Assembly (NCBI GenBank): GCA_045125935.1
Contig: JBGVNW010000041.1
Span: forward strand, 66,199-130,198
Source of the DNA: Bacilli bacterium
GTDB taxonomy: Bacteria > Bacillota_I > Bacilli_A > RF39 > UBA660
DNA: 64,000 bases
Reading direction: 5' to 3'
The position numbers and the translations under genes are program-made. A model generated the notes under the pieces. It ran no database searches. It saw only the letters and a program-made list of their open reading frames with translations, and was not told the origin of the DNA. Of this stretch, positions 1-64,000 are shown one piece after another. Each line of letters begins with the position of its first letter. Positions within the stretch are counted from its first letter, which is position 1.

Positions 1-1
1 C

Positions 2-124
2 TATGTTGGTGAAGTGGAAAGTGTTACAAGCGATAAATATGATTTAAGTAAAACTGTATATATTAAAACCAAACAAGACTTTAATAATATTCACTATGTA
101 ACAGTATTAAAGGAGAAAAATTAG
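2..124 (+). CDS. mreC: C-terminal end of MreC-like protein (5' part outside window)
   Basis: Frame open to the 5' edge, ends TAG 122-124 (..YVGEVESVTSDKYDLSKTVYIKTKQDFNNIHYVTVLKEKN*). Lies directly upstream of the mreD-like gene. Assignment rests mainly on synteny. Confidence 0.45.
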   Translation, partial: YVGEVESVTSDKYDLSKTVYIKTKQDFNNIHYVTVLKEKN

Positions 125-125
125 T

Positions 126-632
126 ATGGTCGCAATCATAATAGTTGTAATTTCCTTATTACTAGATGGAATATTAACCAATTATCTTCCATACACTGCC
201 GGAAATCTTTCTTTATTAACCCCGCTTTTAACTGTTGTTAGTTTATTTTTAATATATCCATTTTATAGAAAAAAAGAAAAAAAGTATTACATAATGGCAT
301 TTATAACAGGAATAATCTACGATTTATTTTACACTAACTTATTGTTTTATAATGGCATATTATTCGTAATGATATCTTTCTTTATAAAATTAACTTATAA
401 AAATTTTGAAGTTAATTATTTAAACATTATATTATACGTTATAGCATTAATAAGTATTTATGAAACACTTCAATGCTTATTAATCGTAATATTTAATTTA
501 GTTCCAGTAACATTAACAAAGTTAGTTTATAAAATAACTCATAGCTTATTATTAAATATTATCTATACAGAAATAATATTCTTAATAATCAATCATATGC
601 CAAATAAATACAAAAAAATAAATATCAACTAG
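126..632 (+). CDS. mreD: MreD-like rod-shape membrane protein
   Basis: 168 aa and almost entirely hydrophobic helices. Starts 2 nt after the upstream stop. Gene order mreC-mreD-spoIVFA-spoIVFB matches Bacillus. Confidence 0.6.
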   Translation: MVAIIIVVISLLLDGILTNYLPYTAGNLSLLTPLLTVVSLFLIYPFYRKKEKKYYIMAFITGIIYDLFYTNLLFYNGILFVMISFFIKLTYKNFEVNYLNIILYVIALISIYETLQCLLIVIFNLVPVTLTKLVYKITHSLLLNIIYTEIIFLIINHMPNKYKKININ

Positions 633-677
633 TATATTTATTTTTTTCTTTTCATATCCTTTATAAAGGAGATATAT

Positions 678-1250
678 ATGGAAAATAAAATAGTAAAGAA
701 AAGACTAGTACTAAAAAAAAGTATTCGCAATATTTTATCTAAAATAATGATAGTAGTTATTATATTCTTACTAGGATTAATTTGTATAAAAAATAATCCT
801 AATATAAAAAATGTTATTATAGATAACATTTATGAGAAAAGTTTTAAATTTACTAAGCTAAGAGAAATATATAATAAATATTTTGGTGATTTAATACCAA
901 TTGAAAAAATTATGGCCGAAGAAAAAACTGTTTTTAATGAAACTCTAACTTATGATGAAAAGAATGCATATAAAGATGGCGTTGCCTTAACTGTCAAATC
1001 AAATTATCTAGTACCAGCATTAGAAAGTGGCGTAGTAATTTTTATTGGGGAAAAAGCTGACTACGGTAAAACATTAATAATCGAACAGACAGATGGGATA
1101 GCAGTATTTTACTCTAATATCGAATTTGTTGATATAAAACTTTATGATTATATAGAAAAAGGAGAGTTAATAGGTGAGGCCAAAGAGGATAAAATATATT
1201 TAGTATTTTCAAAAGAAGGGAAATATTTAGATTATAAAAACTATATCTAA
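678..1250 (+). CDS. SpoIVFA-like membrane protein with degenerate LytM/M23 domain
   Basis: N-terminal TM (IMIVVIIFLLGLICI). C-terminal LytM-like beta domain (VPALESGVVIFIGEKADYGKTLIIEQTDGIAVFYSNI...GELIG) without HxxxD/HxH metal ligands. Sits directly before an M50 protease gene. Confidence 0.6.
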   Translation: MENKIVKKRLVLKKSIRNILSKIMIVVIIFLLGLICIKNNPNIKNVIIDNIYEKSFKFTKLREIYNKYFGDLIPIEKIMAEEKTVFNETLTYDEKNAYKDGVALTVKSNYLVPALESGVVIFIGEKADYGKTLIIEQTDGIAVFYSNIEFVDIKLYDYIEKGELIGEAKEDKIYLVFSKEGKYLDYKNYI

Positions 1251-1983
1251 TTACATAGAAATAAATATACTTGTCTATCTATTTGCCTTAATCTCAGTTT
1301 TTACAGCATCATATAACATATTTATAATTATAACAGTATTATTATTAATACATGAACTTGGTCATTTTATATGTGCCAAAATATTTGGAGCCGAAGTAGA
1401 TAGAATAATTATTTATCCACTTGGTGGTATCTCAAAATTTAAATTACCATTAAATACATCTATAATAAAAGAGTTATTAATCGTATTAGCAGGACCAATA
1501 TTTCAATTTATAGGATATTACTTACTTTTAAAGTTTTGGGATAGATATGAACAAATTATAAGGTTATATCATTACAGTATTCTAATATTTAATTTACTAC
1601 CAATATACCCTCTAGATGGTGGAAAAATAGTAAATTTAATACTATCAACTAGTCTACCATTTAAAACAAGTATAAATATAGCAATAAAAATAAGTTATGT
1701 AGTTATAATTGGTCTAGTAATCATAAATTATAATGATATTCATTTAAATCTGATTATAATGATTATTTTTTTAATATATAAATTAGTAACAGAACAAAGA
1801 CAAATTAATTTTTTATATAATAAATTTCTTCTAGAAAGATATATAACTAAATATAAATTTAAAAAGAGTAAAATAATATCTTCAGGAAATAATTTCTATC
1901 GAAATAAGCGGCATATAATCAAAGAAAATGGCAATTATTACTTAGAAGATGAATATTTAGAAAAAAAATATAAAAAAATATAA
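1231..1983 (+). CDS. SpoIVFB-like M50 site-2 metalloprotease (non-canonical start)
   Basis: Frame 1 is open from 1231 to TAA 1981-1983. HELGH at 1351-1365 and NLLPIYPLDGG at 1591-1623. The ORF track reports only the last 74 aa (1759-1983) because no ATG/GTG/TTG lies upstream. Candidate ATT start at 1231 follows AGAAGGGA. The start coordinate is uncertain. Confidence 0.7.
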   Translation: MIKTISNYIEINILVYLFALISVFTASYNIFIIITVLLLIHELGHFICAKIFGAEVDRIIIYPLGGISKFKLPLNTSIIKELLIVLAGPIFQFIGYYLLLKFWDRYEQIIRLYHYSILIFNLLPIYPLDGGKIVNLILSTSLPFKTSINIAIKISYVVIIGLVIINYNDIHLNLIIMIIFLIYKLVTEQRQINFLYNKFLLERYITKYKFKKSKIISSGNNFYRNKRHIIKENGNYYLEDEYLEKKYKKI

Positions 1984-1990
1984 AAAAGTG

Positions 1991-2020
1991 TTGACTTTAC
2001 GAAAAACGCTGTGCTATAAT
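1991..2020 (+). promoter_or_regulatory. sigmaA-type promoter for tRNA-Ala
   Basis: TTGACT (1991-1996), 18-nt spacer, TATAAT (2015-2020), about 34 nt upstream of the tRNA. Confidence 0.7.
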
Positions 2021-2053
2021 TCAATTACTGACTGAGAAAAAACGGTTAGTTAT

Positions 2054-2129
2054 GGGGCATTAGCTCAGCTGGGAGAGCGCCACGTTTGCACCGTGGAGGT
2101 CAGCGGTTCGATCCCGCTATGCTCCACCA
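2054..2129 (+). tRNA. tRNA-Ala (anticodon UGC), CCA encoded
   Basis: Cloverleaf read by hand: acceptor GGGGCAT/ATGCTCC, D arm GCTC/GAGC, anticodon stem CCACG/CGTGG with loop TTTGCAC, T arm AGCGG-TTCGATC-CCGCT, discriminator A plus CCA. G3:U70 Ala identity pair is present. Confidence 0.95.
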
Positions 2130-2139
2130 TATTGAATTT

Positions 2140-2167
2140 AACGTTGAGAAATCAACGTTTTTATTTT
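2140..2167 (+). terminator. intrinsic terminator after tRNA-Ala
   Basis: AACGTTGA-GAAA-TCAACGTT hairpin followed by a T-rich tract. Confidence 0.8.
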
Positions 2168-2244
2168 GCCTAGAGCAAATACATGTTGAAAAAATCCCAC
2201 CAACAAAAAAATAGCGATAAATTCTTACGAAAAAAAATAAAAAA

Positions 2245-2313
2245 TGATATAATTTAATCACAACGAGTAGCTATTTTATGGTGTAAGTCCAGTTGAAATA
2301 GCTACTTTTTTTT
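2245..2313 (+). promoter_or_regulatory. extended -10 promoter plus leader terminator hairpin in front of carD-like gene
   Basis: TGATATAAT at 2245-2253. Hairpin GTAGCTATTT(2267)...AAATAGCTAC(2305) followed by T8 (2306-2313), which abuts SD AGAGGTG and ATG 2325. Confidence 0.5.
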
Positions 2314-2324
2314 AGAGGTGAAAT

Positions 2325-2816
2325 ATGTATAAGGTTGGAGAAATTATCGTTTATAAAAAAGAAGTATGCAAAATAAAAGAAATAAAAGAAAAATATATAC
2401 AAGATAGAGATTATTATATTTTACATCCCATAGAAGATGAATCTTTAATAATTAATGTTCCAGTTGATAATGAAAAGGTCATTAGAAAAGCAATAAATAA
2501 AGAAAATGCACTTAGACTAATAGAAAAAATTAAAGATATAAGTCCGTTAGATTTAAATAATAAAAATATAGAAATTGAGTATAAACAATTATTAAATGAA
2601 GACTCACTAGAAAATCTTGTAAAAATAATTAAAACATCGTATTTAAGAAATTATGAACGAGAACAAAATAAAAAAAGAATTAGTGATGTAGATAGAACAT
2701 ACTTTAATAAAGCAGAAAAAAGATTATATAATGAATTATCTATAGGATTAGGATTAACCTACGATAAGACAAAAGAATATATAATTAAATGTTTAAATGA
2801 AAATAAAGAGGATTAA
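2325..2816 (+). CDS. CarD/CdnL-family RNA-polymerase-binding regulator
   Basis: N-terminal YKVGEIIVYKKEVCKIKEI...YYILHP... resembles the CarD_CdnL_TRCF tudor-like domain. 163 aa, typical size. Confidence 0.7.
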   Translation: MYKVGEIIVYKKEVCKIKEIKEKYIQDRDYYILHPIEDESLIINVPVDNEKVIRKAINKENALRLIEKIKDISPLDLNNKNIEIEYKQLLNEDSLENLVKIIKTSYLRNYEREQNKKRISDVDRTYFNKAEKRLYNELSIGLGLTYDKTKEYIIKCLNENKED

Positions 2817-2913
2817 TTTCCTTTTTTTTAGTTTACAAAAAGAAATAAATATTTTTGCTAAATACTATATTTTCTGATTTTTATGATATAATCATATAGA
2901 ATAGGAGGAACAT

Positions 2914-4086
2914 ATGAATAATATCATAAATATAATTTCGCTTATAGGTGTTGCAGTTATACCTGTTGCTATAATATTAATGTATGTTTACAATAAAGAT
3001 AAAAATAAAGAACCAGCAAATTTATTAGTTCTATTATTTTTAGGAGGAGTATTTTCTTGCTTTTTAGTTTTATCTTTAAGTAATCTCTTAGCACAGGTAT
3101 TTCCATTTATGACACAAACAAATACTTTCCTAGATTTATTTTTATATGCATTCGTAGGAGTTGCATTGATCGAAGAAGTATGTAAGTTCTTAATGGTATA
3201 TGCATTTGGATATCGACATAAAGCATTTGATGAAATATATGATATGTTAGCATATTCTATCTTCGTAGCACTAGGATTTGCCTGTTTTGAAAATATACTA
3301 TATGTTATCTCATCGGAAGCAGTATCGATTGGAATATCAACCGGTTTAAAAAGAGCAATAACAGCTATACCTGGACATGCTTGCGATGGTCTATTCATGG
3401 GATATTATTTAAGTCTAGCTAAAGTTTCTGCAAAGAGAAAAAATAAAATAGCAGAGAGAAATAACATATTAAAAAGTATCTTTATTCCAACAGTAGTTCA
3501 TGGAATATATGATTTTTGCTGTTTTGCCGGAACAGATTTGTTTTTTCTTGTATTTATTATATTTATAATCGCAACAGATATAATAGCGCTAAAAAAACTA
3601 AATTATGTAGCAAGAATAAATAGAAGTATCAATGAAAAACCTAAAAAAGTCATTGAACAAGTTTCAACTTTAGATGTAGCGAAAGAACAAGGATATAAAG
3701 AGAATTCAATAAATAATAATAGTGTAACTAACGAAGCTAATAGCTATAACCAGTATGCGAATAAAAGTGATTCAGAATACTTCACAATAGCACCACAGCG
3801 TCCAAGGCCAACTGCTAGCTGGAACGGCGATAATTTTAAATTTGAAAATTCATCTGTTCCATATGTGCCAGATCTTCTTCCGCAACAACATATAGAAGAG
3901 GCACCAGAAATAATAAAAGAACAATATGCAGAATATGTGCCAATTTTACCAGATGAACCAGAGGTGGAAGCTATTCCGGAAATACCAGCATCTCAATTAC
4001 CATCACCACAAAAGAGTTATTGTGTGTATTGCGGAGCAAAAGTACAAGGTGATTTCTGCAGTAGCTGTGGGCATGAAATAAAGTAA
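2914..4086 (+). CDS. PrsW-family intramembrane protease with C-terminal zinc ribbon
   Basis: Multi-TM N-terminal half with EEVCKF (EExxK) and HGIYDF (HxxxD) motif pairs. Low-complexity linker. C-terminal CVYCGAKVQGDFCSSCGH. Confidence 0.7.
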   Translation: MNNIINIISLIGVAVIPVAIILMYVYNKDKNKEPANLLVLLFLGGVFSCFLVLSLSNLLAQVFPFMTQTNTFLDLFLYAFVGVALIEEVCKFLMVYAFGYRHKAFDEIYDMLAYSIFVALGFACFENILYVISSEAVSIGISTGLKRAITAIPGHACDGLFMGYYLSLAKVSAKRKNKIAERNNILKSIFIPTVVHGIYDFCCFAGTDLFFLVFIIFIIATDIIALKKLNYVARINRSINEKPKKVIEQVSTLDVAKEQGYKENSINNNSVTNEANSYNQYANKSDSEYFTIAPQRPRPTASWNGDNFKFENSSVPYVPDLLPQQHIEEAPEIIKEQYAEYVPILPDEPEVEAIPEIPASQLPSPQKSYCVYCGAKVQGDFCSSCGHEIK

Positions 4087-4224
4087 AATGCAAAAAAATG
4101 TAAAAAAATGTACAAAATACTTGCTTAAAAATAAAAAGAATAATAAAATGAAATTATAAGGATATGGATTCGGTTGATAAACAGAAAAATATTCTTAAAA
4201 TAAATATTATAGGAGGACTTAATT

Positions 4225-4524
4225 ATGAAAATGAGAGTAGCTAAAGAAGATTTGCTAAGAGCTAAACAACAAACTGAAATCGGAAAAACTGAATACGATA
4301 ATGGAAAAAGAGCAATTGACCAAGTAATTAACGGTGTAAACAATGGTAAAATTGGTGGTTCAGTTTCAGCAGAACTTCTAAGTGTGTATGAAACAATTAA
4401 ACCAACATTAGAACAAGCATACAAATATTTTGATGAAGCAGACGGATTAATGTTAAGAGCAAACAAAGAATATGATGTAACAACAGAAGAAACATCTGCA
4501 GCACTTAAGAGTCATAGAATATAA
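4225..4524 (+). CDS. small helical T7SSb-associated protein (Lap1/DUF3130-like)
   Basis: 99 aa, predicted helical hairpin. Contains YKYFDEAD (YxxxD / FxxxD export-type motif). Strong SD AGGAGGA. Adjacent to WXG100-like and DUF4176 genes. Confidence 0.5.
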   Translation: MKMRVAKEDLLRAKQQTEIGKTEYDNGKRAIDQVINGVNNGKIGGSVSAELLSVYETIKPTLEQAYKYFDEADGLMLRANKEYDVTTEETSAALKSHRI

Positions 4525-4546
4525 TTGAGAAAGGATGATATAAATT

Positions 4547-4825
4547 ATGGCAGTTTATGAAAATGTAATTGTAAATGCAACAGAAGCAAGAGATGCAGCA
4601 GCACAAATTGATACAGCAATTAAAAATATGCAAGATGGAATTGATAAATTAAATCAAGAAATGGGATTATTACACCAAAATACTGAAACAGCATGGGAAG
4701 CAAAATTCAATGATGATTGGAATAGTTTCTATCGTAATAAAATTCCAACAGTTATCAATGCTTTAAAAGGACAAGCTGAAAACTTAAGAACAGCAGCTAC
4801 TGCAGCTGAAAATCTTAACGATTAA
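4547..4825 (+). CDS. WXG100-like small secreted-substrate/partner protein
   Basis: 92 aa helix-turn-helix sized protein with central TAWEAKF (W-x-A in place of W-x-G). Followed by two stable hairpins at 4836-4900. Confidence 0.55.
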   Translation: MAVYENVIVNATEARDAAAQIDTAIKNMQDGIDKLNQEMGLLHQNTETAWEAKFNDDWNSFYRNKIPTVINALKGQAENLRTAATAAENLND

Positions 4826-4926
4826 TAAAATATATACATTGCATTTGCAATGTATAGTAAATAGAGAAAAACTTTTCTCTACTTACTATGCTTTGCAAAT
4901 AAACAAGAAAGAAATGGGGAAGAAGA

Positions 4927-5265
4927 ATGGAAAATAAACAAAGATTTTTACCAATTGGATCAGTAGTAATGTTACGTGGCGGAACAAAAGAAGTAATGAT
5001 TACAAGTTATTGCATTTTTCCAACAAATGTTCAAATAAAAGATGGTCAAGCAGTAAAACCAGAAAGAAAAATGTATGAATATGGTGGATGTATTTATCCA
5101 GAAGGAATATTAGATAGTAATGTTTCGTGCGCTTTTAACCATGACCAAATAGTAGAAGTACTACACGTAGGATATCAAACAGATAAACAAGTTCAATTAT
5201 CAGATGTCTTAAATAATGGCTATGAAAAATACAAAGAAAAATACGAAAGTGAAGGCACTTTATAA
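4927..5265 (+). CDS. DUF4176-family protein (copy 1 of 3)
   Basis: N-terminal RFLPIGSVVMLRGGTKEVMITSY and central YEYGGCIYPEG. The same blocks occur in the 6550 and 11287 products. Confidence 0.7.
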   Translation: MENKQRFLPIGSVVMLRGGTKEVMITSYCIFPTNVQIKDGQAVKPERKMYEYGGCIYPEGILDSNVSCAFNHDQIVEVLHVGYQTDKQVQLSDVLNNGYEKYKEKYESEGTL

Positions 5266-5304
5266 TTAAAAAAAACAAGAGATGACAAAAAGTCATCTCT
5301 TTCT

Positions 5305-6010
5305 TGTATAAGAAAACCACCAGATAGTCCGGTGGTTCTTTTAAGCTTTAGCGTTGAGTCTTTAAAAAAAACACTCCTTTTGATATTATAAATTTGCGAT
5401 TCGCAGTTGCAAATAATAATATATGTTGAGAAAGGAGTGGTCAGTCCATGTGGAATGACATTAATAGTTTATCACATACTAAGTGGAATTGTAAGTACCA
5501 TATTGTTTTTGCTCCAAAGTATAGGAGAAAACAATTTTATGGTGATAATAGATTGGAAATAGGAAAGATTTTGAGAGAATTATGTAAGTGGAAAGGGGTA
5601 AATATAATAACTGCAGAAGTATGTCCTGATCATATTCATATGCTTGTTGAAATACCACCGAAGATGAGTATTTCAAGTTTTATGGGATTTTTAAAAGGAA
5701 AGAGCAGTGTCATGATATACGAACGTTGGGGCAATATGAAGTTTAAATATAGAAATCGAGAATTTTGGTGCAGAGGATATTATGTTGACACTGCAGGTAA
5801 AAATGCAGAAATGATAAGAAAATATATAGATGATCAATTGTATGAAGATCATCTTTCTGAACAATTAACAATTGATAAGTTAGACCCGTTCACGGGTAAG
5901 CAAAGATAAAATAATGCAAGTGCGAGTCGTGTGGGCGCTTTTAAGCGAAGCAAGAACCTAAGCCTTTTAGGCGCCAGAGAAAAACCACTAGCTAAGCTAG
6001 TGGATATTTT
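5305..6010 (+). mobile_element. IS200/IS605-family insertion sequence (boundaries approximate)
   Basis: Single Y1-transposase gene flanked by subterminal hairpins AACCACCAGATAGTCCGGTGGTT (about 5314-5337) and CCACTAGCTAAGCTAGTGG (about 5986-6004). No terminal inverted repeats, as expected for IS200. Confidence 0.7.
5448..5909 (+). CDS. tnpA: IS200-type Y1 (HUH) transposase TnpA
   Basis: 153 aa; HTKWNCKYHIVFAPKYRRK, HIHMLVEIPPKMSISSFMGFLKGKSS, YYVDTAG. Confidence 0.9.
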   Translation: MWNDINSLSHTKWNCKYHIVFAPKYRRKQFYGDNRLEIGKILRELCKWKGVNIITAEVCPDHIHMLVEIPPKMSISSFMGFLKGKSSVMIYERWGNMKFKYRNREFWCRGYYVDTAGKNAEMIRKYIDDQLYEDHLSEQLTIDKLDPFTGKQR

Positions 6011-6108
6011 TTACGCTGAAAAACACTTTACAATAAATGGGAAAAATGCCTTTAAATTTAAAAAAATATATGATATGATATACTCAGAGTATAATAAGGA
6101 GGAAACAA

Positions 6109-6516
6109 ATGGCGTACGTAGAAAGATTCATTTGTACTTATTCAGAAGAAAGAACAGATGAAAAAAATAGAACATATACCTGGAAATGTGATAGTAAAGC
6201 TAAAGATGCACATGATGATATAGCAGTAGAAGAAATAGTAAGTGGATGCGAAACACTTGCTAGTTATGCGAGCAGTCTTAAAGATATTGGTAAAAACATT
6301 GAAAGTTATGGAGATTTAATAACAAAAAATGATTTATCAGTTGATGGTACTGGTGTCGATGGCTTAGTAACAAACTTTTCTGGAGAGGCAAATAAATTAA
6401 TAGGAACAAATATTGTTGAACATGTAAATGGTGTAAAAGCAAATGCAATAAGTGTTTTTAACGAATTGCAAACAACATACAATGAAATAGCAAAAGCAAA
6501 TTGTTCACATAATTAA
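6109..6516 (+). CDS. hypothetical small protein upstream of the DUF4176/LXG-like pair
   Basis: 135 aa with strong SD AAGGAGGA. No motif recognised. Confidence 0.5.
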   Translation: MAYVERFICTYSEERTDEKNRTYTWKCDSKAKDAHDDIAVEEIVSGCETLASYASSLKDIGKNIESYGDLITKNDLSVDGTGVDGLVTNFSGEANKLIGTNIVEHVNGVKANAISVFNELQTTYNEIAKANCSHN

Positions 6517-6549
6517 TTACACAAAATGAAATAAGAAGGAGAGAAATAT

Positions 6550-6834
6550 ATGGATTACAAAAACGAAAAAGAAATTTTACCATTAGGTTCAATAGTTTTA
6601 TTAAAAGAAGCAACAAGATATGTAGTTGTAATAGGATATTCAATGGTTGAACACGGGAAAAATAAGATATGGGATTATTTAGGCTGTGCATATCCAATGG
6701 GAGTAATTTCAAGCGATTCAAATTTATTATTTGATAATGAACAAATTGAAAAAGTTGTATTTAAAGGTTTTTCAGACGAAGAAGGAGATGCATTTAGAAA
6801 ACAAATTAATGTTAGTATTGGGGATGAAGAATAA
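6550..6834 (+). CDS. DUF4176-family protein (copy 2 of 3)
   Basis: EILPLGSIVLLKEATRYVVVIGY, WDYLGCAYPMG. Its stop overlaps the next start (TAATG at 6832-6836). Confidence 0.7.
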   Translation: MDYKNEKEILPLGSIVLLKEATRYVVVIGYSMVEHGKNKIWDYLGCAYPMGVISSDSNLLFDNEQIEKVVFKGFSDEEGDAFRKQINVSIGDEE

Positions 6835-9800
6835 TGTCAGAAATGAATCATAATGTAATAAAAGTAAATACAGTTGTTGATAATATAAAGCAAAAAGCAA
6901 CAGAATATGATACAGCAATGTCCGAAATTGATACGCTAACTGATAAAATTATTAATGCTCATGGATTTGGGTTAGTTGGCGGCTTAAGTGCTGGGCAATA
7001 TTCTGCACAGCTAGCTGAATGTAAAGCTTCATGCGAATATTTAACCAATACAATTAGAAGTGTTCAATTAGAATTAATAAAATATTCTCAAAGTGAAGAA
7101 AGTTTAAATAGATTTTTAGGCTCAGTTACTAATGAGGAATGGGCTGCAATGGGATATTCTCCTGAAAATGTTCCAAAAGATATGGAAACTTTGATGTCGA
7201 ATGGTTCGGGTAATACTGAAAAGACAGTATCAAAACTAACCGGCGAATATGACCTTAGTTTTGGAGAAACTATTTTAGGATGGTTAGGAACAGGTGCTTC
7301 CGGTTTAGCAGAAGGTGTAGGACAATTTCTTGAAGCTGGAGTAGATTTGCTTGACATGACAGTAATCGGTGGCGGTGGTGCCCTATTGACACTTATAGCA
7401 ACTGGTTCAACGGAAAAAGCAAGTGAATATTTTGAACAAACCAAAGCTCGTGTTAGCAAGGATGTAGTAACTACTTGGTTTGATGACAATGTTTATTCAA
7501 CTGAATTAATTTCAAAATATGCTGAAGCATGTCCAAGTGGATTCAATATGACTAGAGGAATCACAAATGGAATTGGGTATTCAACCGCACTAATCGCAAC
7601 AGGAAGTTTCATCGGTGGTTTAGGTAGCGCATCAACGGCTACATCGGCTTCAACAAGTATGTTAGGAACTTTAAGAACTGCAGTTACAACCGGTAGAGGT
7701 TTAGGTATGGTAGCAACTGCAGGAGCAACTGGTTTTTCAACCGGTACAACAGATGCATGGGCAAATGGTGCAGGTACTGGAGAAGGACTTTTACAAGGTG
7801 TGGCAACAGGTGCATGGGAAGCAACACAATGGGCTGCAGGTATTGGTATAAATTCGGTGACAACAGGAGTTGGAGGATCAATATTGAATGTTACCGCAGA
7901 TACAGCTTTTGGTGCAGCAGAAGGATTTGTTCGTCCGGGAATATCAACACTAGGTAATGATACGACTTTTGAACAAGCATTTGAAGAAGCCGGAGGATGG
8001 GCCAATGTTGGGCAACAAGCAGCTGTCAGCGGTATTATGTCGGGAGCAGCTGAAATTGGTTCAGCAATTAAAACAAATATTCAAACCAGAGCGGCTACAG
8101 CAGATGGTTCAGGTGGAACCGGTCGTGTGGATGGTTCTGGTGTAACTGGTAGTGCAGATGGTTCAGGTGGAACCGGTCGTGTAGATGGTTCTGGTGGAAC
8201 TGGTAGTGCAGATGGTTCTGGTAGAATCAGTAGTGCAGATGGTTCAGGCGGAACTGGTAGTGCAGATGGTTCTGGTAGAATCAGTAGTGCAGATGGAACA
8301 CAAAGAGTAGCACCACAAGATGCGACAAATGTTGAATATAAAACCTCAGCAGACAGCTATGGTAGAACAACTTCTACAACAGAGTATGACTTAAACGGCA
8401 AACACATAAGTGAAGTAACAGGTCCTACTGGGCAAACAACACGTGTTACTACAGAAATAAATAACAATCAAACAATAACAACATCTCAACGTATAGATGC
8501 ATCAGGAAATGCAGTTGGAACAGGCAGAACAATCATAGAAACTGATCTTGGAAATGGTAAAGTTCATCGTCAAACAATAGATAGTTCCAATCAAGTAACA
8601 AACCAAATGATAACAACATCTACAACTCAAGGTGGAAATATAAAAGTTGAGACAAACACAACACTACCTTCAGGAAATACACAACAAAGAGTAGAAATAA
8701 TTAAAAATTCACAAGACAGTGCAGGAAATGCAGTTGTTACAAGAGATATAACACTAAAAGATAGTAATGGACAAACAACAAGTAAAATGCAATTAAAAGA
8801 TACTTTAGATATAAATAATCTTGATGCAAATGGTAATGCAACTAATTTAGCAACAAGTTTTAAACAAAAAGCTGGAAATAGCGAAGTTAAATCAAATATA
8901 ACATATGACAATAATGGAAATGTTACAAGTAAACAAATTAAAAACTTTACAGATGGTGCACTTGATACACTAGAAGATGTTACATATGCATTAGGTACAC
9001 ATCAAAGCTTAAAAGTAATGCAAGATGCACAAGGTAATTTTTTAAATAGTACTAACATAACAGCAAAATCAGATGGTACTTTTAATAAAGTAGAAACTTC
9101 AACTAATAGAGGCGGAAACAATACCGGTGGCTCTGGCGGTTCTGGTGGCTCTGGTGGCTCTGGTGGCTCTGGTGGCGGAACAGCATGGACTGAGTTATAT
9201 ACAGATGGCTATGGAAGAAAGTCATATGAAAGAACATATACAGATAGTTCAGGAAATAGCGTAAGAGAAGTACGCGGACCATCTGGAAAAATCACACAAT
9301 TGGTAACTGAAATAGATCCAACAACTGGAAGTCAAAAAATAACAACTAATTTAGTAGACTCTACAGGTAATATATTAAGTACACTAGGAGTTAAGAATTT
9401 GGTAGCTGATTCAGCAACTGGAACAGTAACTAGAACAGGAACATATACACTAGATGGTACAAGTAGAACATCAGCACAACAACGAATTACAACAACAGGA
9501 GATGCATTAAATGGCAGAAGAATTGTAGAAACAGATCTTGATGGTGGTACAACAAGAAGAACAATAGATACATCTACAACTACAGATGCAGCAACAGGAA
9601 ATACAACAACTACAAGAAATATAACAAGAGAAACTGGTGGCGAAGTAACAGGAAGAACCACAACAGCAGATGTAAAAAATTCTGCTGGAGAAATGCAGTC
9701 ATCTAGAACAGAGCATGTAAACCCAAATGATAGAAGTATAACATCAGAAACCCAATATCAAAATGGTCAAGTGGTTCATAAAGATATAGATACAGCAGTA

Positions 9801-11255
9801 CAAGTACAAGGCAGAAGAGGTAGAACAAGTTACGAAACAACAAGAACCGAAGTTGATTATAAAAATGTGGATGCAAATACTGGTAGAAAAGTTACAACAG
9901 AGTATGGACCAAACAAAAGAGAAGTTAGCGTATCAATAACAGATGGAAGCAGAGTAGATGGCTCTTTTACTGATGTAGGAAGTGCAAGTTATAGTAGACT
10001 TAGAGATATTCCAGGAAATGCAGCCCGTGCAGTAAGAGATGGTGGTCTATTAAATGGAGGAAGACAAATACTTGATGATTTAGCAACAAGAAACATGGTA
10101 AGATCTGACACAAATAATTATTTGAGAGCAAACAGAGAAGCGGGCAGTAATGTATTAAATCGCTATGCTGGTTATGGTAGAGACCAATTAGTTGATCAAT
10201 TTGTTAGAGAGTTAAGTTTGGAAAATGGTCAAATAACACCAGAAATAAGAGCACGTGCAGAATCAATGGCCGATAGTTTCTTAAATAGTCATATTAATGC
10301 TAATAAAACTGGAAAAGATACTAGAATCGATGAAGGTATAGCACAGGGACTAGAAAGAATCATCGCAAATAATGCATTAGATAATAGACGTGCAGTTGCA
10401 TTAGCAGCACTTAGAGAAGCAGGAGTAACAGCTGCTAAAGGTGCTGGATACACGGCTGCTGGAATTGCAGGATTAGGAGTGTTAGCTAATATTATAACAC
10501 CAGATACAGCAGCGCCAACAACTGTACCTATAACGTCAACTGATTCTGTCCCAACAACCGTACCAACATATACAGGTGGCGGCGGAGGCGGCGGCGGAGG
10601 CAGCGACTCTTCTTCCGGTGGCGGTTCTTCTTCTGATAGTGATACAGACGATAATGTAATTACAGATCAATCAACAGCTGATCCAATAGAAGATGCAATA
10701 AGCACAACAACACCAGAAGAACCAACAGATGAAACAATACCAGAAGAAGAAATAATTACAGGTGTAACAGATAATACTCAAACAGGTGGAGGAAGCAATT
10801 GGGGAACTTCTGGTGGAGGTCAATCATTTGATGAAACTGGAACAGATGAAAGCCTAGAAGATAATCTATCTGATGAGGATGCACTATTAGGAGACGAAAG
10901 CTTAGATGATTTAGAAACTGAAGAGAGCATCTATACGATTCCAATGGCATCAGATGATGCATCAAGCACAACAGTAACTAAAGATGGAGTTAATGCTGTA
11001 CCTATTCTTGCAGGACTTGGTTTAGTCGCAGCAGCTGGAGTAGGAGCTAAAATATATATGGATAATAAGAAAAATAACGAAAATGGTGATGATGATGAGT
11101 TCATGGATGATAGTGAATTCGAAGAATTCTCATCAACTGATAGTGACCTAATTGCAGACGAATGGAATGATGAATCTTTAGATGATGGTACAAATGAAGA
11201 AGCTGATTATGAACGTCCAAGTTTCTATAGTGATACATTAGGCGAAGAAATTTAG
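6834..11255 (+). CDS. giant LXG-like N-terminal domain protein with YD-like repeats, Gly/Ser/Thr-rich tracts, C-terminal TM anchor and acidic tail
   Basis: 1473-aa uninterrupted ORF. Helical N-terminus with GFGLVGGLSAGQY (LxG-like). Repeats such as TEYDLNGKHISEVTGPTGQTT and YTDSSGNSVREVRGPSGKIT. TM AVPILAGLGLVAAAGVGAKIYM near the C-terminus. Flanked by DUF4176 genes. Confidence 0.75.
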   Translation: MSEMNHNVIKVNTVVDNIKQKATEYDTAMSEIDTLTDKIINAHGFGLVGGLSAGQYSAQLAECKASCEYLTNTIRSVQLELIKYSQSEESLNRFLGSVTNEEWAAMGYSPENVPKDMETLMSNGSGNTEKTVSKLTGEYDLSFGETILGWLGTGASGLAEGVGQFLEAGVDLLDMTVIGGGGALLTLIATGSTEKASEYFEQTKARVSKDVVTTWFDDNVYSTELISKYAEACPSGFNMTRGITNGIGYSTALIATGSFIGGLGSASTATSASTSMLGTLRTAVTTGRGLGMVATAGATGFSTGTTDAWANGAGTGEGLLQGVATGAWEATQWAAGIGINSVTTGVGGSILNVTADTAFGAAEGFVRPGISTLGNDTTFEQAFEEAGGWANVGQQAAVSGIMSGAAEIGSAIKTNIQTRAATADGSGGTGRVDGSGVTGSADGSGGTGRVDGSGGTGSADGSGRISSADGSGGTGSADGSGRISSADGTQRVAPQDATNVEYKTSADSYGRTTSTTEYDLNGKHISEVTGPTGQTTRVTTEINNNQTITTSQRIDASGNAVGTGRTIIETDLGNGKVHRQTIDSSNQVTNQMITTSTTQGGNIKVETNTTLPSGNTQQRVEIIKNSQDSAGNAVVTRDITLKDSNGQTTSKMQLKDTLDINNLDANGNATNLATSFKQKAGNSEVKSNITYDNNGNVTSKQIKNFTDGALDTLEDVTYALGTHQSLKVMQDAQGNFLNSTNITAKSDGTFNKVETSTNRGGNNTGGSGGSGGSGGSGGSGGGTAWTELYTDGYGRKSYERTYTDSSGNSVREVRGPSGKITQLVTEIDPTTGSQKITTNLVDSTGNILSTLGVKNLVADSATGTVTRTGTYTLDGTSRTSAQQRITTTGDALNGRRIVETDLDGGTTRRTIDTSTTTDAATGNTTTTRNITRETGGEVTGRTTTADVKNSAGEMQSSRTEHVNPNDRSITSETQYQNGQVVHKDIDTAVQVQGRRGRTSYETTRTEVDYKNVDANTGRKVTTEYGPNKREVSVSITDGSRVDGSFTDVGSASYSRLRDIPGNAARAVRDGGLLNGGRQILDDLATRNMVRSDTNNYLRANREAGSNVLNRYAGYGRDQLVDQFVRELSLENGQITPEIRARAESMADSFLNSHINANKTGKDTRIDEGIAQGLERIIANNALDNRRAVALAALREAGVTAAKGAGYTAAGIAGLGVLANIITPDTAAPTTVPITSTDSVPTTVPTYTGGGGGGGGGSDSSSGGGSSSDSDTDDNVITDQSTADPIEDAISTTTPEEPTDETIPEEEIITGVTDNTQTGGGSNWGTSGGGQSFDETGTDESLEDNLSDEDALLGDESLDDLETEESIYTIPMASDDASSTTVTKDGVNAVPILAGLGLVAAAGVGAKIYMDNKKNNENGDDDEFMDDSEFEEFSSTDSDLIADEWNDESLDDGTNEEADYERPSFYSDTLGEEI
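8103..8291 (+). repeat. 7 x 27-nt in-frame tandem repeat (DGSGGTG[RS][VA])
   Basis: Units start at 8103, 8130, 8157, 8184, 8211, 8238 and 8265. Units 5 and 7 are identical and units 1 and 3 differ at 1 nt. Confidence 0.95.
9126..9179 (+). repeat. (GGT GGC TCT)n microsatellite encoding (GGS)n
   Basis: GGTGGCTCT-type 9-nt units repeated about 6 times, in frame within the giant gene. Confidence 0.9.
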
Positions 11256-11286
11256 TTATAAAATAAAGTTATAGACAGGAGAAAAT

Positions 11287-11613
11287 ATGGAAAAAGAAAG
11301 ATTTTTACCAATAGGTAGTGTTGTATTATTAAAAAATGCTACAAAACCAGTTATGATTACAGGATATTCAATTATTGGAAACGCAAATTCAGAAAATCCA
11401 GAAGAAATAACAAAAAAGATGTACGAGTATGGTTGCTGTGTTTATCCTGAAGGTGTTTTAAGTACAAATTTAATAGGTGGATTTGATCATGAACAAATTG
11501 AAAAAATATTATTCGTAGGATACGAAACAGAAAGTCAAGCTCAAATTTCAACTCTATTAAATGAAAATTATGATAAATTAAGAGAAAAATTCGAAAAAGA
11601 AGGAAAAATATAA
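11287..11613 (+). CDS. DUF4176-family protein (copy 3 of 3)
   Basis: RFLPIGSVVLLKNATKPVMITGY, YEYGCCVYPEG. Confidence 0.7.
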   Translation: MEKERFLPIGSVVLLKNATKPVMITGYSIIGNANSENPEEITKKMYEYGCCVYPEGVLSTNLIGGFDHEQIEKILFVGYETESQAQISTLLNENYDKLREKFEKEGKI

Positions 11614-11619
11614 AAATTA

Positions 11620-11654
11620 AAAGCTACACCAAAAATTTGATGTAGCTTTTTTTA
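11620..11654. terminator. bidirectional intrinsic terminator
   Basis: AAAGCTACA...TGTAGCTTT hairpin with an A-run upstream and a T-run downstream. Lies between convergent genes. Confidence 0.75.
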
Positions 11655-11657
11655 TTG

Positions 11658-12836
11658 TTATCTATACTTATAAGTCCTAGACTTTTCCATCGAAATATTA
11701 AGTAATATCCCAACTAGTAACATGTATGATAAAAGACTGGATCCCCCATAAGAAATAAATGGAAGAGTAATACCAGTAATAGGGAGTAGACCAACTGTCA
11801 TTCCAATATTTTGAACTTGTTGAAATAAAAGCATGCCTACAATACCAGCTAAAATATATTTATCTGTATCATCGATTTTTCTCTTCGCAAGTCTAATTAT
11901 ATTTATATCGAAATAAATAATAATTCCAAGTAGTATGATAACTCCTATAATACCAAAGTTTGATGCAAATACTGCGAATATAAAATCAGTCGATGACTCT
12001 GGAAAATAAATAGGTGTCTTATTAAACCCATGTCCAAATAATCCAGCAGATCCAATTGCCGCCAAGGCATTTTCTAATTGTAGTCCAGATCCTGTTTTCC
12101 AATCGAATAATCTATCTAATCGATAAAATATTGAAGTACCAAATATATCAATAAACAATTCTTCCTTAAAGAAGTAAATTCCTAAAACACTTCCTAAAAT
12201 TACCCCAATACAAGCAAATGCCAAGATAAACCATCCAACTCTAATACCCGATGAAAACATCATTACAAAATAGATTATTAAATAGATTATAACAGCCCCA
12301 GTATCAGGTTGTAAAAAGGTAAGTATTGATGGAATAAGTACAATAATTAAAGTCTTTAAAATAAACAAAAACTCTTGCCAAATAGTTGGATTTTTATAAT
12401 CACTTCTAAAATTATGTATCATTGTAGCTAAAACAAGCATTATAAATATCTTCATAAATTCACTTGGCTGAATACTACCAACTCCAGGAATTGTAAACCA
12501 ACATTTACTATTATTAATAGGTGTTCCAAATAATAATAATCCAACTAACAAAATATTACCCAGTACATATAAAAACCAAGTATGTCGATACAAAAACTCA
12601 TTCTTAACTTTGAGTATTATAACTACTAAAATACTTCCTACAATATACCAAATAGCTTGTTTTAATGCCAAATTACCTAAACTTTGTGAAGTATAAGTTA
12701 ATGCACTATATATTGTCATAATACTAATTATAGCCATTAAAAATATTGGAATAAGTATTTTAAAATTAATTTTATTATTTTTACTTTGTGTCATATTATC
12801 TTTACCTTTCATTTTTATTATACCAAAATCACTCAA
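11658..12836 (-). CDS. SEDS-family FtsW/RodA/SpoVE peptidoglycan polymerase
   Basis: About 10 TM segments. C-terminal ...GLLPITGITLPFISYGGSSLL... signature. The start may be one of the internal Met codons (MKGK.. or MTQSK..). Confidence 0.85.
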   Translation of the reverse strand: MSDFGIIKMKGKDNMTQSKNNKINFKILIPIFLMAIISIMTIYSALTYTSQSLGNLALKQAIWYIVGSILVVIILKVKNEFLYRHTWFLYVLGNILLVGLLLFGTPINNSKCWFTIPGVGSIQPSEFMKIFIMLVLATMIHNFRSDYKNPTIWQEFLFILKTLIIVLIPSILTFLQPDTGAVIIYLIIYFVMMFSSGIRVGWFILAFACIGVILGSVLGIYFFKEELFIDIFGTSIFYRLDRLFDWKTGSGLQLENALAAIGSAGLFGHGFNKTPIYFPESSTDFIFAVFASNFGIIGVIILLGIIIYFDINIIRLAKRKIDDTDKYILAGIVGMLLFQQVQNIGMTVGLLPITGITLPFISYGGSSLLSYMLLVGILLNISMEKSRTYKYR

Positions 12837-12879
12837 GTTTTATATCTTATTTTCATAAAATATAAAAAGGAGACAAAAT

Positions 12880-13221
12880 ATGAAAAAATTACCAAAAGTT
12901 TTTCAAAATGATTTTTCAAAACCAATAAATAATAATAAGAAAGTCTGTTATTTAAGAAATGAAGATATAAAAGAAGAAAGAGAAGTTGTTCAAATAGAAA
13001 AAAAAGAACTAGAAGATGAGTCAACAATTAATGAAGTATTAGAAGAAATCTTTAGTGGAATAGGTTATTCTTATAATATTCCTTTAGAAATAATTACTAA
13101 AAATAGAGCTTATAATACTAGTCTTATTGCTAAAACAAAGTATAATTTAATTACTTTAGATAATGAAATAATCCCTATATCAGAAATTACAAATATTACT
13201 ATTAAAGATAAATCCAAATAA
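12880..13221 (+). CDS. hypothetical protein
   Basis: 113-aa ORF with SD AAAGGAGA. No motif recognised. Confidence 0.4.
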   Translation: MKKLPKVFQNDFSKPINNNKKVCYLRNEDIKEEREVVQIEKKELEDESTINEVLEEIFSGIGYSYNIPLEIITKNRAYNTSLIAKTKYNLITLDNEIIPISEITNITIKDKSK

Positions 13222-13258
13222 AAAGAATTGTACTTCTAAAATACAATCCTTTTTATTA

Positions 13259-13663
13259 TTAGCATAATTCTATATACGTATCAGCAAGACATTTAACAGC
13301 ACCAACACATTTTAAGTCAATAGTAAAAAATTCATTAGTTCCTACAAAGTTATTTTCATCATTTAAGTAAAGTATTCTAAAAGTAGCACAACAATCATCT
13401 AATGATTCAATTCTAAATACTTCTGATTCTCTAGTTACACCATTAATTGTATAAGGAAAACGCCAAGGATTTCCAGTACAACAATTAAATAACATTAATG
13501 GTCTAGTATTATAGCAAACACTTGTACATACAGGTCCTAAATAAGGTTTATCACATCCAGTAGATTGACAACCATTATCAAAATCTTGTTTTTGTAACAT
13601 TAATATTCGTCTTAATAATTCACTTAAACATCCACAATCTCTTTCATTATTTTCATCACACAT
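13259..13663 (-). CDS. CotY/CotZ-like Cys-rich spore coat/crust protein
   Basis: Strong SD (AGAAAGGAGG). Cys pattern CGC...GC..TGC...FRIESLDDCCATFRIL...IDLKCVGAVKCL parallels B. subtilis CotY/CotZ (FFRVE..CCATL.., CFCAI.CL). Confidence 0.6.
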   Translation of the reverse strand: MCDENNERDCGCLSELLRRILMLQKQDFDNGCQSTGCDKPYLGPVCTSVCYNTRPLMLFNCCTGNPWRFPYTINGVTRESEVFRIESLDDCCATFRILYLNDENNFVGTNEFFTIDLKCVGAVKCLADTYIELC

Positions 13664-13678
13664 AATAAAACCTCCTTT

Positions 13679-14059
13679 CTATAAGTTTTCAACTACTGTA
13701 TCAACTACACATTTAATAGCACAAATACAACCTAAATTAACTGTTATAAAACTATTAGTAGAAATATAATCATCACCATCAACAGCAAGTACTCTTAAAG
13801 TTACACAATCATCAAATACTTTTTCAACTCTAAAAAAAGAACTACTTATCATATTTCCATTATCAATATAATTACTACTTAGTAGAGTACCATTCTTAGT
13901 ATATAAAGTAATAACCCTAGTATTATAACAAATTTGATTAATAGTAGGTCCTAAGTAAGGTTTAGTACAACCATCTTCTAAGCAATGTGTATTTACTGAA
14001 TTTTCTTGTAATAAATGAATTAATCTAAGTAAATTCCTAATACAATGATTAGTCCTCAT
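13679..14059 (-). CDS. CotY/CotZ-like Cys-rich spore coat/crust protein (paralog)
   Basis: Start moved to ATG 14059 (MRTNHC..) behind SD GAGGTGGAG. FFRVEKVFDDCVTLRVL and VNLGCICAIKCV blocks. Confidence 0.6.
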   Translation of the reverse strand: MRTNHCIRNLLRLIHLLQENSVNTHCLEDGCTKPYLGPTINQICYNTRVITLYTKNGTLLSSNYIDNGNMISSSFFRVEKVFDDCVTLRVLAVDGDDYISTNSFITVNLGCICAIKCVVDTVVENL

Positions 14060-14209
14060 AGTCTCCACCTCTTTATCTATTTCTAATATAAAGTATTCAA
14101 AACGTATTATTTTGTGTTTATAAATACCTATATAATTATATGTTTTATCACTAGAAATTAATCTCTTTATTTTTATCATTTTCTGTTATATAATTATAGT
14201 GGTGATAGA

Positions 14210-14524
14210 ATGGAATATATAGAATATTTAATTATAGGAATAGTATTAGTAATTATCTTACTAGCAGTCTTAAAGGCTAATAAGAAGGATGCTAATCTAG
14301 ATTTTAATAAATTAGTGGAATTGTTAGGTGGTAAGGAAAATATTATTTCTACTGAGACTAATTTATCAAGATTTAAAGTAACATTGAAAGATGTTAGTAA
14401 AGCTAATAAAGAGGGAATTCAAAAATTAGGAGCAAAGGGAATTGTTGAAATAGATAATCAGTTAAAGATAATTCTTGGTCCTGAATCAAAACAATTAAAA
14501 AAATATATCGATGAGATAAAATAA
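14210..14524 (+). CDS. membrane-anchored PTS-EIIB(Glc)-like domain protein lacking the phospho-Cys
   Basis: N-terminal TM, then LVELLGGKENIISTETNLSRFKVTLKD..GIVE. Aligns to the EIIB CxTRLR region with Glu/Asn at the Cys position. Confidence 0.5.
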   Translation: MEYIEYLIIGIVLVIILLAVLKANKKDANLDFNKLVELLGGKENIISTETNLSRFKVTLKDVSKANKEGIQKLGAKGIVEIDNQLKIILGPESKQLKKYIDEIK

Positions 14525-14616
14525 TTAAAATGAAAGTTAAAGTAAGTACTTGAAAAGGTATTTACTTTTTTCTTTAGCATAAATTTATCTTTAAATAAAT
14601 ATACTTATACTGGTAG

Positions 14617-15966
14617 GTGATCTATATTAATAAATATAAATATATACTTATTGCTTCTATATTTATAGTGGCACTATCTTTATTTTTGTTTCCTAAAGAG
14701 GAAGAAAAAGTAGAGACTAGTATTCTTAATGCTACTGTTATAAGTAGTAAAGTAAATAAGTTAACAGTTCGTGATGATAATAATTTAATTTATACATTCG
14801 ATGTAGAAAATAATTTATATGAAGCAGGAGAAAATTTAATTATTGAGTATACTGGATTATTAGATGAAAATCTAAACTTAGTAAATATTACGCCTGTTTC
14901 ACAAGATGAAGAAGAAATAGCTATTAGAACTAGTGATAGTATGTTTAATAATTTTAAAACTCTAGCTGAAAATAAGGTGAATGAAATGACTTTAGATGAG
15001 AAAATTGGTCAAATTCTTTTAGTTAGATATGAAAGTGATAAAGCCAAAGAGGCTATAAATACCTATAAGGTAGGAGGATTTGTTTTCTTTGAAAAGGATT
15101 TTAAGGATAAAACTACAAAAGAAGTTCAAGATATGATGACCTCTCTTCAAGCTATGGCTAAAATTCCGCTATTAACAGCCGTAGATGAAGAAGGTGGCGA
15201 TGTAGTACGTGTAAGTAGTAATAAGAATTTAATTGAAAGTGAATTTTTATCGCCAAGAGAATTATATCTTGAGGGTGGTTTTGACTTAATAAGTGAAGAT
15301 ACTAAGAAAAAAAGTAATTTATTAGAAAATTTAGGTCTAAATGTCAACTTAGCACCTGTAGTAGATGTTTCAACTAACTCAACAGATTATATGTATGATA
15401 GAACATTAGGAGAGGGAAGCGAATTAACTTCAACATATTCTAAAACGGTAATAGAGGCAAGTAAGGCGAATGATTCAGTATCTTATGTTATGAAACACTT
15501 TCCTGGATATGGTAACAATGAAGATACTCATGATGGTCAAGTGATTGATAGTAGAACTTTAGAAGAAATTAAACAAAATGATTTACCACCATTTGAAGCT
15601 GGTATTGCTAGTGGTGCAGAGGCAATCCTTGTAAGTCATAATATAGTCCAAAGTATTGATCAAAATAATCCAGCATCTCTTTCTGCGAGTGTACATAATC
15701 TATTAAGAGGCGATCTTGGTTTCACTGGTGTAATAATTACAGATGATTTAGCAATGGCTGCGGTTGCAAATATAGAGGATGTTACTGTAAAAGCTCTTCT
15801 TGCTGGCAACGATATCATTATAACAACAGATTATGAACAAGGCTTCAATGATATAAAACAAGCTGTAGAAGATGGAACAATAAGTGAAAGTTTAATTGAC
15901 GAAATAGCGCATAAAATCATTTCTTGGAAGTACTATAAGGGACTAATGTATGATAAACAAAAATAA
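14617..15966 (+). CDS. membrane-anchored GH3 beta-N-acetylhexosaminidase (NagZ-like)
   Basis: GTG start and N-terminal TM. KIGQILLVRY, VDEEGGDVVRV, KHFPGYG and ITDDL motifs of the GH3 N-terminal domain. Confidence 0.8.
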   Translation: MIYINKYKYILIASIFIVALSLFLFPKEEEKVETSILNATVISSKVNKLTVRDDNNLIYTFDVENNLYEAGENLIIEYTGLLDENLNLVNITPVSQDEEEIAIRTSDSMFNNFKTLAENKVNEMTLDEKIGQILLVRYESDKAKEAINTYKVGGFVFFEKDFKDKTTKEVQDMMTSLQAMAKIPLLTAVDEEGGDVVRVSSNKNLIESEFLSPRELYLEGGFDLISEDTKKKSNLLENLGLNVNLAPVVDVSTNSTDYMYDRTLGEGSELTSTYSKTVIEASKANDSVSYVMKHFPGYGNNEDTHDGQVIDSRTLEEIKQNDLPPFEAGIASGAEAILVSHNIVQSIDQNNPASLSASVHNLLRGDLGFTGVIITDDLAMAAVANIEDVTVKALLAGNDIIITTDYEQGFNDIKQAVEDGTISESLIDEIAHKIISWKYYKGLMYDKQK

Positions 15967-16060
15967 TTTTTTAAACATAAAATGACAAATTTTGTCATTT
16001 TTCCATATTTCGACAAATTTCGACCTAATAATTATGTATCATCAAGATGAGGTGCATATT

Positions 16061-17296
16061 ATGTCTATAATTGAAAACGTAGTCTTATTAAGTATCTTTT
16101 TAACATTCCCTTTAACTGTTTATTTAATCTATGTAGCCTATATGAACAATATGGATTTAAAGGAAAAAAATCTTTTCCTAGATTTTGCTTTACTTTCCTC
16201 AATATTTTTAATGACTAAATACATAGATGATAAATCTATTCATACAATCCTTTTTTATAACATTCCCTTACTTATAGCCTTCTTAAGAAAAAAGAAAACA
16301 ACAGCCCTAATCATCTCTCTAATAATAGTTCATTTTACTAATAAATATACTACAATTCCAGAAATAATAACTGTCTTAGAGTATACTATTTACTATATTG
16401 GTTATCTATTTATATCAAAAACAAAAAATAGAGAAACAAATATAATAAATACGTTAATCAGTATAAAATCCTTTTTAATTGCCTTTTTAATATTTATTTT
16501 ATTAAATCCTAATGGAACACTTCTCGTAAATTCAGCTTATATCATCACAACTTTAAGTACTTTTATAATCTTTACCTATATCAGTCTTTCTCTTTTTAAG
16601 AAAGGAGAAGAAATAATTGATTTAAATAATATTTTAAAAGAAACCAAAAAACAACAGTATTTATATGAGTCTTTATCAAAATTAACCCATGAATTAAAAA
16701 ATCCCATTACTGTCTGCAAAGGTTACTTAGAAATAATTGATCGAAGGGGATATTCGAAAGTAGAGGAGTATCTTCCTATTATTTCTGGTGAAATAGATCG
16801 AGCTTTATGTGTCATTAATGACTTTTCAACTTTAGGAAAGCTAACTACTTTAAATAAAGAAGAATTAGATTTAGAACTTTTATTAACAGAAATAATTGGT
16901 ACATTAAATCCAATATTTAAAAAGGAAAGAGCGACAATAATTCTTAATTTATCTGATGAAATATATATTTATGCTGATTATAATCGTTTAAAGCAAGTTT
17001 TTGTAAATATTTTAAAGAATGCTCTTGAAGCAAAGAAGGAAACAATTCCTTTGGAAGTTTTAATTAATGTAAAAAAATATAAGCATATAATTAAAATAAA
17101 TATTACAGATAATGGTATTGGTATGGATAAAGAAACTTTAGAAAATATGAATAAAATATTTTATACAACAAAAGCTAATGGTAATGGACTGGGCGTAGTT
17201 TTATCTACTGAAATAATTGAAATGCATAAAGGTACAATTAAATATTTATCTACAAAAGATATTGGTACATCTGTATCTATAACATTACCAATATAG
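16061..17296 (+). CDS. orphan multi-TM sensor histidine kinase
   Basis: ATG 16061 behind GAGGTG. H-box LTHELKNPIT, N-box KNALEA, G-boxes DNGIGM and GNGLGV. No response regulator is adjacent. Confidence 0.8.
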   Translation: MSIIENVVLLSIFLTFPLTVYLIYVAYMNNMDLKEKNLFLDFALLSSIFLMTKYIDDKSIHTILFYNIPLLIAFLRKKKTTALIISLIIVHFTNKYTTIPEIITVLEYTIYYIGYLFISKTKNRETNIINTLISIKSFLIAFLIFILLNPNGTLLVNSAYIITTLSTFIIFTYISLSLFKKGEEIIDLNNILKETKKQQYLYESLSKLTHELKNPITVCKGYLEIIDRRGYSKVEEYLPIISGEIDRALCVINDFSTLGKLTTLNKEELDLELLLTEIIGTLNPIFKKERATIILNLSDEIYIYADYNRLKQVFVNILKNALEAKKETIPLEVLINVKKYKHIIKINITDNGIGMDKETLENMNKIFYTTKANGNGLGVVLSTEIIEMHKGTIKYLSTKDIGTSVSITLPI

Positions 17297-17442
17297 TAAG
17301 GAACAAAGTTTTAATATTTAACTATCTAAGTAGTATTTTATCTTAATAGTAATTACAATTATATTTATCATTAGCAATTACTGTGCTTCTTCCTACAAAT
17401 TTTAAAGAAAAATTCTTATAAATAAAAAAAGTCTTTCGACTT

Positions 17443-17784
17443 TTAATAAAAATTATTATTATTACCAAAATTAGAAAAACTATTTGGAGAAGTTGCTTGA
17501 GTTGAATAAGTGCCTTGTGTTGAATATGGTGTTTGTGTTGAGTAGATTGGTTGACTATAAGGAACTTGATAAACAGGCATTGGCATTGGGTAGAATCCTC
17601 CACCACCACAACATTGATTATTCATTTGGTTGTTATTAGCGATTCCATAACCTAATGCTGTACCAGCAAGACCTCCTACAAGAAAAGGTGCCAAAAAAAA
17701 TCTTTCACCATCTTGTGAATAACTAACAGAATTTCTGTACATAGTATTACTATTATTTGGTATAATATAATTGTGAGGGTACAT
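17443..17784 (-). CDS. hypothetical Q/N/Y/P-rich small protein with central hydrophobic segment
   Basis: ATG 17784 behind SD GGAGTGAG. MYPHNY...FLAPFLVGGLAGTALGYGIA...CCGGGGFYPMPMP...YSTQ repeats. Confidence 0.45.
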   Translation of the reverse strand: MYPHNYIIPNNSNTMYRNSVSYSQDGERFFLAPFLVGGLAGTALGYGIANNNQMNNQCCGGGGFYPMPMPVYQVPYSQPIYSTQTPYSTQGTYSTQATSPNSFSNFGNNNNFY

Positions 17785-17836
17785 ATATCTCACTCCTTTA
17801 CAGTATCTTATGTAATTAGAAAGAATAGGTGATAAT

Positions 17837-18946
17837 ATGAATACTGAAAAATTAAATAATTTGGCCAAAACAATAGTAAATTATTCGCTTCATTTAAAAG
17901 AAAATAGTAAAGTATTAGTTAGCTTTACTCCTGAAGCATCTCCACTAGTAGAAGAGTTAGTAAAAGAAGCTCAAGCAGTAAAAGCTATTATGATTTTAGA
18001 CATGTATAGTCCTAAATTAAATAGTTTATTAGCAGAAAAAAATACTGATGAAAGAATTGACTTAATTAAAGAAATAAGAGAGTTTGAAGTTGCTAATTAC
18101 GATGCATTTATTTCAATAAGATATACATATAATGATTATGAAACTAAGAATGTTCCTAAAGAGATGCGTATTAAATTAGGTTTAGCAACACAAGCAGCTG
18201 ATGACATTAGAATCAATCAAAGAGACTGGGTACTATTGAATTATCCATCTCCACAAGATGCTTTTAAAGCTAAAATGACCACAACAGAATTTAATGAATT
18301 TGCTTTAGATGTAATGACTGTTGATTATGCTAAAATGTCTGCAGATATCAAGCCTCTAAAGGATTTGATGGAGAAAACAGATAAAGTAAGAATCATCTCC
18401 CCTGGTACAGACTTAACTTTCTCAATTAAAGGACTACCAGCAGTACCTTGTACCGGAGATAAAAATATTCCTGATGGAGAACTTTACTCTGCCCCAGTAA
18501 AGGATAGTGTAAATGGAACTATTACTTATAATACTCCATGTCCATATAATGGAAATGTTTTCCACCATGTTTCATTGACTTTTGAAAATGGTAAGATAAT
18601 AAAGGCAACATGTGATGAAGATGATGATAAATTAAATGAAATATTTGATACAGATGAAGGTGCTAGATATGTTGGAGAGTTTTCTTTAGGATTCAATCCT
18701 AAAATTTTATATCCAATGGGCGATATCTTATATGATGAGAAAATTTTAGGAAGTCTACATTTTACACCAGGAAGATGTTATGCAGATTGTGACAATGGTA
18801 ATAGATCAAGTATTCACTGGGACATGGTTCTAATCCAAAGAGAAGACTTTGGTGGAGGAGAAATCTATTTTGATGATGTCCTAATTCGTAAAGATGGTAA
18901 ATTCGTTATAGATGAATTAAAAGTATTAAACTACGAACAAAAATAA
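17837..18946 (+). CDS. M29-family aminopeptidase (PepS/AmpS-like)
   Basis: 369 aa. NLAKTIVNYSL.., GDKNIPDGELYSAP, YVGEFSLGFNP and SIHWDMV blocks typical of thermophilic-metalloprotease M29 aminopeptidases. Confidence 0.8.
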   Translation: MNTEKLNNLAKTIVNYSLHLKENSKVLVSFTPEASPLVEELVKEAQAVKAIMILDMYSPKLNSLLAEKNTDERIDLIKEIREFEVANYDAFISIRYTYNDYETKNVPKEMRIKLGLATQAADDIRINQRDWVLLNYPSPQDAFKAKMTTTEFNEFALDVMTVDYAKMSADIKPLKDLMEKTDKVRIISPGTDLTFSIKGLPAVPCTGDKNIPDGELYSAPVKDSVNGTITYNTPCPYNGNVFHHVSLTFENGKIIKATCDEDDDKLNEIFDTDEGARYVGEFSLGFNPKILYPMGDILYDEKILGSLHFTPGRCYADCDNGNRSSIHWDMVLIQREDFGGGEIYFDDVLIRKDGKFVIDELKVLNYEQK

Positions 18947-18974
18947 GTCTAACAATGTTAGACTTTTTCTTTTG
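18947..18974 (+). terminator. intrinsic terminator of the aminopeptidase gene
   Basis: GTCTAAC-AAT-GTTAGAC followed by TTTTT. Confidence 0.8.
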
Positions 18975-19015
18975 AAATTAAAGATATATTATAAAAAAAT
19001 TGTATTATATATATA

Positions 19016-19260
19016 GGAACATTTAATAGTTAGGTGGAACCAAACTTCAAGAGAAGGGAGGTGATTATATGAATAAAAAAGATACTCTTATCTTTTTTCA
19101 AATAATAATTATCTACCTTTTAATATTATTACTATTTATAGTCTTAATATAAAAGAAAAGCCTAACTAAAATTTCTTTTAGTTAGGTAACCAATCATGGC
19201 AACACCTAACCAAGAAATATTAAGTGTTCCTATTTTATTTTATGAAGTTTCCTTCATCTA
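19016..19260 (+). repeat. type-I-toxin-like module, copy 1 of a 322-bp tandem duplication
   Basis: Near-identical to 19338-19582 over the 5' UTR and ORF, and more diverged in the 3' UTR loops. Confidence 0.9.
19069..19152 (+). CDS. 27-aa hydrophobic peptide (candidate type I toxin)
   Basis: MNKKDTLIFFQIIIIYLLILLLFIVLI*. SD GGGAGGTG lies 7 nt upstream. Confidence 0.5.
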   Translation: MNKKDTLIFFQIIIIYLLILLLFIVLI

Positions 19261-19265
19261 AGTAC

Positions 19266-19294
19266 ATAGTATCATAACTTTTTAATAATATCAA
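19266..19294 (-). promoter_or_regulatory. candidate antisense (antitoxin sRNA) promoter, copy 1
   Basis: Minus strand reads TTGATA-17 nt-TACTAT. The transcript would run antisense across the toxin 3' UTR into the hairpin at about 19158-19186, which is followed by CTTTTCTTTT on the minus strand. Confidence 0.4.
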
Positions 19295-19337
19295 TTATAT
19301 TAAGGGAAAAACATAAATTATGCGTATCATATATATG

Positions 19338-19582
19338 GGAACATTTAATAGTTAGGTGGAACCAAACTTCAAGAGAAGGGAGGTGATTATATGAATAAAA
19401 AAGATACACTTATCTTTTTTCAAATAATAATTATCTACCTTTTAATATTATTACTATTCATAGTCTTAATATAAAAGAAAAGCCTAACTAAAATTTTATT
19501 CTAGTTAGGCAACCACCAAAGGTAACACCTAACAGGAAAAAATTAAGTGTTCCTATTTTTATTTTATGCAAGTTTCCTTGAC
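19338..19582 (+). repeat. type-I-toxin-like module, copy 2
   Basis: Second unit of the 322-bp duplication. Confidence 0.9.
19391..19474 (+). CDS. 27-aa hydrophobic peptide (candidate type I toxin), identical peptide
   Basis: Same 27-aa product as 19069-19152, with two synonymous differences. Confidence 0.5.
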   Translation: MNKKDTLIFFQIIIIYLLILLLFIVLI

Positions 19583-19588
19583 AAATTC

Positions 19589-19617
19589 ATCATATCACAA
19601 CATAAATATCTTGTCAA
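19589..19617 (-). promoter_or_regulatory. candidate antisense (antitoxin sRNA) promoter, copy 2
   Basis: Minus strand reads TTGACA (19617-19612)-17 nt-TATGAT (19594-19589). Confidence 0.45.
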
Positions 19618-19646
19618 AATAAAATACCGTTATCGGAACAAAAATA

Positions 19647-19675
19647 TTGACTTTTAGTACCGTCTACGGTATAAT
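19647..19675 (+). promoter_or_regulatory. sigmaA-type promoter of the HTH-pseudoFic/kinase-array operon
   Basis: TTGACT (19647-19652)-17 nt-TATAAT (19670-19675). SD GAGGTGG and ATG 19696 follow. Confidence 0.7.
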
Positions 19676-19695
19676 AAGCAGCCAGAGGTGGTACT

Positions 19696-20595
19696 ATGGA
19701 CTTTATGACTACAAAAGAGGCTACAGAAAAGTGGAAAATAAGTGAAAGACGTATTAGAAAATTATTAAAAGACGGAAGAATTATCGGAGCAATTAAAGTT
19801 GGAAATAGTTGGAGCATCCCAACAAATGCCACTAAGCCTATTGATAAACGTAGTATCAAATATGAAGATAAAAAAATAATTATAAATCTTAGTCAAATAT
19901 TTTTTGCTAAAGTAGATAATTTAAAAGACCAAATTAAGAAAAACGCAAAATATGCTGATGAACAATTTCTAATTGAGTGGATTTACAATGATAGCAAATT
20001 AGAAAGAAATACATTAACAAAAGATGAAATAAAAATAGTCATAAATAATATTACCGTAGGTGGAAAATCAATAGAAGAGCACCTTGAAATAATTAATTAT
20101 AAAAATGCTATTAAATACTTAATTAATTCTGTTGATAAAAACATTAAAATAACTGAAAATGAGATAAAAACCATTCATCACATAGTAAGTCAAAATATTG
20201 ATAATGAAAATACAAATACATATAGAACAGAACAAGAAAATAACGATATAGATCCTACATTAATTCCAGAAATAATGTTAAAGTTAATTTCTAATTATAA
20301 TGAGAAAACATCACATGTCATAATAAAAGCTGTTATCTTACATAGTGAATTAATTAAGCTCTCACCATTTAAGGATAATAACTTAAAGACCGCTTTACTT
20401 TTAATGAACTTAATTTTTATGAATAATGGCTACCAACCAATAATTATAAAAGAAGAGTATAAATCAAATTATTTATCACAACTAAAAAATTCTCAAATAA
20501 CAGGCGATTATACTAAGTTGATAAAATTAATTTTAAAAATAGAAGAACAGTGCTTAGAAGATGAGATAAACAAAATGGAGGTTGGTGATAAATAA
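19696..20595 (+). CDS. HTH (excisionase/MerR-like) + Fic-fold protein with degenerate active-site motif
   Basis: N-terminal MTTKEATEKWKISERRIRKLLKDGRIIGAIKVGNSWSIP. Fic-core landmarks SKLERNTLTKDEI, EEHLEIINYKNA, IKTIHHIV and ILHSELIKL. The motif position reads SPFKDNNLKTAL (20362-20397) where HxFx(D/E)GNGRxxR is expected. Confidence 0.75.
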   Translation: MDFMTTKEATEKWKISERRIRKLLKDGRIIGAIKVGNSWSIPTNATKPIDKRSIKYEDKKIIINLSQIFFAKVDNLKDQIKKNAKYADEQFLIEWIYNDSKLERNTLTKDEIKIVINNITVGGKSIEEHLEIINYKNAIKYLINSVDKNIKITENEIKTIHHIVSQNIDNENTNTYRTEQENNDIDPTLIPEIMLKLISNYNEKTSHVIIKAVILHSELIKLSPFKDNNLKTALLLMNLIFMNNGYQPIIIKEEYKSNYLSQLKNSQITGDYTKLIKLILKIEEQCLEDEINKMEVGDK

Positions 20596-21347
20596 TGCGA
20601 CTAATGCCAAACATAAGTCTGACAGAAAAGCAAGTTACATCACTTCTTGAAAATAATAGATTTGACTTTGGTGGTGAAGCTATAATCTGTCGCAATGAAA
20701 ATCCCAATACTTTATATAAAATCTTTGTTTCACAGGATGCGAAAGAACCAATAGCGATGACAAAAAATAAAGAGATAAAAATAGCATTGCTTCATCAATT
20801 AGAACTTCCAAATAGTACCATACCACTTAGTACCATAAGTATGGATGGTGTACTAGTGGGATATGAAATGACAAATGCACGTGGTTATAAACCATTATTT
20901 ATACCAGATTTGACAAGGGATTCAACAATTGAAGCACTGAAAAAAGCCAAAACAACACTAGAATATTTTGCTTACAAGGATGTGACATATGGTGATGTCA
21001 AAAATGATAATTTATTAATAAATCCCCAAACTGGTGAAATTATTTTCTGCGACATGGACAATGTACGTATTGGTTCAAGAGAAATAGATGTTGCAGGATA
21101 TGAATTACAGTATTTTAAGCAGTGTTATGGAACAATAGATGAAAAATCAGATGCTTATATGCATAATTTATTAACACTAGAAATGTTAAATTATCGCTAC
21201 GTCGAGTACGTGCAAGATATCATTGAAATGATGAAAACTGGAGTAAAACCACAAGGTTATGAAGAAAAAGCTGAATATACACTAAAAAGTATGCTTAATC
21301 CCAGAGATTTTGATGGTAAATATATAATTCAATATGTCAAAAGATAG
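20595..21347 (+). CDS. minimal protein-kinase-like paralog, array member 1 of 9
   Basis: GGEAIIC, LYKIF, KNKEIK, VGYEM, VTYGDVKNDNLLIN, FCDMDN, DAYMHN, GKYIIQYVKR. The start overlaps the upstream stop (TAATG). Confidence 0.8.
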   Translation: MRLMPNISLTEKQVTSLLENNRFDFGGEAIICRNENPNTLYKIFVSQDAKEPIAMTKNKEIKIALLHQLELPNSTIPLSTISMDGVLVGYEMTNARGYKPLFIPDLTRDSTIEALKKAKTTLEYFAYKDVTYGDVKNDNLLINPQTGEIIFCDMDNVRIGSREIDVAGYELQYFKQCYGTIDEKSDAYMHNLLTLEMLNYRYVEYVQDIIEMMKTGVKPQGYEEKAEYTLKSMLNPRDFDGKYIIQYVKR

Positions 21348-21357
21348 GAGTAAAATT

Positions 21358-22140
21358 ATGAAAAGATTACCAAATATAGAAATAGACCCAAGATGTTTAA
21401 ATAGATTATTTATGAGTCAATTAACAAGTGGTGGAGAAGCTATCGTTTGTCGAAGCTTTCAACCTAATACCTTATTTAAAATCTGTGCTGAGGCAAGTGT
21501 TCAAAGGTATTGTGATTCCTTCGGAGTACCATTTCGCCTAGATTTAATTGAAATGTCTGATAACAAGTTCGAAAAAATTAAAAGATTATATGAAATGCAA
21601 TTAGAACATAGCGTAAAGCCAGTAAGTACACTAAGCATGAATGGTCGATTAATAGGGTATGAAATGACTTATGATAAAGATGACAAGTCATTACATAATA
21701 GCCAATTATCTCATGAAGATTTAATTAACATCCTAGAACAAAGCAGAAACATCTTAGAATATTATGCTCAAAATGATATAACATATGGTGATGTTAATGC
21801 TTTTAACGTTTTAGTAAATAGCGGTACTAAACAAGTAAAATTTTGTGATGTTGATAACATGCGTATTGGAACACTTCCTATCGATGTAAAAGAAAAGAAT
21901 TCCACAATATACGATTTACTTGGTGGTAAGGAGGCCTATCTTGATGCTTACATGCATAATATAATGACTCTTTATGAATTTGAAAGTGATAAATTTGGCT
22001 TTTTATTTAAACCAGTAAGTGAAATTGTAAAAGAAGATTATTCACAGTATTTAACAGAAGAATCAAGAGAAATATTAACTAGTATGGAAGAACCAAAAAC
22101 ATTTAATGGTGAATATATAATTCAATATGTAAAAAAATAA
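21358..22140 (+). CDS. minimal protein-kinase-like paralog, array member 2
   Basis: Start at MKRLPNIEI behind TAGGAG. GGEAIVC, LFKIC, DNKFEK, IGYEM, ITYGDVNAFNVLVN, FCDVDN, DAYMHN, NGEYIIQYVKK. Confidence 0.8.
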   Translation: MKRLPNIEIDPRCLNRLFMSQLTSGGEAIVCRSFQPNTLFKICAEASVQRYCDSFGVPFRLDLIEMSDNKFEKIKRLYEMQLEHSVKPVSTLSMNGRLIGYEMTYDKDDKSLHNSQLSHEDLINILEQSRNILEYYAQNDITYGDVNAFNVLVNSGTKQVKFCDVDNMRIGTLPIDVKEKNSTIYDLLGGKEAYLDAYMHNIMTLYEFESDKFGFLFKPVSEIVKEDYSQYLTEESREILTSMEEPKTFNGEYIIQYVKK

Positions 22141-22149
22141 GGTGATAAA

Positions 22150-22872
22150 ATGCAAAGGATTCCCAACATAAAACTGACACAAGATGATTTTGAAAAATTA
22201 TTAGAGCATAAGATAATAGGTTCTGGTAGTGAGGCAACAATTTGTCGAACTGAAAAACAAAATACCGTATACAAAATTTTTTGTATTGGTAAGAAAGTAT
22301 TTCCAATGCCAGATAATAAAGTAAGAAAAATAGATAAATTATATCAAATGTCGTTAGAGCATATAACTAGCCCAATAAGTACAATAAGCTTAGATGGGAC
22401 ATTAATTGGCTATGAAATGATTTATGATTCAGAAGATAAAACCTTTAATCCTTTCGCACTAAGTAATTCAGAAGTAATTCATTTTTTAAAAGGCACTAAG
22501 GATATTTTAGAACAGCTAGCAAGTAAAGACATAACATATGGTGATGTGGCTGGTCGTAATATTTTGATTAATCATCGTACAGGAACAATAAAATTTTGTG
22601 ATATTGATAACATGCGCGTTGGAGAATATCCAATAGATCTTATCGGTAACACATTACAAAAATACACCAAAGTTCGAGGTGTTGATGCTGCAACAGATGC
22701 CTATATGCACAGTATAATGACATTAAATTCTTTCGACTTGGATGAAGATGAATGTAGTCAAGAAGAATTTGCTTGGTATTTTACGAGAGAAGGTAGAAAA
22801 ATTCTTCATCAAATAAGAGAAAAAACAGCATACAATGGTGAATACATAGTTCAATATGTTAAAAAGAAATAG
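22150..22872 (+). CDS. minimal protein-kinase-like paralog, array member 3
   Basis: GSEATIC, VYKIF, DNKVRK, IGYEM, ITYGDVAGRNILIN, FCDIDN, DAYMHS, NGEYIVQYVKKK. Confidence 0.8.
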   Translation: MQRIPNIKLTQDDFEKLLEHKIIGSGSEATICRTEKQNTVYKIFCIGKKVFPMPDNKVRKIDKLYQMSLEHITSPISTISLDGTLIGYEMIYDSEDKTFNPFALSNSEVIHFLKGTKDILEQLASKDITYGDVAGRNILINHRTGTIKFCDIDNMRVGEYPIDLIGNTLQKYTKVRGVDAATDAYMHSIMTLNSFDLDEDECSQEEFAWYFTREGRKILHQIREKTAYNGEYIVQYVKKK

Positions 22873-22880
22873 GTGATAAT

Positions 22881-23612
22881 ATGACACGACTTAAAAATAT
22901 TGAGTTTTCTGAAAATGAAGTTCATAGATTAATAAAAAAATCTTTCTTCAGCAGTGGTGGAGAAGCAGTAATTTGTCGTACTAATAATCCTAATACACTA
23001 TATAAAATTTTTATCAAAGGAACTATGTATAACACTATAGCGATGAGCGAAAATAAATTAAGAAAACTAGAAAGAATTCATGAAATGGAACTAAAGGGTT
23101 GTGTAAGACCTATACAAACAATATCAAGTCAAGGAAAACTAATTGGTTATGAAATGACATACGATCCAAATGATATAAGATTCTTTCCTGGTTATTTCAA
23201 ACGTAGTGAAGTAGTAAGAAAACTGAAAGAAACAAGAAATATCTTACAATACTTTGCGGACCACGATATAACATATGGCGATATTGCCTTGCGAAATATT
23301 TTATTTAACAAGCATACCGGTGAAGTGAAATTCTGTGATATGGACAATGTAAAAATAGGCGAATATCCAATGGATATAATTCCCACTAGATTAAGAGATT
23401 ATCATGAAATTTGTGGTATTGATGATAAAACAGATGCTTACATGCATAATCTCCTTACACTAGATGCTTTCGGTTTAAGACTATATTACTCTGATAGAGA
23501 TGACATAAGTGAAGAATTTAAAGGAAAAGCCATACCAATAGTTGAATCAATGAAAGAGCCAGAAAACTTTCAAGGTGAATATATAATCCAATATATAAAG
23601 AAAAAAGAGTGA
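22881..23612 (+). CDS. minimal protein-kinase-like paralog, array member 4
   Basis: GGEAVIC, LYKIF, ENKLRK, IGYEM, ITYGDIALRNILFN, FCDMDN, DAYMHN, QGEYIIQYIKKK. Confidence 0.8.
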   Translation: MTRLKNIEFSENEVHRLIKKSFFSSGGEAVICRTNNPNTLYKIFIKGTMYNTIAMSENKLRKLERIHEMELKGCVRPIQTISSQGKLIGYEMTYDPNDIRFFPGYFKRSEVVRKLKETRNILQYFADHDITYGDIALRNILFNKHTGEVKFCDMDNVKIGEYPMDIIPTRLRDYHEICGIDDKTDAYMHNLLTLDAFGLRLYYSDRDDISEEFKGKAIPIVESMKEPENFQGEYIIQYIKKKE

Positions 23613-23616
23613 TAAA

Positions 23617-24381
23617 ATGAAAAATTTACCAAACATTAATTTTACATTAAAAGAAATAGAAGAAATAGTTAAAAGAGATCACATTGTAGGTGGAGAAGCA
23701 GGTATCTATGAAACGGGAAACCAATTAACTTTATATAAAATATTTTGTAAGGCTGAAGAAATACGAAATTCAAATTCATATTCTTTTAACTCAAGTCCCA
23801 TAACAACGATGAGCTATAACAAACTACGAAAACTAGAAAAATTATATCAAATGCAACTAGAACATAGTGTAAGACCGATAAGCACTATTAGTGTAGCTGG
23901 CGAATTGGTAGGCTATGAAATGACAAGAGATCCTAAAGATCAAGTCATAACTTCCGTAAATCTATCAAGGTCTGAATTGATTCACTATCTAGAACAAACC
24001 AAAAATATTTTAGAATATTTTTCTCATCACGATATTATTTATGGCGATGTTGCAAAAAGAAACATTTTAATCAATCACAAAACAAGAACAGCAAAGTTTT
24101 GTGATATGGATAATATAAAGCTTGGAAGTTATGGAATAGATGTAAAATCATGGGAATTAATTTCTTATACAATAGAAAGAGACGGTCTTGATCAAAAAAC
24201 AGATGCCTACATGCACAGTTTAATGACTTTAACCGGTTTAGATATTGACATGGATTTATGTGTACTACAAAATGAATACTTCCATAAACATTTTACTCCA
24301 CCAGCATTTGATGTTATCGAAGGAATCGGAAATCCCAAAAACTACAATGGCGAATACTTAGTACAATACGTAAAAAAATAA
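23617..24381 (+). CDS. minimal protein-kinase-like paralog, array member 5
   Basis: GGEAGIY, LYKIF, YNKLRK, VGYEM, IIYGDVAKRNILIN, FCDMDN, DAYMHS, NGEYLVQYVKK. Confidence 0.8.
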   Translation: MKNLPNINFTLKEIEEIVKRDHIVGGEAGIYETGNQLTLYKIFCKAEEIRNSNSYSFNSSPITTMSYNKLRKLEKLYQMQLEHSVRPISTISVAGELVGYEMTRDPKDQVITSVNLSRSELIHYLEQTKNILEYFSHHDIIYGDVAKRNILINHKTRTAKFCDMDNIKLGSYGIDVKSWELISYTIERDGLDQKTDAYMHSLMTLTGLDIDMDLCVLQNEYFHKHFTPPAFDVIEGIGNPKNYNGEYLVQYVKK

Positions 24382-24399
24382 AAAGAAAGAGGTGAAATT

Positions 24400-25146
24400 A
24401 TGTTATCAATTCCCAATATAATACTTACAAAAGAAGAATATCAACAGTTAATTAAGAACGAACAAATGCGTGGAGGTGAAGCTATAATCTCACCAAGCGG
24501 CAATCCAAATACAAGATATAAACTATTTATGAATCAAGCACATTATGAAAGCCCGATGAATGAAAATAAAACAGTCAAAGTAATTGAACTATATAGAAGA
24601 AATATTCCTTATTTGGTACAACCTCTAAGTACAATCAGTTACAATGGTAAAATGGTTGGTTATGAAATGACTTTTGATAGACATGATAAAAGCCTTGAAT
24701 CACTATCACAGCTATCAAGAAAACAATTAATAGAAATTTTAAAGAAGTCAAAAGAAATTCTTGAACATCTAGCCAGTCAAGACATAACATATGGCGATGT
24801 AACCGCAGACAATATCTTAGTAAATATAAAAACAGGAAGAGTAAGTTTTTGTGATATAGATAATATGCGTGTTGGTGCAAATCCAATCGATATAAAAGGT
24901 TTTAGTTTATCTCGTTATTATGGAAGAGTTGGCCAAATAGATGAAAAAGCCGATGCCTACATGCACAATCTATTAACAATAAAAAAATTACATGCTCCAA
25001 GTAAATATGAATCAGAAATTATAAAAGACTTAGAAAAAGGAATCTTTCCTACAAAGTTTAAACAAACAGCCAGACCAATATTCGAAAGTATGGCAAATCC
25101 AGAAAACTTTACAGGTGAATATGTAATTCAACACGTAAAAAGATAA
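24400..25146 (+). CDS. minimal protein-kinase-like paralog, array member 6
   Basis: GGEAIIS, RYKLF, ENKTVK, VGYEM, ITYGDVTADNILVN, FCDIDN, DAYMHN, TGEYVIQHVKR. Confidence 0.8.
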   Translation: MLSIPNIILTKEEYQQLIKNEQMRGGEAIISPSGNPNTRYKLFMNQAHYESPMNENKTVKVIELYRRNIPYLVQPLSTISYNGKMVGYEMTFDRHDKSLESLSQLSRKQLIEILKKSKEILEHLASQDITYGDVTADNILVNIKTGRVSFCDIDNMRVGANPIDIKGFSLSRYYGRVGQIDEKADAYMHNLLTIKKLHAPSKYESEIIKDLEKGIFPTKFKQTARPIFESMANPENFTGEYVIQHVKR

Positions 25147-25149
25147 AGA

Positions 25150-25179
25150 TTGAAGAAATAGCAAAAATATGATATAATA
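25150..25179 (+). promoter_or_regulatory. internal promoter between array members 6 and 7
   Basis: TTGAAG (25150-25155)-18 nt-TATAAT (25174-25179) with TG at 25170-25171 (extended -10). This is the only gap over 20 nt in the array. Confidence 0.5.
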
Positions 25180-25204
25180 TGCTCACTAATGGGGGATGGT
25201 TAGT

Positions 25205-25963
25205 ATGAAAAGAATGCCTAATATTACTTTTTCAAGGGAAAGTTTAGAGGAGATAACGTATACAGAAAGATTTAGTAAAGGTGGAGAAGCAATTATCTGC
25301 CTAAGTAATAAGCCAAATTCACTATACAAAATTTTTATTAATCCATATACTGGCGAAATAATTGACATGTCAGACAATAAATTTAAGAAAATAGCAACCA
25401 TTTACCAAATGGGACTTGACTATAGTGTAAGACCATTAAGTACCATAAGTATGGACGGAAGACTAGTTGGTTATGAAATGAGTTGTAATCCATTACATGT
25501 TTCTATGAACGAAATATCATTAACTCCTCAACAATTAATTGAAATTTTAAAACGTACCAAAGATGCTTTAGAATATTTTGAATCAAAAGATATAACCTAT
25601 GGCGATGTCAAAAATAACAATATTTTAATAAATAGACATACAGGACAAATAGAATTTTGTGATATGGACAATATCAGATTAGGAGAAAATCCAATAGACC
25701 TAATGGGAAAAGATTTAAGACAATATGTTGCAAAAAATGGAGTTCTTGCTAACGCTGATGCTTATATGCATAATTTATTTGCACTAAAAGAACTAGGCTT
25801 TCCAACTAAATATACAACTAGCGAAGGTGTTATTATGACCCTTGAAAAAGGTGAATACCCAACTGAATTTGAAAAATTTGCTCATCCAATTTTTGAGGGT
25901 ATGGTAAACCCAGAATCATTTAATGGTGAGTATGCCATTCAATATATTAAAAAGGGACGATAA
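25205..25963 (+). CDS. minimal protein-kinase-like paralog, array member 7
   Basis: Start at MKRMPNITF behind GGGGGA. GGEAIIC, LYKIF, DNKFKK, VGYEM, ITYGDVKNNNILIN, FCDMDN, DAYMHN, NGEYAIQYIKK. Confidence 0.8.
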   Translation: MKRMPNITFSRESLEEITYTERFSKGGEAIICLSNKPNSLYKIFINPYTGEIIDMSDNKFKKIATIYQMGLDYSVRPLSTISMDGRLVGYEMSCNPLHVSMNEISLTPQQLIEILKRTKDALEYFESKDITYGDVKNNNILINRHTGQIEFCDMDNIRLGENPIDLMGKDLRQYVAKNGVLANADAYMHNLFALKELGFPTKYTTSEGVIMTLEKGEYPTEFEKFAHPIFEGMVNPESFNGEYAIQYIKKGR

Positions 25964-25964
25964 C

Positions 25965-26684
25965 ATGAGAAGAATTACAGATATCAAATTAACAGAAAAA
26001 GAATTTGCAAATATTAAGCAAAGATTTTGCTTTGACTATGGCAGTGAAGCAGATATTTATACAACCGACAAACCAAACACTTTATATAAAATATTCACTG
26101 GTCGTCACGGTATGTCAGAAAATAAATTACGAAAGATTGAAAGACTGTATCAAATGTCACTAGAGCATAGTGTAAAGCCACTTAGCACCATAAGTTGTAA
26201 CGGAAAATTAGTTGGTTATGAAATGACCTATGATAGAAAAGACCAAGAGTTTAGATATGTAATAAATAAATTAGATCGTGCTCAAAAGATTTATTGGTTA
26301 GAGCAAACAAGAGATATTTTAGAATATTTTGCATCACAAGATATAACATTTGGCGATGTTGCCAGTAGAAATATTCTGATCAATCCCCAGAGTGGTGAGG
26401 CTAAATTTTGTGATATAGATAATATTCGTTTAGGTGAATACCCGGTTGATATAACATCAGAATCTTTAAGTCAATACTGTAGGGTTCGTGGCGTAGATGA
26501 AGAAATAGATGCCTTTGGGCATAATCTAATGACTGTGCATGCCTTATATATATCCCCTTGGGGCGACTTACCAGCATTGAGTCAAATTAAAATGAGAGGT
26601 ATGAAAGTTTATCGTAGTTTACAAAAACCAGAAAAATTTAATGGCGAGTATATAATTCAATATGTAAAAAAGATAGGAAGATAA
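25965..26684 (+). CDS. minimal protein-kinase-like paralog, array member 8
   Basis: Start at MRRITDIKL, 1 nt after the upstream stop. GSEADIY, LYKIF, ENKLRK, VGYEM, ITFGDVASRNILIN, FCDIDN, DAFGHN, NGEYIIQYVKK. Confidence 0.8.
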   Translation: MRRITDIKLTEKEFANIKQRFCFDYGSEADIYTTDKPNTLYKIFTGRHGMSENKLRKIERLYQMSLEHSVKPLSTISCNGKLVGYEMTYDRKDQEFRYVINKLDRAQKIYWLEQTRDILEYFASQDITFGDVASRNILINPQSGEAKFCDIDNIRLGEYPVDITSESLSQYCRVRGVDEEIDAFGHNLMTVHALYISPWGDLPALSQIKMRGMKVYRSLQKPEKFNGEYIIQYVKKIGR

Positions 26685-26685
26685 T

Positions 26686-27438
26686 ATGTCAACAAAAAGA
26701 ATACCAAATGTTGAGTTAACAATAGATGAATTTTTTGCTCTAGAAGACGAAGATAAATTTGCTCAGGGCGGAGAAGCTATTATTTTAAAAACAGAAAGGC
26801 CTAATACTCTTTATAAGTTCTTTAGAGATCAAAATGGCAACTTTATTGATATGCCTGATAATAAATTTAGAAAAATCATAGCATTATATAACTTAAACTT
26901 AAATTATTCTGTAAAACCATTAAGTACAGTAAGTGTTAATGGTCATTTAGTAGGTTATGAAATGACATATAATCCCCAAAGTATTCAGTTTAAGAAAGCT
27001 GGATTAGATCGCGCTAATAAAATAGAAGTTTTAAAAAGAACTAAAGAGATTTTAGAATACTTCGCAACTCAAGATATAACATATGGCGATGTCAAAAGTA
27101 ATAATATTTTAATTGATAGAGTAACAGGAGAAATAGAATTTTGTGATATGGATAATATTCGTATTGGAACATATCCTATGGATCTGGTAGTAGAATATGT
27201 ACAACCCTTTGAAAAATGTGGTAAAATTGAACTGTGTGATGCCTATATTCATAATTTGATGACATTACAACAATTAGGATTTCCTAATAATTATCCAACA
27301 TTTAAAGAGGTTGCAAGAACACTTGCAAGAGAAATATATCCAACAGGATTTTCCAAAGAAGCAAAGGAAGTTTTTGAAAGTATGATAATTCCAAGAAAAT
27401 TCAATGGAGAATATGTAATTCAATACGTAAAAAAATAG
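26686..27438 (+). CDS. minimal protein-kinase-like paralog, array member 9
   Basis: GGEAIIL, LYKFF, DNKFRK, VGYEM, ITYGDVKSNNILID, FCDMDN, DAYIHN, NGEYVIQYVKK. Confidence 0.8.
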   Translation: MSTKRIPNVELTIDEFFALEDEDKFAQGGEAIILKTERPNTLYKFFRDQNGNFIDMPDNKFRKIIALYNLNLNYSVKPLSTVSVNGHLVGYEMTYNPQSIQFKKAGLDRANKIEVLKRTKEILEYFATQDITYGDVKSNNILIDRVTGEIEFCDMDNIRIGTYPMDLVVEYVQPFEKCGKIELCDAYIHNLMTLQQLGFPNNYPTFKEVARTLAREIYPTGFSKEAKEVFESMIIPRKFNGEYVIQYVKK

Positions 27439-27451
27439 AAGAGGTGATGAT

Positions 27452-28171
27452 ATGGAACGTTTACAAAAAGTAATCACACAAGCAGGAATTGCATCAAGAA
27501 GAAAAGCAGAAGAATTAATTACACAAGGAAAAGTAAAAGTAAATGGTCAAACAGTTACAGAATTAGGTACTAAAGTATCAGACAAAGACCATATTGAAGT
27601 TGAAAATAAACTAATAGAAAAAGAATTAAAAGAATATTATTTACTAAATAAACCTCGTGGTGTAGTAACAACAACATCAGATGATAAAAATAGAAAAACA
27701 GTTATTGATTTAATCCCAACCAGCGCTAGAATATATCCGGTAGGAAGATTAGATTATGATACAACAGGTGCCTTATTACTAACAAATGATGGTGATTTTG
27801 CCAATATTTTAATGCATCCAAAACATAAAATAGAAAAAGTTTATATGGCAAAAGTAAAAGGAATCATAAAAGGTGAACAAATAAATAAACTAAAAGATGG
27901 TGTTGAAATAGAACCAGGAGTAGTGGTAAGGGGAACAAGAGTAAAACTAAAGAAAACTGATCCTAAATCAAATACAAGTAGGGTTCAAATTACTATTACT
28001 GAAGGAAAAAATCATCAAGTAAAGAAAATGTTTGAAGCAGTTGACTTTGAAGTAATAAAACTAAAAAGAGAAAAAATTGCCTTCTTCGATTTAAAAGATC
28101 TTCAATCAGGAGAATATCGTAAACTAACACCAAAAGAAGTAAGTAAAGTATTTAGTTTAGAAACAAAATAA
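27452..28171 (+). CDS. rluB: 23S rRNA pseudouridine synthase, RsuA/RluB family
   Basis: S4 domain (RLQKVITQAGIASRRKAEELI) and catalytic GRLDYDTTGALLLTNDG. 239 aa. Confidence 0.85.
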   Translation: MERLQKVITQAGIASRRKAEELITQGKVKVNGQTVTELGTKVSDKDHIEVENKLIEKELKEYYLLNKPRGVVTTTSDDKNRKTVIDLIPTSARIYPVGRLDYDTTGALLLTNDGDFANILMHPKHKIEKVYMAKVKGIIKGEQINKLKDGVEIEPGVVVRGTRVKLKKTDPKSNTSRVQITITEGKNHQVKKMFEAVDFEVIKLKREKIAFFDLKDLQSGEYRKLTPKEVSKVFSLETK

Positions 28172-28194
28172 AATAAATTCAGGGGGAATTTATT

Positions 28195-29244
28195 ATGTCA
28201 AAATTAAGTGTAATAGTTCCTGTATATAATACTGAAAAGTATTTAGGAAAATGTATTGAAAGTATTTTAGGTCAAACCCAAAAAGATACTGAAATAATTT
28301 TAATAGATGATTCATCAACTGATAAAAGTTTGGATATAATGAATTCCTATCAAGAAAAAAATCCACGAAGCATAAAAATTCTTCAAACAAAACAAAATAG
28401 TGGACCAGCCACTGCTAGAAATTTAGGTTTAAATATCGCAACAGGAGAATATATAGGCTTTGTTGATAGTGATGACTTTATTACACCAACAATGTATGAG
28501 GAAATGATAACTGTCTGTGAAGAAACTTCCTCCGATATGGCAAGAACAAATCAAAGAGTATTAATTCTAGGTATTGATAAAGGCTTTTTCAAAAAGAATA
28601 AAGACACTACTTTTAAAGTAATTAATGCAAAAACTGATGATAGGTTCATTATAGCTGAGCCACCATGTGCTACTAATAAATTATTTAAAAGAGAATTAAT
28701 TGGCGATGAAAAATTTCCTGAAGGAATAAAATGGGAAGATTATCCATTTACAGTTCCACTAACAATAAAAGCAAATCAAATAGCGTCTATCCCAGAAAGA
28801 CATTATACTTACAATATGCATCGAAGTAATACAACATTTACTGACGCAAGAGTCTTAAATAGTCATCTTTTGGATATTTTTACTTGCTCGGACATAATTG
28901 GTGAAAAATGTATAACTGAAGATATGAATTCTAACTTAAGATACTTGCTAGAATATACACAAATTTATCATTGTGTATTTAGATTAAAAGAAATTGTGGG
29001 TTCAAGTATGCCACTAGATGAAAAAAGAGAATTATTAACTCTTACATCTGCACTTATAAAAACAAAGTATGGTCCTTGGCAAGAACATGAATTATATCAT
29101 GAACAAAAAGACAATAGATTACTTCATAGAATAAGAATGAATATAGTCGAAAGTCTCTTAGAACCAGACCTTGACTTACCTAAAGATGAAGAACAATTAA
29201 AACAAAAAATTAAAGTAAAACTAGATAAGTATTCAAAAAAATAA
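28195..29244 (+). CDS. family-2 glycosyltransferase
   Basis: SVIVPVYNTEKYLGKCIESIL, IDDSSTD, VDSDD. Confidence 0.8.
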   Translation: MSKLSVIVPVYNTEKYLGKCIESILGQTQKDTEIILIDDSSTDKSLDIMNSYQEKNPRSIKILQTKQNSGPATARNLGLNIATGEYIGFVDSDDFITPTMYEEMITVCEETSSDMARTNQRVLILGIDKGFFKKNKDTTFKVINAKTDDRFIIAEPPCATNKLFKRELIGDEKFPEGIKWEDYPFTVPLTIKANQIASIPERHYTYNMHRSNTTFTDARVLNSHLLDIFTCSDIIGEKCITEDMNSNLRYLLEYTQIYHCVFRLKEIVGSSMPLDEKRELLTLTSALIKTKYGPWQEHELYHEQKDNRLLHRIRMNIVESLLEPDLDLPKDEEQLKQKIKVKLDKYSKK

Positions 29245-29267
29245 AACTACACTATTGTAGTTTTTTT
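29244..29267. terminator. bidirectional terminator
   Basis: AAACTACA-CTAT-TGTAGTTT flanked by A- and T-runs, between convergent genes. Confidence 0.75.
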
Positions 29268-29277
29268 AAATAAAAAA

Positions 29278-29838
29278 TTAAATAATTCCATTTGACATAG
29301 CTTCAAATATTAAAATAAATATAACAACAAGGATAGCAATGGCTAAAATAAGCATTAGGATACTCGATGTGTTTTCATCATGCCTTCTTAAGTAATCAAT
29401 ATATTTTTCTTTATATATGTTCTTTATAATTTTAACTTTTATACTACATAGCCACAAATAAAGCATATTTGCACATGCTGAATATCCAATTCTTAATATA
29501 AAAAATGCCAAAAATCTTGTAAGTGCAGTATGCTTATAAAATATTAAAACCGCTAATTTACAAAATAGAAAATCAAATATCATACATAGGAAACAAAATA
29601 ATACAAATTTATTATATGCAAAATAAAATGGTCCTAAAAAGAATGCAATAAAACTATTTTCATTACGATTAATTTTATCATATCTTTTACCTAAGTACAT
29701 TTCAACATCAGAAATACTCTCAGGTTTATTTTTCCCTATAAATATTCCATTAGTCATATATCCACAGTGTAGACAATAGTTTCTTTGTAATGGCATTCCA
29801 CAGTTAGGGCAAAGATTTTTATCTTTATTATTTTTCAT
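29278..29838 (-). CDS. zinc-ribbon + multi-TM membrane protein (DUF2628-like)
   Basis: N-terminal CPNCGMPLQRNYCLHCG followed by FFLGPFYFAYNKF and hydrophobic helices. Confidence 0.5.
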   Translation of the reverse strand: MKNNKDKNLCPNCGMPLQRNYCLHCGYMTNGIFIGKNKPESISDVEMYLGKRYDKINRNENSFIAFFLGPFYFAYNKFVLFCFLCMIFDFLFCKLAVLIFYKHTALTRFLAFFILRIGYSACANMLYLWLCSIKVKIIKNIYKEKYIDYLRRHDENTSSILMLILAIAILVVIFILIFEAMSNGII

Positions 29839-29897
29839 ATCATCACCTTAATAAAAGTATATCAAAGCAAAAAAAATAAACAATAAAAAAAGAAGAA

Positions 29898-30089
29898 TTA
29901 TTTTTCTTCTACAATTGCTCCTGTTGGACAAGATTCGATTGCATCCTTAGCAGCTTGTTCTTCTTCTTTAGGAACTTCAGGTTTAATTACCTTTGATAAT
30001 CCCTCATCATCAATCATAAAAATTTTATCACAAATTGCTGCACAAGCACCACATCCAATACATGCTTCTTTATTAACTTTAACTTTCAT
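29898..30089 (-). CDS. small 4Fe-4S ferredoxin
   Basis: Start at MKVKV behind GGAGGG. CIGCGACAAIC ... ESCPTGAI. Confidence 0.8.
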   Translation of the reverse strand: MKVKVNKEACIGCGACAAICDKIFMIDDEGLSKVIKPEVPKEEEQAAKDAIESCPTGAIVEEK

Positions 30090-30197
30090 TTCAATATCCC
30101 TCCAAAACAATTATATCTAATAAAAACTTTTACGTAAAGATTAATTTATCTACTTTTGTTTTTCTATAACTTATGATAAACTTATCATAGTAAGAAG

Positions 30198-31121
30198 GTG
30201 ATTGGTGTGCCAACAAGAATGGATCGATATACAGACACTAGTGAGATGAAGACATATAGTCGCTCCGATAGAAACAAAGAATTATATGAAAATCTAGGTA
30301 ATAATACAAGGTATACTAACATTACCGATGTTACTAATGCAAATGCGATTGACTTAACAAATGCTTCAAAAAATACTAACACTAGAGAAGGATATCATCA
30401 AATAAAAGAGTTTAGAACTATAGAACCAGTACCTAAAGTAAAAAAAGAATTAGAGGACTTTAACTTTCTATATCAAAATAGAGAAAATAGAATTTATGAT
30501 GTAAATAGAGTTTTAGAAGAAGCAAGAAAAAATCGTGAACAAGATGAAAAAGAAGAAAAAAGAAAATTAAAAAATAGCAGTTATAATATTATTACAAGCT
30601 TAGATAAAGAAGAATTGGAAAAATATCGAAAAGAACGTCAAAATAAAATAAGAACACCGGAAGAAGAAGAGCTACGTGAATTAATTGATACAATTACTTC
30701 AAAAACATTAGCCGGAGAAATTGATAAAGCAACAAGTATAGATTTACTTAGTGATTTAATGGCAACTAATATCTTAGATAGAGTCGAATCACCAAAAGAA
30801 GATACAGAAGAAGAACAAGATGAAAAAACAGATCCAGAATTAGAACTATCAAGAGAGGTATTAGACAAAACACAAATAGAAGAAATAAAAAAAGTAACAG
30901 CTGATGATTTAAAGAAAAAAGCAGACGAACCAGAAGAAAAACTAACTGGAGCAGATACAGACTTTTATACTAGAAGTATGGACTTATCAAATGAAGATTT
31001 CGAAATGGATACAGAGTTCCAAGAAAAGAAAATGCCAATTGTCCTAAAAGTATTTTTAATAATACTAGTAGTAGCTGCACTAGCAGTAACAGGATACTTT
31101 ATATGGAAAAATTTTAGTTAG
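30198..31121 (+). CDS. hypothetical acidic coiled-coil protein with C-terminal TM anchor
   Basis: 307 aa, E/K-rich, C-terminal VLKVFLIILVVAALAVTGYFIW. The start is uncertain (alternative ATG 30219). Confidence 0.5.
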   Translation: MIGVPTRMDRYTDTSEMKTYSRSDRNKELYENLGNNTRYTNITDVTNANAIDLTNASKNTNTREGYHQIKEFRTIEPVPKVKKELEDFNFLYQNRENRIYDVNRVLEEARKNREQDEKEEKRKLKNSSYNIITSLDKEELEKYRKERQNKIRTPEEEELRELIDTITSKTLAGEIDKATSIDLLSDLMATNILDRVESPKEDTEEEQDEKTDPELELSREVLDKTQIEEIKKVTADDLKKKADEPEEKLTGADTDFYTRSMDLSNEDFEMDTEFQEKKMPIVLKVFLIILVVAALAVTGYFIWKNFS

Positions 31122-31235
31122 GATATCCTAACTTTTTCTTATGGATATTTTCACTTCTAAATTTCTTTTATTCTTTTAACTATTTTTTTAATATCTATGA
31201 TATTATATAATTACAAAAGAGTTACCTAAGGATGT

Positions 31236-32066
31236 GTGAATGTGGACATAAGATTTGTAGTTAATGATTATATTTTAGTATGGAATCTATTATTTAGAGC
31301 TTCTATTTCAGAACCAGTTCATAAATTAAAACAAAAATTATGGACTAACTATAAAAATGAATATAATGAAACATATAAAGATAAAACTTTAATGTTAAGA
31401 GATATAAAAAATTACATACCTAACGATGATACTATTTATAATTTGGTATTAGAAACAAAAGAATATCAAAAACTAAAAAAAGAAACTGAAAAATATCGAT
31501 TAGAAATATTAAAATTATGGGATAAAAAACTAAATGCTTATCTGCAAAGAATTTTAAAAAAAGAACCAAAAGAATATACAGTATTTTTAGTAAATGAAGA
31601 GTTTGATGTTTTAGAAACAATAAAACTATGTGATCAAATAACTGTTATTCTAGGAAAAAAAGTAACAAAGCAAGACTATCGTAAATTAATGGTAGATATA
31701 ATAATGAGTATTGTAAAAAAAGAAATTAAAGAATATAAAGATCATAATAAATTAATTGCTGATGCTATAATAGAAATGGCAATTTATAACGAGTTAGCAA
31801 CAAATTTAACCAATAATAGTCATTATTTTATGGGAAAAGAAAAATTAACATATATAAAAAGACAAGTATATCCATATTGGTTAATGTATTTAGGAATTAC
31901 AAAAGAAGATATGCCAAAATATATGTCTCGTGATAAAATAGCATTTGATCTTGAAAAATATCCATATGAAAAACAGCTAAAAGATTATGGATTAGAAGAG
32001 TTTATTGACTTTTGTATTCGTCATAAAAGATATATAATCAAAGAGGAACAATTAGATTTAATATAA
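31236..32066 (+). CDS. hypothetical protein
   Basis: 276-aa ORF (GTG start) directly upstream of polC. No motif recognised. Confidence 0.5.
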   Translation: MNVDIRFVVNDYILVWNLLFRASISEPVHKLKQKLWTNYKNEYNETYKDKTLMLRDIKNYIPNDDTIYNLVLETKEYQKLKKETEKYRLEILKLWDKKLNAYLQRILKKEPKEYTVFLVNEEFDVLETIKLCDQITVILGKKVTKQDYRKLMVDIIMSIVKKEIKEYKDHNKLIADAIIEMAIYNELATNLTNNSHYFMGKEKLTYIKRQVYPYWLMYLGITKEDMPKYMSRDKIAFDLEKYPYEKQLKDYGLEEFIDFCIRHKRYIIKEEQLDLI

Positions 32067-32088
32067 GAACGTAGTAGGGGGAATAATT

Positions 32089-35000
32089 ATGGATAATAAT
32101 ATGCAAAAACTAATAGATAAAATAAATATTGATAAAAATAATTATCAATATTTTTCTGATGCAAAAATAACTAAAATAAAAGTAAATTCTCATACTAATA
32201 TTTGGAATGTGTTTATTACAAAAACAAATTTATTACCAGTAGAAGTTTTTTCAGAATTAGAAGAGAAGAAAAATCTATTAGATGAAAATGCTAGTGAAAT
32301 AAATTTCATCTTTGAAATTACTAATTTAGATTTAGAAGCATATACAAGTTACTATCCATATTTACTAAAACAGTTAAAAGAAGAACTAAAAGTTTTAGAA
32401 ATATATGAAGATTGTCTTCATATTGAAGATGGATTTTTAATTTTAATTGTTTCAAATGAAATTGAAAAAGAAAAATTAGAAATGTGTCTTGATAAAATTA
32501 ATGTATTCTATAAAATGTTAGGCTATAAATTTAATGTTGATATAGTAATACGTCATGAAGAAAACATTCTAGAAGAAATTAAACAAGAATTAGAAGTTTC
32601 AGCACCAGTAGCGCCACTTCCACAAAAAGAAGAAAAGAAAGAAGATGCTCCTAAAGAAAAACAATTTCGACGTGAACCGAAAGATCCAAATAGTGTTATT
32701 GGTCGCGGAATTAAAGAAGAGCCAATTAAAATTAAAACACTTTTAGGAGAAGATAATAACGTTGTAGTAGAAGGCTTCGTCTTTGGTACCGATTATTTTG
32801 AATCATCTAAAACAGATTTTAAAATTATTACATTAAAAATAACAGACTATTCAGATAGTATTTATTGTAAAGTATTTGTTCGTGATGATGAAGAATATGC
32901 AAGACTTTGTAAAGAGTTAAAAACTGGTAATTGGTATAAAATAAGAGGTTATACAAAAAATGATCAATTTGCCAAAGAATTAGTTTTAAATGCAAGAGAT
33001 ATTGTTAAGATAGAAAAAAATGAAAGTGTTATTAAAGATAATGCCAAAGTAAAAAGAGTAGAACTTCATTGCCATACTGTAATGAGTCAAATGGATGGAG
33101 TTGCTAATGAAGAAGCAATTGTAAAACAAGCAATGAAATGGGGACATAAAGCTATTGCTATTACAGACCACAATGGAGTTCAAGCGTTCCCTCATGTCTT
33201 TAATTTGGTTACAGGATATAATAAGGGACTAAAAGAAGGAGAAGAACCTTTTAAAGCAATTTATGGTACTGAACTTGTCATGATTGATGACAGTGTTAAT
33301 ATTGTATTGCGACCTAATAATGAGGTAATGTTAGATCAAACCTTTGTTGTCTTCGACTTTGAAACTACAGGATTTAATGCCGGTGGTGCTGATTCAATCA
33401 TTGAAATTGGTGCTGTAAAATTAAAAGATGGAGTAGTCATTGAAAAGTATGATGAATTAATTAATCCGGGAAGACCATTACCACAAAAAATAATTGATGT
33501 AACAAATATTACTGATGAAATGCTTGCTGGTAAAGATAATGAAGAAAATGCCATAAAAAGATTTATCGAATGGTTTGGAGATTGTCCAATGGTAGCTCAT
33601 AATGCTAAATTCGATGTATCATTTCTTGAAATGGCCTATAAAAAATATAATCTTGGTACCTTTACAAATCCAGTAATTGATACTTTAGAATTGTCACGTA
33701 CAATGGATAATACTTATGCTAGACATTCACTTTCGGCTTTAGTAAAAAGGTATGAAGTACCATGGGATGAATCAGCTCATCATAGAGGAGATTATGATGC
33801 TGAAGGAACAGCTTTAGTATTCCATAAAATGATGAAAAAGTTATCTAATCGTAATATTGAAAGAATGGATCAATTAGATAACTTAGTAACAAAAGATGAA
33901 ATCCATAAATATGGACGTGCTCATCACATAAATTTACTAGTAAAAAATAAAGTAGGTTTAAAAAATCTTTTCAAACTAGTTTCCCTAGCCAATACAACCT
34001 ATCTATATAAGACTCCAAGAATTCTTCGCAGTGTAATTGAAGAACATCGTGAAGGCCTATTAGTAGGTAGTGGGTGCTACGAAAGTGAAGTGTTTACTGA
34101 AGCTAAATCAAAAAGTGATGATGAATTATCAAACATTATTAGATTTTATGATTATGTAGAAGTTCAACCATTGGAGTGTTACAATCATATGATCCAATCT
34201 GGTGACTTTGCAACAGAAGTAGAACTTGCTGCCAACATCGAAAAAATAATTAGAGTAACAGAAGAGGCTGGAAAGATAATTGTCGCAACAGGTGATGTAC
34301 ATCATATTAAAAGAGATGACAAAATCTATCGTGAAATTATTGTTAATCAAAAAGTCCCCGGTGGAGGAAGACATCCACTTGCAAAATCCGGAATCAAATC
34401 GATACCATCCAATCATTTACGTACGACAGAAGAAATGTTAAGTGATTTTAAATTTCTAGGAGAAGATTTAGCTTATAAAATAGTTGTAGAAAACACTAAT
34501 AAAATAGCCAATATGATTGAAATAGTTGAAGTAATTCCCGATACGGGAGGAATTCCTTTCTCTCCAAGAATTAAAAGTGATGATGGACAAAGTTATCTAG
34601 ATTGTCCTAGAGTTGTTACAGATTTAGTTTATACCAAAGCAAAAGACTGGTATGGAGAACCGCTTCCATATTTTATAGAAGAACGCATCGCAACAGAATT
34701 ATATGGAGACATTGTTTTAAAAACAGTAAAAGAAAATCTAAAAGATCAAAACTTATCAGAAGAAGAATTTACTAAACAAGCTTATAAACAAACCCATGAT
34801 ATTATTTTGGAAGGTTTTGATAAAGTCAAAGAACTAGTCCGTGAACATGTAAAAAAGACTAGTGAAGAAGAACTAGATGAAAAGGAGCTAGAAAAAGCTG
34901 TCAAAAAAGCGTTAGGAGGAATTATTGGTGGGGGCTTTGATCCAATTTACTTAATTGCTCAACGTCTAGTTAAACACTCAAATGATGAAGGTTACCTCGT

Positions 35001-36705
35001 AGGATCTCGTGGTTCAGTAGGTTCAAGTTTTGTCGCAACCATGATGGGAATTACAGAGGTTAACCCATTATCAGCACATTACCGTTGCCCAGAATGTAAG
35101 GTAAGTATCTTTGAAGATGAAAATGGTAATTCTTACGGAGCAGAATACTCATCAGGATTTGATTTGCCAGATAAAATGTGCCCGCACTGTAATATTCCAT
35201 TAATTAAAGATGGACAAGACATGCCATTCGCGACATTCTTAGGATTTAATGCTGATAAAGTTCCAGATATTGATCTTAACTTCTCAGATTTAAATCAAGC
35301 TAGTGCTCACGCCTATACAAAAGTATTGTTTGGAGAAGATAATGTCTTCCGTGCCGGAACAATTGGTACAGTTGCTGATAAGACTGCCTTTGGTTTTGTA
35401 AAAGGTTATTGTGAAGAAAAAGAATTAGGTGATATGCGTGCTGCTGAAATTGAACGTTTAGCAATAGGCTGCACCGGAGTAAAGAGAACAACCGGCCAGC
35501 ATCCAGGAGGAATTGTCGTTGTACCAGATTACAAAGAAGTATCAGATTTTACTCCATATCAGTTCCCAGCAGAAGATGCAACTGCAGAGTGGCGAACAAC
35601 ACACTTTGATTACCACTCAATTGACCAATGCTTATTAAAACTTGATATCTTAGGTCATTCAGATCCAACTCAATTGAGATTAATTCAAAATCAATCAGGA
35701 ACAGATATCATGAAAGTTCCACTAGATGATAAAGCTACCATGAGTATTTTTACATCAACTGAAGCTCTAGGTGTTACAACAGAACAAATTATGTGTAATA
35801 CAGGTACTCTTGGTATTCCAGAATTTGGTACGCCATTTACAATTAAACTTGTTGAAGATACACGTCCAACAACATTCGGTGAACTTGTTAAAATATCAGG
35901 ACTTTCACATGGTACTGACGTTTGGCTAGGTAACGCCCAAGAATTAATAAAAAATAACATTGTCCCATTCAAAGAAACTATTGGTTGTCGTGACGATATC
36001 ATGGTTTACCTAATGTATCGTGGTGTTGCTCCAATTAAAGCCTTTAAGATTATGGAGTTTGTCCGTAAAGGAAAAGCATCAAAAGATCCGGAAACATGGA
36101 AAGGTCACGTTGAAACAATGAAAGCTGCTAATATTCCAGAATGGTTTATTGACTCATGTGCTAAAATCAAATACATGTTCCCTAAAGCTCACGCTGCAGC
36201 TTACGTAACAAGTGCCTTTAGAATTGCCTGGTACAAAGTTCACATGCCTGTATACTTTTATGCTTCATGGTATTCATCAAAGGCAACTGATGTTGATGTT
36301 ATAAGTATGATTAATGGTTATGATGATATCAAGAGTAGATTAGAAGATATTCAAGCTAAAGGATTTGAAGCCTCTAATAAAGAAAATGGACAAGCTGAAA
36401 GTCTAAATGTAGCCCTAGAAGCAACAGCTCGTGGAATTAAATTCTTACCAATCGATTTATACAAAAGTGATGCAACTGTTTGGGTAGCAAAAAATGATAC
36501 AGAGATTTATCCACCATTTAATGCTATCGAAGGACTAGGTGATACAGTTGCTTATAACATCGTAAGAGAAAGAGAAAAAGGAACATTCTTAAGTATTGAA
36601 GATGTTCAAAAACGTGGCAAGGTATCACAAACATTAATTAATAAAATGAAAGAAATGGGTATTTTAAAAGATTTACCAGATTCAAATCAATTATCACTAT
36701 TTTAA
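32089..36705 (+). CDS. polC: DNA polymerase III alpha subunit, PolC type
   Basis: 1538 aa. PHP (VELHCHTVMSQMDG), internal DEDDh exonuclease (FVVFDFETTG, HNAKFDVSFL), zinc module (CPECK...CPHC), PDIDLNF and GQHPGGIVVVP. Confidence 0.95.
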   Translation: MDNNMQKLIDKINIDKNNYQYFSDAKITKIKVNSHTNIWNVFITKTNLLPVEVFSELEEKKNLLDENASEINFIFEITNLDLEAYTSYYPYLLKQLKEELKVLEIYEDCLHIEDGFLILIVSNEIEKEKLEMCLDKINVFYKMLGYKFNVDIVIRHEENILEEIKQELEVSAPVAPLPQKEEKKEDAPKEKQFRREPKDPNSVIGRGIKEEPIKIKTLLGEDNNVVVEGFVFGTDYFESSKTDFKIITLKITDYSDSIYCKVFVRDDEEYARLCKELKTGNWYKIRGYTKNDQFAKELVLNARDIVKIEKNESVIKDNAKVKRVELHCHTVMSQMDGVANEEAIVKQAMKWGHKAIAITDHNGVQAFPHVFNLVTGYNKGLKEGEEPFKAIYGTELVMIDDSVNIVLRPNNEVMLDQTFVVFDFETTGFNAGGADSIIEIGAVKLKDGVVIEKYDELINPGRPLPQKIIDVTNITDEMLAGKDNEENAIKRFIEWFGDCPMVAHNAKFDVSFLEMAYKKYNLGTFTNPVIDTLELSRTMDNTYARHSLSALVKRYEVPWDESAHHRGDYDAEGTALVFHKMMKKLSNRNIERMDQLDNLVTKDEIHKYGRAHHINLLVKNKVGLKNLFKLVSLANTTYLYKTPRILRSVIEEHREGLLVGSGCYESEVFTEAKSKSDDELSNIIRFYDYVEVQPLECYNHMIQSGDFATEVELAANIEKIIRVTEEAGKIIVATGDVHHIKRDDKIYREIIVNQKVPGGGRHPLAKSGIKSIPSNHLRTTEEMLSDFKFLGEDLAYKIVVENTNKIANMIEIVEVIPDTGGIPFSPRIKSDDGQSYLDCPRVVTDLVYTKAKDWYGEPLPYFIEERIATELYGDIVLKTVKENLKDQNLSEEEFTKQAYKQTHDIILEGFDKVKELVREHVKKTSEEELDEKELEKAVKKALGGIIGGGFDPIYLIAQRLVKHSNDEGYLVGSRGSVGSSFVATMMGITEVNPLSAHYRCPECKVSIFEDENGNSYGAEYSSGFDLPDKMCPHCNIPLIKDGQDMPFATFLGFNADKVPDIDLNFSDLNQASAHAYTKVLFGEDNVFRAGTIGTVADKTAFGFVKGYCEEKELGDMRAAEIERLAIGCTGVKRTTGQHPGGIVVVPDYKEVSDFTPYQFPAEDATAEWRTTHFDYHSIDQCLLKLDILGHSDPTQLRLIQNQSGTDIMKVPLDDKATMSIFTSTEALGVTTEQIMCNTGTLGIPEFGTPFTIKLVEDTRPTTFGELVKISGLSHGTDVWLGNAQELIKNNIVPFKETIGCRDDIMVYLMYRGVAPIKAFKIMEFVRKGKASKDPETWKGHVETMKAANIPEWFIDSCAKIKYMFPKAHAAAYVTSAFRIAWYKVHMPVYFYASWYSSKATDVDVISMINGYDDIKSRLEDIQAKGFEASNKENGQAESLNVALEATARGIKFLPIDLYKSDATVWVAKNDTEIYPPFNAIEGLGDTVAYNIVREREKGTFLSIEDVQKRGKVSQTLINKMKEMGILKDLPDSNQLSLF

Positions 36706-36714
36706 GGAGTTAAT

Positions 36715-36984
36715 ATGGAATATATAAGAAAAGATAATAGTAAAGTAAAATTCACAACTATTTTAGAAGATAAAGACAATGCAACAATTTTTCGTCACTT
36801 CAAAGGCCATGAATATAAAATTATTACAGTTGCTAAAGATTCAGAAGATTTAAAAGAAATTGTTGTTTATCAAGGACAATATGATAATATGCCATGTTGG
36901 ACTAGAGAAATAGAAGAGTTTTTCTCAAAAACAGATAAAGAAAAGTATCCAGATGCTCAAGAATATCGTTTTGAAAAAATATAA
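36715..36984 (+). CDS. DUF1653-family protein
   Basis: FRHFKGHEYKIITVAKDSEDLKEIVVYQ. Confidence 0.65.
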   Translation: MEYIRKDNSKVKFTTILEDKDNATIFRHFKGHEYKIITVAKDSEDLKEIVVYQGQYDNMPCWTREIEEFFSKTDKEKYPDAQEYRFEKI

Positions 36985-36995
36985 TAACACAAAGA

Positions 36996-37021
36996 GAAGA
37001 TGTCAAAAAACATCTTTTTTT
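36996..37021 (+). terminator. intrinsic terminator
   Basis: GAAGATG-TCAAAAAA-CATCTTT followed by a T-run. Confidence 0.7.
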
Positions 37022-37157
37022 CATGACTTAATTATTTCCAAAAATTGGCAATAAAAAGTTTCTTATCTTCAATTGATTTTAAAAAGTAAAAAAGTTACAA
37101 TGATATTTGTCTCCCGCTGAAAAAGACAAGGTAAGTTATAAGAATAAGGAGACAAAA

Positions 37158-38096
37158 ATGAACAATGAAATAATATTTTTTGAAAATCAAAATGTAAAAT
37201 TAGAAGTAAATATGCAAGATGAGACAGTTTGGCTTACACAAGAGCAAATGGTAAAACTATATGAAAGAGATCAATCAGTGATCTCCAGACATATAAAAAA
37301 TATTTTTAAAGAAGGAGAACTAGAAGAGGAAAGTAATATGCAAAAAATGCATATTGCTAATTCTGACAAGCCAATAATTCTTTACAACTTAGATGTAATA
37401 ATATCAGTTGGATATCGTGTGAAGTCAAAAAACGGAATTATCTTTAGACGTTGGGCAAATAAGGTCTTAAAAGATTACTTAATCAAAGGATATGCAATAA
37501 ATAATAGAAGATTAGAATATTTAGAAAAAACCGTAAAATTAATTGATATTGCTGGAAGAATAGAAAAAGACCTAAATGGTAGTGAAGCTCAAGGTATAAT
37601 TAAAGTAATTAATACATATTCAAATGCTCTAAACCTTCTAGATGATTATGATCATAAGCGAATAATTAAACCAAATGGCACAAATACAGATAAAATGATT
37701 ACTTATGAAGAATGTATGAGTGTCATAAGTAAATTAAAGTTTAACAGTGATAGTAACATTTTTGCTTTAGAAAGAAATCAAGGTTTAAAGGCGATTATTG
37801 GTAATATTTATCAATCGTTTGCTGGAGAAGAACTATACAAAACAACAGAGGAAAAAGCTGCAAACTTCTTATATTTAATTACAAAAGATCATGTGTTCAT
37901 AGATGGTAATAAAAGAATTGCCGCAACTTTATTTATCTACTTTTTAGAATTTTATAATTTACTATATAAAGAGGATAAAAAAGTAATTGATAATAACACT
38001 TTAGTTGCATTAACGCTACTCATTGCACAATCTAATCCAAAAGAAAAAGAAATATTAATAGATCTAATAATGAACTTTTTAAATTGTGATATATAA
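37158..38096 (+). CDS. RhuM-like N-terminal domain fused to Doc/Fic domain
   Basis: ATG 37158 behind AAGGAGA. N-terminal VWLTQEQMVKLYERDQSVISRHIKNIF...ISVGYRVKSKNGIIFRRWA (RhuM-type). C-terminal HVFIDGNKRIAA (37890-37925) matches the Doc variant HxFx(D/N)(A/G)NKR. Confidence 0.7.
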   Translation: MNNEIIFFENQNVKLEVNMQDETVWLTQEQMVKLYERDQSVISRHIKNIFKEGELEEESNMQKMHIANSDKPIILYNLDVIISVGYRVKSKNGIIFRRWANKVLKDYLIKGYAINNRRLEYLEKTVKLIDIAGRIEKDLNGSEAQGIIKVINTYSNALNLLDDYDHKRIIKPNGTNTDKMITYEECMSVISKLKFNSDSNIFALERNQGLKAIIGNIYQSFAGEELYKTTEEKAANFLYLITKDHVFIDGNKRIAATLFIYFLEFYNLLYKEDKKVIDNNTLVALTLLIAQSNPKEKEILIDLIMNFLNCDI

Positions 38097-38400
38097 AAAT
38101 ATTGTTGTAAAGAAAAGTGTAAAATATTTTTCTCCCCAAAAATTAAAAATGTCAATTAAAGTATAAAAATAAAGTCGTCTTATTTCTATAAGATGACTTT
38201 TTTTAGTCAAAAAAAACACAATATTCAATATATTGTGAAAGTTAATCTAGCCATATCTTATGTATAAATTATAGCTCGAAACGGCACTTTTGACAACGCT
38301 TTTTGGAAAAAATATCCATAAATGCCTAAATAATGATATAAATCTGATGTTTTTTTGGATTGTTTTTAGTCAAAAAAATGGTCACATAAAGGAGAGTTGT

Positions 38401-39723
38401 ATGGCAAGAAAAGGCGAAAATATTTTACTTGATGAAGATGGAAGATGGGAAGCAAGATATGTAAAGGGATATCATCTAAATGGTAAATGTATTTACGGAT
38501 ACATCTATGGTAAGAGTTATCAAGAAGTAAAAAATAAAAGGATTCAATTATTAATGGATCCTAATTATATTAAAGCAAATAATAAAAAACAGGATAATAT
38601 TCCTATAAGGTTTAACGACAAGATTAACGATTGGTTAGCAAGACAAAAAATTACAGTAAAAATGTCGACATACTATTTTTATTATAATACCGTTTCAAAA
38701 CATATCATACCGGAACTAGGAGAAATATTAATATCTAATATTAATGACAATCTAATTACCCAATTTATAACAAATAAAATTGAAGATAATAAATTACAAA
38801 TGTCTACTATTAAAGAAATTACAATTGTTTTAAAACAAATACTTTCATTTTGTGGCTTAAACATAAAAGTTGCATTACCAAAAGTTCCAAAATCAAGAAT
38901 TTCAGTTTTATCTAAAGAAGAAATGTTAGTATTACAAAACTATATTTCTTCAAATTTAAATGAGTATTCTATAGGTGTTTTACTATCTTTATATGCAGGT
39001 CTTAGAATTGGTGAAGTTTGTGCATTAAAATGGGAAAATATTGATTTAGAGAATGGTATTATTTCCATTGAAAAAACAGTTTCTAGGGTTAAAAATGATG
39101 ATACCAGCACTCAATATAAAACGAAGTTAATATTATTAGAAAGTAAAACAGTTAATTCAATTAGGCAAATACCACTTAATAATAATCTAATAAAGAAAAA
39201 GTTAAAATATTTGTCTATCCATGATAAAGTCCAATATAATCGCTCACTTGCGAGTTATTATGGTTATTTTTTAGGAGTATTTAAAACAAAGAAGTTGAAT
39301 TTTAAAATGAAGTTAATTGATAAATATAATGCATATAAAGATAAATATAAAAATGCTCTTGTCATTATGAAGGAAGGAATATTTTATAAGACATTTAATG
39401 ACGATGCTAAAATATTATGGTATTTATTTGACTACAAGTATGTAAATGATACTGTTTCTTTTGGCAATGTTCCTTATGATAAGGTTATCTTAAAATTAAA
39501 TAAATTGGATATTAGTTATATAATTATTGATAATGATAATATTGTTTTATCTTATTTAAGGGATGAAGAGACATTTTTATCTTACAAAAGTCTTGCTAAA
39601 AAGAGTTACAACAAGACTGAAAAAACTGAAGAATTAGTTGATAAATTAAAGTTAATAATGACTAATAGTCCTGATAATTATGAAAAGATTAATACATTAT
39701 TTGATAAATTATTAGAAGAGTAA
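38401..39723 (+). pseudogene. tyrosine-recombinase remnant fused in frame to a MutS-domain-I-like module
   Basis: ATG 38401 behind AAAGGAGA. SAM-like N-domain, catalytic Arg box (LLSLYAGLRIGEVCALKWENIDL) and beta-hairpin Lys (ESKTVNSIRQIPL), but no HxxR or Tyr. The ORF then continues as LIDKYNAYKDKYKNALVIMKEGIFYKTFNDDAKILWYLF.., which resembles the MutS N-terminal mismatch domain. Confidence 0.55.
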
Positions 39724-39797
39724 AGGAATACAAAAAAGTATTCTTTTCTTGTGAAAAAAATCTTCTAATTATATAATATAACCGAAGGACTGATAGT

Positions 39798-41195
39798 ATG
39801 AATTATGCAATTTTAATAAATAAAAATAATAAAATTAAAAGTAATTACTTAAATAGAGTAAAGCTAATAACTACAAAAGATCAGGATAATGAAGATGTTT
39901 TAGTAGAAGAAGAAACTTATAAAGCATTTAAAGAACTACAAACATTTTTAGAGACAAAAAATATTCATGTAGTAATTGATTCTGCATATAGAAGTTTAGA
40001 TGATCAAGAAGCTTTATATCAAGAATTTTTAGAAGAATATGGTGAGGATTATACATCGAAATATGTTGCTCCTGTAGGTACTAGTGAACATCATACTGGA
40101 CTAGCTATTGATTTATCGCTAATAGTAGATGGAAAAATTTTAGAAGAAGATGATAATAAGGAAAAATATCATCAACTTTACGAAGAAATACATACATATT
40201 TACATGAATTTGGTTTCATTTTAAGATACCCAAAGGAAAAAGAAAAAATTACTGGCTATTCTTATGAACCATGGCATATTCGTTATGTTGGTAAATTTAT
40301 TTCTAAAATAATCTATGAAAATAATTATACTCTAGAAGAGTATCTAACTGATTTTAGTGGAGTCCTAGTAATTAATAAACCAAAAGGAGTAACTTCTTTT
40401 GATGTTGTTAATGATATAAGTCATTTATTTGGAATAAAACGAGTAGGTCATACAGGGACTCTTGATCCATTAGCTGAAGGTGTTTTAGTCGTAACAATTG
40501 GTAAAGCTACTAAAATAGCGGAACTTCTAACAGCTGAATATAAAGAATATGAGGCTGGTGTTTTACTTGGTGTTGATACTGATACATTGGATATTACTGG
40601 TAAGGTTTTAAATACTAAAGTTGTCCCATATAATTTAAATATTGAAGATGCTATTAATAATTTTAAAAAGACCTATCTTCAAGAAGTGCCTATCTTTTCT
40701 GCTGTCAAAGTAAATGGTAAAAAGTTATATGATTATGCTAGAAATAATGAAAAGGTTGAACTACCAAAAAAAGAAGTAACTATTAAGGAAATAGAAATCT
40801 TATCGACAAACAAAAATACTTTTAGCTTCAAATGTCTTGTCTCAAAAGGTTGCTATATCAGAAGCTTAATTAGAGATATTGCTAAATCAATAGATATGTA
40901 TGCTACAATGACAAGTCTTACTAGAACAAAACAAGGTAAGTTTACGCTAAAAGAAGCAACTTCTTTAGAAGAATTAAAACAAGGAAATTATCATCTATAT
41001 AGAATAGAAGAAGTTCTAGATTATCCAGTAATAAAATTAGATAAAGAGTTAGAATACAAAATAATTACTGGTCAAAAAATAGAAAATATTTATAACATAG
41101 AAGATAAAGTGATTTTCCTAAATGAAAATAATAAATTACTAGGAATATCTGAAGTAGAAAATAATTATCTTCGCACATGGAAAAATTTTAATTAA
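39798..41195 (+). CDS. truB: fusion of VanY-like M15B D,D-carboxypeptidase domain and tRNA pseudouridine-55 synthase TruB
   Basis: N-terminal half: SAYRSLDDQEALY, SEHHTGLAIDL, EPWHIRYVG. C-terminal half: GVLVINKPKGVTSFDVV, GHTGTLDPLAEGVLVV. One uninterrupted 465-aa ORF. Confidence 0.75.
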   Translation: MNYAILINKNNKIKSNYLNRVKLITTKDQDNEDVLVEEETYKAFKELQTFLETKNIHVVIDSAYRSLDDQEALYQEFLEEYGEDYTSKYVAPVGTSEHHTGLAIDLSLIVDGKILEEDDNKEKYHQLYEEIHTYLHEFGFILRYPKEKEKITGYSYEPWHIRYVGKFISKIIYENNYTLEEYLTDFSGVLVINKPKGVTSFDVVNDISHLFGIKRVGHTGTLDPLAEGVLVVTIGKATKIAELLTAEYKEYEAGVLLGVDTDTLDITGKVLNTKVVPYNLNIEDAINNFKKTYLQEVPIFSAVKVNGKKLYDYARNNEKVELPKKEVTIKEIEILSTNKNTFSFKCLVSKGCYIRSLIRDIAKSIDMYATMTSLTRTKQGKFTLKEATSLEELKQGNYHLYRIEEVLDYPVIKLDKELEYKIITGQKIENIYNIEDKVIFLNENNKLLGISEVENNYLRTWKNFN

Positions 41196-41387
41196 AAATA
41201 AACTAGATTAGTAAAATGTTAGACTTATACTGTTAAAAATGAGTCTTTTGAAATACTAATCTTTTTTGTAGGCTTATTGCATATTAATCAAAAAACTTTA
41301 TATTTCCATCAAATAACCAGTTATTTACAAAATAAAAAAATTCTGTTATAATATGTGGCACATTTAGGGAATATGCGGTGATATCGA

Positions 41388-42116
41388 ATGAAAGGGAAAA
41401 TTAATGATTTTGAATTAAAATTATATGAAAAACTAGGTATAAAAAAATTCAAAAAATATATTATTGGTCTAAAGGATAGTTTAATAGATACAAAATATAT
41501 GAACAATCCCAAAGGAAAAGAAGAATATAAGAAAAAGCATACAAATTATAGTTTAGGAACAGCTAAAACATTAGATGATCTAAAAAGTCATAAAAAGGAA
41601 ATGCTCTTTAATGGTATAGTACATACTATGAGTTTAATTTCTTGTATTTCAATTTTAGCAACAACTCCAGTAGTGTTACCTTTATCAGCACTTAATTTAA
41701 TAGGTTATACTTCAACATTGCTTGTAACAGTGATAAATACTTATTGTGTAATGCTTCAAAGGTATAATTGGATACGATTTGATAAGGTAATAGAAAAGAA
41801 TAATGCTTCAGATATGAAGAAAAAACAAAAAGCTAAAAAAGAATTGAAAGAAAAAGACAAGGAATTATCAGAACATAAATATAAAGTAAAAAAAGTATCT
41901 AAAAGATTTAGTAAGGAAAAAGAAGTTACACTAGATGAGATAGTTGAACATGCAACACTTAGTGAGTTAAGAGAGTACAGAAAAAGATTAATAGCTGCAG
42001 AGGAAAGGTTAAATACACAAGAAGATAATAGAGTAGAAATGCAATTGCCAACAACTCACTACAAGTCATTAAAATTAGAACTAAAACCAACTGCTAAATC
42101 AAAAACAGTAGCATAA
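41388..42116 (+). CDS. hypothetical membrane protein with K/E-rich C-terminal tail
   Basis: 242 aa with two central TM helices. Not confidently assigned. Confidence 0.45.
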   Translation: MKGKINDFELKLYEKLGIKKFKKYIIGLKDSLIDTKYMNNPKGKEEYKKKHTNYSLGTAKTLDDLKSHKKEMLFNGIVHTMSLISCISILATTPVVLPLSALNLIGYTSTLLVTVINTYCVMLQRYNWIRFDKVIEKNNASDMKKKQKAKKELKEKDKELSEHKYKVKKVSKRFSKEKEVTLDEIVEHATLSELREYRKRLIAAEERLNTQEDNRVEMQLPTTHYKSLKLELKPTAKSKTVA

Positions 42117-42233
42117 AATATAATAAAATTATGCAACTGTATATACGCAAAATATCCACAAAAATAAACAAAAACTTTACAAAATAAATGAAATGTGTTA
42201 TAATTAGACAGCAATCGAGAAGGGGGAATCTGC

Positions 42234-43433
42234 ATGAAAGAAAAAGAATTTGTAGATTATTATAAACTATTAGAAATAAGTAGCAATGCTACTGAAGAGG
42301 AAATAAAACACGCATTCTGGAGAATGTCAAAGAAATATCATCCAGATAAAGTAGCAACATTAGGAGAAGAACTACAAGCTGAATACACAAAGAAGTTTCA
42401 ACAACTTCAAGAAGCTAGAAGTGTTCTATCTGATAGACTTAAAAAAATGCGCTATGATTTTAAATACAGACAACACGAACGTAAATTGAAATTTACTAAT
42501 ATCTATGAAGATGATGGCATTGAATATGAAGAAACAGATAGTGAAGATTTATCTGAACCATGGAAAGAAAGTTTAAAAAGTCGTTCATCAAAAGAAAAAG
42601 CCTCAGAAAAAACTGGGCCAGCAGGACAATTTACATATATCGATGAAGAAAAATTATATGCAATCAGTGCCAGAAGATATGAACCACGTCCAAAAAAGAA
42701 AAGTAGTATTAATATTAAAAGTGGTATTGTAAAAGTTACTGATACATTTGGAACTTTATTAAAAGGAAATCAATTATTCAAAAAAGGAAAATATAGTAGA
42801 GGATATTCACTTAAAGATAAAGTTATTGTTGGAACACTAGTAGTTGCAATCGCCGGTTCAGCAGTAGCAATGCATTTTTCTAATGACGACAGCGAAGATG
42901 TAATCACAACAGTATCATCTAGTACTGATTATGCCACAGAAAATAACGATAATTTCGAAGCTCTAAACTCAACTGAGGTAACAGAGGAAACAACTGCAGC
43001 AACAGAAGAAGTAGATGATTCAGTTGTTCTATACAGAATTCATAAAGTTGTTACTGGTGATATTCTATCAGTATATTCTAAAGATTCTAACACAACAATA
43101 GAAGAACTTAAAAGAGTAAATAATACAAAAAGCGAAGTTGTTCAATTAGGAAAAGATTATATTATTCCATATATTATTGAACCAGAAGATTTAAAATTTT
43201 ATACACAAACAGCTATATATAATCCATCAATGACAATAGAAGATTTTGCTAAAGAATATGAAACAAATATTGTAACACTTGAAACATTAAATCCAGAAGC
43301 AATAGATTATGATGGTTCACAATATGCAATCGCAACTGATACATTAGTTGTACCAAACTTCATTACAAAAGAAGATTATGAAGTCCTAAAAGCAGCAGAA
43401 AGAATTAAAGAAAAAACAAATATTAAAGAATAA
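42234..43433 (+). CDS. J-domain / single TM / LysM-like protein
   Basis: DYYKLLEISSNATEEEIKHAFWRMSKKYHPDK (J domain with HPD). TM VIVGTLVVAIAGSAVAM. C-terminal YRIHKVVTGDILSVYSKDSNTTIEELKRVNN (LysM-like). Confidence 0.65.
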   Translation: MKEKEFVDYYKLLEISSNATEEEIKHAFWRMSKKYHPDKVATLGEELQAEYTKKFQQLQEARSVLSDRLKKMRYDFKYRQHERKLKFTNIYEDDGIEYEETDSEDLSEPWKESLKSRSSKEKASEKTGPAGQFTYIDEEKLYAISARRYEPRPKKKSSINIKSGIVKVTDTFGTLLKGNQLFKKGKYSRGYSLKDKVIVGTLVVAIAGSAVAMHFSNDDSEDVITTVSSSTDYATENNDNFEALNSTEVTEETTAATEEVDDSVVLYRIHKVVTGDILSVYSKDSNTTIEELKRVNNTKSEVVQLGKDYIIPYIIEPEDLKFYTQTAIYNPSMTIEDFAKEYETNIVTLETLNPEAIDYDGSQYAIATDTLVVPNFITKEDYEVLKAAERIKEKTNIKE

Positions 43434-43443
43434 ATAAAAATAT

Positions 43444-43477
43444 ACAGGTATCTGAAAAAGATATCTGTTTTTATTTT
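43444..43477 (+). terminator. intrinsic terminator
   Basis: ACAGGTATC...GATATCTGT hairpin followed by TTTTTATTTT. Confidence 0.75.
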
Positions 43478-43596
43478 GTCTTCTACTCAGTAAACAAAAT
43501 GTAAACAATAATTCTTTTATTGTAAACTGCATATTTTATACCTTTTATACCCAAAATATTTATTGTATAATAAATTAAAAAAGGGGTAGTGATAAA

Positions 43597-44553
43597 ATGC
43601 AAGAGCTAGCATTTTTATTAATTGGCTTCTTCGCAATAATTAAAGCAAGTGATTTACTAGTTGATAGTGCATCTGCAATAGCAGTAAAATGTAAAGTACC
43701 TAAAATGTTAATTGCTCTAACAATTGTTTCATTTGGAACCTGTGCTCCAGAAGTTGCAATTTCATTTAACAGTGTAATGGCTAAAAATGGTACAATGGCT
43801 TTTGCTAATGTCGTCGGTAGCTGTATAGTAAATGTTTTTTTAATTATAGGATTAGCTGCATTAATAAAACCAATAAAAGTAAAGCATAATACCATAAAAA
43901 AAGAATTACCAATACTCTTATTAATAACAAGTTCGTTTTGCGTTTTAATGTTAGATAGTTTGTTTAACAGTAGAGCACATAATGTTTTCTCTCGAGCAGA
44001 TGGTATTGTTTTAATATTATTATTTATAATGTTTGTTGCATATTTAGTTCAGTTATTTAGAGGAAGAGCTAAAGATGAAGCTGAAGAAAAAGTAGAAATA
44101 AAATATGATAATGTAATAATTGCAAGCTTAGTTTTACTACTATCAATAGTAATGATTTGTATAAGTAGTGATATTATTGTAACTAATGCCACAAAATTAG
44201 CAAAAATACTTGGACTAAGTGAAAAGATAATTACAATGACTGCCATAGTTATAGGAACATCTTTACCAGAATTAATGCTTACAGTAACGAGTGCTAAAAA
44301 AGGTGAATTTGACATGACCATTGGTAATATCATTGGTACAAATATCTTTAATATATGCATTGTTTTAGGTTTACCAGTTACTATATATGGTGATATTTTG
44401 TTAGAAAACTTCTCCATAGTAGATATATTAGTAGTATTCTTATCATCATTTAATTTATTCTTCTTTGCAAGAAGTGAAAGAACAATCTCTAAAAAAGAGG
44501 GTATAATAATGTTACTAATATTCTTAGTATATTATGTATACTTATTTGTATAA
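43597..44553 (+). CDS. CaCA-family sodium/calcium antiporter (YrbG-like)
   Basis: 318 aa, about 10 TM, two alpha-repeats (SFGTCAPEV and IGTSLPEL). Confidence 0.8.
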   Translation: MQELAFLLIGFFAIIKASDLLVDSASAIAVKCKVPKMLIALTIVSFGTCAPEVAISFNSVMAKNGTMAFANVVGSCIVNVFLIIGLAALIKPIKVKHNTIKKELPILLLITSSFCVLMLDSLFNSRAHNVFSRADGIVLILLFIMFVAYLVQLFRGRAKDEAEEKVEIKYDNVIIASLVLLLSIVMICISSDIIVTNATKLAKILGLSEKIITMTAIVIGTSLPELMLTVTSAKKGEFDMTIGNIIGTNIFNICIVLGLPVTIYGDILLENFSIVDILVVFLSSFNLFFFARSERTISKKEGIIMLLIFLVYYVYLFV

Positions 44554-44738
44554 AACAAGACATAATAATCTAAAAGTAGATAAAAGTAATTCAAAAGGAA
44601 TAATAGAAATAGTCGTAGCTTTCAATTTAGAGGGTTACGATTTTAATTTTTATTAGACAACATCAATACTTATATTGTAAAATATAAAGACAATTCTTTA
44701 GCTTATCTTTCTAAAATAGAATTAAAACAAAGAAAAAA

Positions 44739-46553
44739 GTGTTTATGAGGGGGAATAAAAAAGTGAGTTTAGAAGTAAATGAAAATAATCAAAGTAATGA
44801 TGAAAGTAATTTGAGAAGACCAAGTAAAGTCTTTACAAGAACAATTGCTGGAGTCTTAACAACAGTAGCTCTATATTATTATGGTATGGGACTAAATACA
44901 AATAGTGATAATGCTTCATCTAATGATGCAAATATAATTCAGGATTATGATCAAGACTACTTAAATACTGAAGTAGAAATCCCTCCCTTTTACAAGGAAC
45001 AAATTGCTCAAATATGTGGTAAATTGTCATCACAAAAGATTACAATTGCGGATTTGTTAAGAATAGATAAATTTACAGGTTCACTAACTGCTGAAGCATC
45101 TCTAGACTTTTTAAACTATTGTGAAAATATAGAACAATTATCATTATATGTAGAGTCATTAAGTACAAGTAATATAAAATCATTAAAAGGCTTTAAATTT
45201 TTAAAAGAAATAAGTTTAGTCGCAACAATAGATTACATTCCCAAAGAAGAAAGATTTGTAATTCCAACTGTAAATAGTATCGATTTTGCTTTTTTAAGAA
45301 ACTGTCCTAATTTAGAAAGTCTAACTATAAGTGGAATGGGAATTGAACCAGGAGTAGTTGAAGGGCTAACTACGTTAAAGACTCTTTCGATAGATACTGA
45401 TGAAAATTATGATATAGATTTTTCAAAATTAACTTTTTTAGATGAATTAGAATTTTTCCTAGAAAAGCCATATACCCTAGCAAAAGACTTTACTCTAGAA
45501 GAATACAAAACATTAATAGATAATGATGTAAATGTAGTATTTGCCGAAGAAGAATATTTAGAAATGTTCTTAAAAATAAACAAAAAATTAGCTACCATAG
45601 TAGATAGTTTGAATTTAACTCCTGAAAGTACTGATCAAGAAAAATTAGATGCAATTCTTATATATACTCTGGATAATTTAAAATATGATCCTGATATTTC
45701 TAAAATGATTAAAAATAATGAAAATCTTGCGGGAAAATCAAGTCAATTTTATCAAGAGGGAGTATTATATGGCGCCTTAGAAATGGATACTGTAATTTGT
45801 GGTAACTATGCGGCATTAGTCGATGCCCTAGCTTCTAGAGTTGGTCTAAAATCATATTATGCTAAAAGTACAAACCACGCCTGGAATATTGCGGAGGTAG
45901 AAGGTAAATTATATTATGTTGATTCTACAATGCTAGATATTTCGGATTTTAGAATAGTCGGAGAAAGTGAATGGCGTGGTGAGATGGTGCCAGCATGGGC
46001 ATTTTATCCAGCAGCAGAAGCAATCGCCGAAGGTAATACAGAGTATTTAGAATGGTATATGGAAGATCCTATGAAGTATGGCGAAGCTGATGAAAGTATT
46101 ACACATGACGCAGTTAATATTCCAACATATATAAATATAAGACTAAGACCTGTTAAAGAAGATGAAAAAAATAATATTGATTTAGAAAGTTGTAAAACAG
46201 ATACTGATACTACTATAAGTTCAAGAAAAATTAAATTAGATGGTAAAAATTTTGAAGTAACTATTGGAGATAGAACATGGATTATTAATGCTGGTGCTAC
46301 AATTGGTATAATGACAGCTTTAGGTGGAGCAATAGCTTTAAGTATTGATGATAAAAGAAGAGAAAAAAACAGCGTAGAGCAATCAAATTATGTAGAAGAA
46401 AAATTCGTAATTGCAGAAGAAGATTGTGAAAGTATTATTAATGTAGATGATAGTTTACAAACTAGTTCATATGATTTACAAGGTGAAGTAAAAAGCATAC
46501 TAGATGATACTACATCAAATGCCTCAAGTAATAAAGTTTATAGAAAACACTAA
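44739..46553 (+). CDS. LRR-like + transglutaminase-like cysteine-protease-fold protein with TM segments
   Basis: CGNYAALVDAL...HAWN...YVDST (Cys-His-Asp core). Leu-rich repeats in the N-terminal half. C-terminal TM IGIMTALGGAIAL. The start may be GTG 44763 behind GAGGGGGA. Confidence 0.6.
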   Translation: MFMRGNKKVSLEVNENNQSNDESNLRRPSKVFTRTIAGVLTTVALYYYGMGLNTNSDNASSNDANIIQDYDQDYLNTEVEIPPFYKEQIAQICGKLSSQKITIADLLRIDKFTGSLTAEASLDFLNYCENIEQLSLYVESLSTSNIKSLKGFKFLKEISLVATIDYIPKEERFVIPTVNSIDFAFLRNCPNLESLTISGMGIEPGVVEGLTTLKTLSIDTDENYDIDFSKLTFLDELEFFLEKPYTLAKDFTLEEYKTLIDNDVNVVFAEEEYLEMFLKINKKLATIVDSLNLTPESTDQEKLDAILIYTLDNLKYDPDISKMIKNNENLAGKSSQFYQEGVLYGALEMDTVICGNYAALVDALASRVGLKSYYAKSTNHAWNIAEVEGKLYYVDSTMLDISDFRIVGESEWRGEMVPAWAFYPAAEAIAEGNTEYLEWYMEDPMKYGEADESITHDAVNIPTYINIRLRPVKEDEKNNIDLESCKTDTDTTISSRKIKLDGKNFEVTIGDRTWIINAGATIGIMTALGGAIALSIDDKRREKNSVEQSNYVEEKFVIAEEDCESIINVDDSLQTSSYDLQGEVKSILDDTTSNASSNKVYRKH

Positions 46554-46631
46554 TATCAAAATACTTTACTACTATTTTAAAAAATGATATATACTGATAG
46601 TACGAAATGACTACATATCGAAATATTTTCC

Positions 46632-46706
46632 TTGTAAAATAAAAAAAGTATGTTATAATATTAGCAGAAAGGAGTGGGACAGAAAAAATCCCACTCTTAT
46701 TATTTC
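46632..46706 (+). promoter_or_regulatory. promoter plus leader terminator hairpin of the rimP-nusA-infB operon
   Basis: TTGTAA-16 nt-TGTTATAAT (-10 at 46654-46659). Hairpin GAGTGGGA(46672)...TCCCACTC(46696) followed by TTATTATTT, directly before SD TAGGAGG. Confidence 0.55.
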
Positions 46707-46718
46707 TAGGAGGTGCTT

Positions 46719-46967
46719 ATGAAAGAGACAGTTGCAAATCTTGTAAATGAAGAAATAAAAGAATTAAATGTCTTTGTAGATGATGCTTTTATTTCAGAAG
46801 AAGAAGGAAAGAAATTATTTAATATTGTTCTTGATAGTGAAGAGGTAATTGATTTAAACAAAATTACTGATGCTTCTAGAATAATAAACAAAATTATGGA
46901 TGAACATGAAGAAGTATTAGGGGACATTGATGAACTTGATATTTATTCAAAAACGAAAGGAGAATAA
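46719..46967 (+). CDS. rimP: short RimP-like protein (N-terminal domain only)
   Basis: Position immediately upstream of nusA. About 82 aa against the usual ~150 aa. Weak sequence evidence. Confidence 0.45.
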   Translation: MKETVANLVNEEIKELNVFVDDAFISEEEGKKLFNIVLDSEEVIDLNKITDASRIINKIMDEHEEVLGDIDELDIYSKTKGE

Positions 46968-46969
46968 AA

Positions 46970-48157
46970 ATGAACGGGAAAGAGTTTAAAAAAGCACTTG
47001 ATAACATCGTAAAAGAGAAAAACATTGATCCAGAAGTAGTTTATGATGCGATGGAATTAGCTTTAACATCTGCTTATAAAAAGAATTTTAATTCTAAAAC
47101 TAATGTTAAAGTATTATTTGATCGAGTAACTGGTGAAATTAAAGTATATTCATTTTTAACAGTTGTACCTGATGATAAGATGACTAAAGAAGAATATGAA
47201 GATTACTTATTTGAAAGTTACGCTGATGACGATGAAGAAGATGACGAAGAGGAAACTACTGAAGAAGGTGAAGAAGGAAGCGAACCAGAGGTTCCATCAT
47301 TCTTTAATCCTGAAACAGAAATTAAGCTTACTGATGCTAAGAAAATTGATAAGATGCTAGAAGTTGGGGATACTATTGATAATGAAGTAACTCCAAAAGA
47401 CTTTGGTCGTGTTGCTGCATCAACTGCTAAGCAAGTAGTTGTTCAAAAGATTAGAGAAGCTGAAAGAAATAGCATCGTTGAAGAATTTGGAGATAAACAA
47501 GATGAAATGCTAGTTGGTACAGTAGCTTTAGAAGATACTGATAACTACTTCATTGATTTAGGTAGAACAAATGGTATTTTACCTAAAAAAGATATTATTC
47601 CAGGTGAAAAAATTGAAATGGGTTCTCAAATAAGAGTATATGTTTCAAAAGTTGACAATACTGGAAAGAACTTATTAGTATTATTAAGTAGAAGTCACTA
47701 TGGTTTTGTAAAGAGATTATTTGAACTTGAAATTCCAGAAATTAATGATGGAACAGTAATTCTATATAGTGTAGCAAGAGAACCAGGAAACAGAAGTAAA
47801 GTTGCTGTATACTCAGAAAAGCCAAATGTAGATCCTATTGGAGCATGTATTGGTGAAAAGGGTAGTCGTATTGCTCGTATTATTAGTGAGTTACATGGTG
47901 AAAAACTAGATGTAGTTAAATATGATAAAGATCCAGCAGTATTTATTGAAAATGCCCTATCACCTGCTAAAGACTTAACAGTAGCAATTACTGATCCAAA
48001 AAAACAAGAAGCAATGGTTATTGCCGATGGAGAAAACTTCTCATTAGCAATTGGTAAAAAGGGTCAAAATGCTAAGTTAGCAAGTAAATTAACTCATTAT
48101 AAAATTGATATTAAAACAACAGAACAAGCTCGTGAGGCTGGAATTAACTTTAGATAA
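46970..48157 (+). CDS. nusA: transcription termination/antitermination factor NusA
   Basis: NTD (DPEVVYDAMELALTSAYKK) with an acidic insert, S1 (MLVGTVALEDTDNYFIDLG), KH1/KH2 (GACIGEKGSRIARI, AIGKKGQNAKLAS). Confidence 0.95.
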   Translation: MNGKEFKKALDNIVKEKNIDPEVVYDAMELALTSAYKKNFNSKTNVKVLFDRVTGEIKVYSFLTVVPDDKMTKEEYEDYLFESYADDDEEDDEEETTEEGEEGSEPEVPSFFNPETEIKLTDAKKIDKMLEVGDTIDNEVTPKDFGRVAASTAKQVVVQKIREAERNSIVEEFGDKQDEMLVGTVALEDTDNYFIDLGRTNGILPKKDIIPGEKIEMGSQIRVYVSKVDNTGKNLLVLLSRSHYGFVKRLFELEIPEINDGTVILYSVAREPGNRSKVAVYSEKPNVDPIGACIGEKGSRIARIISELHGEKLDVVKYDKDPAVFIENALSPAKDLTVAITDPKKQEAMVIADGENFSLAIGKKGQNAKLASKLTHYKIDIKTTEQAREAGINFR

Positions 48158-48162
48158 GGAGT

Positions 48163-48432
48163 ATGCTTATGAAAGTAAAAAAGATTCCTTTAAGAACTTG
48201 TGTTATAACAAAAGAACAACTTCCTAAACAAGAACTACTACGTATAGTTAGAACTCCAGAAGGAGCTGTCGTAGCAGATGAAACTGGAAAGTTAAATGGT
48301 CGAGGAGCATATATTAAAAAAGATATCACTGTTCTTGAAAAAGCAATCAAAGGAAAAGTTTTAGAAAAACGTTTGGAATGTGAAATAGAGGATAGTGTTT
48401 ATGAGAAAATAAGAAAAATTATAGAAAAGTGA
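48163..48432 (+). CDS. ylxR: YlxR/RnpM (DUF448) RNA-binding protein
   Basis: PLRTCVITKEQLPKQELLRIV...GRGAYI. Confidence 0.85.
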   Translation: MLMKVKKIPLRTCVITKEQLPKQELLRIVRTPEGAVVADETGKLNGRGAYIKKDITVLEKAIKGKVLEKRLECEIEDSVYEKIRKIIEK

Positions 48433-48443
48433 GGTGAGTCTTT

Positions 48444-50579
48444 ATGATGACTATAGAAGATTACGCATTAGATGTAGGAAAAACTATAGATGAGATTAAA
48501 GCATTATGTGATAAAATCGGTATCAAATATGAAGATGAAAATTCAACCTTAAATGAAACTGATATTATTTTACTAGATAATGAATTACAAGACGCAGAAG
48601 ACTATATCACTGGCGATATAGATTTTGAAGAATTACATGATGAAGAAGACATTGATGATAAAGTTGAAATGTTAGCAATGAATACTAAGTTTGACTTGGA
48701 TAATGAAAAAACATTTGAAAAGGTTAAACCTAATAAAGTTGCAAAAAAGACTGAAAATAAAAAAGACTTCTTAAAAGAAAGAAAGAAAATGTATAAAAAC
48801 CGTGAAAAATTACAAAGTAACGAGGCTGAACAAGATAAAAATACGGTTCTTTATACTCAAGGTATGACAGTAACTGATTTAGCTAATTTACTTGAAGTGG
48901 CACCAGTTGAAGTTGTTAAGAAATTAATGAGTTTAGGTGTTATGGCAGGAATCAATCAATCAATTGATTATGACAGTGCTGAAGTTGTTGTCTCTGAATA
49001 TGATAAAGTATTAAAAAAGGCTGAAACAGCAGATATTTCTAATTTTGAAAATTTCGAAATTGATGATAGAGAAGAGGACTTAGTTGAACGTCCCCCAGTA
49101 GTAACTATTATGGGACATGTAGATCATGGTAAAACAACTCTACTTGACTCAATTAGAAAGAGTAATGTTGCTAGTGGCGAAGCTGGAGGAATCACTCAAG
49201 CTATTGGAGCTTACTCAGTTAAGTGCAATGGTAAGACAATTACATTTATCGATACACCAGGACATGCAGCATTTACTGAAATGCGTGCTAGAGGAGCATC
49301 AATTACAGATATAGTAATTATTATTGTTGCGGCAGATGATGGTGTAATGCCTCAAACTAAAGAAGCAATTGATCATGCTAAAGCTGCTGGAGTACCAATA
49401 ATTGTTGCTATTAATAAGATTGATAAGCCAGAAGCAAATATTGAAAGAATTATGACTGCCTTAGTAGAAAATGGTCTAACTCCAGAAGAATGGGGTGGAG
49501 ACACTATTGTTAATAAGATTTCTGCTAAAGCTGGAACAGGTATTGATGAATTATTAGAAAATATTTTATTAGTAGCTGAAATGGAAAACTACAAAGCTAA
49601 TCCATCTCGTTATGCAACAGGAGCAGTAATTGAATCTAAGAAAGATAATAAAGTTGGTTCAGTTGTAACTCTATTAATTCAAAATGGTACACTTCGTTTA
49701 GGAGATCCAATTGTTATTGGTACTTCATTCGGAAAAGTTCGTACTCTAAAGAATGATTTAGGTCAAAATATTGTTGAAGCTAAACCATCTACTCCAGTAG
49801 AAGTAACTGGTATTTCAGAAGTACCAAGTGCTGGAGATAAATTCATGGCATTTGAGTCTGAAAAACAAGCTAAACAAATTGCTGAAGAAAGACGTCTTCG
49901 TTCTAAAGAACAAGATAGTAACTTTAGTGGTATGAGTTTAGAAGATTTATTTGGTAGAATTCAAACTGGTGTAAAAGAAATTAATGTTGTTTTAAAAGCA
50001 GATGTAAATGGAAGTTTAGAGGCTGTTAAAAATTCCTTAGAAAAAATCGATGTTGAAGGTGTAAAGGTAAATGTTATTCGTGGTGCAGTAGGTGCAATTA
50101 CTGAAAGTGATGTTGTTTTAGCTAGAGCTTCAAATGCACTAATTATTGGTTTCAATGTTCGTGGAAATGGTAAAACAATGGATACTGCTAAACAATATGG
50201 AATTTCTATTAAAACATATGATATTATCTACAAAGTAGTAGAAGATATGGAAGCTGCTATGAAAGGTATGTTAGATCCAGAATATGAAGAAAAAGTAACT
50301 GGTACACTAGAAATAAGACAAATCTTTAAATTTTCAAAAATTGGTTTAATTGCTGGATGTCACGTAACTAGTGGAGTAATTAAACATAATCAAAAAGCGC
50401 GTATTATTAGAGATGATGTTGTAGTATATAATGGTGCAATAAAAACTCTTCAACACGAAAAAGATCAAGTAAAAGAAGTTAAGAAAGACATGGATTGCGG
50501 AATTACTTTAGAAAATTGTCAAGATTACAAAGAAAGAGATATTATTGAAGTCTATGATCTTGTAGAAATAAAACGTTAA
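48444..50579 (+). CDS. infB: translation initiation factor IF-2
   Basis: [25 protein letters not shown]. 711 aa. Confidence 0.95.
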
Positions 50580-50593
50580 TCTAAAAAAGTAGT

Positions 50594-50983
50594 ATGGAAA
50601 CAAAAATAAATAAAGATAATAGAACTATTCTAAGTAGTGAATTATTAAATGAAAATACATTACTAGTTGTAAGTAAAAATGATGATCAAAATCCAATGGT
50701 CTCAGTTTGTTATATGGAAAAAGATAGATTAAAAGAAGATTTAATTACGTCTTTAGATGAAAGAACCTCAATAGAACAAAATGATCGAATGGTTGCAGTA
50801 TTTAAAGAAGTGACTTGTCTTGGAATTCCACGACCTATGATATCTAAAATTTATGATTTAAGATATCATAAATTTGTAGGAGAGGATATGTTAAATACAG
50901 TATACAAAATAAGAACTAAGGATGATCCAAAAATAAAACAACTAGTAAATGAAGGAGGTCTCCTAACATGGCAAACAATGTAA
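50594..50983 (+). CDS. hypothetical protein between infB and rbfA
   Basis: 129-aa ORF that overlaps the rbfA start by 16 nt. No motif recognised. Confidence 0.45.
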   Translation: METKINKDNRTILSSELLNENTLLVVSKNDDQNPMVSVCYMEKDRLKEDLITSLDERTSIEQNDRMVAVFKEVTCLGIPRPMISKIYDLRYHKFVGEDMLNTVYKIRTKDDPKIKQLVNEGGLLTWQTM

Positions 50984-51312
50984 AAATTGAAAGACTAAAT
51001 CATGCATTTCAAGAAGAAATAAGTATGATTCTAATGACTGAAATAAAAGATGAAGATATTAAGTTTGTAACTATTACAGATGTAGATACAACTAATGATT
51101 TAAGTTATGCCAAAGTTTACTTTACTGTTCTAGATGATAGTAAAAGACAAACTACTTTAGATGCCCTAAATAATGCAGCATCGTTCATTCGCGGAGAACT
51201 ATCAAAAAGAGTAGAAGTAAGACATACACCAGAATTAAAATTCATCTTTGATACATCTATTGATTATGGAAAACATATTGAAGATATAATTGAAGATATA
51301 AATAATAAGTAA
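50968..51312 (+). CDS. rbfA: ribosome-binding factor A
   Basis: RLNHAFQEEISMIL..., FVTITDVDTTNDLSYAKVYF, RHTPELKFIFD. Confidence 0.9.
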   Translation: MANNVKIERLNHAFQEEISMILMTEIKDEDIKFVTITDVDTTNDLSYAKVYFTVLDDSKRQTTLDALNNAASFIRGELSKRVEVRHTPELKFIFDTSIDYGKHIEDIIEDINNK

Positions 51313-51315
51313 TAA

Positions 51316-51356
51316 AGAAAGGTAAATATGCAAATATTTATCTTTTTCTTTTTTAG
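51316..51356 (+). terminator. intrinsic terminator of the nusA-infB-rbfA operon
   Basis: AGAAAGGTAAATAT-GCAA-ATATTTATCTTTTT hairpin followed by a T-run. Confidence 0.75.
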
Positions 51357-51403
51357 ACTTCTCTAAATAATTATTTTATGTTAAAATAAATTTAGAATAG
51401 AGG

Positions 51404-51982
51404 GTGTTTCTTATGACTAAAAAAGTAAAAAAATTATATGATGATAGTTGGATGTATATTTTACTACTTACAACATTAACTATATTGCTATATTCTCTAA
51501 GTAGTTACAAATTTAGTATAGCTGGAGTCCAATTGTCGTATTCTCTAATCGGACTACCACTAACTTATTTTATAACAAACTACATAACTAAAAAATATAA
51601 CTATACTAGGTCAGTAGTAGCTATTTCTGCATCAGCAGTATCAATGATCTTATTTATAGTTATTATGAATTTTGCTCTAGGTAAAACAACAGACTTATCT
51701 AGTGTGACAGGTCACTTTTGTGGTTATGTAGTAAGTCAATTTGTAAATCTTACAATTTACTATTTTCTACTACAAAATACTAAGTCACCATTACCATTAG
51801 TATTCTTAACATATGTATTTTCATTAATTGTATTTTATATGTTTTATACATTAATTTATCTAAATATGATGGTAGGAGATAATTATTGGAAAGGCTATTT
51901 TATATCTCTAACAATTCAAGCAGTAATTTGCTTAGTTCTAGCAATAATTGATAATAAAGTAAAAAGAGGACGAGACGAATAA
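51404..51982 (+). CDS. polytopic membrane protein (possibly VUT/DUF165 queuosine-precursor-transporter-like)
   Basis: About 6 TM. The family call is weak and made from memory. The start is GTG 51404 or ATG 51413. Confidence 0.4.
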   Translation: MFLMTKKVKKLYDDSWMYILLLTTLTILLYSLSSYKFSIAGVQLSYSLIGLPLTYFITNYITKKYNYTRSVVAISASAVSMILFIVIMNFALGKTTDLSSVTGHFCGYVVSQFVNLTIYYFLLQNTKSPLPLVFLTYVFSLIVFYMFYTLIYLNMMVGDNYWKGYFISLTIQAVICLVLAIIDNKVKRGRDE

Positions 51983-52469
51983 ATATTAAAGGACAAATAT
52001 AAATCAAGGGTCTAGATGAACTCACTTCATTCGCCCTTGATTTTTTTTCTAAACTAGTTCTTATTTTGATGCCTCCAAAATGGAGTTCACATCACAAAAG
52101 GGTAGTTTTTAAAAATAAGTCATCATTTAATACATAATACTTGTTGTTTTAAATTTATTTATACTAAGTACAAAAGTCATATTCATCATAGGGTATGACT
52201 TTTCCTATATAATTAATTACACATGAATATATAGGTTGTTTTAAAATAAGCGGTATTTTGAAAAATAAACAAATGAGAAGAAAATATAAATTAGTTAAAA
52301 ATATAATAATGCTTAATTTTCTATCATAAAATATAGTTAGTTTAGAATAAGTGTAGCTCTTTTTTGTATGGAAAATAATCTTTATAAATTAATTAAATTA
52401 ATTTTAAGTTGAGCATTATTTACTTAACTTAAATATTATGATAAAATAAGTCACACTGGAGGAAATATA

Positions 52470-53474
52470 ATGAGCAATCTAGGAGAACAATCAGAAAGTA
52501 ATTTATTAAAAGAATTAGAAAAATTAAGAAGAAAATTTGAAAATGATTTAGTACATAGAACATTTATATATGAAGAATTAGTAGAGTATTTTCATGAATA
52601 TATGCCACATTTATTAAAATATAATCCATTAAATCTTTATACTAATCCCTTAAGTAATTTTATAAGAATTTATATGGGAAAATATGTCCCTGGATGTATT
52701 GATGAAGAGTTTAAAAAGTATGAGGATTCATTAGAGTTCAAACTGGATATGCAAGAAGTAAAAGATTTCTATAAAAGTCTAGTTGAAGACGATGCTATAC
52801 TTAGTCAAAAAGAGTTTGATGAGTTGTCAAAATTATCCATTATTGATGATGAAAATAGTTGCATATTTATAAAGTATCTATTAGGACAATTAATAGAGGG
52901 AAATAATTCAGCACAAAGTTCTGTCTCAAATATACTTATTAATTATTATTTTAGTAATTTATTAAGAGAAAATGATTTATTTTATCAAAGACCAACAAAT
53001 ATTAATACTGATATAGATACAGAATTTAAAAGTAGAATCATAAATACTTTATATCCTCTATTTTATGGTGCCTGGAGCAAGGTTCAAAGAAATGCAGAGT
53101 ATAATGATCCAAGTATCATTAGTATGATCAAAATAGATGATTATTTTAGAGATGTATATGGTGCAGAATACTATGAAGAAAATAAGGAAAGTTATAGTAG
53201 TGAAGTAGACGCTAATTTAAATGCTACTCTTTTACTAGCTGACTTTCTTCAAGAAGTAAGTCCTGTAACGTTTCATGAACACCGTGATTGGTTAAATGAA
53301 AGGGCTAAGAGATTAACTGATACTTTATATAATAGACAAAGAACTTTTAAAGATTCAAAATATGATATAGATGAAATCTTTGAACAAACACTTGCGTATA
53401 CTGGTGAAAATAAAGAGGATATAATAGGTACAAGTAATAGTAAAAAAGCTTACCAAAAAGAGATAAAAATATAA
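52470..53474 (+). CDS. hypothetical protein
   Basis: 334-aa ORF with SD TGGAGGAA after a 490-bp AT-rich spacer. No motif recognised. Confidence 0.5.
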   Translation: MSNLGEQSESNLLKELEKLRRKFENDLVHRTFIYEELVEYFHEYMPHLLKYNPLNLYTNPLSNFIRIYMGKYVPGCIDEEFKKYEDSLEFKLDMQEVKDFYKSLVEDDAILSQKEFDELSKLSIIDDENSCIFIKYLLGQLIEGNNSAQSSVSNILINYYFSNLLRENDLFYQRPTNINTDIDTEFKSRIINTLYPLFYGAWSKVQRNAEYNDPSIISMIKIDDYFRDVYGAEYYEENKESYSSEVDANLNATLLLADFLQEVSPVTFHEHRDWLNERAKRLTDTLYNRQRTFKDSKYDIDEIFEQTLAYTGENKEDIIGTSNSKKAYQKEIKI

Positions 53475-53621
53475 ACAAGGATGTAATTATCTTTGTTTTA
53501 TTTTTTGCATAATCTAAATATAAAAGGCTGTATTTACTTCTTAAAGTAATGTTGAAGCAGGTTGAACTTGAAAAAATAAAGAATTTATGGTATAATGTAG
53601 CCACTAATGAGGGGGAAGATT

Positions 53622-54503
53622 ATGAATAAGGAACTATTAGAAAAATCAAGAAAAAGAGACTTATCAGAAAGTGATTTAAGAACAAGATTAAGTGAAATAT
53701 TAAGTCATTCTATAAGAGCATATGGCTTATATGAAACATTTGGTGCCACAAGATTGGAAGATTTATTAGAAATAGATTATGAAAATCTAGTTAAAGCTGA
53801 AAAAGAAGGAAAAATACAATGGCTAAATGGAATTAAACGTGATCTTCATCTTTATGGATGTACTTTAAAAGGTGAATTTGCTCATCTTGATCTTACAGAA
53901 GAAGAAGTTTTAATCCCAATCTCTGCTCTAGAAATACCAAAAAGAGTAAAATCAATTCTAAGAAGAACTGGTTGTATTAATGTTCTAGGAGATTTATTAA
54001 CAACACCATATGAAAAGATAGTTGGATTACGCGGTATGGGTAAAAAGGCCCAAGAAGATTTAACTGTTTATCTAGATAGTTTAGGTTATCCACTACCATC
54101 ATCAGGTATTTCAATAGCCAAAAAGAAAGCTGATTTAGAAGCAAATGGAGAAATTTTAGTAGATAGTGTAATTGATTCTAGAAAAACTATGTTAGTTTTA
54201 AATAGAGCTGGAATTTATACAGTAGACGAATTACTTGAAAGAGACTTTAGAACAATACCAGGAATTGGTAAGGCATACGAACAAGAAATTATTACAAGTC
54301 TAAAAGATTATATTTCAACAGAAAAAACAGAAGAAGAAATAGAAAAAGAATCAGAACTAGCAAGTCTAACTACTGAAAGAGATAGACTTCGTCAAAGAAA
54401 TATTAAACTACGTTTAGAACAAATCGAAGTAACAGAAAAATTAAGACAAGTAGAAGCTGAAATTAGAAGTAAAAAAACAGGAGTTCAATATGGAAAAAAA
54501 TAA
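53622..54503 (+). CDS. protein with two RpoA-alpha-CTD-like helix-hairpin-helix modules and a C-terminal coiled coil
   Basis: ATG 53622 behind GAGGGGGA. LEIPKRVKSILRRTGCINVLGDLL...GLRGMGKKAQEDL and LVLNRAGIYTVDELL...IPGIGKAYEQEI. Confidence 0.55.
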   Translation: MNKELLEKSRKRDLSESDLRTRLSEILSHSIRAYGLYETFGATRLEDLLEIDYENLVKAEKEGKIQWLNGIKRDLHLYGCTLKGEFAHLDLTEEEVLIPISALEIPKRVKSILRRTGCINVLGDLLTTPYEKIVGLRGMGKKAQEDLTVYLDSLGYPLPSSGISIAKKKADLEANGEILVDSVIDSRKTMLVLNRAGIYTVDELLERDFRTIPGIGKAYEQEIITSLKDYISTEKTEEEIEKESELASLTTERDRLRQRNIKLRLEQIEVTEKLRQVEAEIRSKKTGVQYGKK

Positions 54504-54642
54504 AATAGAAGAACTAGATCAAAAAATACAAGAAGTAGAACAAGAAATAAAAGATTTAAAAAATCAAAATAAATTACTAGAACTAGATATTTTAAAGAAA
54601 GAATTAATGATACAAAAACTAGAATTAGAACAAATGAAATAA
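54490..54642 (+). CDS. possible 50-aa coiled-coil peptide
   Basis: MEKNKIEELDQKIQEVEQEIKDLKNQNKLLELDILKKELMIQKLELEQMK*. The start overlaps the upstream gene's end. Below the ORF-track size cutoff. Confidence 0.3.
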   Translation: MEKNKIEELDQKIQEVEQEIKDLKNQNKLLELDILKKELMIQKLELEQMK

Positions 54643-54668
54643 TTAATATTTAACAAATAATAAAAATA

Positions 54669-54881
54669 TGTTATAATATGCTCGTAGTAAATCAATTAGA
54701 CCATTCGCGTTTTACTACCAGATAAACAATAAGTTTAAAGGAATAATGATGAGCCTTAAGAATCTCCTCATGAATGGCAAAAAATTAACACAGTAAGGAT
54801 ATTGTGATAGTTTTTGCTGTTTATGAAAGGAGGTTCTTTTATTTGTATCACAAAATATATAAATAAAATCGAGGTAAAATT
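54669..54881 (+). promoter_or_regulatory. promoter and about 200-nt structured leader with 16-codon uORF upstream of the ABC exporter
   Basis: TGTTATAAT (-10 at 54672-54677). Hairpin GTAGTAAA...TTTACTAC. uORF 54746-54796 (MMSLKNLLMNGKKLTQ*). Hairpin TTGTGATA...TATCACAA encloses an orphan AAAGGAGG. Confidence 0.4.
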
Positions 54882-56570
54882 ATGGAATTATTTAAAGAAG
54901 TATTAAGAAAAAACAAAAAAATGATAATATTCTACGTCTTAATAGGAATAACCATAAATTTCCTAAGTCTATACGGTGTAACTTATTATCAAAAAATATT
55001 AGATGCATTCCAGTATCAAACACTAACTATAACACCGCTAATAATTTATGGATTATTATTAGTTGTATCAACAATACTTGGATATTTAGAAAATTATTCT
55101 GAACAACAAGTAAAAAACAAATTATATTTAGATTTTAAACTACAAGCTCTAAAGAAAATGAAAACAATCGATTATTTAGAATATCAAAAACTAGGTACTG
55201 GAAAACTAACCCAAAAAGTAGAAGATGGCGCTACATCATCAAGAGACATCTTAGTAAACTTTTACTTAAAAACACTAAGATATTTACTCCCAACAGGTCT
55301 TTTTAGTTTGATATTCATCTATCAAGTAAAAAAAGAATTGGTATTATTCATATTCTTAGGATATTTAATTGTCATCATCATCTCAAATATAATATTAAAA
55401 AAACTATACATCTTAAAAGAAAACATCTTAGATAATCAGGAGTTATTAAACAAGCCCCTAGTTAGAGGATTTATGGAACTAGTAGTTTTTAGGACAAACA
55501 AGAAGTATGATACAGAAATAAAAGTAACAGAAGAAGGAATAAAAAATATTGTTGATTCTAAAACAAAAATAAAACTAGTCCATGAAATATTCTTTACGGT
55601 ATTTGCGTTAATTGTAAACATCTTAAAAGTAGTGGTATTAGGATATGCAGTACTAAACTCAAATCTTTCAGTAGGAGCAATAGTAACAGTTTTATCACTA
55701 CTAGGAAAAGCATATGAACCAATTGCTATTTTTAATGTAGAATATGTTGATTATAAACTAAACAAAGTAACAGTAAAGAAATATTTAGAATTTCTAGATT
55801 TAAAAGATGATCAAAATTTAACTACAGGTAAAAGCATAAAACAAATTTCTGGAATGATTGAATTTAAAAATGTAAGTTACTCATACCACGAAAAAGAAAA
55901 GAAATTAATCGAAAACTTATCATTGAAAATAAAAAAAGATCAAAAGATAGCTTTAGTCGGGGAGAGTGGTTCTGGAAAGTCAACAATTATAAAATTAATA
56001 ATGGGTCTAATTAAATGCCAAGAAGGACAAATTTTAATTGATAAAAATAACTTATCAGAATTAAACTTAAATGAATTTTATGACAATGTTTCTTATGTCT
56101 CACAAGAGTCCCCAATTTTTGATGGAACTCTAAGAGAAAACATAGTCTTAGATAAGGAAGTAGCCGATTCCAAAATAAAAGAAATTTTAAAATTAGTTTG
56201 TCTAGAAAAATTACTTAATCGTTTAGAAAAAGGATTAGATACAGAATTAGGAGAAAAAGGAATAAGAATGTCTGGAGGAGAAAGACAAAGAGTATCCCTA
56301 GCTAGATTATTCTTTGATAAATCTAAAATAATAATTCTAGATGAAGCAACATCAGCAATGGACAACATCACAGAAAAACAAGTAATGGAAAACATCCTAA
56401 AAAGGCTAAAGAATAAAACTATCATCATAATAGCACATCGTCTAGAAACAATAAAAGATGTCGACAACATCTTCTTAATAAGAGATGGTAAAATCCTAGA
56501 ACAGGGTACTTACCAAGAACTACTAAAAGAAAATACTTATTTCAAAGAGCTATATAGAGCTACAAGATAA
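54882..56570 (+). CDS. ABC exporter, fused permease/ATPase half-transporter
   Basis: Six N-terminal TM helices. Walker A GESGSGKST, signature LSGGERQR, Walker B IIILDEATS. Confidence 0.9.
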   Translation: MELFKEVLRKNKKMIIFYVLIGITINFLSLYGVTYYQKILDAFQYQTLTITPLIIYGLLLVVSTILGYLENYSEQQVKNKLYLDFKLQALKKMKTIDYLEYQKLGTGKLTQKVEDGATSSRDILVNFYLKTLRYLLPTGLFSLIFIYQVKKELVLFIFLGYLIVIIISNIILKKLYILKENILDNQELLNKPLVRGFMELVVFRTNKKYDTEIKVTEEGIKNIVDSKTKIKLVHEIFFTVFALIVNILKVVVLGYAVLNSNLSVGAIVTVLSLLGKAYEPIAIFNVEYVDYKLNKVTVKKYLEFLDLKDDQNLTTGKSIKQISGMIEFKNVSYSYHEKEKKLIENLSLKIKKDQKIALVGESGSGKSTIIKLIMGLIKCQEGQILIDKNNLSELNLNEFYDNVSYVSQESPIFDGTLRENIVLDKEVADSKIKEILKLVCLEKLLNRLEKGLDTELGEKGIRMSGGERQRVSLARLFFDKSKIIILDEATSAMDNITEKQVMENILKRLKNKTIIIIAHRLETIKDVDNIFLIRDGKILEQGTYQELLKENTYFKELYRATR

Positions 56571-56585
56571 TCATGGTAATATCAT

Positions 56586-57107
56586 ATGAGATTAGATTTT
56601 ATGTTTAAAGACGCCCTAACAAGAAAAATCCAAATATCAACTGTACAATTAGATTTTGTCTCCCCAAAAAGATTTAACTTATCATACATCGATGAAAATG
56701 GAAATAAACAAGTACCAGTAATGGTCTATCGAGCAGTCCTAGGTTCGTATGAAAGATTCCTAGTTCTTCTCTTAGAACAATTCAAAGAAGTTCTACCAAT
56801 ATGGTTATCACCAGTCCAAGTAAATATTATTCCAGTAAATGTAAAATATCATGATGAGTACTGTCGTAAGTTAAGGGATATGTTACTTGAAGAGGATATT
56901 CGAGTAGAGTATGATGATTAAAATGAAAAACTAGGTAAAAAGATTAGAAATAGTAATATTATGAAAAATCCAATCTCAGTAATCATAGGTGATAATGAAC
57001 GAAATAATAACTTAGTAAGTTTTATAAGAATTGGAAGTGAAGAGAATTATTCTTTACCGATGGAGGAGTTTATTAAGTTTATCAAGGAAGAGATTAGGAA
57101 GAGATAG
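56586..57107 (+). pseudogene. thrS: 3' remnant of a threonyl-tRNA synthetase gene with in-frame stop
   Basis: ..STVQLDFVSPKRFNLSYIDENGNKQVPVMVYRAVLGSYERFLVLLLEQ...PIWLSPVQVNIIPV.. matches class II core motif 3 and the start of the anticodon-binding domain. TAA at 56920-56922 interrupts the frame, which continues (..EKLGKKIRNSNIMKNPISVIIGDNE..) to TAG 57105-57107. The N-terminal ~450 aa are absent. Confidence 0.75.
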
Positions 57108-57111
57108 TAGT

Positions 57112-57141
57112 TTGACAGATTATTTATAAGTGATATATAAT
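57112..57141 (+). promoter_or_regulatory. sigmaA-type promoter of candidate sRNA
   Basis: TTGACA (57112-57117)-18 nt-TATAAT (57136-57141). Confidence 0.55.
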
Positions 57142-57147
57142 GTTTGT

Positions 57148-57252
57148 ACGAAAAAGAGTCAATCTTTTTTGAGGATGGTCGTGACCCGTAGGGTTGCGGT
57201 TATCTGTCTAATGAAGATAATCCCAGTCCGTTTGGATGGGGCATCTTTTTTT
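57148..57252 (+). ncRNA. candidate ~105-nt structured small RNA (unclassified)
   Basis: Locally GC-rich. 14-bp helix 57174-57187 / 57191-57204 containing five G.U pairs, so it is plus-strand specific. Terminator-like hairpin CCCAGTCC-GTTT-GGATGGGG followed by T7 (57246-57252). Confidence 0.4.
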
Positions 57253-57386
57253 ATGTAAATATTTCAGTTGGTTACATTTTGTAACCGATTGATTGAACTC
57301 GCAACAATTTTTCATGAAATAATTAACTATTATTTGCTTTTTTATTTCTTGTTTTTTGTTATAATAATTGTAACGGAGGTGCTGTT

Positions 57387-58235
57387 ATGTCAGAAAGAGA
57401 ATTAGATTCAAGTATGATTGATTATGTTGAGAATGAAACACCTAAAAATTATATAAAACAGTTACAATGGGATATGGCTATTGGTTTACAAGAAGTAGAT
57501 GATTTAAAACCTTCTAAATATTTAGAAAAGTTATTACAAGAAAATGTAACTGGTGAAAAAACTATTTATGAAGTGGAACAAGAGTTAAAACAATATTATG
57601 TCGATAAAAATACAAATGATGAAAAGATACATGATGAATATGAATGTGATCTAGTATCGACAAGAATTGTTCAATTATTAGAAGAGGATAAGTTTGAATT
57701 ATCTGTTGATTATATAAAATATGTTCATGAGTATTTATTTAGAGATGTGTATGAATTTGCAGGTGAATTTAGAAAAGTAGATTTTTCTAAATATGAAAGA
57801 ATTTTAAATAATGATTCAGTTGCGTATGGTGATTGCAGAACATTAGAAGAATCATTAGAATATGATCTTGTTTTGGAGAAAAATAGAAATTATGATGAAA
57901 TGAACATTGTAGAAGTTATTAATAATATAACTAATTTTTCTTCAAGTATATGGCAAATTCATCCTTTTAGAGAAGGTAATACTAGAACAACAGCTTTATT
58001 TATTGAAAAATATTTAATTTCTCTTGGATATAATGTAGATAATACTATGTTTAAAGAAAAATCAGTTTACTATAGAAATGCAATGGTAAGAAGTAATTAC
58101 TATAATAATTATTTAAATATAAAACAAGATAATAGTTATTTAATTAAATTTTATGAAAATTTATTGTTAGGGAAGAATAATGATTTACATTCACGAGACT
58201 TAATTGTAAAAGAATTGTTTGATGAGAGTAAATAA
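57387..58235 (+). CDS. Fic-domain protein with variant motif HPFREGNTRTTA
   Basis: Motif at 57960-57995. It deviates from HxFx(D/E)GNGRxxR at two positions (G to T, last R to A). 282 aa. Confidence 0.8.
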   Translation: MSERELDSSMIDYVENETPKNYIKQLQWDMAIGLQEVDDLKPSKYLEKLLQENVTGEKTIYEVEQELKQYYVDKNTNDEKIHDEYECDLVSTRIVQLLEEDKFELSVDYIKYVHEYLFRDVYEFAGEFRKVDFSKYERILNNDSVAYGDCRTLEESLEYDLVLEKNRNYDEMNIVEVINNITNFSSSIWQIHPFREGNTRTTALFIEKYLISLGYNVDNTMFKEKSVYYRNAMVRSNYYNNYLNIKQDNSYLIKFYENLLLGKNNDLHSRDLIVKELFDESK

Positions 58236-58240
58236 AAACT

Positions 58241-58270
58241 ACAGGTCATAATTTTAACCTGTTTTTTTTG
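58241..58270 (+). terminator. intrinsic terminator after Fic gene
   Basis: ACAGGT-CATAATTTTA-ACCTGT followed by T8. Confidence 0.8.
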
Positions 58271-58358
58271 TTTGATGAAAAGTAATAGTTTTATTTTAAA
58301 CAAGTAATATGTAATTAATTGTTATCTGTGGTAAACTATATGTGAGGTGATTATTGTA

Positions 58359-59195
58359 ATGTTTAAACCTAAGGTTAGAGGCTCTTTTTCAGATAGAACT
58401 GGAAATGATAAAATAAATATGACTATTCAAAAAGACGAGCTTGATGAACGAACTAGAAATACTATTGTAAATTTATTTGATTATATATTAAATGTATGTG
58501 AAAATCGTAATAGAGAAGACGTTTGCTATTCATATATTTATAAACATATTTTTTGTGTTACGAAAGATGAGATTCCTTATCATTATAGTGAGAAGAGAAA
58601 ATACATTGTTGATGGAATAAAAAGCGATTGGGAATATTATGATATATTTTCGTTTTTAGAGTCATTGTTAGAGTGGTTTTGTAATAGTGATTTTACTGAT
58701 AGTACTTATGACATATTTAATGAAATGTTTGAAAAAGAATGTGTTGGTTATAGATTTATTGAAGGCAAGATAACTGATATAATTGACGATGTTGAGATTT
58801 CTGAAGTGGAAGATGCTTTAGATAATAAATTTTCTGCATGCAAGAAAAGTATAACGAAAGCATTTAATCTACTTTATGACAGAGAGAATCCGGATTATCC
58901 TAATTCTGTTAAAGAATCAATTTCTGCTATAGAAGCTATGTGTAATATTATTTTAGGAAAGGATAATGCAACATTGGGTGATGCATTAAAGCAGTTAGAA
59001 AAGCAAGGTGTTAAGATTCATGGAGCAATGAAGACTGCTTTTTCCTCTCTTTATGGATATACATCTGACAAGAGTGGTATTAGACATAATAGTGGTATAG
59101 ATGAAAATACTACATTTGAAGAAGCAAAATATATGTTGGTTTCTTGTTCTGCTTTTTTAAATTATTTGATGCAGGTTTATAGTGATGTAAAATAA
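58359..59195 (+). CDS. AbiJ-NTD4-like N-terminus + Abi_C/HEPN-like C-terminus (abortive-infection-type protein)
   Basis: ATG 58359 behind GAGGTGA. N-terminal FKPKVRGSFSDRTGNDKINMTIQKDELDERTRNTIVN. C-terminal ..SISAIEAMCNIILG...LYGYTSDKSGIRHNSG.. The family call is made from memory of the motif pattern. Confidence 0.55.
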   Translation: MFKPKVRGSFSDRTGNDKINMTIQKDELDERTRNTIVNLFDYILNVCENRNREDVCYSYIYKHIFCVTKDEIPYHYSEKRKYIVDGIKSDWEYYDIFSFLESLLEWFCNSDFTDSTYDIFNEMFEKECVGYRFIEGKITDIIDDVEISEVEDALDNKFSACKKSITKAFNLLYDRENPDYPNSVKESISAIEAMCNIILGKDNATLGDALKQLEKQGVKIHGAMKTAFSSLYGYTSDKSGIRHNSGIDENTTFEEAKYMLVSCSAFLNYLMQVYSDVK

Positions 59196-59232
59196 AAAAC
59201 TACAGGTCATTTATGACTTGTAGTTTTTATTT
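59196..59232. terminator. bidirectional terminator between AbiJ-like gene and kinase paralog 10
   Basis: AAACTACAGGTCAT-TT-ATGACTTGTAGTTT with flanking A- and T-runs. Confidence 0.8.
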
Positions 59233-59306
59233 AGAAGTGCTCAACCCTCGATTATAGGACACTTCTTTAAAGAATATTATATAAATAATAATTTATTTGG
59301 TCAATT

Positions 59307-60020
59307 TTATTTTTTTAAGTACTGAACAATATATTCATTATTAAAGTCTTTTGGATCTTTCATTGACTTTATTGTTTTAAGTGCTGGTCTTTTAAAGTGC
59401 TGTCTTAATTCTCTTCTTGATGTCCAGTAAGTATCTATTCCATATTCTTTCATAGTCATTAGATTATGCATGTACGGATGAAGATTCCTATCTATTGGAC
59501 GTGATGTATTATAGTCAATAACATAACTTGGTAATAAGTCCATTGGAAGTTCATCTAAGGCAATATTATCCATATCACAAAATTCTATTCTACCAGTATT
59601 CCTATCAAATAAAATATTACGAGCTGCTACATCACCATATATGATTCCTAGAGAAGAAAAATATTCTAGGATTTCTTTAGTTTTATTTAAGAAATATAAT
59701 TTTTCTTCTGGTGGTAAGAAATAAATATCAGCTTTAGATAAGTCTATGTCAGAAGTCATTTCGTAACCAACTATGATGTCATCAAGACTAATAGTACAAA
59801 GAGGTTGAACACTATGGTCAACTTTCATGTCATATAATCTAGATATTTTTTTGACTTTATTTTCTGGCATAGCAACAGGAGTTGAACAATGGTAAAAAAA
59901 TTTATATACAGAGTAGGGAGTATCCGCTTCGCAGATTGTTGCTTCTCCACCAAAAGATAATTTTTGGTAGTCAACAAGTCTATAAAACTCATCTCTTGTG
60001 ATTGGTTTATTAGGAATCAT
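59307..60020 (-). CDS. minimal protein-kinase-like paralog, tenth (solitary) copy
   Basis: GGEATIC, VYKFF, ENKVKK, VGYEM, IIYGDVAARNILFD, FCDMDN, HPYMHN, NNEYIVQYLKK. Own promoter on the minus strand (TGCTATAAT, about 60041-60049) and SD AAGGCGGTGA. Confidence 0.8.
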   Translation of the reverse strand: MIPNKPITRDEFYRLVDYQKLSFGGEATICEADTPYSVYKFFYHCSTPVAMPENKVKKISRLYDMKVDHSVQPLCTISLDDIIVGYEMTSDIDLSKADIYFLPPEEKLYFLNKTKEILEYFSSLGIIYGDVAARNILFDRNTGRIEFCDMDNIALDELPMDLLPSYVIDYNTSRPIDRNLHPYMHNLMTMKEYGIDTYWTSRRELRQHFKRPALKTIKSMKDPKDFNNEYIVQYLKK

Positions 60021-60106
60021 AGTGTCACCGCCTTAATTCAAGTTATTATTATAGCACATTGTGTTATATGGGGGGTAGAAGAATCACTTTGTAGTAGAGG
60101 CATTAT

Positions 60107-60394
60107 ATGGATGGTATTATAAGTAGATTTTATAATATTGGTAAAAGTTATATTTCTAAGAATAGTAATATAAGTTGTTTTGATTTGGATACAACTTATT
60201 TTAAGAAGTTATCTGGTAGTAATTGGGAAGAAGTATATGTAGAGTGTGCTAGAGGAAGTGATAAGAATTTTACAAAAGGCTTCTTCTCTAGATGGGATAG
60301 TCATATTAATGACTGTGAAAGAAATCGTTGTCCTAATAAGATTGTACTTAAGTCTGGTGAGTACTTAAGTGATGTGTTAGAGAAGTGTAAATAG
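60107..60394 (+). CDS. hypothetical 95-aa Cys-containing protein
   Basis: ORF divergent from kinase paralog 10 and upstream of the giant ORF. No motif recognised. Confidence 0.4.
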   Translation: MDGIISRFYNIGKSYISKNSNISCFDLDTTYFKKLSGSNWEEVYVECARGSDKNFTKGFFSRWDSHINDCERNRCPNKIVLKSGEYLSDVLEKCK

Positions 60395-60450
60395 TATATT
60401 TTAATATTGTATGCTATAATTTTTATTAGTTAAAAGAAAGGAGCAACAAG

Positions 60451-63400
60451 ATGAAGTTATTAAAAAGTTCGCATTTAGAGGAATATGTGAAAAATAATAA
60501 AAAATTAGCAGAAAGTGAATTTCCTTATATTATTGGTAGACTTTTAAAGAATACGGTTGATGGAATTAATGGTTTTGATATTCCAAGTGGAGATAATGTT
60601 ATTCAAATAGGATTTGATGGTGTAATAAAATTTACTGGAACTAATAAATATTTAGGTGACAAACCTGTTAATATTGAAATTGGAACTGATGCAGATTATA
60701 TATCTAAAGCAAATACGGATATAAAGAAACGAATTCCACGTAAAGATCAGAATTTTGTGTTTATAACGCCATTTAGATGGAATAGTAGAAAAAAATCAAA
60801 AAATGATTGGATATTAGAAAAAAAAGCATTGTATGATTGGAATGATATTAAAATAATTGATGGCTCCGTTTTAGAAGATTGGATAGAAGAAGATATATCA
60901 ACAACAAAGTATATATTAAATAAAATAAATATTGATTTAAATGATATTAGAACTATTGATGAATTAGAAAAACAATTTTCTCTTAAAACAAAGAGAAATT
61001 TGGATTTGAACTTTTTTGATTATGATGATAAAGGTTATGAAAAATTGTTGTCTGAGTTGAAAAAGGATTTTTATAATGTTGTTGCATCTACTAGAGAGGA
61101 AGGTCTTTTTGTTACATTATTTTATTTGAGAAAATTAAAAAAAACTGATGAAGTTTTAATAATTAATAGTTATTCAGCATGGCAAAATATTGTTATTAAT
61201 CAGATTTCCAATAATAATATACTGATTCCAAATTTTTATCATGAAGATGGATTGGAAGTTCCAAAAAATAATATAACTATTTTCATCCATGATAGAGAGG
61301 AACTTATTAAAAAATCTGATTATTCTATTGAACAACGCACAATTAATAATTTACACAAAGCATTAGAAAGTTATTATAAAGATGATAAACAACATATTGA
61401 ATATGATGAAATTAATACTATAATAAGAAAAAGTTTAGGCAGGTATATTCCTTTAAAAAGGGAATTATTTAAAGAGTTTATTGAGCCAAAATGGTATAAA
61501 AAAGAAAATATAAAATTATATCTTTATTTGTTTTTTATTAATGATTTTAAGACTAAAGACTTAAAAATTTTCGAAGAATTCAATGTTGATTTAGATGAAT
61601 TACAAAAAATGTTAAATGAATTAGTAAAAGAAAAAGATCCGTATATTGTTTATTATAAGTATTGGGATGAATATAAAGTTGTTGATATTTACAATGTTAT
61701 TGAATGGCTAGGTCCTTTTATCGATGAAATGTCTATTGATAATTTATGTAAAGTTGCTAGAAAAGTGTTGTTTTACTTAGAACCAAAATATTTACCTGAA
61801 AATATTGGGAAACAATATTATGTTGAAAAAACTGCAATTAGAGAATACAGCAAAGTAGTAAAAAATGGTTTGTTAAAAGGTTTAATAATTACAAAGTTAT
61901 TTTTACAACGTGAAAATAAAGTAACTTTGATAAAAAAGTTAGATGATTTGATTGATCAATATTATAGTATTATAACTACAGAAGGAATGTTTTTAAGTTT
62001 TGCCAACCTAGCAGATAAATTAGTTGAGTTTAACTATGAGAAGTTTCTGAAAAAAGTGCGTGATTCGTTAGGAAATAAAGAGTTTGAGAAAATGTTTGAT
62101 TTAACAAATAAAGATATTATTTTTTCCTCTAATGAATATTGCAGGATTATTTTTGCAATAGAAAAAGCAATACATAAAAAAGACTATATTGTTGATGCTA
62201 TAGAAACTTTGGCGCTTCTATCAGAAATGAATAATGCGAATTACAAAAATATGGGTAACACACCATTTAATACACTAAGAGATGTATTTATTGGATGGGA
62301 TAACCTTACCTGCCTAGATATGAATGAAAAAATTGTTTTGCTACAACAATTGATAAATAATCATTATGAATTAGGAAAAAAACTTATGAAATCACTTTTA
62401 CCTAGTCGAGGTGGGACGTGGTCTCCTTTACAAAAGCCAGAGTTTGATGTATTTGATGATGTAAAGCCAATCAAATTTGTAAAAGAACAAAAAGATTATT
62501 TTGAAAAATATTATTTGTTATATTTAAATAATTATGTAAATACATTAGATGATTTGGTTTGTATATATGAAGAGACTTATTTTATTGATTTTGAATGTTT
62601 TGCTGCAATAAAAGAAAAGACTATTCATTTGATTGCAAATAGTTCAGATGAAGAAAAGTATAAATTAAAAGAAGAAATTAGTGAAAAACTTAGAGGTTAT
62701 GAAAAATTTCATAATTCTGCGTGGAATTTAAGTTCAAGTGAATTAGAGTATTATACTTTTATTAAAGAACAACTTGTTTATGAAAATCCTATTTATGATT
62801 ATGTTTTTTTATATCAATGGCATATATTTCTTGATGATGTTGATATAAGTGATTTAAGAGTTAGAGCAATTTCATTATTGAATGATAATGATAATAATGA
62901 AGATTTGTTATTAGAAAAATGTGATAATAAAAATGCGCTTATATGTGATATTTATAAATATAAACATAATTGCCATCATAATATAGATTTTTTAAAAAAA
63001 TTATTTGATAAATATGGTGATTATGTTACTTCATATTTGAGAATGATATATTTAAATGAGACTGTTGAAGAAGTGATTAGTGTATTTAATAGTGATAAAT
63101 TAAATTATTTGTCATTAGAAAAACGTATCATAATATTGTCGCACATGGGATTTAATAATTTGGCTTATAATGAAATTAAGGACAGCGAAGCAGAATCATA
63201 TTATTGGAATAAGTTGAATATGTTTGATGGTGAAAGAAATGATTTTGTATATAAATTATGTTTAAAATATGGTAATTTTGATTTTTGCCTTGATATGCTT
63301 TACGAAAAGGCTGATATGTATGATGAAAAATGTGAACTGTTAGAGAAAATTAGAGATTCTAAAGTAAAGGCAAGTAAATTAGATGAATATAAAATAGAAA

Positions 63401-64000
63401 AAATATTTGAGAGTTTCTATAATTATACGAAAATTGATAATTTTGAAAGATTATCTAAATTAGAAATCTATTTTGGTCCAATATTACAAAATAGTACATA
63501 CTTTTTGTCAAAAGAAGCAAATAAATATCCTAGCATTGTTGCAGAATTAGTGGAAATAGTCTATAAAGACGAAGATGGGAATTCAAGTGATTATGTAGAA
63601 ATGGAAACAGTTGTTTCTACTTGTTTTGAAAAGTTACATAATTTAGAGATTGACTTTAATAATATCGATGCATTTAAATGGTGTGATGAATTTCTAGAAT
63701 TAATGAAAGAAAAGAAAAGAAGTCAAGTTATGTTTCATGTTTTAGGTCAATTATTGGCGAGAACTAATAATGATAAAGAAGATGGTATGTTTCCTTCTAA
63801 AATAGTTAGAAAAGTGATTGAACATTATAAATCTGATGATTTAGCAAGTTCATTTAAAATTGAAAAGTATAATCAAAGAGGTATGCATTTTATTGGTATT
63901 GGAGAAGAAGAATATTCTTTATATAAAAAGTATTCTGATTGGTCAAATAAAATGAAAATAGAATATCCTAAAACATCTAAAATTTTGAAAGACTTAGCGG
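60451..64000 (+). CDS. very large hypothetical protein (more than 1183 aa, 3' end outside window)
   Basis: ATG 60451 behind AAAGGAGC, with TAG at 60427 closing the frame upstream. I read frame 1 codon by codon to 63999 and found no stop. It is absent from the ORF track because it is open at the window edge. No Walker A motif seen. Confidence 0.85.
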   Translation, partial: MKLLKSSHLEEYVKNNKKLAESEFPYIIGRLLKNTVDGINGFDIPSGDNVIQIGFDGVIKFTGTNKYLGDKPVNIEIGTDADYISKANTDIKKRIPRKDQNFVFITPFRWNSRKKSKNDWILEKKALYDWNDIKIIDGSVLEDWIEEDISTTKYILNKINIDLNDIRTIDELEKQFSLKTKRNLDLNFFDYDDKGYEKLLSELKKDFYNVVASTREEGLFVTLFYLRKLKKTDEVLIINSYSAWQNIVINQISNNNILIPNFYHEDGLEVPKNNITIFIHDREELIKKSDYSIEQRTINNLHKALESYYKDDKQHIEYDEINTIIRKSLGRYIPLKRELFKEFIEPKWYKKENIKLYLYLFFINDFKTKDLKIFEEFNVDLDELQKMLNELVKEKDPYIVYYKYWDEYKVVDIYNVIEWLGPFIDEMSIDNLCKVARKVLFYLEPKYLPENIGKQYYVEKTAIREYSKVVKNGLLKGLIITKLFLQRENKVTLIKKLDDLIDQYYSIITTEGMFLSFANLADKLVEFNYEKFLKKVRDSLGNKEFEKMFDLTNKDIIFSSNEYCRIIFAIEKAIHKKDYIVDAIETLALLSEMNNANYKNMGNTPFNTLRDVFIGWDNLTCLDMNEKIVLLQQLINNHYELGKKLMKSLLPSRGGTWSPLQKPEFDVFDDVKPIKFVKEQKDYFEKYYLLYLNNYVNTLDDLVCIYEETYFIDFECFAAIKEKTIHLIANSSDEEKYKLKEEISEKLRGYEKFHNSAWNLSSSELEYYTFIKEQLVYENPIYDYVFLYQWHIFLDDVDISDLRVRAISLLNDNDNNEDLLLEKCDNKNALICDIYKYKHNCHHNIDFLKKLFDKYGDYVTSYLRMIYLNETVEEVISVFNSDKLNYLSLEKRIIILSHMGFNNLAYNEIKDSEAESYYWNKLNMFDGERNDFVYKLCLKYGNFDFCLDMLYEKADMYDEKCELLEKIRDSKVKASKLDEYKIEKIFESFYNYTKIDNFERLSKLEIYFGPILQNSTYFLSKEANKYPSIVAELVEIVYKDEDGNSSDYVEMETVVSTCFEKLHNLEIDFNNIDAFKWCDEFLELMKEKKRSQVMFHVLGQLLARTNNDKEDGMFPSKIVRKVIEHYKSDDLASSFKIEKYNQRGMHFIGIGEEEYSLYKKYSDWSNKMKIEYPKTSKILKDLA

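What the first reader, a model, noticed from the sequence alone, without database searches (positions are those of the whole stretch)
57387..60020. Tenth kinase paralog sits alone beside a second Fic protein and an AbiJ/HEPN-like gene: recurrent Fido-kinase linkage
A full-length member of the same kinase family lies 32 kb from the array on the opposite strand. It carries GGEATIC, VYKFF, VGYEM, IIYGDVAARNILFD, FCDMDN and NNEYIVQYLKK, and has its own extended -10 promoter. Its neighbours are a Fic protein with the variant motif HPFREGNTRTTA and a protein resembling AbiJ-NTD4 + Abi_C/HEPN abortive-infection proteins. The kinase family thus appears twice in this window, each time within two genes of a Fido-fold protein, and the solitary copy sits in a defence-type context. 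This supports a conflict-system role for the family. The window contains three Fido-domain genes in total: 19696, 37158 and 57387.
Basis: partly seen in the sequence, partly recalled or inferred. Interest (0 to 1): 0.65.

Follow-up and report, generated by a model that had tools for sequence, protein, structure and literature searches.

The report
Lone kinase gene anchoring defence hotspot
The three genes are real, but the Fic and AbiJ-like genes are interchangeable defence-type cargo dropped next to a conserved small kinase gene in this one genome, so there is no recurrent Fic–kinase partnership.

Summary
All three genes exist as described: a Fic protein (57387-58235, motif HPFREGNTRTTA), an AbiJ-NTD4 protein (58359-59195) and a tenth, intact copy of the small kinase family (59307-60020, minus strand) with a TGCTATAAT extended -10. 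The kinase has a confident protein-kinase fold and invariant catalytic Lys/Asp/Asn/Asp.

The proposed Fido-kinase linkage fails the comparative test. In 9 related kinase arrays and 13 related solitary copies, about 400 kb of flanking DNA, no Fic or AbiJ homologue occurs. Arrays always lie between a conserved 369-aa gene and rluB. The array-side Fic is an insertion specific to this genome and lacks the catalytic His.

The solitary copies form their own clade (100/100 bootstrap) under purifying selection (dN/dS about 0.15). The kinase is the only gene shared by all 13 loci. Its flanks are mosaic and carry Cas9, restriction-modification, KAP NTPase, HEPN-Toprim, Mrr and Abi_2 genes. Solitary-copy neighbours hit 266 PADLOC families; array neighbours hit 3.

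So the defence-type context is real and recurrent, but as a cargo hotspot. Fic (PDC-S72) and AbiJ-like (PDC-S32) are independent single-gene cassettes that occur elsewhere without each other or this kinase. The kinase's own function remains unknown.

The parts
59307..60020 (-). Solitary minimal protein-kinase-like gene (237 aa), copy 10 of the family. It is the conserved anchor of the locus.
   Evidence: ORF and motifs. AF2 model pLDDT 93.6, and Foldseek against PDB protein kinases gives E 5.6e-9, TM 0.62. The family profile hits MAPK6 at 2e-7. K40, D130, N135 and D149 are invariant in 54 sequences. Orthologues are 47-82% identical in 13 other loci. dN/dS is about 0.15.
60048..60056 (-). Extended -10 promoter element TGCTATAAT of the kinase gene. 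The RBS AAGGCGG lies at 60033-60027.
   Evidence: Read directly from the sequence.
59195..59233 (.). Hairpin terminator shared by the convergent AbiJ-like and kinase genes (AAAAACTACAGGTCAT-TT-ATGACTTGTAGTTTTT). It is ancestral to the kinase locus.
   Evidence: Inverted repeat I6 and sequence. The same hairpin lies downstream of the kinase orthologue in L001.
58359..59195 (+). AbiJ-NTD4 protein (278 aa; the ORF listing start at 58347 is a GTG). N-terminal AbiJ_NTD4 domain plus a helical C-terminal domain with invariant E196, H225 and R246-H247. Member of the PADLOC candidate family PDC-S32.
   Evidence: Pfam AbiJ_NTD4 2e-20. PADLOC PDC-S32 2.2e-87 over the full length. 3466 homologues. Alignment invariants. 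A RefSeq homologue is annotated 'AbiJ-NTD4 domain-containing protein'.
58234..58249 (+). 16-nt exact direct repeat AAAAACTACAGGTCAT; the second copy is at 59195-59210. The two copies bracket the AbiJ-like cassette and equal the left arm of the kinase terminator.
   Evidence: Direct repeat D18 and inverted repeat I6; sequences.
57387..58235 (+). Fic-domain protein (282 aa) with the non-canonical motif HPFREGNTRTTA (nt 57960-57995). Member of the PADLOC candidate family PDC-S72. Its own promoter TTTTTTGTTATAAT lies about 25 nt upstream.
   Evidence: Pfam Fic 1.8e-12. PDC-S72 1.5e-77. More than 7600 homologues, many 80-85% identical, in gut metagenomes. Homologues are on plasmids of Campylobacter, Paraclostridium, Bacteroides and Treponema. 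The promoter is conserved with the cassette in L031.
57107..59184 (.). Window-specific insert relative to the closest relative L001: 2079 bp here against 691 bp there. It holds the Fic and AbiJ-like cassettes.
   Evidence: In the blastn alignment, window 56592-57106 matches L001 12081-11567 and window 59185-60256 matches L001 10876-9767.
56586..57106 (+). 3' remnant of thrS (threonyl-tRNA synthetase): a 111-aa ORF plus out-of-frame continuation. It marks the ancestral neighbour of the kinase locus.
   Evidence: Pfam tRNA-synt_2b and HGTP_anticodon. 86% identity to the full-length 511-aa thrS beside the kinase in L001.
60107..60394 (+). Degraded copy (95 aa, 48-aa internal deletion) of a 143-aa ORF family that lies divergent from the solitary kinase in L001, L014, L019, L023 and L036.
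   Evidence: blastp 52-59% identity, 95 query residues spread over a 143-column alignment. Cluster C1 in the synteny map. No Pfam or PADLOC match.
60451..64000 (+). Large ORF (more than 1183 aa, runs off the window). It is variable cargo on the other side of the kinase and is absent from all related loci.
   Evidence: Open frame. No Pfam, PADLOC or NCBIfam hit. phrog_18693 at 4.3e-57. No homologue in any locus.
20595..27438 (+). Array of nine kinase paralogs, given for context. It is ancient, with positional orthologues in relatives, and always lies between the 369-aa gene (17837-18946) and rluB (27452-28171).
18947..20595 (+). Window-specific insert upstream of the array. It holds two tandem copies of a 27-aa hydrophobic-peptide gene plus an HTH-Fic gene (19696-20595) with the degenerate motif SPFKDNNLKTA.
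   Evidence: Relatives have only 37-320 bp between the 369-aa gene and the first kinase. Pfam HTH_17 and Fic. Motif and peptides.

Best explanation
The 57.1-60.0 kb region is one instance of a chromosomal accessory-gene (defence) hotspot in a lineage of uncultured, low-GC gut Bacilli. The fixed element is the solitary minimal kinase gene with its promoter and hairpin terminator. It is an old, translocated paralog of the nine-gene array, kept under purifying selection.

The DNA on both sides of it is exchanged between genomes. In this genome the downstream slot holds two unrelated single-gene cassettes.
1. A horizontally mobile 282-aa Fic protein of the PDC-S72 candidate family. By inference it is a toxic protein-modifying enzyme with an altered nucleotide-binding motif, acting in an abortive-infection-like way as described for SoFic.
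2. An AbiJ-NTD4 protein of the PDC-S32 candidate family. By inference from Anantharaman et al. 2013, it has an N-terminal sensor domain plus a C-terminal helical, probably HEPN-like, effector domain. This cassette appears to have been inserted into the kinase's terminator, because a 16-nt duplication of the terminator arm brackets it.

The kinase is predicted to be catalytically active, but it is not a dedicated partner of Fic or AbiJ. Its proximity to them, and the proximity of another Fic to the array, reflect cargo insertion in this particular Fic-rich genome.

Shown: gene identities, fold, synteny, absence of Fic/AbiJ from related loci, and defence enrichment around solitary copies. Inferred: the defence activity of the two cassettes, the activity of the kinase, and the insertion mechanism.
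For: Insert mapping against the 82%-identical orthologous locus L001 places Fic and AbiJ in a window-specific 2.1-kb segment.

No Fic or AbiJ homologue, and no Fic motif, occurs in any kinase locus of relatives, by phmmer, tblastn and regex or by Pfam annotation of called genes.

In the synteny map, the kinase is the only cluster present in all 13 solitary loci, and both flanks are mosaic. Cargo elsewhere includes:
- Cas9-Cas1-Cas2-Csn2, an N6_Mtase/Eco57I gene and Abi_2;
- RE_AlwI plus two methylases and DUF4238;
- KAP_NTPase and HEPN_Toprim_N;
- Mrr_cat;
- AAA_15;
- a type II methyltransferase.

At E<=1e-8, 266 PADLOC families are hit by 131 neighbours of solitary copies, against 3 families by 101 neighbours of arrays.

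The two cassettes are independent. An 84%-identical Fic homologue sits beside an integrase with no AbiJ or kinase. A 74%-identical AbiJ-like homologue sits without Fic. In the window each has its own promoter or terminator, and 16-nt direct repeats bracket the AbiJ cassette.

The kinase is conserved. The solitary clade has 100/100 bootstrap support, dN/dS is 0.14-0.16, similar to rluB at 0.18, and the catalytic residues are invariant. It is absent from phage and plasmid collections.
Against: - The comparison set is modest (22 loci) and comes from one lineage of metagenome-assembled genomes. Many contigs are short.
- In this genome the array-side Fic stop codon overlaps the first kinase start by one base (TAATG), which suggests co-transcription here.
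- The solitary kinase is embedded in defence-rich DNA in at least seven of 13 loci. Guilt-by-association logic would count that as evidence that it is itself defence-related.
- The genes immediately next to the kinase in relatives are unannotatable ORFans, so an unrecognised conserved partner cannot be excluded. The 143-aa ORF family is present in 6 loci.
- PDC-S72 and PDC-S32 are unvalidated candidates, described as 'phage defence candidate' genes in PMC11514479.
Confidence: 0.72

Rival explanations
1. The solitary kinase is itself a functional part of the island. For example, it could be a sentinel or regulatory kinase that senses infection or controls neighbouring defence cargo, or a stand-alone kinase-type defence gene. 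That would explain why it is always retained in the middle of variable defence DNA.
For: It is the only gene shared by all 13 mosaic loci, and variable genes lie on both sides. It is almost always the lone gene on its strand. Defence genes are strongly enriched around it but not around the array. It may be patchy among the genome-collection MAGs: found in 3 of the 11, while arrays are found in 8. Kinase-based defence genes are known (PD-T4-6, PglW, mad6 models in PADLOC).
Against: No significant match to any defence-kinase model: the best is mad6 at 2e-4 over 50 residues. It evolves under purifying selection at a housekeeping-like rate. It has no partner gene conserved across all loci. Conserved genes flanking hotspots are usually unrelated core genes. 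Its closest paralogs, and a distant homologue, sit in housekeeping or metabolic contexts. The patchiness estimate is confounded by MAG incompleteness and by the pattern-based search.
Confidence: 0.18
2. One reading: the kinase family and Fido-fold proteins form a recurrent two-component conflict system. The kinase would regulate or be regulated by Fic-mediated modification, or both would act on the same target.
For: In this window both kinase loci lie within two genes of a Fic gene. The array-side Fic overlaps the first kinase by 1 nt. With 3 Fic genes among about 60 genes, two such adjacencies have a nominal chance probability of roughly 0.03-0.04 (own estimate).
Against: Fic is found at 0 of 9 related arrays and 0 of 13 related solitary copies. 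Both Fic genes are in window-specific inserts. The three Fic proteins belong to different subfamilies: PDC-S72, PDC-S04/SoFic-like with a dead motif, and RhuM-Doc/PDC-S23. Close Fic homologues occur without kinases.
Confidence: 0.04
3. The AbiJ-like gene and the kinase are a functional pair (convergent genes sharing one terminator), with the kinase modulating the AbiJ-type effector.
For: The two genes are convergent, 112 bp apart, with a shared hairpin. A 74% AbiJ-like homologue in another Bacilli MAG is likewise convergent with a protein kinase (L027-L030). Anantharaman et al. 2013 report fusions of other AbiJ-NTD domains (NTD1, NTD3) to protein kinases (PMC3710099).
Against: The kinase in L027 is a canonical 477-aa Hanks kinase with no detectable relation to this family. 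None of 13 orthologous solitary kinases has an AbiJ-like neighbour. The AbiJ cassette is bracketed by a duplication of the pre-existing kinase terminator, which indicates secondary insertion.
Confidence: 0.04
4. Fic and the AbiJ-like protein together form a two-gene toxin-antitoxin or defence operon.
For: They are adjacent, on the same strand, 112-124 bp apart depending on the AbiJ-like start, and both belong to defence-candidate families.
Against: PADLOC lists hits to both under single-gene candidate names (the 'S' series; own recollection, not checked here). Each occurs alone elsewhere. A hairpin with a T-run lies between them (58241-58262). The AbiJ cassette has its own flanking repeats.
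Confidence: 0.03

Closest known systems
Chromosomal defence islands / defence hotspots bounded by conserved marker genes
   Same: A fixed conserved gene is surrounded by highly variable cargo rich in CRISPR-Cas, R-M, Abi, KAP NTPase and HEPN genes, and the cargo differs in every genome examined.
   Different: A single small kinase gene sits between two variable flanks, rather than a pair of core genes bracketing one slot. No integrase or tRNA lies at the site. The only trace of a cassette-exchange mechanism is a 16-nt duplication of a terminator arm.
SoFic and other Fic-domain anti-phage / toxin proteins (Pfam PF02661; PADLOC SoFic, PDC-S04, PDC-S72)
   Same: Single-gene Fic-domain protein of about 280 aa with the HPFxEGN core, found in a defence context and on mobile DNA. 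SoFic is reported to cause abortive infection by AMPylation (PMC12249575 abstract).
   Different: The motif is HPFREGNTRTTA instead of HxFx(D/E)GNGRxxR: the second Gly and the final Arg are missing. No (S/T)xxxE(G/N) inhibitory motif is present. The match to the SoFic model is weak (5.7e-5), while PDC-S72 matches at 1.5e-77. PDC-S72 has no reported validation in the text searched.
AbiJ family: AbiJ-NTD4 + AbiJ-type HEPN (Anantharaman et al. 2013, PMC3710099); Pfam PF18863 / PF14355; PADLOC PDC-S32
   Same: An N-terminal AbiJ_NTD4 domain of about 150 aa is followed by a helical C-terminal domain of about 120 aa. This is the architecture and size described for AbiJ-NTD4 proteins.
   Different: The C-terminal domain does not reach significance against Abi_C. 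Its invariant residues form an adjacent R-H dyad (GIRH) rather than Rx4-6H. Structural similarity to HEPN is weak.
Eukaryotic-type (Hanks) protein kinases, and minimal bacterial kinases such as OspG/NleH or Bud32 (the minimal-kinase comparison is from memory, not tested)
   Same: Bilobal kinase fold, beta3 Lys, catalytic-loop Asp and Asn, and a DFG-equivalent Asp are all invariant.
   Different: Only 237-270 aa. Below the Pfam Pkinase threshold (13.9 bits against 31.7). YGD replaces HRD, FCDxDN replaces DFG, and GGEA replaces GxGxxG. There is no conserved alphaC Glu and no APE activation segment. The family is restricted to uncultured gut Bacilli, occurs as ancient tandem arrays of 2-9 copies, and has no source annotation.

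Membership tests
Fic/Fido (Pfam PF02661) | Fic domain HMM above the gathering score | tested here: met
   48.4 bits against a cut-off of 24, E 1.8e-12, residues 105-210.
Fic/Fido (canonical AMPylators) | Motif HxFx(D/E)GNGRxxR complete | tested here: not met
   HPFREGNTRTTA: position 8 is Thr instead of Gly and position 12 is Ala instead of Arg.
Fic classes I-III | Inhibitory helix motif (S/T)xxxE(G/N) in the protein | tested here: not met
   The regex finds no match in the 282-aa protein. A separate small antitoxin gene was not searched for.
PADLOC PDC-S72 (candidate single-gene defence) | HMM match | tested here: met
   E 1.5e-77, protein 11-280 against model 7-275 of 377. The C-terminal ~100 model positions are not covered.
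PADLOC PDC-S72 / PDC-S32 | Demonstrated anti-phage activity | not testable with these tools
   PDC entries are described as candidates only (PMC11514479). No paper in the searched library mentions PDC-S32.
AbiJ family (AbiJ-NTD4 architecture) | AbiJ_NTD4 N-terminal domain | tested here: met
   74.3 bits against a cut-off of 34, residues 13-159. 28 of 28 aligned homologues match.
AbiJ family (HEPN effector) | C-terminal Abi_C/HEPN domain by profile | tested here: not met
   The window protein has no Abi_C hit at E<=0.1. Only 2 of 28 homologues reach E 0.069. The source database's precomputed Pfam column lists PF14355 for 7 of the 120 homologues shown.
AbiJ family (HEPN effector) | Rx4-6H catalytic motif | tested here: not met
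   The invariant residues R246 and H247 are adjacent (GIRH). No conserved His lies 4-6 residues after the Arg.
AbiJ family (HEPN effector) | HEPN four-helix fold | tested here: inconclusive
   AF2 model pLDDT 81, with the GIRH loop below 50. The only Foldseek hits with appreciable probability are HEPN proteins: 1o3u (prob 0.84, E 1.4), 1wol and 2hsb.
Protein kinase-like superfamily | Kinase fold and catalytic Lys / Asp / Asn / Asp | tested here: met
   Foldseek E 5.6e-9, prob 1.0, TM 0.62 to Csk/Src. Family profile against MAPK6 at 2e-7. K40, D130, N135 and D149 are invariant in 54 sequences.
Pfam Pkinase (PF00069) | HMM above the gathering score | tested here: not met
   13.9 bits against 31.7.
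Known defence kinases (PADLOC models incl. PglW, mad6, MkoA) | HMM match to a defence-kinase model | tested here: not met
   The best hits are mad6 at E 2e-4 over 50 residues and MkoA at 0.025. Array copy 1 has none.
Proposed Fido-kinase linked system | Conserved co-localisation of a Fido gene with kinase family members across genomes | tested here: not met
   0 of 9 arrays and 0 of 13 solitary loci.
Defence island / hotspot | Variable, defence-enriched cargo at a conserved chromosomal position | tested here: met
   Synteny map. Pfam annotation of cargo. 266 against 3 PADLOC families.

The most novel reading that the evidence does not exclude
The minimal kinase family is a lineage-specific recognition or immune module of reduced-genome gut Bacilli. 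An ancient array of 2-9 diversified paralogs would provide a repertoire of specificities. The solitary paralog would be a sentinel or regulatory kinase, retained at the centre of a defence hotspot because it senses infection or gates the neighbouring, constantly exchanged defence cargo.
Probability: 0.12. Interest if true: 0.7.

Novelty: new member of a known kind. Interest (0 to 1): 0.3.

Why it matters
As proposed, a recurrent Fido-kinase conflict system would have been a new type of two-component defence. The comparative evidence says it is not one. What remains useful falls into three points.

1. There is a clearly delimited, highly mosaic defence hotspot in an uncultured gut Bacilli lineage. 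It is marked by an easily recognisable conserved gene and could be mined for new defence genes, since many cargo ORFs are unannotated.
2. There is an uncharacterised, very compact protein-kinase family with intact catalytic residues. It is kept as an ancient tandem array in small genomes, and its substrates are unknown.
3. The case is a caution: adjacency seen twice in one genome can arise purely from cargo insertion.

Tried and rejected
- Searched for Fic and AbiJ homologues in all fetched loci by blastp, phmmer (E<=1), tblastn (E<=0.1) and a Fic-motif regex. The only hits were in the loci fetched with Fic or AbiJ themselves.
- Scanned IMG/VR, GenBank phages and PLSDB plasmids for the kinase family. 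Nothing was found.
- The metagenome-contig scan added mostly short contigs. Only L036 and L043 were informative.
- PADLOC, NCBIfam and PHROGs gave nothing significant for the kinase.
- Tested whether the 477-aa kinase beside the AbiJ homologue in L027 belongs to the same family. It does not.
- Tested whether the structured RNA-like element at 57148-57256 is a known RNA, travels with the Fic cassette, or recurs elsewhere. There is no Rfam hit, it is not upstream of the Fic homologue in L031, and it is unique among all loci.
- Sequence-profile search of the AbiJ-like family against the PDB found nothing meaningful.
- Pfam and PADLOC on the immediate neighbours of the solitary kinase in relatives gave no annotation.
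- Literature searches for kinase arrays in RF39-type Bacilli and for PDC-S32/S72 returned nothing relevant.


Full report
**1.
The window is low-GC (about 27%) chromosomal DNA. It carries NusA, IF-2 and other housekeeping genes. Its closest relatives are metagenome-assembled 'Bacilli bacterium' genomes from goat, deer and human gut.

At the stated coordinates there are three ORFs:
- 57387-58235(+), 282 aa;
- 58347-59195(+), 282 aa from a GTG, more probably 278 aa from the ATG at 58359;
- 59307-60020(-), 237 aa.

It aligns end to end with the nine tandem ORFs at 20595-27438 at 36-43% identity. An extended -10 (TGCTATAAT, 60056-60048) and an RBS precede its start.

Pfam confirms Fic in 57387-58235 (48.4 bits, cut-off 24) and AbiJ_NTD4 in 58347-59195 (74.3 bits, cut-off 34). 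It also confirms Fido domains in the genes at 19696 and 37107. The variant motif HPFREGNTRTTA is at residues 192-203.

**2. What the three proteins are.**

*Kinase.* Single sequences only graze Pfam Pkinase (E 0.03). A profile of 54 family members, however, hits MAP kinases in the PDB at 2e-7, from the beta3 lysine to the DFG position. An AlphaFold model is very confident (pLDDT 93.6, pTM 0.90). It superposes on Csk, Src, LIMK1, IRAK4 and other kinases (Foldseek E about 1e-8, TM about 0.6) and on viral Ser/Thr kinases.

K40, D130, N135 and D149 are invariant across the family, so the proteins are probably active. They are unusually small:
- no APE segment;
- no conserved alphaC Glu;
- YGD in place of HRD;
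- FCDxDN in place of DFG.

The 'AAR' that resembles tyrosine kinases is not conserved among the paralogs. The family comprises about 110 clusters at E<=1e-30, all stand-alone proteins of 240-270 aa. No source gives it a name. It is absent from IMG/VR, GenBank phages and PLSDB plasmids.

*Fic.* It matches the PADLOC candidate family PDC-S72 at 1.5e-77 and SoFic only weakly. It has more than 7600 homologues, many of them 80-85% identical, across gut metagenomes. Relatives occur on plasmids of Campylobacter, Paraclostridium, Bacteroides and Treponema. It is therefore a mobile gene.

*AbiJ-like.* It matches PDC-S32 over its full length at 2e-87. RefSeq annotates a homologue as 'AbiJ-NTD4 domain-containing protein'. 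Anantharaman et al. 2013 describe AbiJ-NTD4 as a domain of about 160 aa fused to the AbiJ-type HEPN domain (PMC3710099).

I could not confirm the HEPN half:
- Abi_C is not detected in the window protein and is detected only marginally in 2 of 28 homologues.
- The invariant residues are E196, H225 and an adjacent R246-H247, not Rx4-6H.
- The structure model is moderate (pLDDT 81; the GIRH loop is below 50).
- The only Foldseek hits with appreciable probability are HEPN proteins, but they are not significant (1o3u, prob 0.84, E 1.4).

**3. The comparative test of the Fido-kinase linkage.**
I collected kinase loci from GTDB representative genomes (L001-L012), from assemblies that encode listed homologues (L014-L026) and from JGI metagenomes (L036-L046).

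*Arrays.* Nine loci (L004-L011, L043) carry 2-7 copies. In the seven loci that keep it, the orthologue of window gene 17837-18946 (75-88% identical) comes first, then the array after only 37-320 bp. rluB follows the array in all nine. None has a Fic gene.

In the window, the corresponding gap is a 1.65-kb insert. It holds two tandem copies of a 27-aa hydrophobic-peptide gene and the HTH-Fic gene. That Fic motif is degenerate (SPFKDNNLKTA, no catalytic His).

*Solitary copies.* Thirteen loci carry orthologues 47-82% identical to copy 10. None has a Fic or AbiJ homologue by phmmer, tblastn, motif search or Pfam annotation (and the look-up of encoding contigs tables).

Alignment with the closest locus, L001, shows homology on both sides of the pair. 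Window 56592-57106 matches the 3' end of thrS, and 59185-60256 matches the terminator, the kinase and its upstream region. Between them the window has 2079 bp where L001 has 691 bp. Fic and AbiJ-like are therefore cargo specific to this genome.

They are also independent of each other. An 84% Fic homologue lies next to an integrase, with no AbiJ or kinase. A 74% AbiJ-like homologue lies without Fic. The AbiJ cassette is bracketed by an exact 16-nt direct repeat that equals the left arm of the kinase's hairpin terminator, and that hairpin is also present in L001. Only the Fic promoter and RBS are shared with the Fic cassette found elsewhere.

**4. What is recurrent instead.**
A cluster-based synteny map of the 13 solitary loci shows that the kinase is the only gene common to all. 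Everything on both sides is mosaic, and the kinase is almost always the lone gene on its strand.

The cargo includes:
- a complete type II-A CRISPR-Cas locus directly beside the kinase, plus an N6-MTase/Eco57I gene and Abi_2 (L018);
- RE_AlwI with two cytosine methylases and DUF4238 (L016);
- KAP NTPase, HEPN_Toprim_N and DUF8370/8371 (L014, L019);
- Mrr_cat (L020);
- AAA_15 (L023);
- a type II methyltransferase (L001);
- non-defence cargo such as a YcaO/radical-SAM cluster and ABC transporters (L024, L026).

As a control, I scanned 131 neighbours of solitary copies and 101 neighbours of arrays against PADLOC at E<=1e-8. The first set hit 266 families. The second hit 3, and one of those is a DEDDh exonuclease model.

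In the window, the other flank of the kinase also holds locus-specific material:
- a degraded copy of a 143-aa ORF family that accompanies the kinase in six loci;
- a large ORF of more than 1183 aa found in no related locus, with similarity only to phrog_18693.

It describes a hotspot, not a partnership.

**5. Evolution of copy 10.**
In a neighbour-joining tree of 52 family members, the solitary copies form one clade with 100/100 bootstrap support. With midpoint rooting the clade nests among array clades rather than at the base. The deeper branching was not bootstrapped, so it is uncertain.

Array copies have positional orthologues across genomes; for example window 24400 groups with L004 10735, L008 11532 and L011 8413. 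The array is therefore ancient rather than a recent amplification. One MAG (RGIG2101) has both an array and a solitary copy (L005 and L001).

dN/dS for copy 10 against three orthologues is 0.14-0.16, comparable to rluB at 0.18. A distant single-copy homologue (33-37% identical; L012, L045) sits among metabolic genes: PNP/UDP phosphorylase, ADH, CoaBC and 3-hydroxyacyl-CoA dehydrogenase. Apart from the solitary clade, the family's surroundings are housekeeping.

**6. Most likely mechanism and rivals.**
Best-supported reading (about 0.72): this is a hotspot for accessory and defence cassettes, anchored by a conserved, probably active minimal kinase of unknown substrate. Fic (PDC-S72) and the AbiJ-NTD4 protein (PDC-S32) are independent single-gene cassettes. 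They are predicted, but not shown, to act as abortive-infection-type toxins.

Main rival (about 0.18): the kinase is itself a sentinel or regulator of the island. In favour are its invariable retention amid exchanging cargo and its possibly patchy distribution. Against are its housekeeping-like evolution, the lack of any match to a defence-kinase model, and the housekeeping contexts of its paralogs.

The remaining rivals are each unlikely (0.03-0.04), for the reasons given in their entries:
- the Fido-kinase system;
- an AbiJ-kinase pair;
- a Fic-AbiJ operon.

**7. Novelty and score.**
The two cargo genes are ordinary members of catalogued candidate families. The hotspot is a known kind of feature. 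The kinase family is an undescribed, very compact branch of the protein-kinase superfamily, and its array organisation deserves separate attention. The specific claim of this finding, however, is not borne out. Interest: 0.3.

Noticed in passing
window 57112-57256: A perfect sigma-70 consensus promoter (TTGACA-18-TATAAT, 12/12) is followed by a ~109-nt transcript predicted to fold into three hairpins, the last with a U-run (MFE -37.2 kcal/mol, z -3.75). It has no Rfam match, is not found upstream of the Fic homologue in L031, and is unique among all fetched loci. It may be a small RNA.
   Followed up: partly
window 58234-58249 and 59195-59210: An exact 16-nt direct repeat (AAAAACTACAGGTCAT) brackets the AbiJ-like cassette. 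It equals the left arm of the kinase's conserved terminator hairpin, which suggests cassette insertion into, or recombination at, the terminator.
   Followed up: partly
window 56586-57106: thrS is only a 3' remnant here, with the frame broken at 56921. L001 has an intact 511-aa thrS at this position. An intact copy must lie outside the window. An ABC exporter (54882-56570) occupies the place of the missing 5' part.
   Followed up: partly
window 19069-19152 and 19391-19474: Two identical 27-aa hydrophobic-peptide genes (MNKKDTLIFFQIIIIYLLILLLFIVLI), each with a strong RBS and a downstream hairpin, lie in a 322-bp tandem duplication just upstream of the HTH-Fic gene. They look like type I toxin modules.
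   Followed up: no
window 19696-20595 (motif at 20362-20394): The array-adjacent HTH-Fic protein has SPFKDNNLKTA in place of the Fic motif, with no catalytic His, so it is probably not an AMPylase. Its stop codon overlaps the start of kinase copy 1 by one base (TAATG).
   Followed up: partly
window 37107-38096 and 38290-39723: The third Fido gene is a RhuM + Doc-type protein (motif HVFIDGNKR; PADLOC PDC-S23 1.9e-120). It is followed by an ORF with weak phage-integrase and MutS_I matches, so this is probably an integrated-element remnant.
   Followed up: no
window 60451-64000 (runs off the end): An ORF of more than 1183 aa with no Pfam, PADLOC or NCBIfam match but phrog_18693 at 4.3e-57. It is absent from every related locus and is likely further hotspot cargo of unknown function.
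   Followed up: partly
window 60107-60394; L001 9488-9916, L014 9491-9919, L019 8324-8761, L023 6558-6989: A 143-aa ORF family lies next to the solitary kinase in several genomes, usually divergently transcribed. The window copy has a 48-aa internal deletion. It has no family match anywhere.
   Followed up: partly
L027-L030 (e.g. L027 6001-6843 and 7200-8633): A 74%-identical AbiJ-NTD4 homologue in another Bacilli MAG is convergent with a canonical 477-aa Hanks-type kinase (HRDIRVNN, DFG). That kinase is unrelated to the minimal kinase family. A serine recombinase lies nearby.
   Followed up: partly
window 53607-54503; L019 10962-11858; L020 11977-12870: A 298-aa protein with RNA-polymerase-alpha-CTD/HhH-like repeats and a coiled-coil tail recurs as a landmark on one side of the hotspot. 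It has a weak local similarity to a segment of BREX PglW (PADLOC 4e-6).
   Followed up: no
L008 12389-14404: In one relative the kinase array is interrupted by two unrelated ORFs (318 and 353 aa) between the sixth and seventh copies. Arrays in L009 and L011 contain broken copies. Copy number ranges from 2 to 9 across genomes.
   Followed up: no
L022 1-7433: One solitary-kinase locus carries a 1800-aa ORF, a 366-aa ORF and a protein with a weak adenosine-deaminase match, in a row. This is reminiscent of deaminase-based defence systems. It was not examined.
   Followed up: no

Follow-up and report, generated by a model that had tools for sequence, protein, structure and literature searches.

Our analysis revealed that the large open reading frame at the end of the analysed window (the whole stretch of 64,000 nucleotides) belongs to an extensive protein family, of which no description was found in the literature, and that its product is probably a single-chain antiviral sensor-effector resembling NLR and Avs proteins, coupled to a kinase in a subclade of gut Bacilli. 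An earlier note on this DNA had proposed an uncharacterised defence sensor, and this is still the best reading. It builds on the integrity of the gene, the size and patchiness of the family, the domain folds, the loss of motifs, the swapping of N-terminal modules, the defence-island context and the linkage to a kinase gene.

The 1201-aa open frame is confirmed as a real gene. As the earlier note had claimed, it starts with ATG at 60451, preceded by a Shine-Dalgarno sequence and an in-frame TAG (60427-60429), and continues through 1183 codons without a stop to the end of the window. Retrieval of the parent contig beyond 64000, which the note had recommended, closed the frame after 18 further codons with TAA, in DNA without N, yielding a complete protein of 1201 aa. 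With a stop codon probability of 0.093 per random codon at the base composition of the window, 1201 open codons would arise with p ~2e-51. Full-length homologues from other assemblies (n=25; 1197-1210 aa, 47-85% identity to the 1201-aa protein) show that the gene is no assembly artefact. A promoter and terminator scan of the locus was uninformative in this AT-rich DNA. The features of the gene, its product and its downstream neighbour are as follows.

60437..60444, + strand: Shine-Dalgarno sequence AAAGGAGC, 6 nt 5' of the ATG, read directly from the sequence.
60451..64000, + strand: large gene, codons 1-1183 in the window, with its stop codon at window-equivalent 64054-64056 (L002 9253-9255), backed by the 25 full-length homologues.
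60451..60930, + strand: residues 1-160, head with alpha-beta-beta-beta-alpha-beta order and restriction-endonuclease (PD-(D/E)xK-like) fold, the proposed effector (AF2 secondary structure, Foldseek, conservation in 95 clusters).
60946..61350, + strand: residues 166-300, alpha/beta domain at the STAND/AAA+ nucleotide-binding position (Foldseek, motif statistics in 144 clusters).
61351..61830, + strand: residues 301-460, helical and winged-helix domains with conserved P346, W348 and D370 (AF2 model, pLDDT about 90).
61831..64000, + strand: residues 461-1183 (to 1201 past the window), alpha-solenoid of ~40 helices, the proposed sensor (AF2 full-length model, pLDDT 85.8).
L002 9233-10573, just past the window and overlapping the 3' end of the large gene: Hanks Ser/Thr kinase of 446 aa (Pfam Pkinase, E 2.7e-16).

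The family of the large protein comprises 2606 clusters (50% identity) at E<1e-3 and 1447 at E<1e-10, nearly all of 1200-1360 aa, with members in Bacillota, Ignavibacteria, Latescibacterota, Chloroflexota, Desulfobacterota, Verrucomicrobiota, Proteobacteria and archaea. The distribution of the gene is rare and patchy: it was missing from all 60 close relatives, 20 of which belong to the same genus, and occurred in 5 of 399 genomes of the phylum. Neither Pfam nor NCBIfam nor PADLOC had a match for the 1201-aa protein, searches of the PDB by sequence and by profile returned nothing meaningful, and when 34 relatives were scanned against Pfam at E<=1, only scattered noise appeared. Profiles of STAND families (NACHT, NB-ARC, AAA_16, nSTAND, PADLOC AVAST I-V and bNACHT) matched neither the protein nor, even at E<=1, any of the 34 relatives, and NACHT proteins were found in none of the 299 genomes of the phylum in which they were sought.

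The compact alpha/beta module that had been noticed at the N-terminus was identified by AF2 modelling and Foldseek as a restriction-endonuclease fold. In the AF2 model of the head DSSP assigned the order H17-35, E39-43, E57-61, E73-77, H83-93 and E101-105, and Foldseek matched the head to MspJI (prob 0.98), an Mrr-like protein and a T7 endonuclease I-like protein (prob 0.95). Conservation among 95 clusters reached 100% for D56 and E76 and 98% for K86, and the conserved residues of the head comprise GxD56G, WE76xG78, K86AxxD90xxK93R94, W110, W130, D137 and W144. The putative nuclease site consists of D56, located just before beta2, and E76 on beta3, with G78 (89%) instead of Lys at the +2 position. 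As the canonical (D/E)xK lysine is replaced by glycine, nuclease activity of the head is not assured; the invariant K86 on the next helix may act as its substitute. The earlier statement that the product carries no recognisable enzymatic motif accordingly stands at the level of motifs and fails at the level of fold, where D56, E76 and K86 are conserved. By regional identity it is the nuclease-fold head, and not the solenoid, that represents the best-conserved region of the large protein, which fits an enzyme and says nothing on sensing.

The same N-terminal position is occupied by different modules across the family. The nuclease-fold head was present in 96 of 150 family representatives, and 51 carried on the same core another N-terminal module, either helical, a TM-like segment, a trypsin-like protease or other. 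Variable N-terminal modules on a conserved core, a trait of STAND and Avs proteins, are thus observed in this family. This variability bears on an alternative suggested by the MspJI and Mrr-like matches, namely a restriction-type enzyme whose head cuts foreign or modified DNA directly, with the solenoid and the ATPase-like module devoted to DNA handling or regulation. Adjacency to R-M genes would then reflect cooperation: homologues repeatedly adjoin or sit within type I R-M operons, once between hsdS and hsdR (L040), and an N-terminal XRE HTH in some relatives points in the same direction. However, replacement of the head by a protease, helical or TM-like module in many relatives would make no sense for a restriction enzyme, translocase/helicase motifs are absent, and in structure the core comes closest to Avs, NLR and SAMD9 proteins, so that we consider a restriction-type enzyme improbable.

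These core matches emerged from a separate AF2 model of residues 1-455 (pLDDT 90.5, pTM 0.84), for which the best PDB matches in Foldseek were the AVAST5 filament (E 2.3e-6), Avs3 (2.1e-5) and SAMD9 (3e-4), followed by Avs4 (4e-4), EfAvs5 (5e-4) and CED-4 (1e-3), and then by AAA+ clamp loaders (RFC) and RuvB. The TM-scores were low (0.2-0.33), as is normal when multidomain proteins are compared, and the assignment of the nucleotide-binding domain (NBD) therefore depends on E-values and on secondary-structure order. Consistent with the initial observation that the protein lacks an ATPase motif, no G/AxxxxGK[ST] occurs at the nucleotide-binding position; Walker A (GxxxxGK[ST]) is absent from this site in 144 of 144 clusters, as is any GK[ST]. 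The site reads A-S-T-R-E-E217 and follows a family pattern of [AG]x[ST]x[ED]E, in which E217 is kept by 97% of the 144 clusters. The end of beta3 likewise lacks Walker B (hhhhD[DE]) in all 144 clusters, with no conserved acidic residue, and this site reads ILIP260NF, with Pro in 67% of them. Judging from the models, residues 165-460 appear to constitute a STAND/AAA+-like NBD-HD-WHD module devoid of Walker motifs.

The helical-repeat region predicted in the earlier note corresponds to the C-terminal 740 residues, which form an alpha-solenoid in the AF2 model. The solenoid is most variable at residues 760-920 and contains a conserved C-terminal block with invariant columns at E1005, G1099, P1115, N1141xRG1144, G1151 and E1154. 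Foldseek with the full-length model returned generic HEAT/ARM solenoids only (TM<0.2), plus SAMD9, and was uninformative on function before residues 1-455 were modelled separately; the AlphaFold and Foldseek analysis suggested for both regions thus matched the N-terminal folds and gave only generic HEAT/ARM matches for the repeats. The tripartite order of effector, NOD (NBD-HD-WHD) and repeat sensor is present according to the AF2 models and Foldseek, and the NBD-HD-WHD-like module between the head and the repeats argues for an Avs/NLR-like tripartite receptor rather than a plain scaffold.

Among known systems, Avs3, Avs4 and Avs5 (AVAST) share with the large protein the single chain of similar size, the swappable N-terminal effector, the NBD-HD-WHD module and the helical-repeat sensor, and a nuclease-fold effector is found in Avs3 and Avs4 as well. 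Avs genes and the large gene are alike in being rare, horizontally spread and located in defence islands. Unlike Avs, the family of the large protein has no Walker A or B (144 clusters) and no STAND/AVAST/NACHT profile match, its solenoid is HEAT/ARM-like with generic matches only, and one subclade possesses an obligate-looking kinase partner. Degenerate Walker motifs have been described in KpAvs8, a single Avs member and not a whole family (PMC13581612). Structures of human SAMD9 were among the top Foldseek matches of both the full-length and the N-terminal models; like SAMD9/SAMD9L and the bacterial Avs9/Avs6, the large protein would be a big antiviral of STAND type that carries a nuclease effector. 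SAMD9 and Avs9 contain AlbA_2, SIR2, a genuine P-loop and an OB-fold (PMC12680541), whereas none of these was detected in the large protein; its identity with Avs9 or Avs6 was rejected because AlbA_2, SIR2 and PNP domains are absent. Dsr1/Dsr2-type systems resemble the large protein as large single genes without an active NTPase, in which a helical-repeat sensor controls an N-terminal effector, but they have a SIR2 NADase head and no NBD-HD-WHD-like module, and the large protein has no PADLOC Dsr match.

The suggested location of the gene at a defence island was borne out by its neighbours at the home locus, which include Fic/PDC-S72, AbiJ/PDC-S32, PDC-S14 GIY-YIG and type I R-M genes. Homologues elsewhere neighbour a CBASS cyclase, PDC-S25 SIR2, an Argonaute-associated protein, NERD-UvrD or Stk2. 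These settings can be also viewed as circumstantial: a protein without functional annotation anywhere might serve a mobile element or phage (in superinfection exclusion, anti-defence or a structural/scaffold role), or be a lineage-specific cellular scaffold riding in variable islands. Phage-borne relatives, represented by PHROG 18693 (E 1e-58) and a match to a phage contig, would agree with such a non-immune function. Against it, a layout of effector, NOD-like and repeat parts and the exchange of effectors both characterise conflict systems, 5 of 10 immediate neighbours at distant loci are PADLOC defence matches, and no phage structural genes were linked to the large gene in any locus examined. 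A non-immune role hence seems very improbable.

The earlier note had put forward a 95-aa ORF and the upstream kinase "paralog 10" (237 aa) as partners of the large gene, a proposal that failed, as neither had a homologue in ~40 related loci. The real conserved partner in the gut-Bacilli subclade is the downstream overlapping Hanks kinase, which was present in 8 of 9 distinct loci of this subclade (large protein 47-85% identical). Its motifs G36xNS, K54, H151RDIKPxN158, D170xG172 and A195PE197 are invariant in the 8 orthologues, and its 150-aa C-terminal domain is unique to the subclade. The kinase matched PD-T4-6 models over the kinase core only (E 5e-16), the Stk2 model over 115 residues only (E 2e-11), and MAD6. 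Stk2 and PD-T4-6 share with the partner kinase an active-looking Hanks core, but they stand alone, whereas translation of the partner kinase is coupled to that of the 1201-aa NLR-like protein. At the remaining close locus (L009) the Hanks kinase is absent and a HipA-like kinase lies downstream. At another locus (L019) the upstream neighbour of the large gene is a kinase matching Stk2 nearly full-length (E 1e-58). The Stk2-type and HipA-like kinases were not counted as a general kinase link, being more simply island neighbours. In plants, NLR-kinase pairs are represented by ZAR1 with its RLCK partners and by Prf with Pto. The shared logic is that a receptor of NLR type and a partner with a Ser/Thr kinase fold are genetically coupled, without any claim of homology; the bacterial pair is an operon.

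A kinase so closely linked could itself be the effector of a two-gene system, in which the large protein would be only a sensor or scaffold that activates the kinase once infection is sensed, its head binding DNA or regulating without cutting. The kinase would then shut down the cell through mass phosphorylation, a mode of action described for Stk2. The overlap and co-divergence of the two genes in 8 loci, the intact catalytic motifs, the resemblance of the core to the defence kinases PD-T4-6, Stk2 and MAD6, the replacement of the canonical nuclease lysine by G78 and the HipA-like kinase at the one close locus without a Hanks kinase are all in line with this arrangement. No kinase was found beside the large gene in the distant family members sampled, so that the kinase does not belong to the core of the system. 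Most of the family, including all these distant members, is kinase-free and yet keeps D56, E76, K86, D90 and R94 invariant, which argues that the head itself is catalytic, and exchange of the N-terminal part for a protease or TM module is typically seen where an effector sits. A system centred on the kinase is hence rather unlikely.

In the Avs/NLR-like reading, which follows the analogy of Avs proteins, the alpha-solenoid would bind a ligand specific to infection, for which a phage protein is the likeliest candidate, and this binding may free the NBD-HD-WHD-like module to oligomerise. The oligomers would gather the nuclease-fold heads, leading to DNA cleavage and abortive infection. In the gut-Bacilli subclade the kinase would work with the large protein, either providing a second output or placing a phosphorylation switch on it. 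Since both Walker motifs are lost family-wide, we infer that switching is nucleotide-independent. More tentatively, the gene might be the first example of a large and so far unnoticed prokaryotic lineage of NLR-like receptors without nucleotide binding, in which a Hanks kinase gates or executes activation in the gut-Bacilli subclade by a logic like that of plant NLR/RLCK pairs. Catalogues of bacterial NLR-like (Avs/STAND) receptors have been built by searching for P-loop NTPase domains (PMC13581612), and a family without Walker motifs would be missed by surveys seeded in this way. If the large protein is an immune receptor, the known pattern-recognition repertoire of bacteria and archaea grows, the family becomes a natural test of the need for nucleotide in NLR-type switching, and its kinase-coupled subclade offers a tractable operon of two genes in which NLR-like sensing is linked to protein phosphorylation. 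An annotation would be as well gained for a recurrent "hypothetical protein", which in this family is encountered in gut Firmicutes, Enterococcus, Selenomonas and many environmental phyla.

The earlier note described a long open frame starting at ATG 60451 behind a Shine-Dalgarno sequence and an in-frame stop codon, and each of these elements was found as claimed:

60427-60429, + strand: upstream in-frame TAG, read from the sequence
60437-60444, + strand: Shine-Dalgarno sequence AAAGGAGC, read from the sequence
60451 to the window end, + strand: in-window part of the large gene, an open frame of 1183 codons from ATG

The window corresponds to positions 66199-130198 of a 140.7-kb contig (assembly of 1.76 Mb, 28.6% G+C). 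Beyond position 64000 the parent contig adds 18 codons followed by TAA, which completes a protein of 1201 aa with zero ambiguous bases. Because this frame is complete, because 1201 stop-free codons have a chance of ~2e-51 at this base composition, and because 25 full-length homologues (1197-1210 aa, 47-85% identity) occur elsewhere, in metagenome assemblies that are chiefly goat and rabbit gut MAGs labelled 'Bacilli bacterium', the large ORF is a genuine, conserved gene.

Searches of Pfam, NCBIfam, PADLOC and PDB sequences with the large protein came back empty; its sole library match was PHROG 18693 (function unknown, E 1.3e-58), and one human-gut phage contig matched it weakly. Exhaustive phmmer search against 1.84 billion cluster representatives returned 2606 family clusters below an E-value of 1e-3, of which 1447 also fell below 1e-10, with members almost all 1200-1360 aa long and aligned end to end. 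Carriers include Bacillota (Hungatella, Oscillospiraceae, Enterococcus lemanii, Selenomonas), other bacteria (Ignavibacteria, Latescibacterota, Chloroflexus, Desulfobacteraceae, Verrucomicrobiae, Gemmatimonadota, Alpha- and Gammaproteobacteria) and archaea (Methanomassiliicoccales, Methanosaeta). The distribution of the large gene is rare and patchy, with no copy in 60 sampled relatives, 20 of them same-genus genomes, and 5 carriers in a phylum-wide sample of 399 genomes. Three genomes carry the family gene as two adjacent ORFs, probably frameshifted or decaying copies: an Oscillospiraceae MAG (locus L019:6986-10768), Enterococcus lemanii (L034:6797-10776), where NCBI annotates the halves as two hypothetical proteins, and a Methanomassiliicoccales MAG (L026:6989-10811).

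Structure was modelled with AF2 for the full length (27 sequences, mean pLDDT 85.8) and for residues 1-455 (34 diverse sequences, pLDDT 90.5, pTM 0.84). Residues 1-160 are predicted to form an alpha-beta-beta-beta-alpha-beta core, for which Foldseek returned MspJI restriction endonuclease (prob 0.98), a viral Mrr-like protein and a T7 endonuclease I-like protein (prob 0.95). Within the close subclade no other part of the large protein is as well conserved as this nuclease-fold head (mean identity 65%), and among the 95 clusters carrying it D56 and E76 are conserved in 100%, K86 in 98%, D90 in 97% and R94 in 94%. As in PD-(D/E)xK nucleases, acidic residues stand at the start of beta2 (D56) and on beta3 (E76); the canonical Lys two residues after the acidic residue is, however, a Gly (G78) in the head, and the invariant K86, on the helix after beta3, may replace it.

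In the model of residues 165-460, a small helical domain and a winged helix follow an alpha/beta domain, an arrangement that corresponds to the NBD-HD-WHD layout of STAND/NLR proteins. The top Foldseek matches of the 1-455 model in the PDB were as follows:

AVAST5 filament, 9nc9, E 2.3e-6
Avs3, 8dgc, E 2.1e-5
SAMD9, 9zjr, E 3e-4
Avs4, 8dgf, E 4e-4
EfAvs5, 9jap, E 5e-4
CED-4, 2a5y, E 1e-3

RFC, RuvB, ORC/Cdc6 and other AAA+ proteins ranked lower, and a viral structure library also gave clamp loaders and AAA+ ATPases for the N-terminal model; TM-scores were low, as is usual with flexible multidomain matches. No sequence-profile link of the large protein to STAND families was found. The absence of Walker A and B motifs remarked on in the earlier note holds at the expected sites across 144 clusters. 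The P-loop site after beta1 reads A-S-T-R-E-E in the large protein and [AG]x[ST]x[ED]E in the family, with E217 in 97%, and the Walker B site after beta3 reads ILIPNF and has no conserved acidic residue. Judged from these alignments, the nucleotide-binding motifs have been lost across the whole lineage.

The remainder (residues 460-1201) is modelled as an alpha-solenoid of ~40 helices with generic HEAT/ARM structural matches only (TM <0.2). Its most variable stretch covers residues 760-920, and a conserved block (E1005, G1099, P1115, NxRG1144, G1151, E1154) ends it.

A survey of the 150 best representatives of the family revealed exchange of the N-terminal module. The nuclease-fold head is present in 96, about 25 of which have an extra XRE-type HTH before it; this extension measures ~90-160 aa in P0060, P0075, P0148 and about 25 other representatives. 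Database names are 'hypothetical' or taken from this small extension, which accounts for 'transcriptional regulator' and 'VapI antidote' in some databases. In 51 of the 150, core and solenoid are retained with a different module, of several further types besides these:

helical, 160 aa: 31 representatives
230 aa with a long hydrophobic membrane-like segment: 9 representatives
trypsin-like serine protease with His and GxSGSP motifs: 3 representatives

In Avs and other NLR-like conflict proteins, too, effector-type domains are exchanged at the N-terminus of a sensor-switch core that is conserved (PMC13581612).

The 3' end of the large gene is overlapped by a kinase gene just beyond the window:

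L002 (parent-contig locus) 9233-10573, window-equivalent 64034-65374: Hanks-type kinase, 446 aa, overlapping the 3'-terminal 11-23 nt of the large gene

The product matches Pfam Pkinase (E 2.7e-16) and PADLOC PD-T4-6 (E 4.9e-16); MAD6 and Stk2 match more weakly and over part of the length. Eight distinct loci show this overlap, with large proteins that have 47-85% identity to that of the window, and the 8 kinase orthologues share invariant catalytic motifs (Gly-rich loop, K54, E70, HRDIKPxN, DxG, APE) and a conserved, unique 150-aa C-terminal domain. Since distant family members had no overlapping kinase partner at the loci examined, the kinase is a subclade-specific, co-inherited addition and not a core component; it could be the principal effector, an additional one, or a switch that acts on the receptor by phosphorylation. 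Among close homologues only locus L009 lacks the Hanks kinase. An unlinked HipA_C-like kinase gene (L009:11929-13131, E 1.5e-7) lies there 330 nt downstream of the large gene, and a serine recombinase just upstream suggests carriage on a mobile element.

The island of the large gene lies downstream of a thrS remnant and holds a complete type I R-M system, Fic (PADLOC PDC-S72), an AbiJ-NTD4 protein (PDC-S32), NERD and HRDC fragments and a GIY-YIG protein (PDC-S14). Homologues adjoin type I R-M at four loci (L003, L005, L010, L038), and at L040 the family gene sits between hsdS and hsdR, an arrangement reminiscent of the anticodon-nuclease genes that lie within type I R-M loci. Neighbours elsewhere include a DpnII R-M system, an Eco57I-like enzyme with a serine recombinase, a CBASS cyclase, a PDC-S25 SIR2 protein, an Argonaute-associated AlbA_2 protein, a NERD-UvrD protein and an Stk2 kinase; PADLOC matched 5 of 10 immediate neighbours sampled in distant loci.

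Folds, module swapping and island context together support the defence sensor surmised in the earlier note and sharpen it to an Avs/NLR-like sensor-effector, the best-supported reading of the models, in which the solenoid would sense, the STAND-like module would switch or oligomerise and the nuclease-fold head would execute. The large protein is best described as a putative NLR/Avs-like receptor without P-loop, kinase-coupled in a gut-Bacilli subclade. KpAvs8 is a precedent with degenerate Walker motifs (PMC13581612), although there in one Avs and here across a whole lineage, and in Dsr1 a large solenoid sensor works without a STAND domain (PMC13581612). Avs9 and Avs6 differ by AlbA_2/SIR2 or PNP domains and a true P-loop (PMC12680541). 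Membership in any named Avs family was rejected, since neither the defining Walker motifs nor the defining profile matches were found.

Both partners proposed in the earlier note, the 95-aa Cys-containing ORF and the 237-aa small upstream kinase gene, were absent from every related locus examined. The 95-aa ORF (window 60107-60394) matches PHROG 4182 (function unknown, E 5e-14, residues 48-93); as no related locus carries a homologue, this ORF is probably phage-derived cargo separate from the large gene. Downstream of the Hanks kinase, a 208-aa ORF (L002:11040-11666, window-equivalent 65841-66467) had no Pfam, NCBIfam or PADLOC match. In 3 distinct loci the large gene has a Fic-family gene 0.1-3 kb upstream (L003:6871-7944, directly adjoining with a 57-nt gap; L010:4359-5189; window 57387-58235); a common hotspot or a loose linkage could explain this. 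The order at L040:2400-13961 (Clostridiales MAG JARYMI010000033.1) is hsdM, two unidentified ORFs, hsdS, the 1270-aa family gene, whose start overlaps the hsdS end, and hsdR. Beyond the window, a 154-aa NERD-domain ORF and then a 106-aa HRDC-domain ORF (L002:11863-12663, window-equivalent 66664-67464) resemble the remaining termini of a NERD-helicase-HRDC defence gene that has lost its helicase core.
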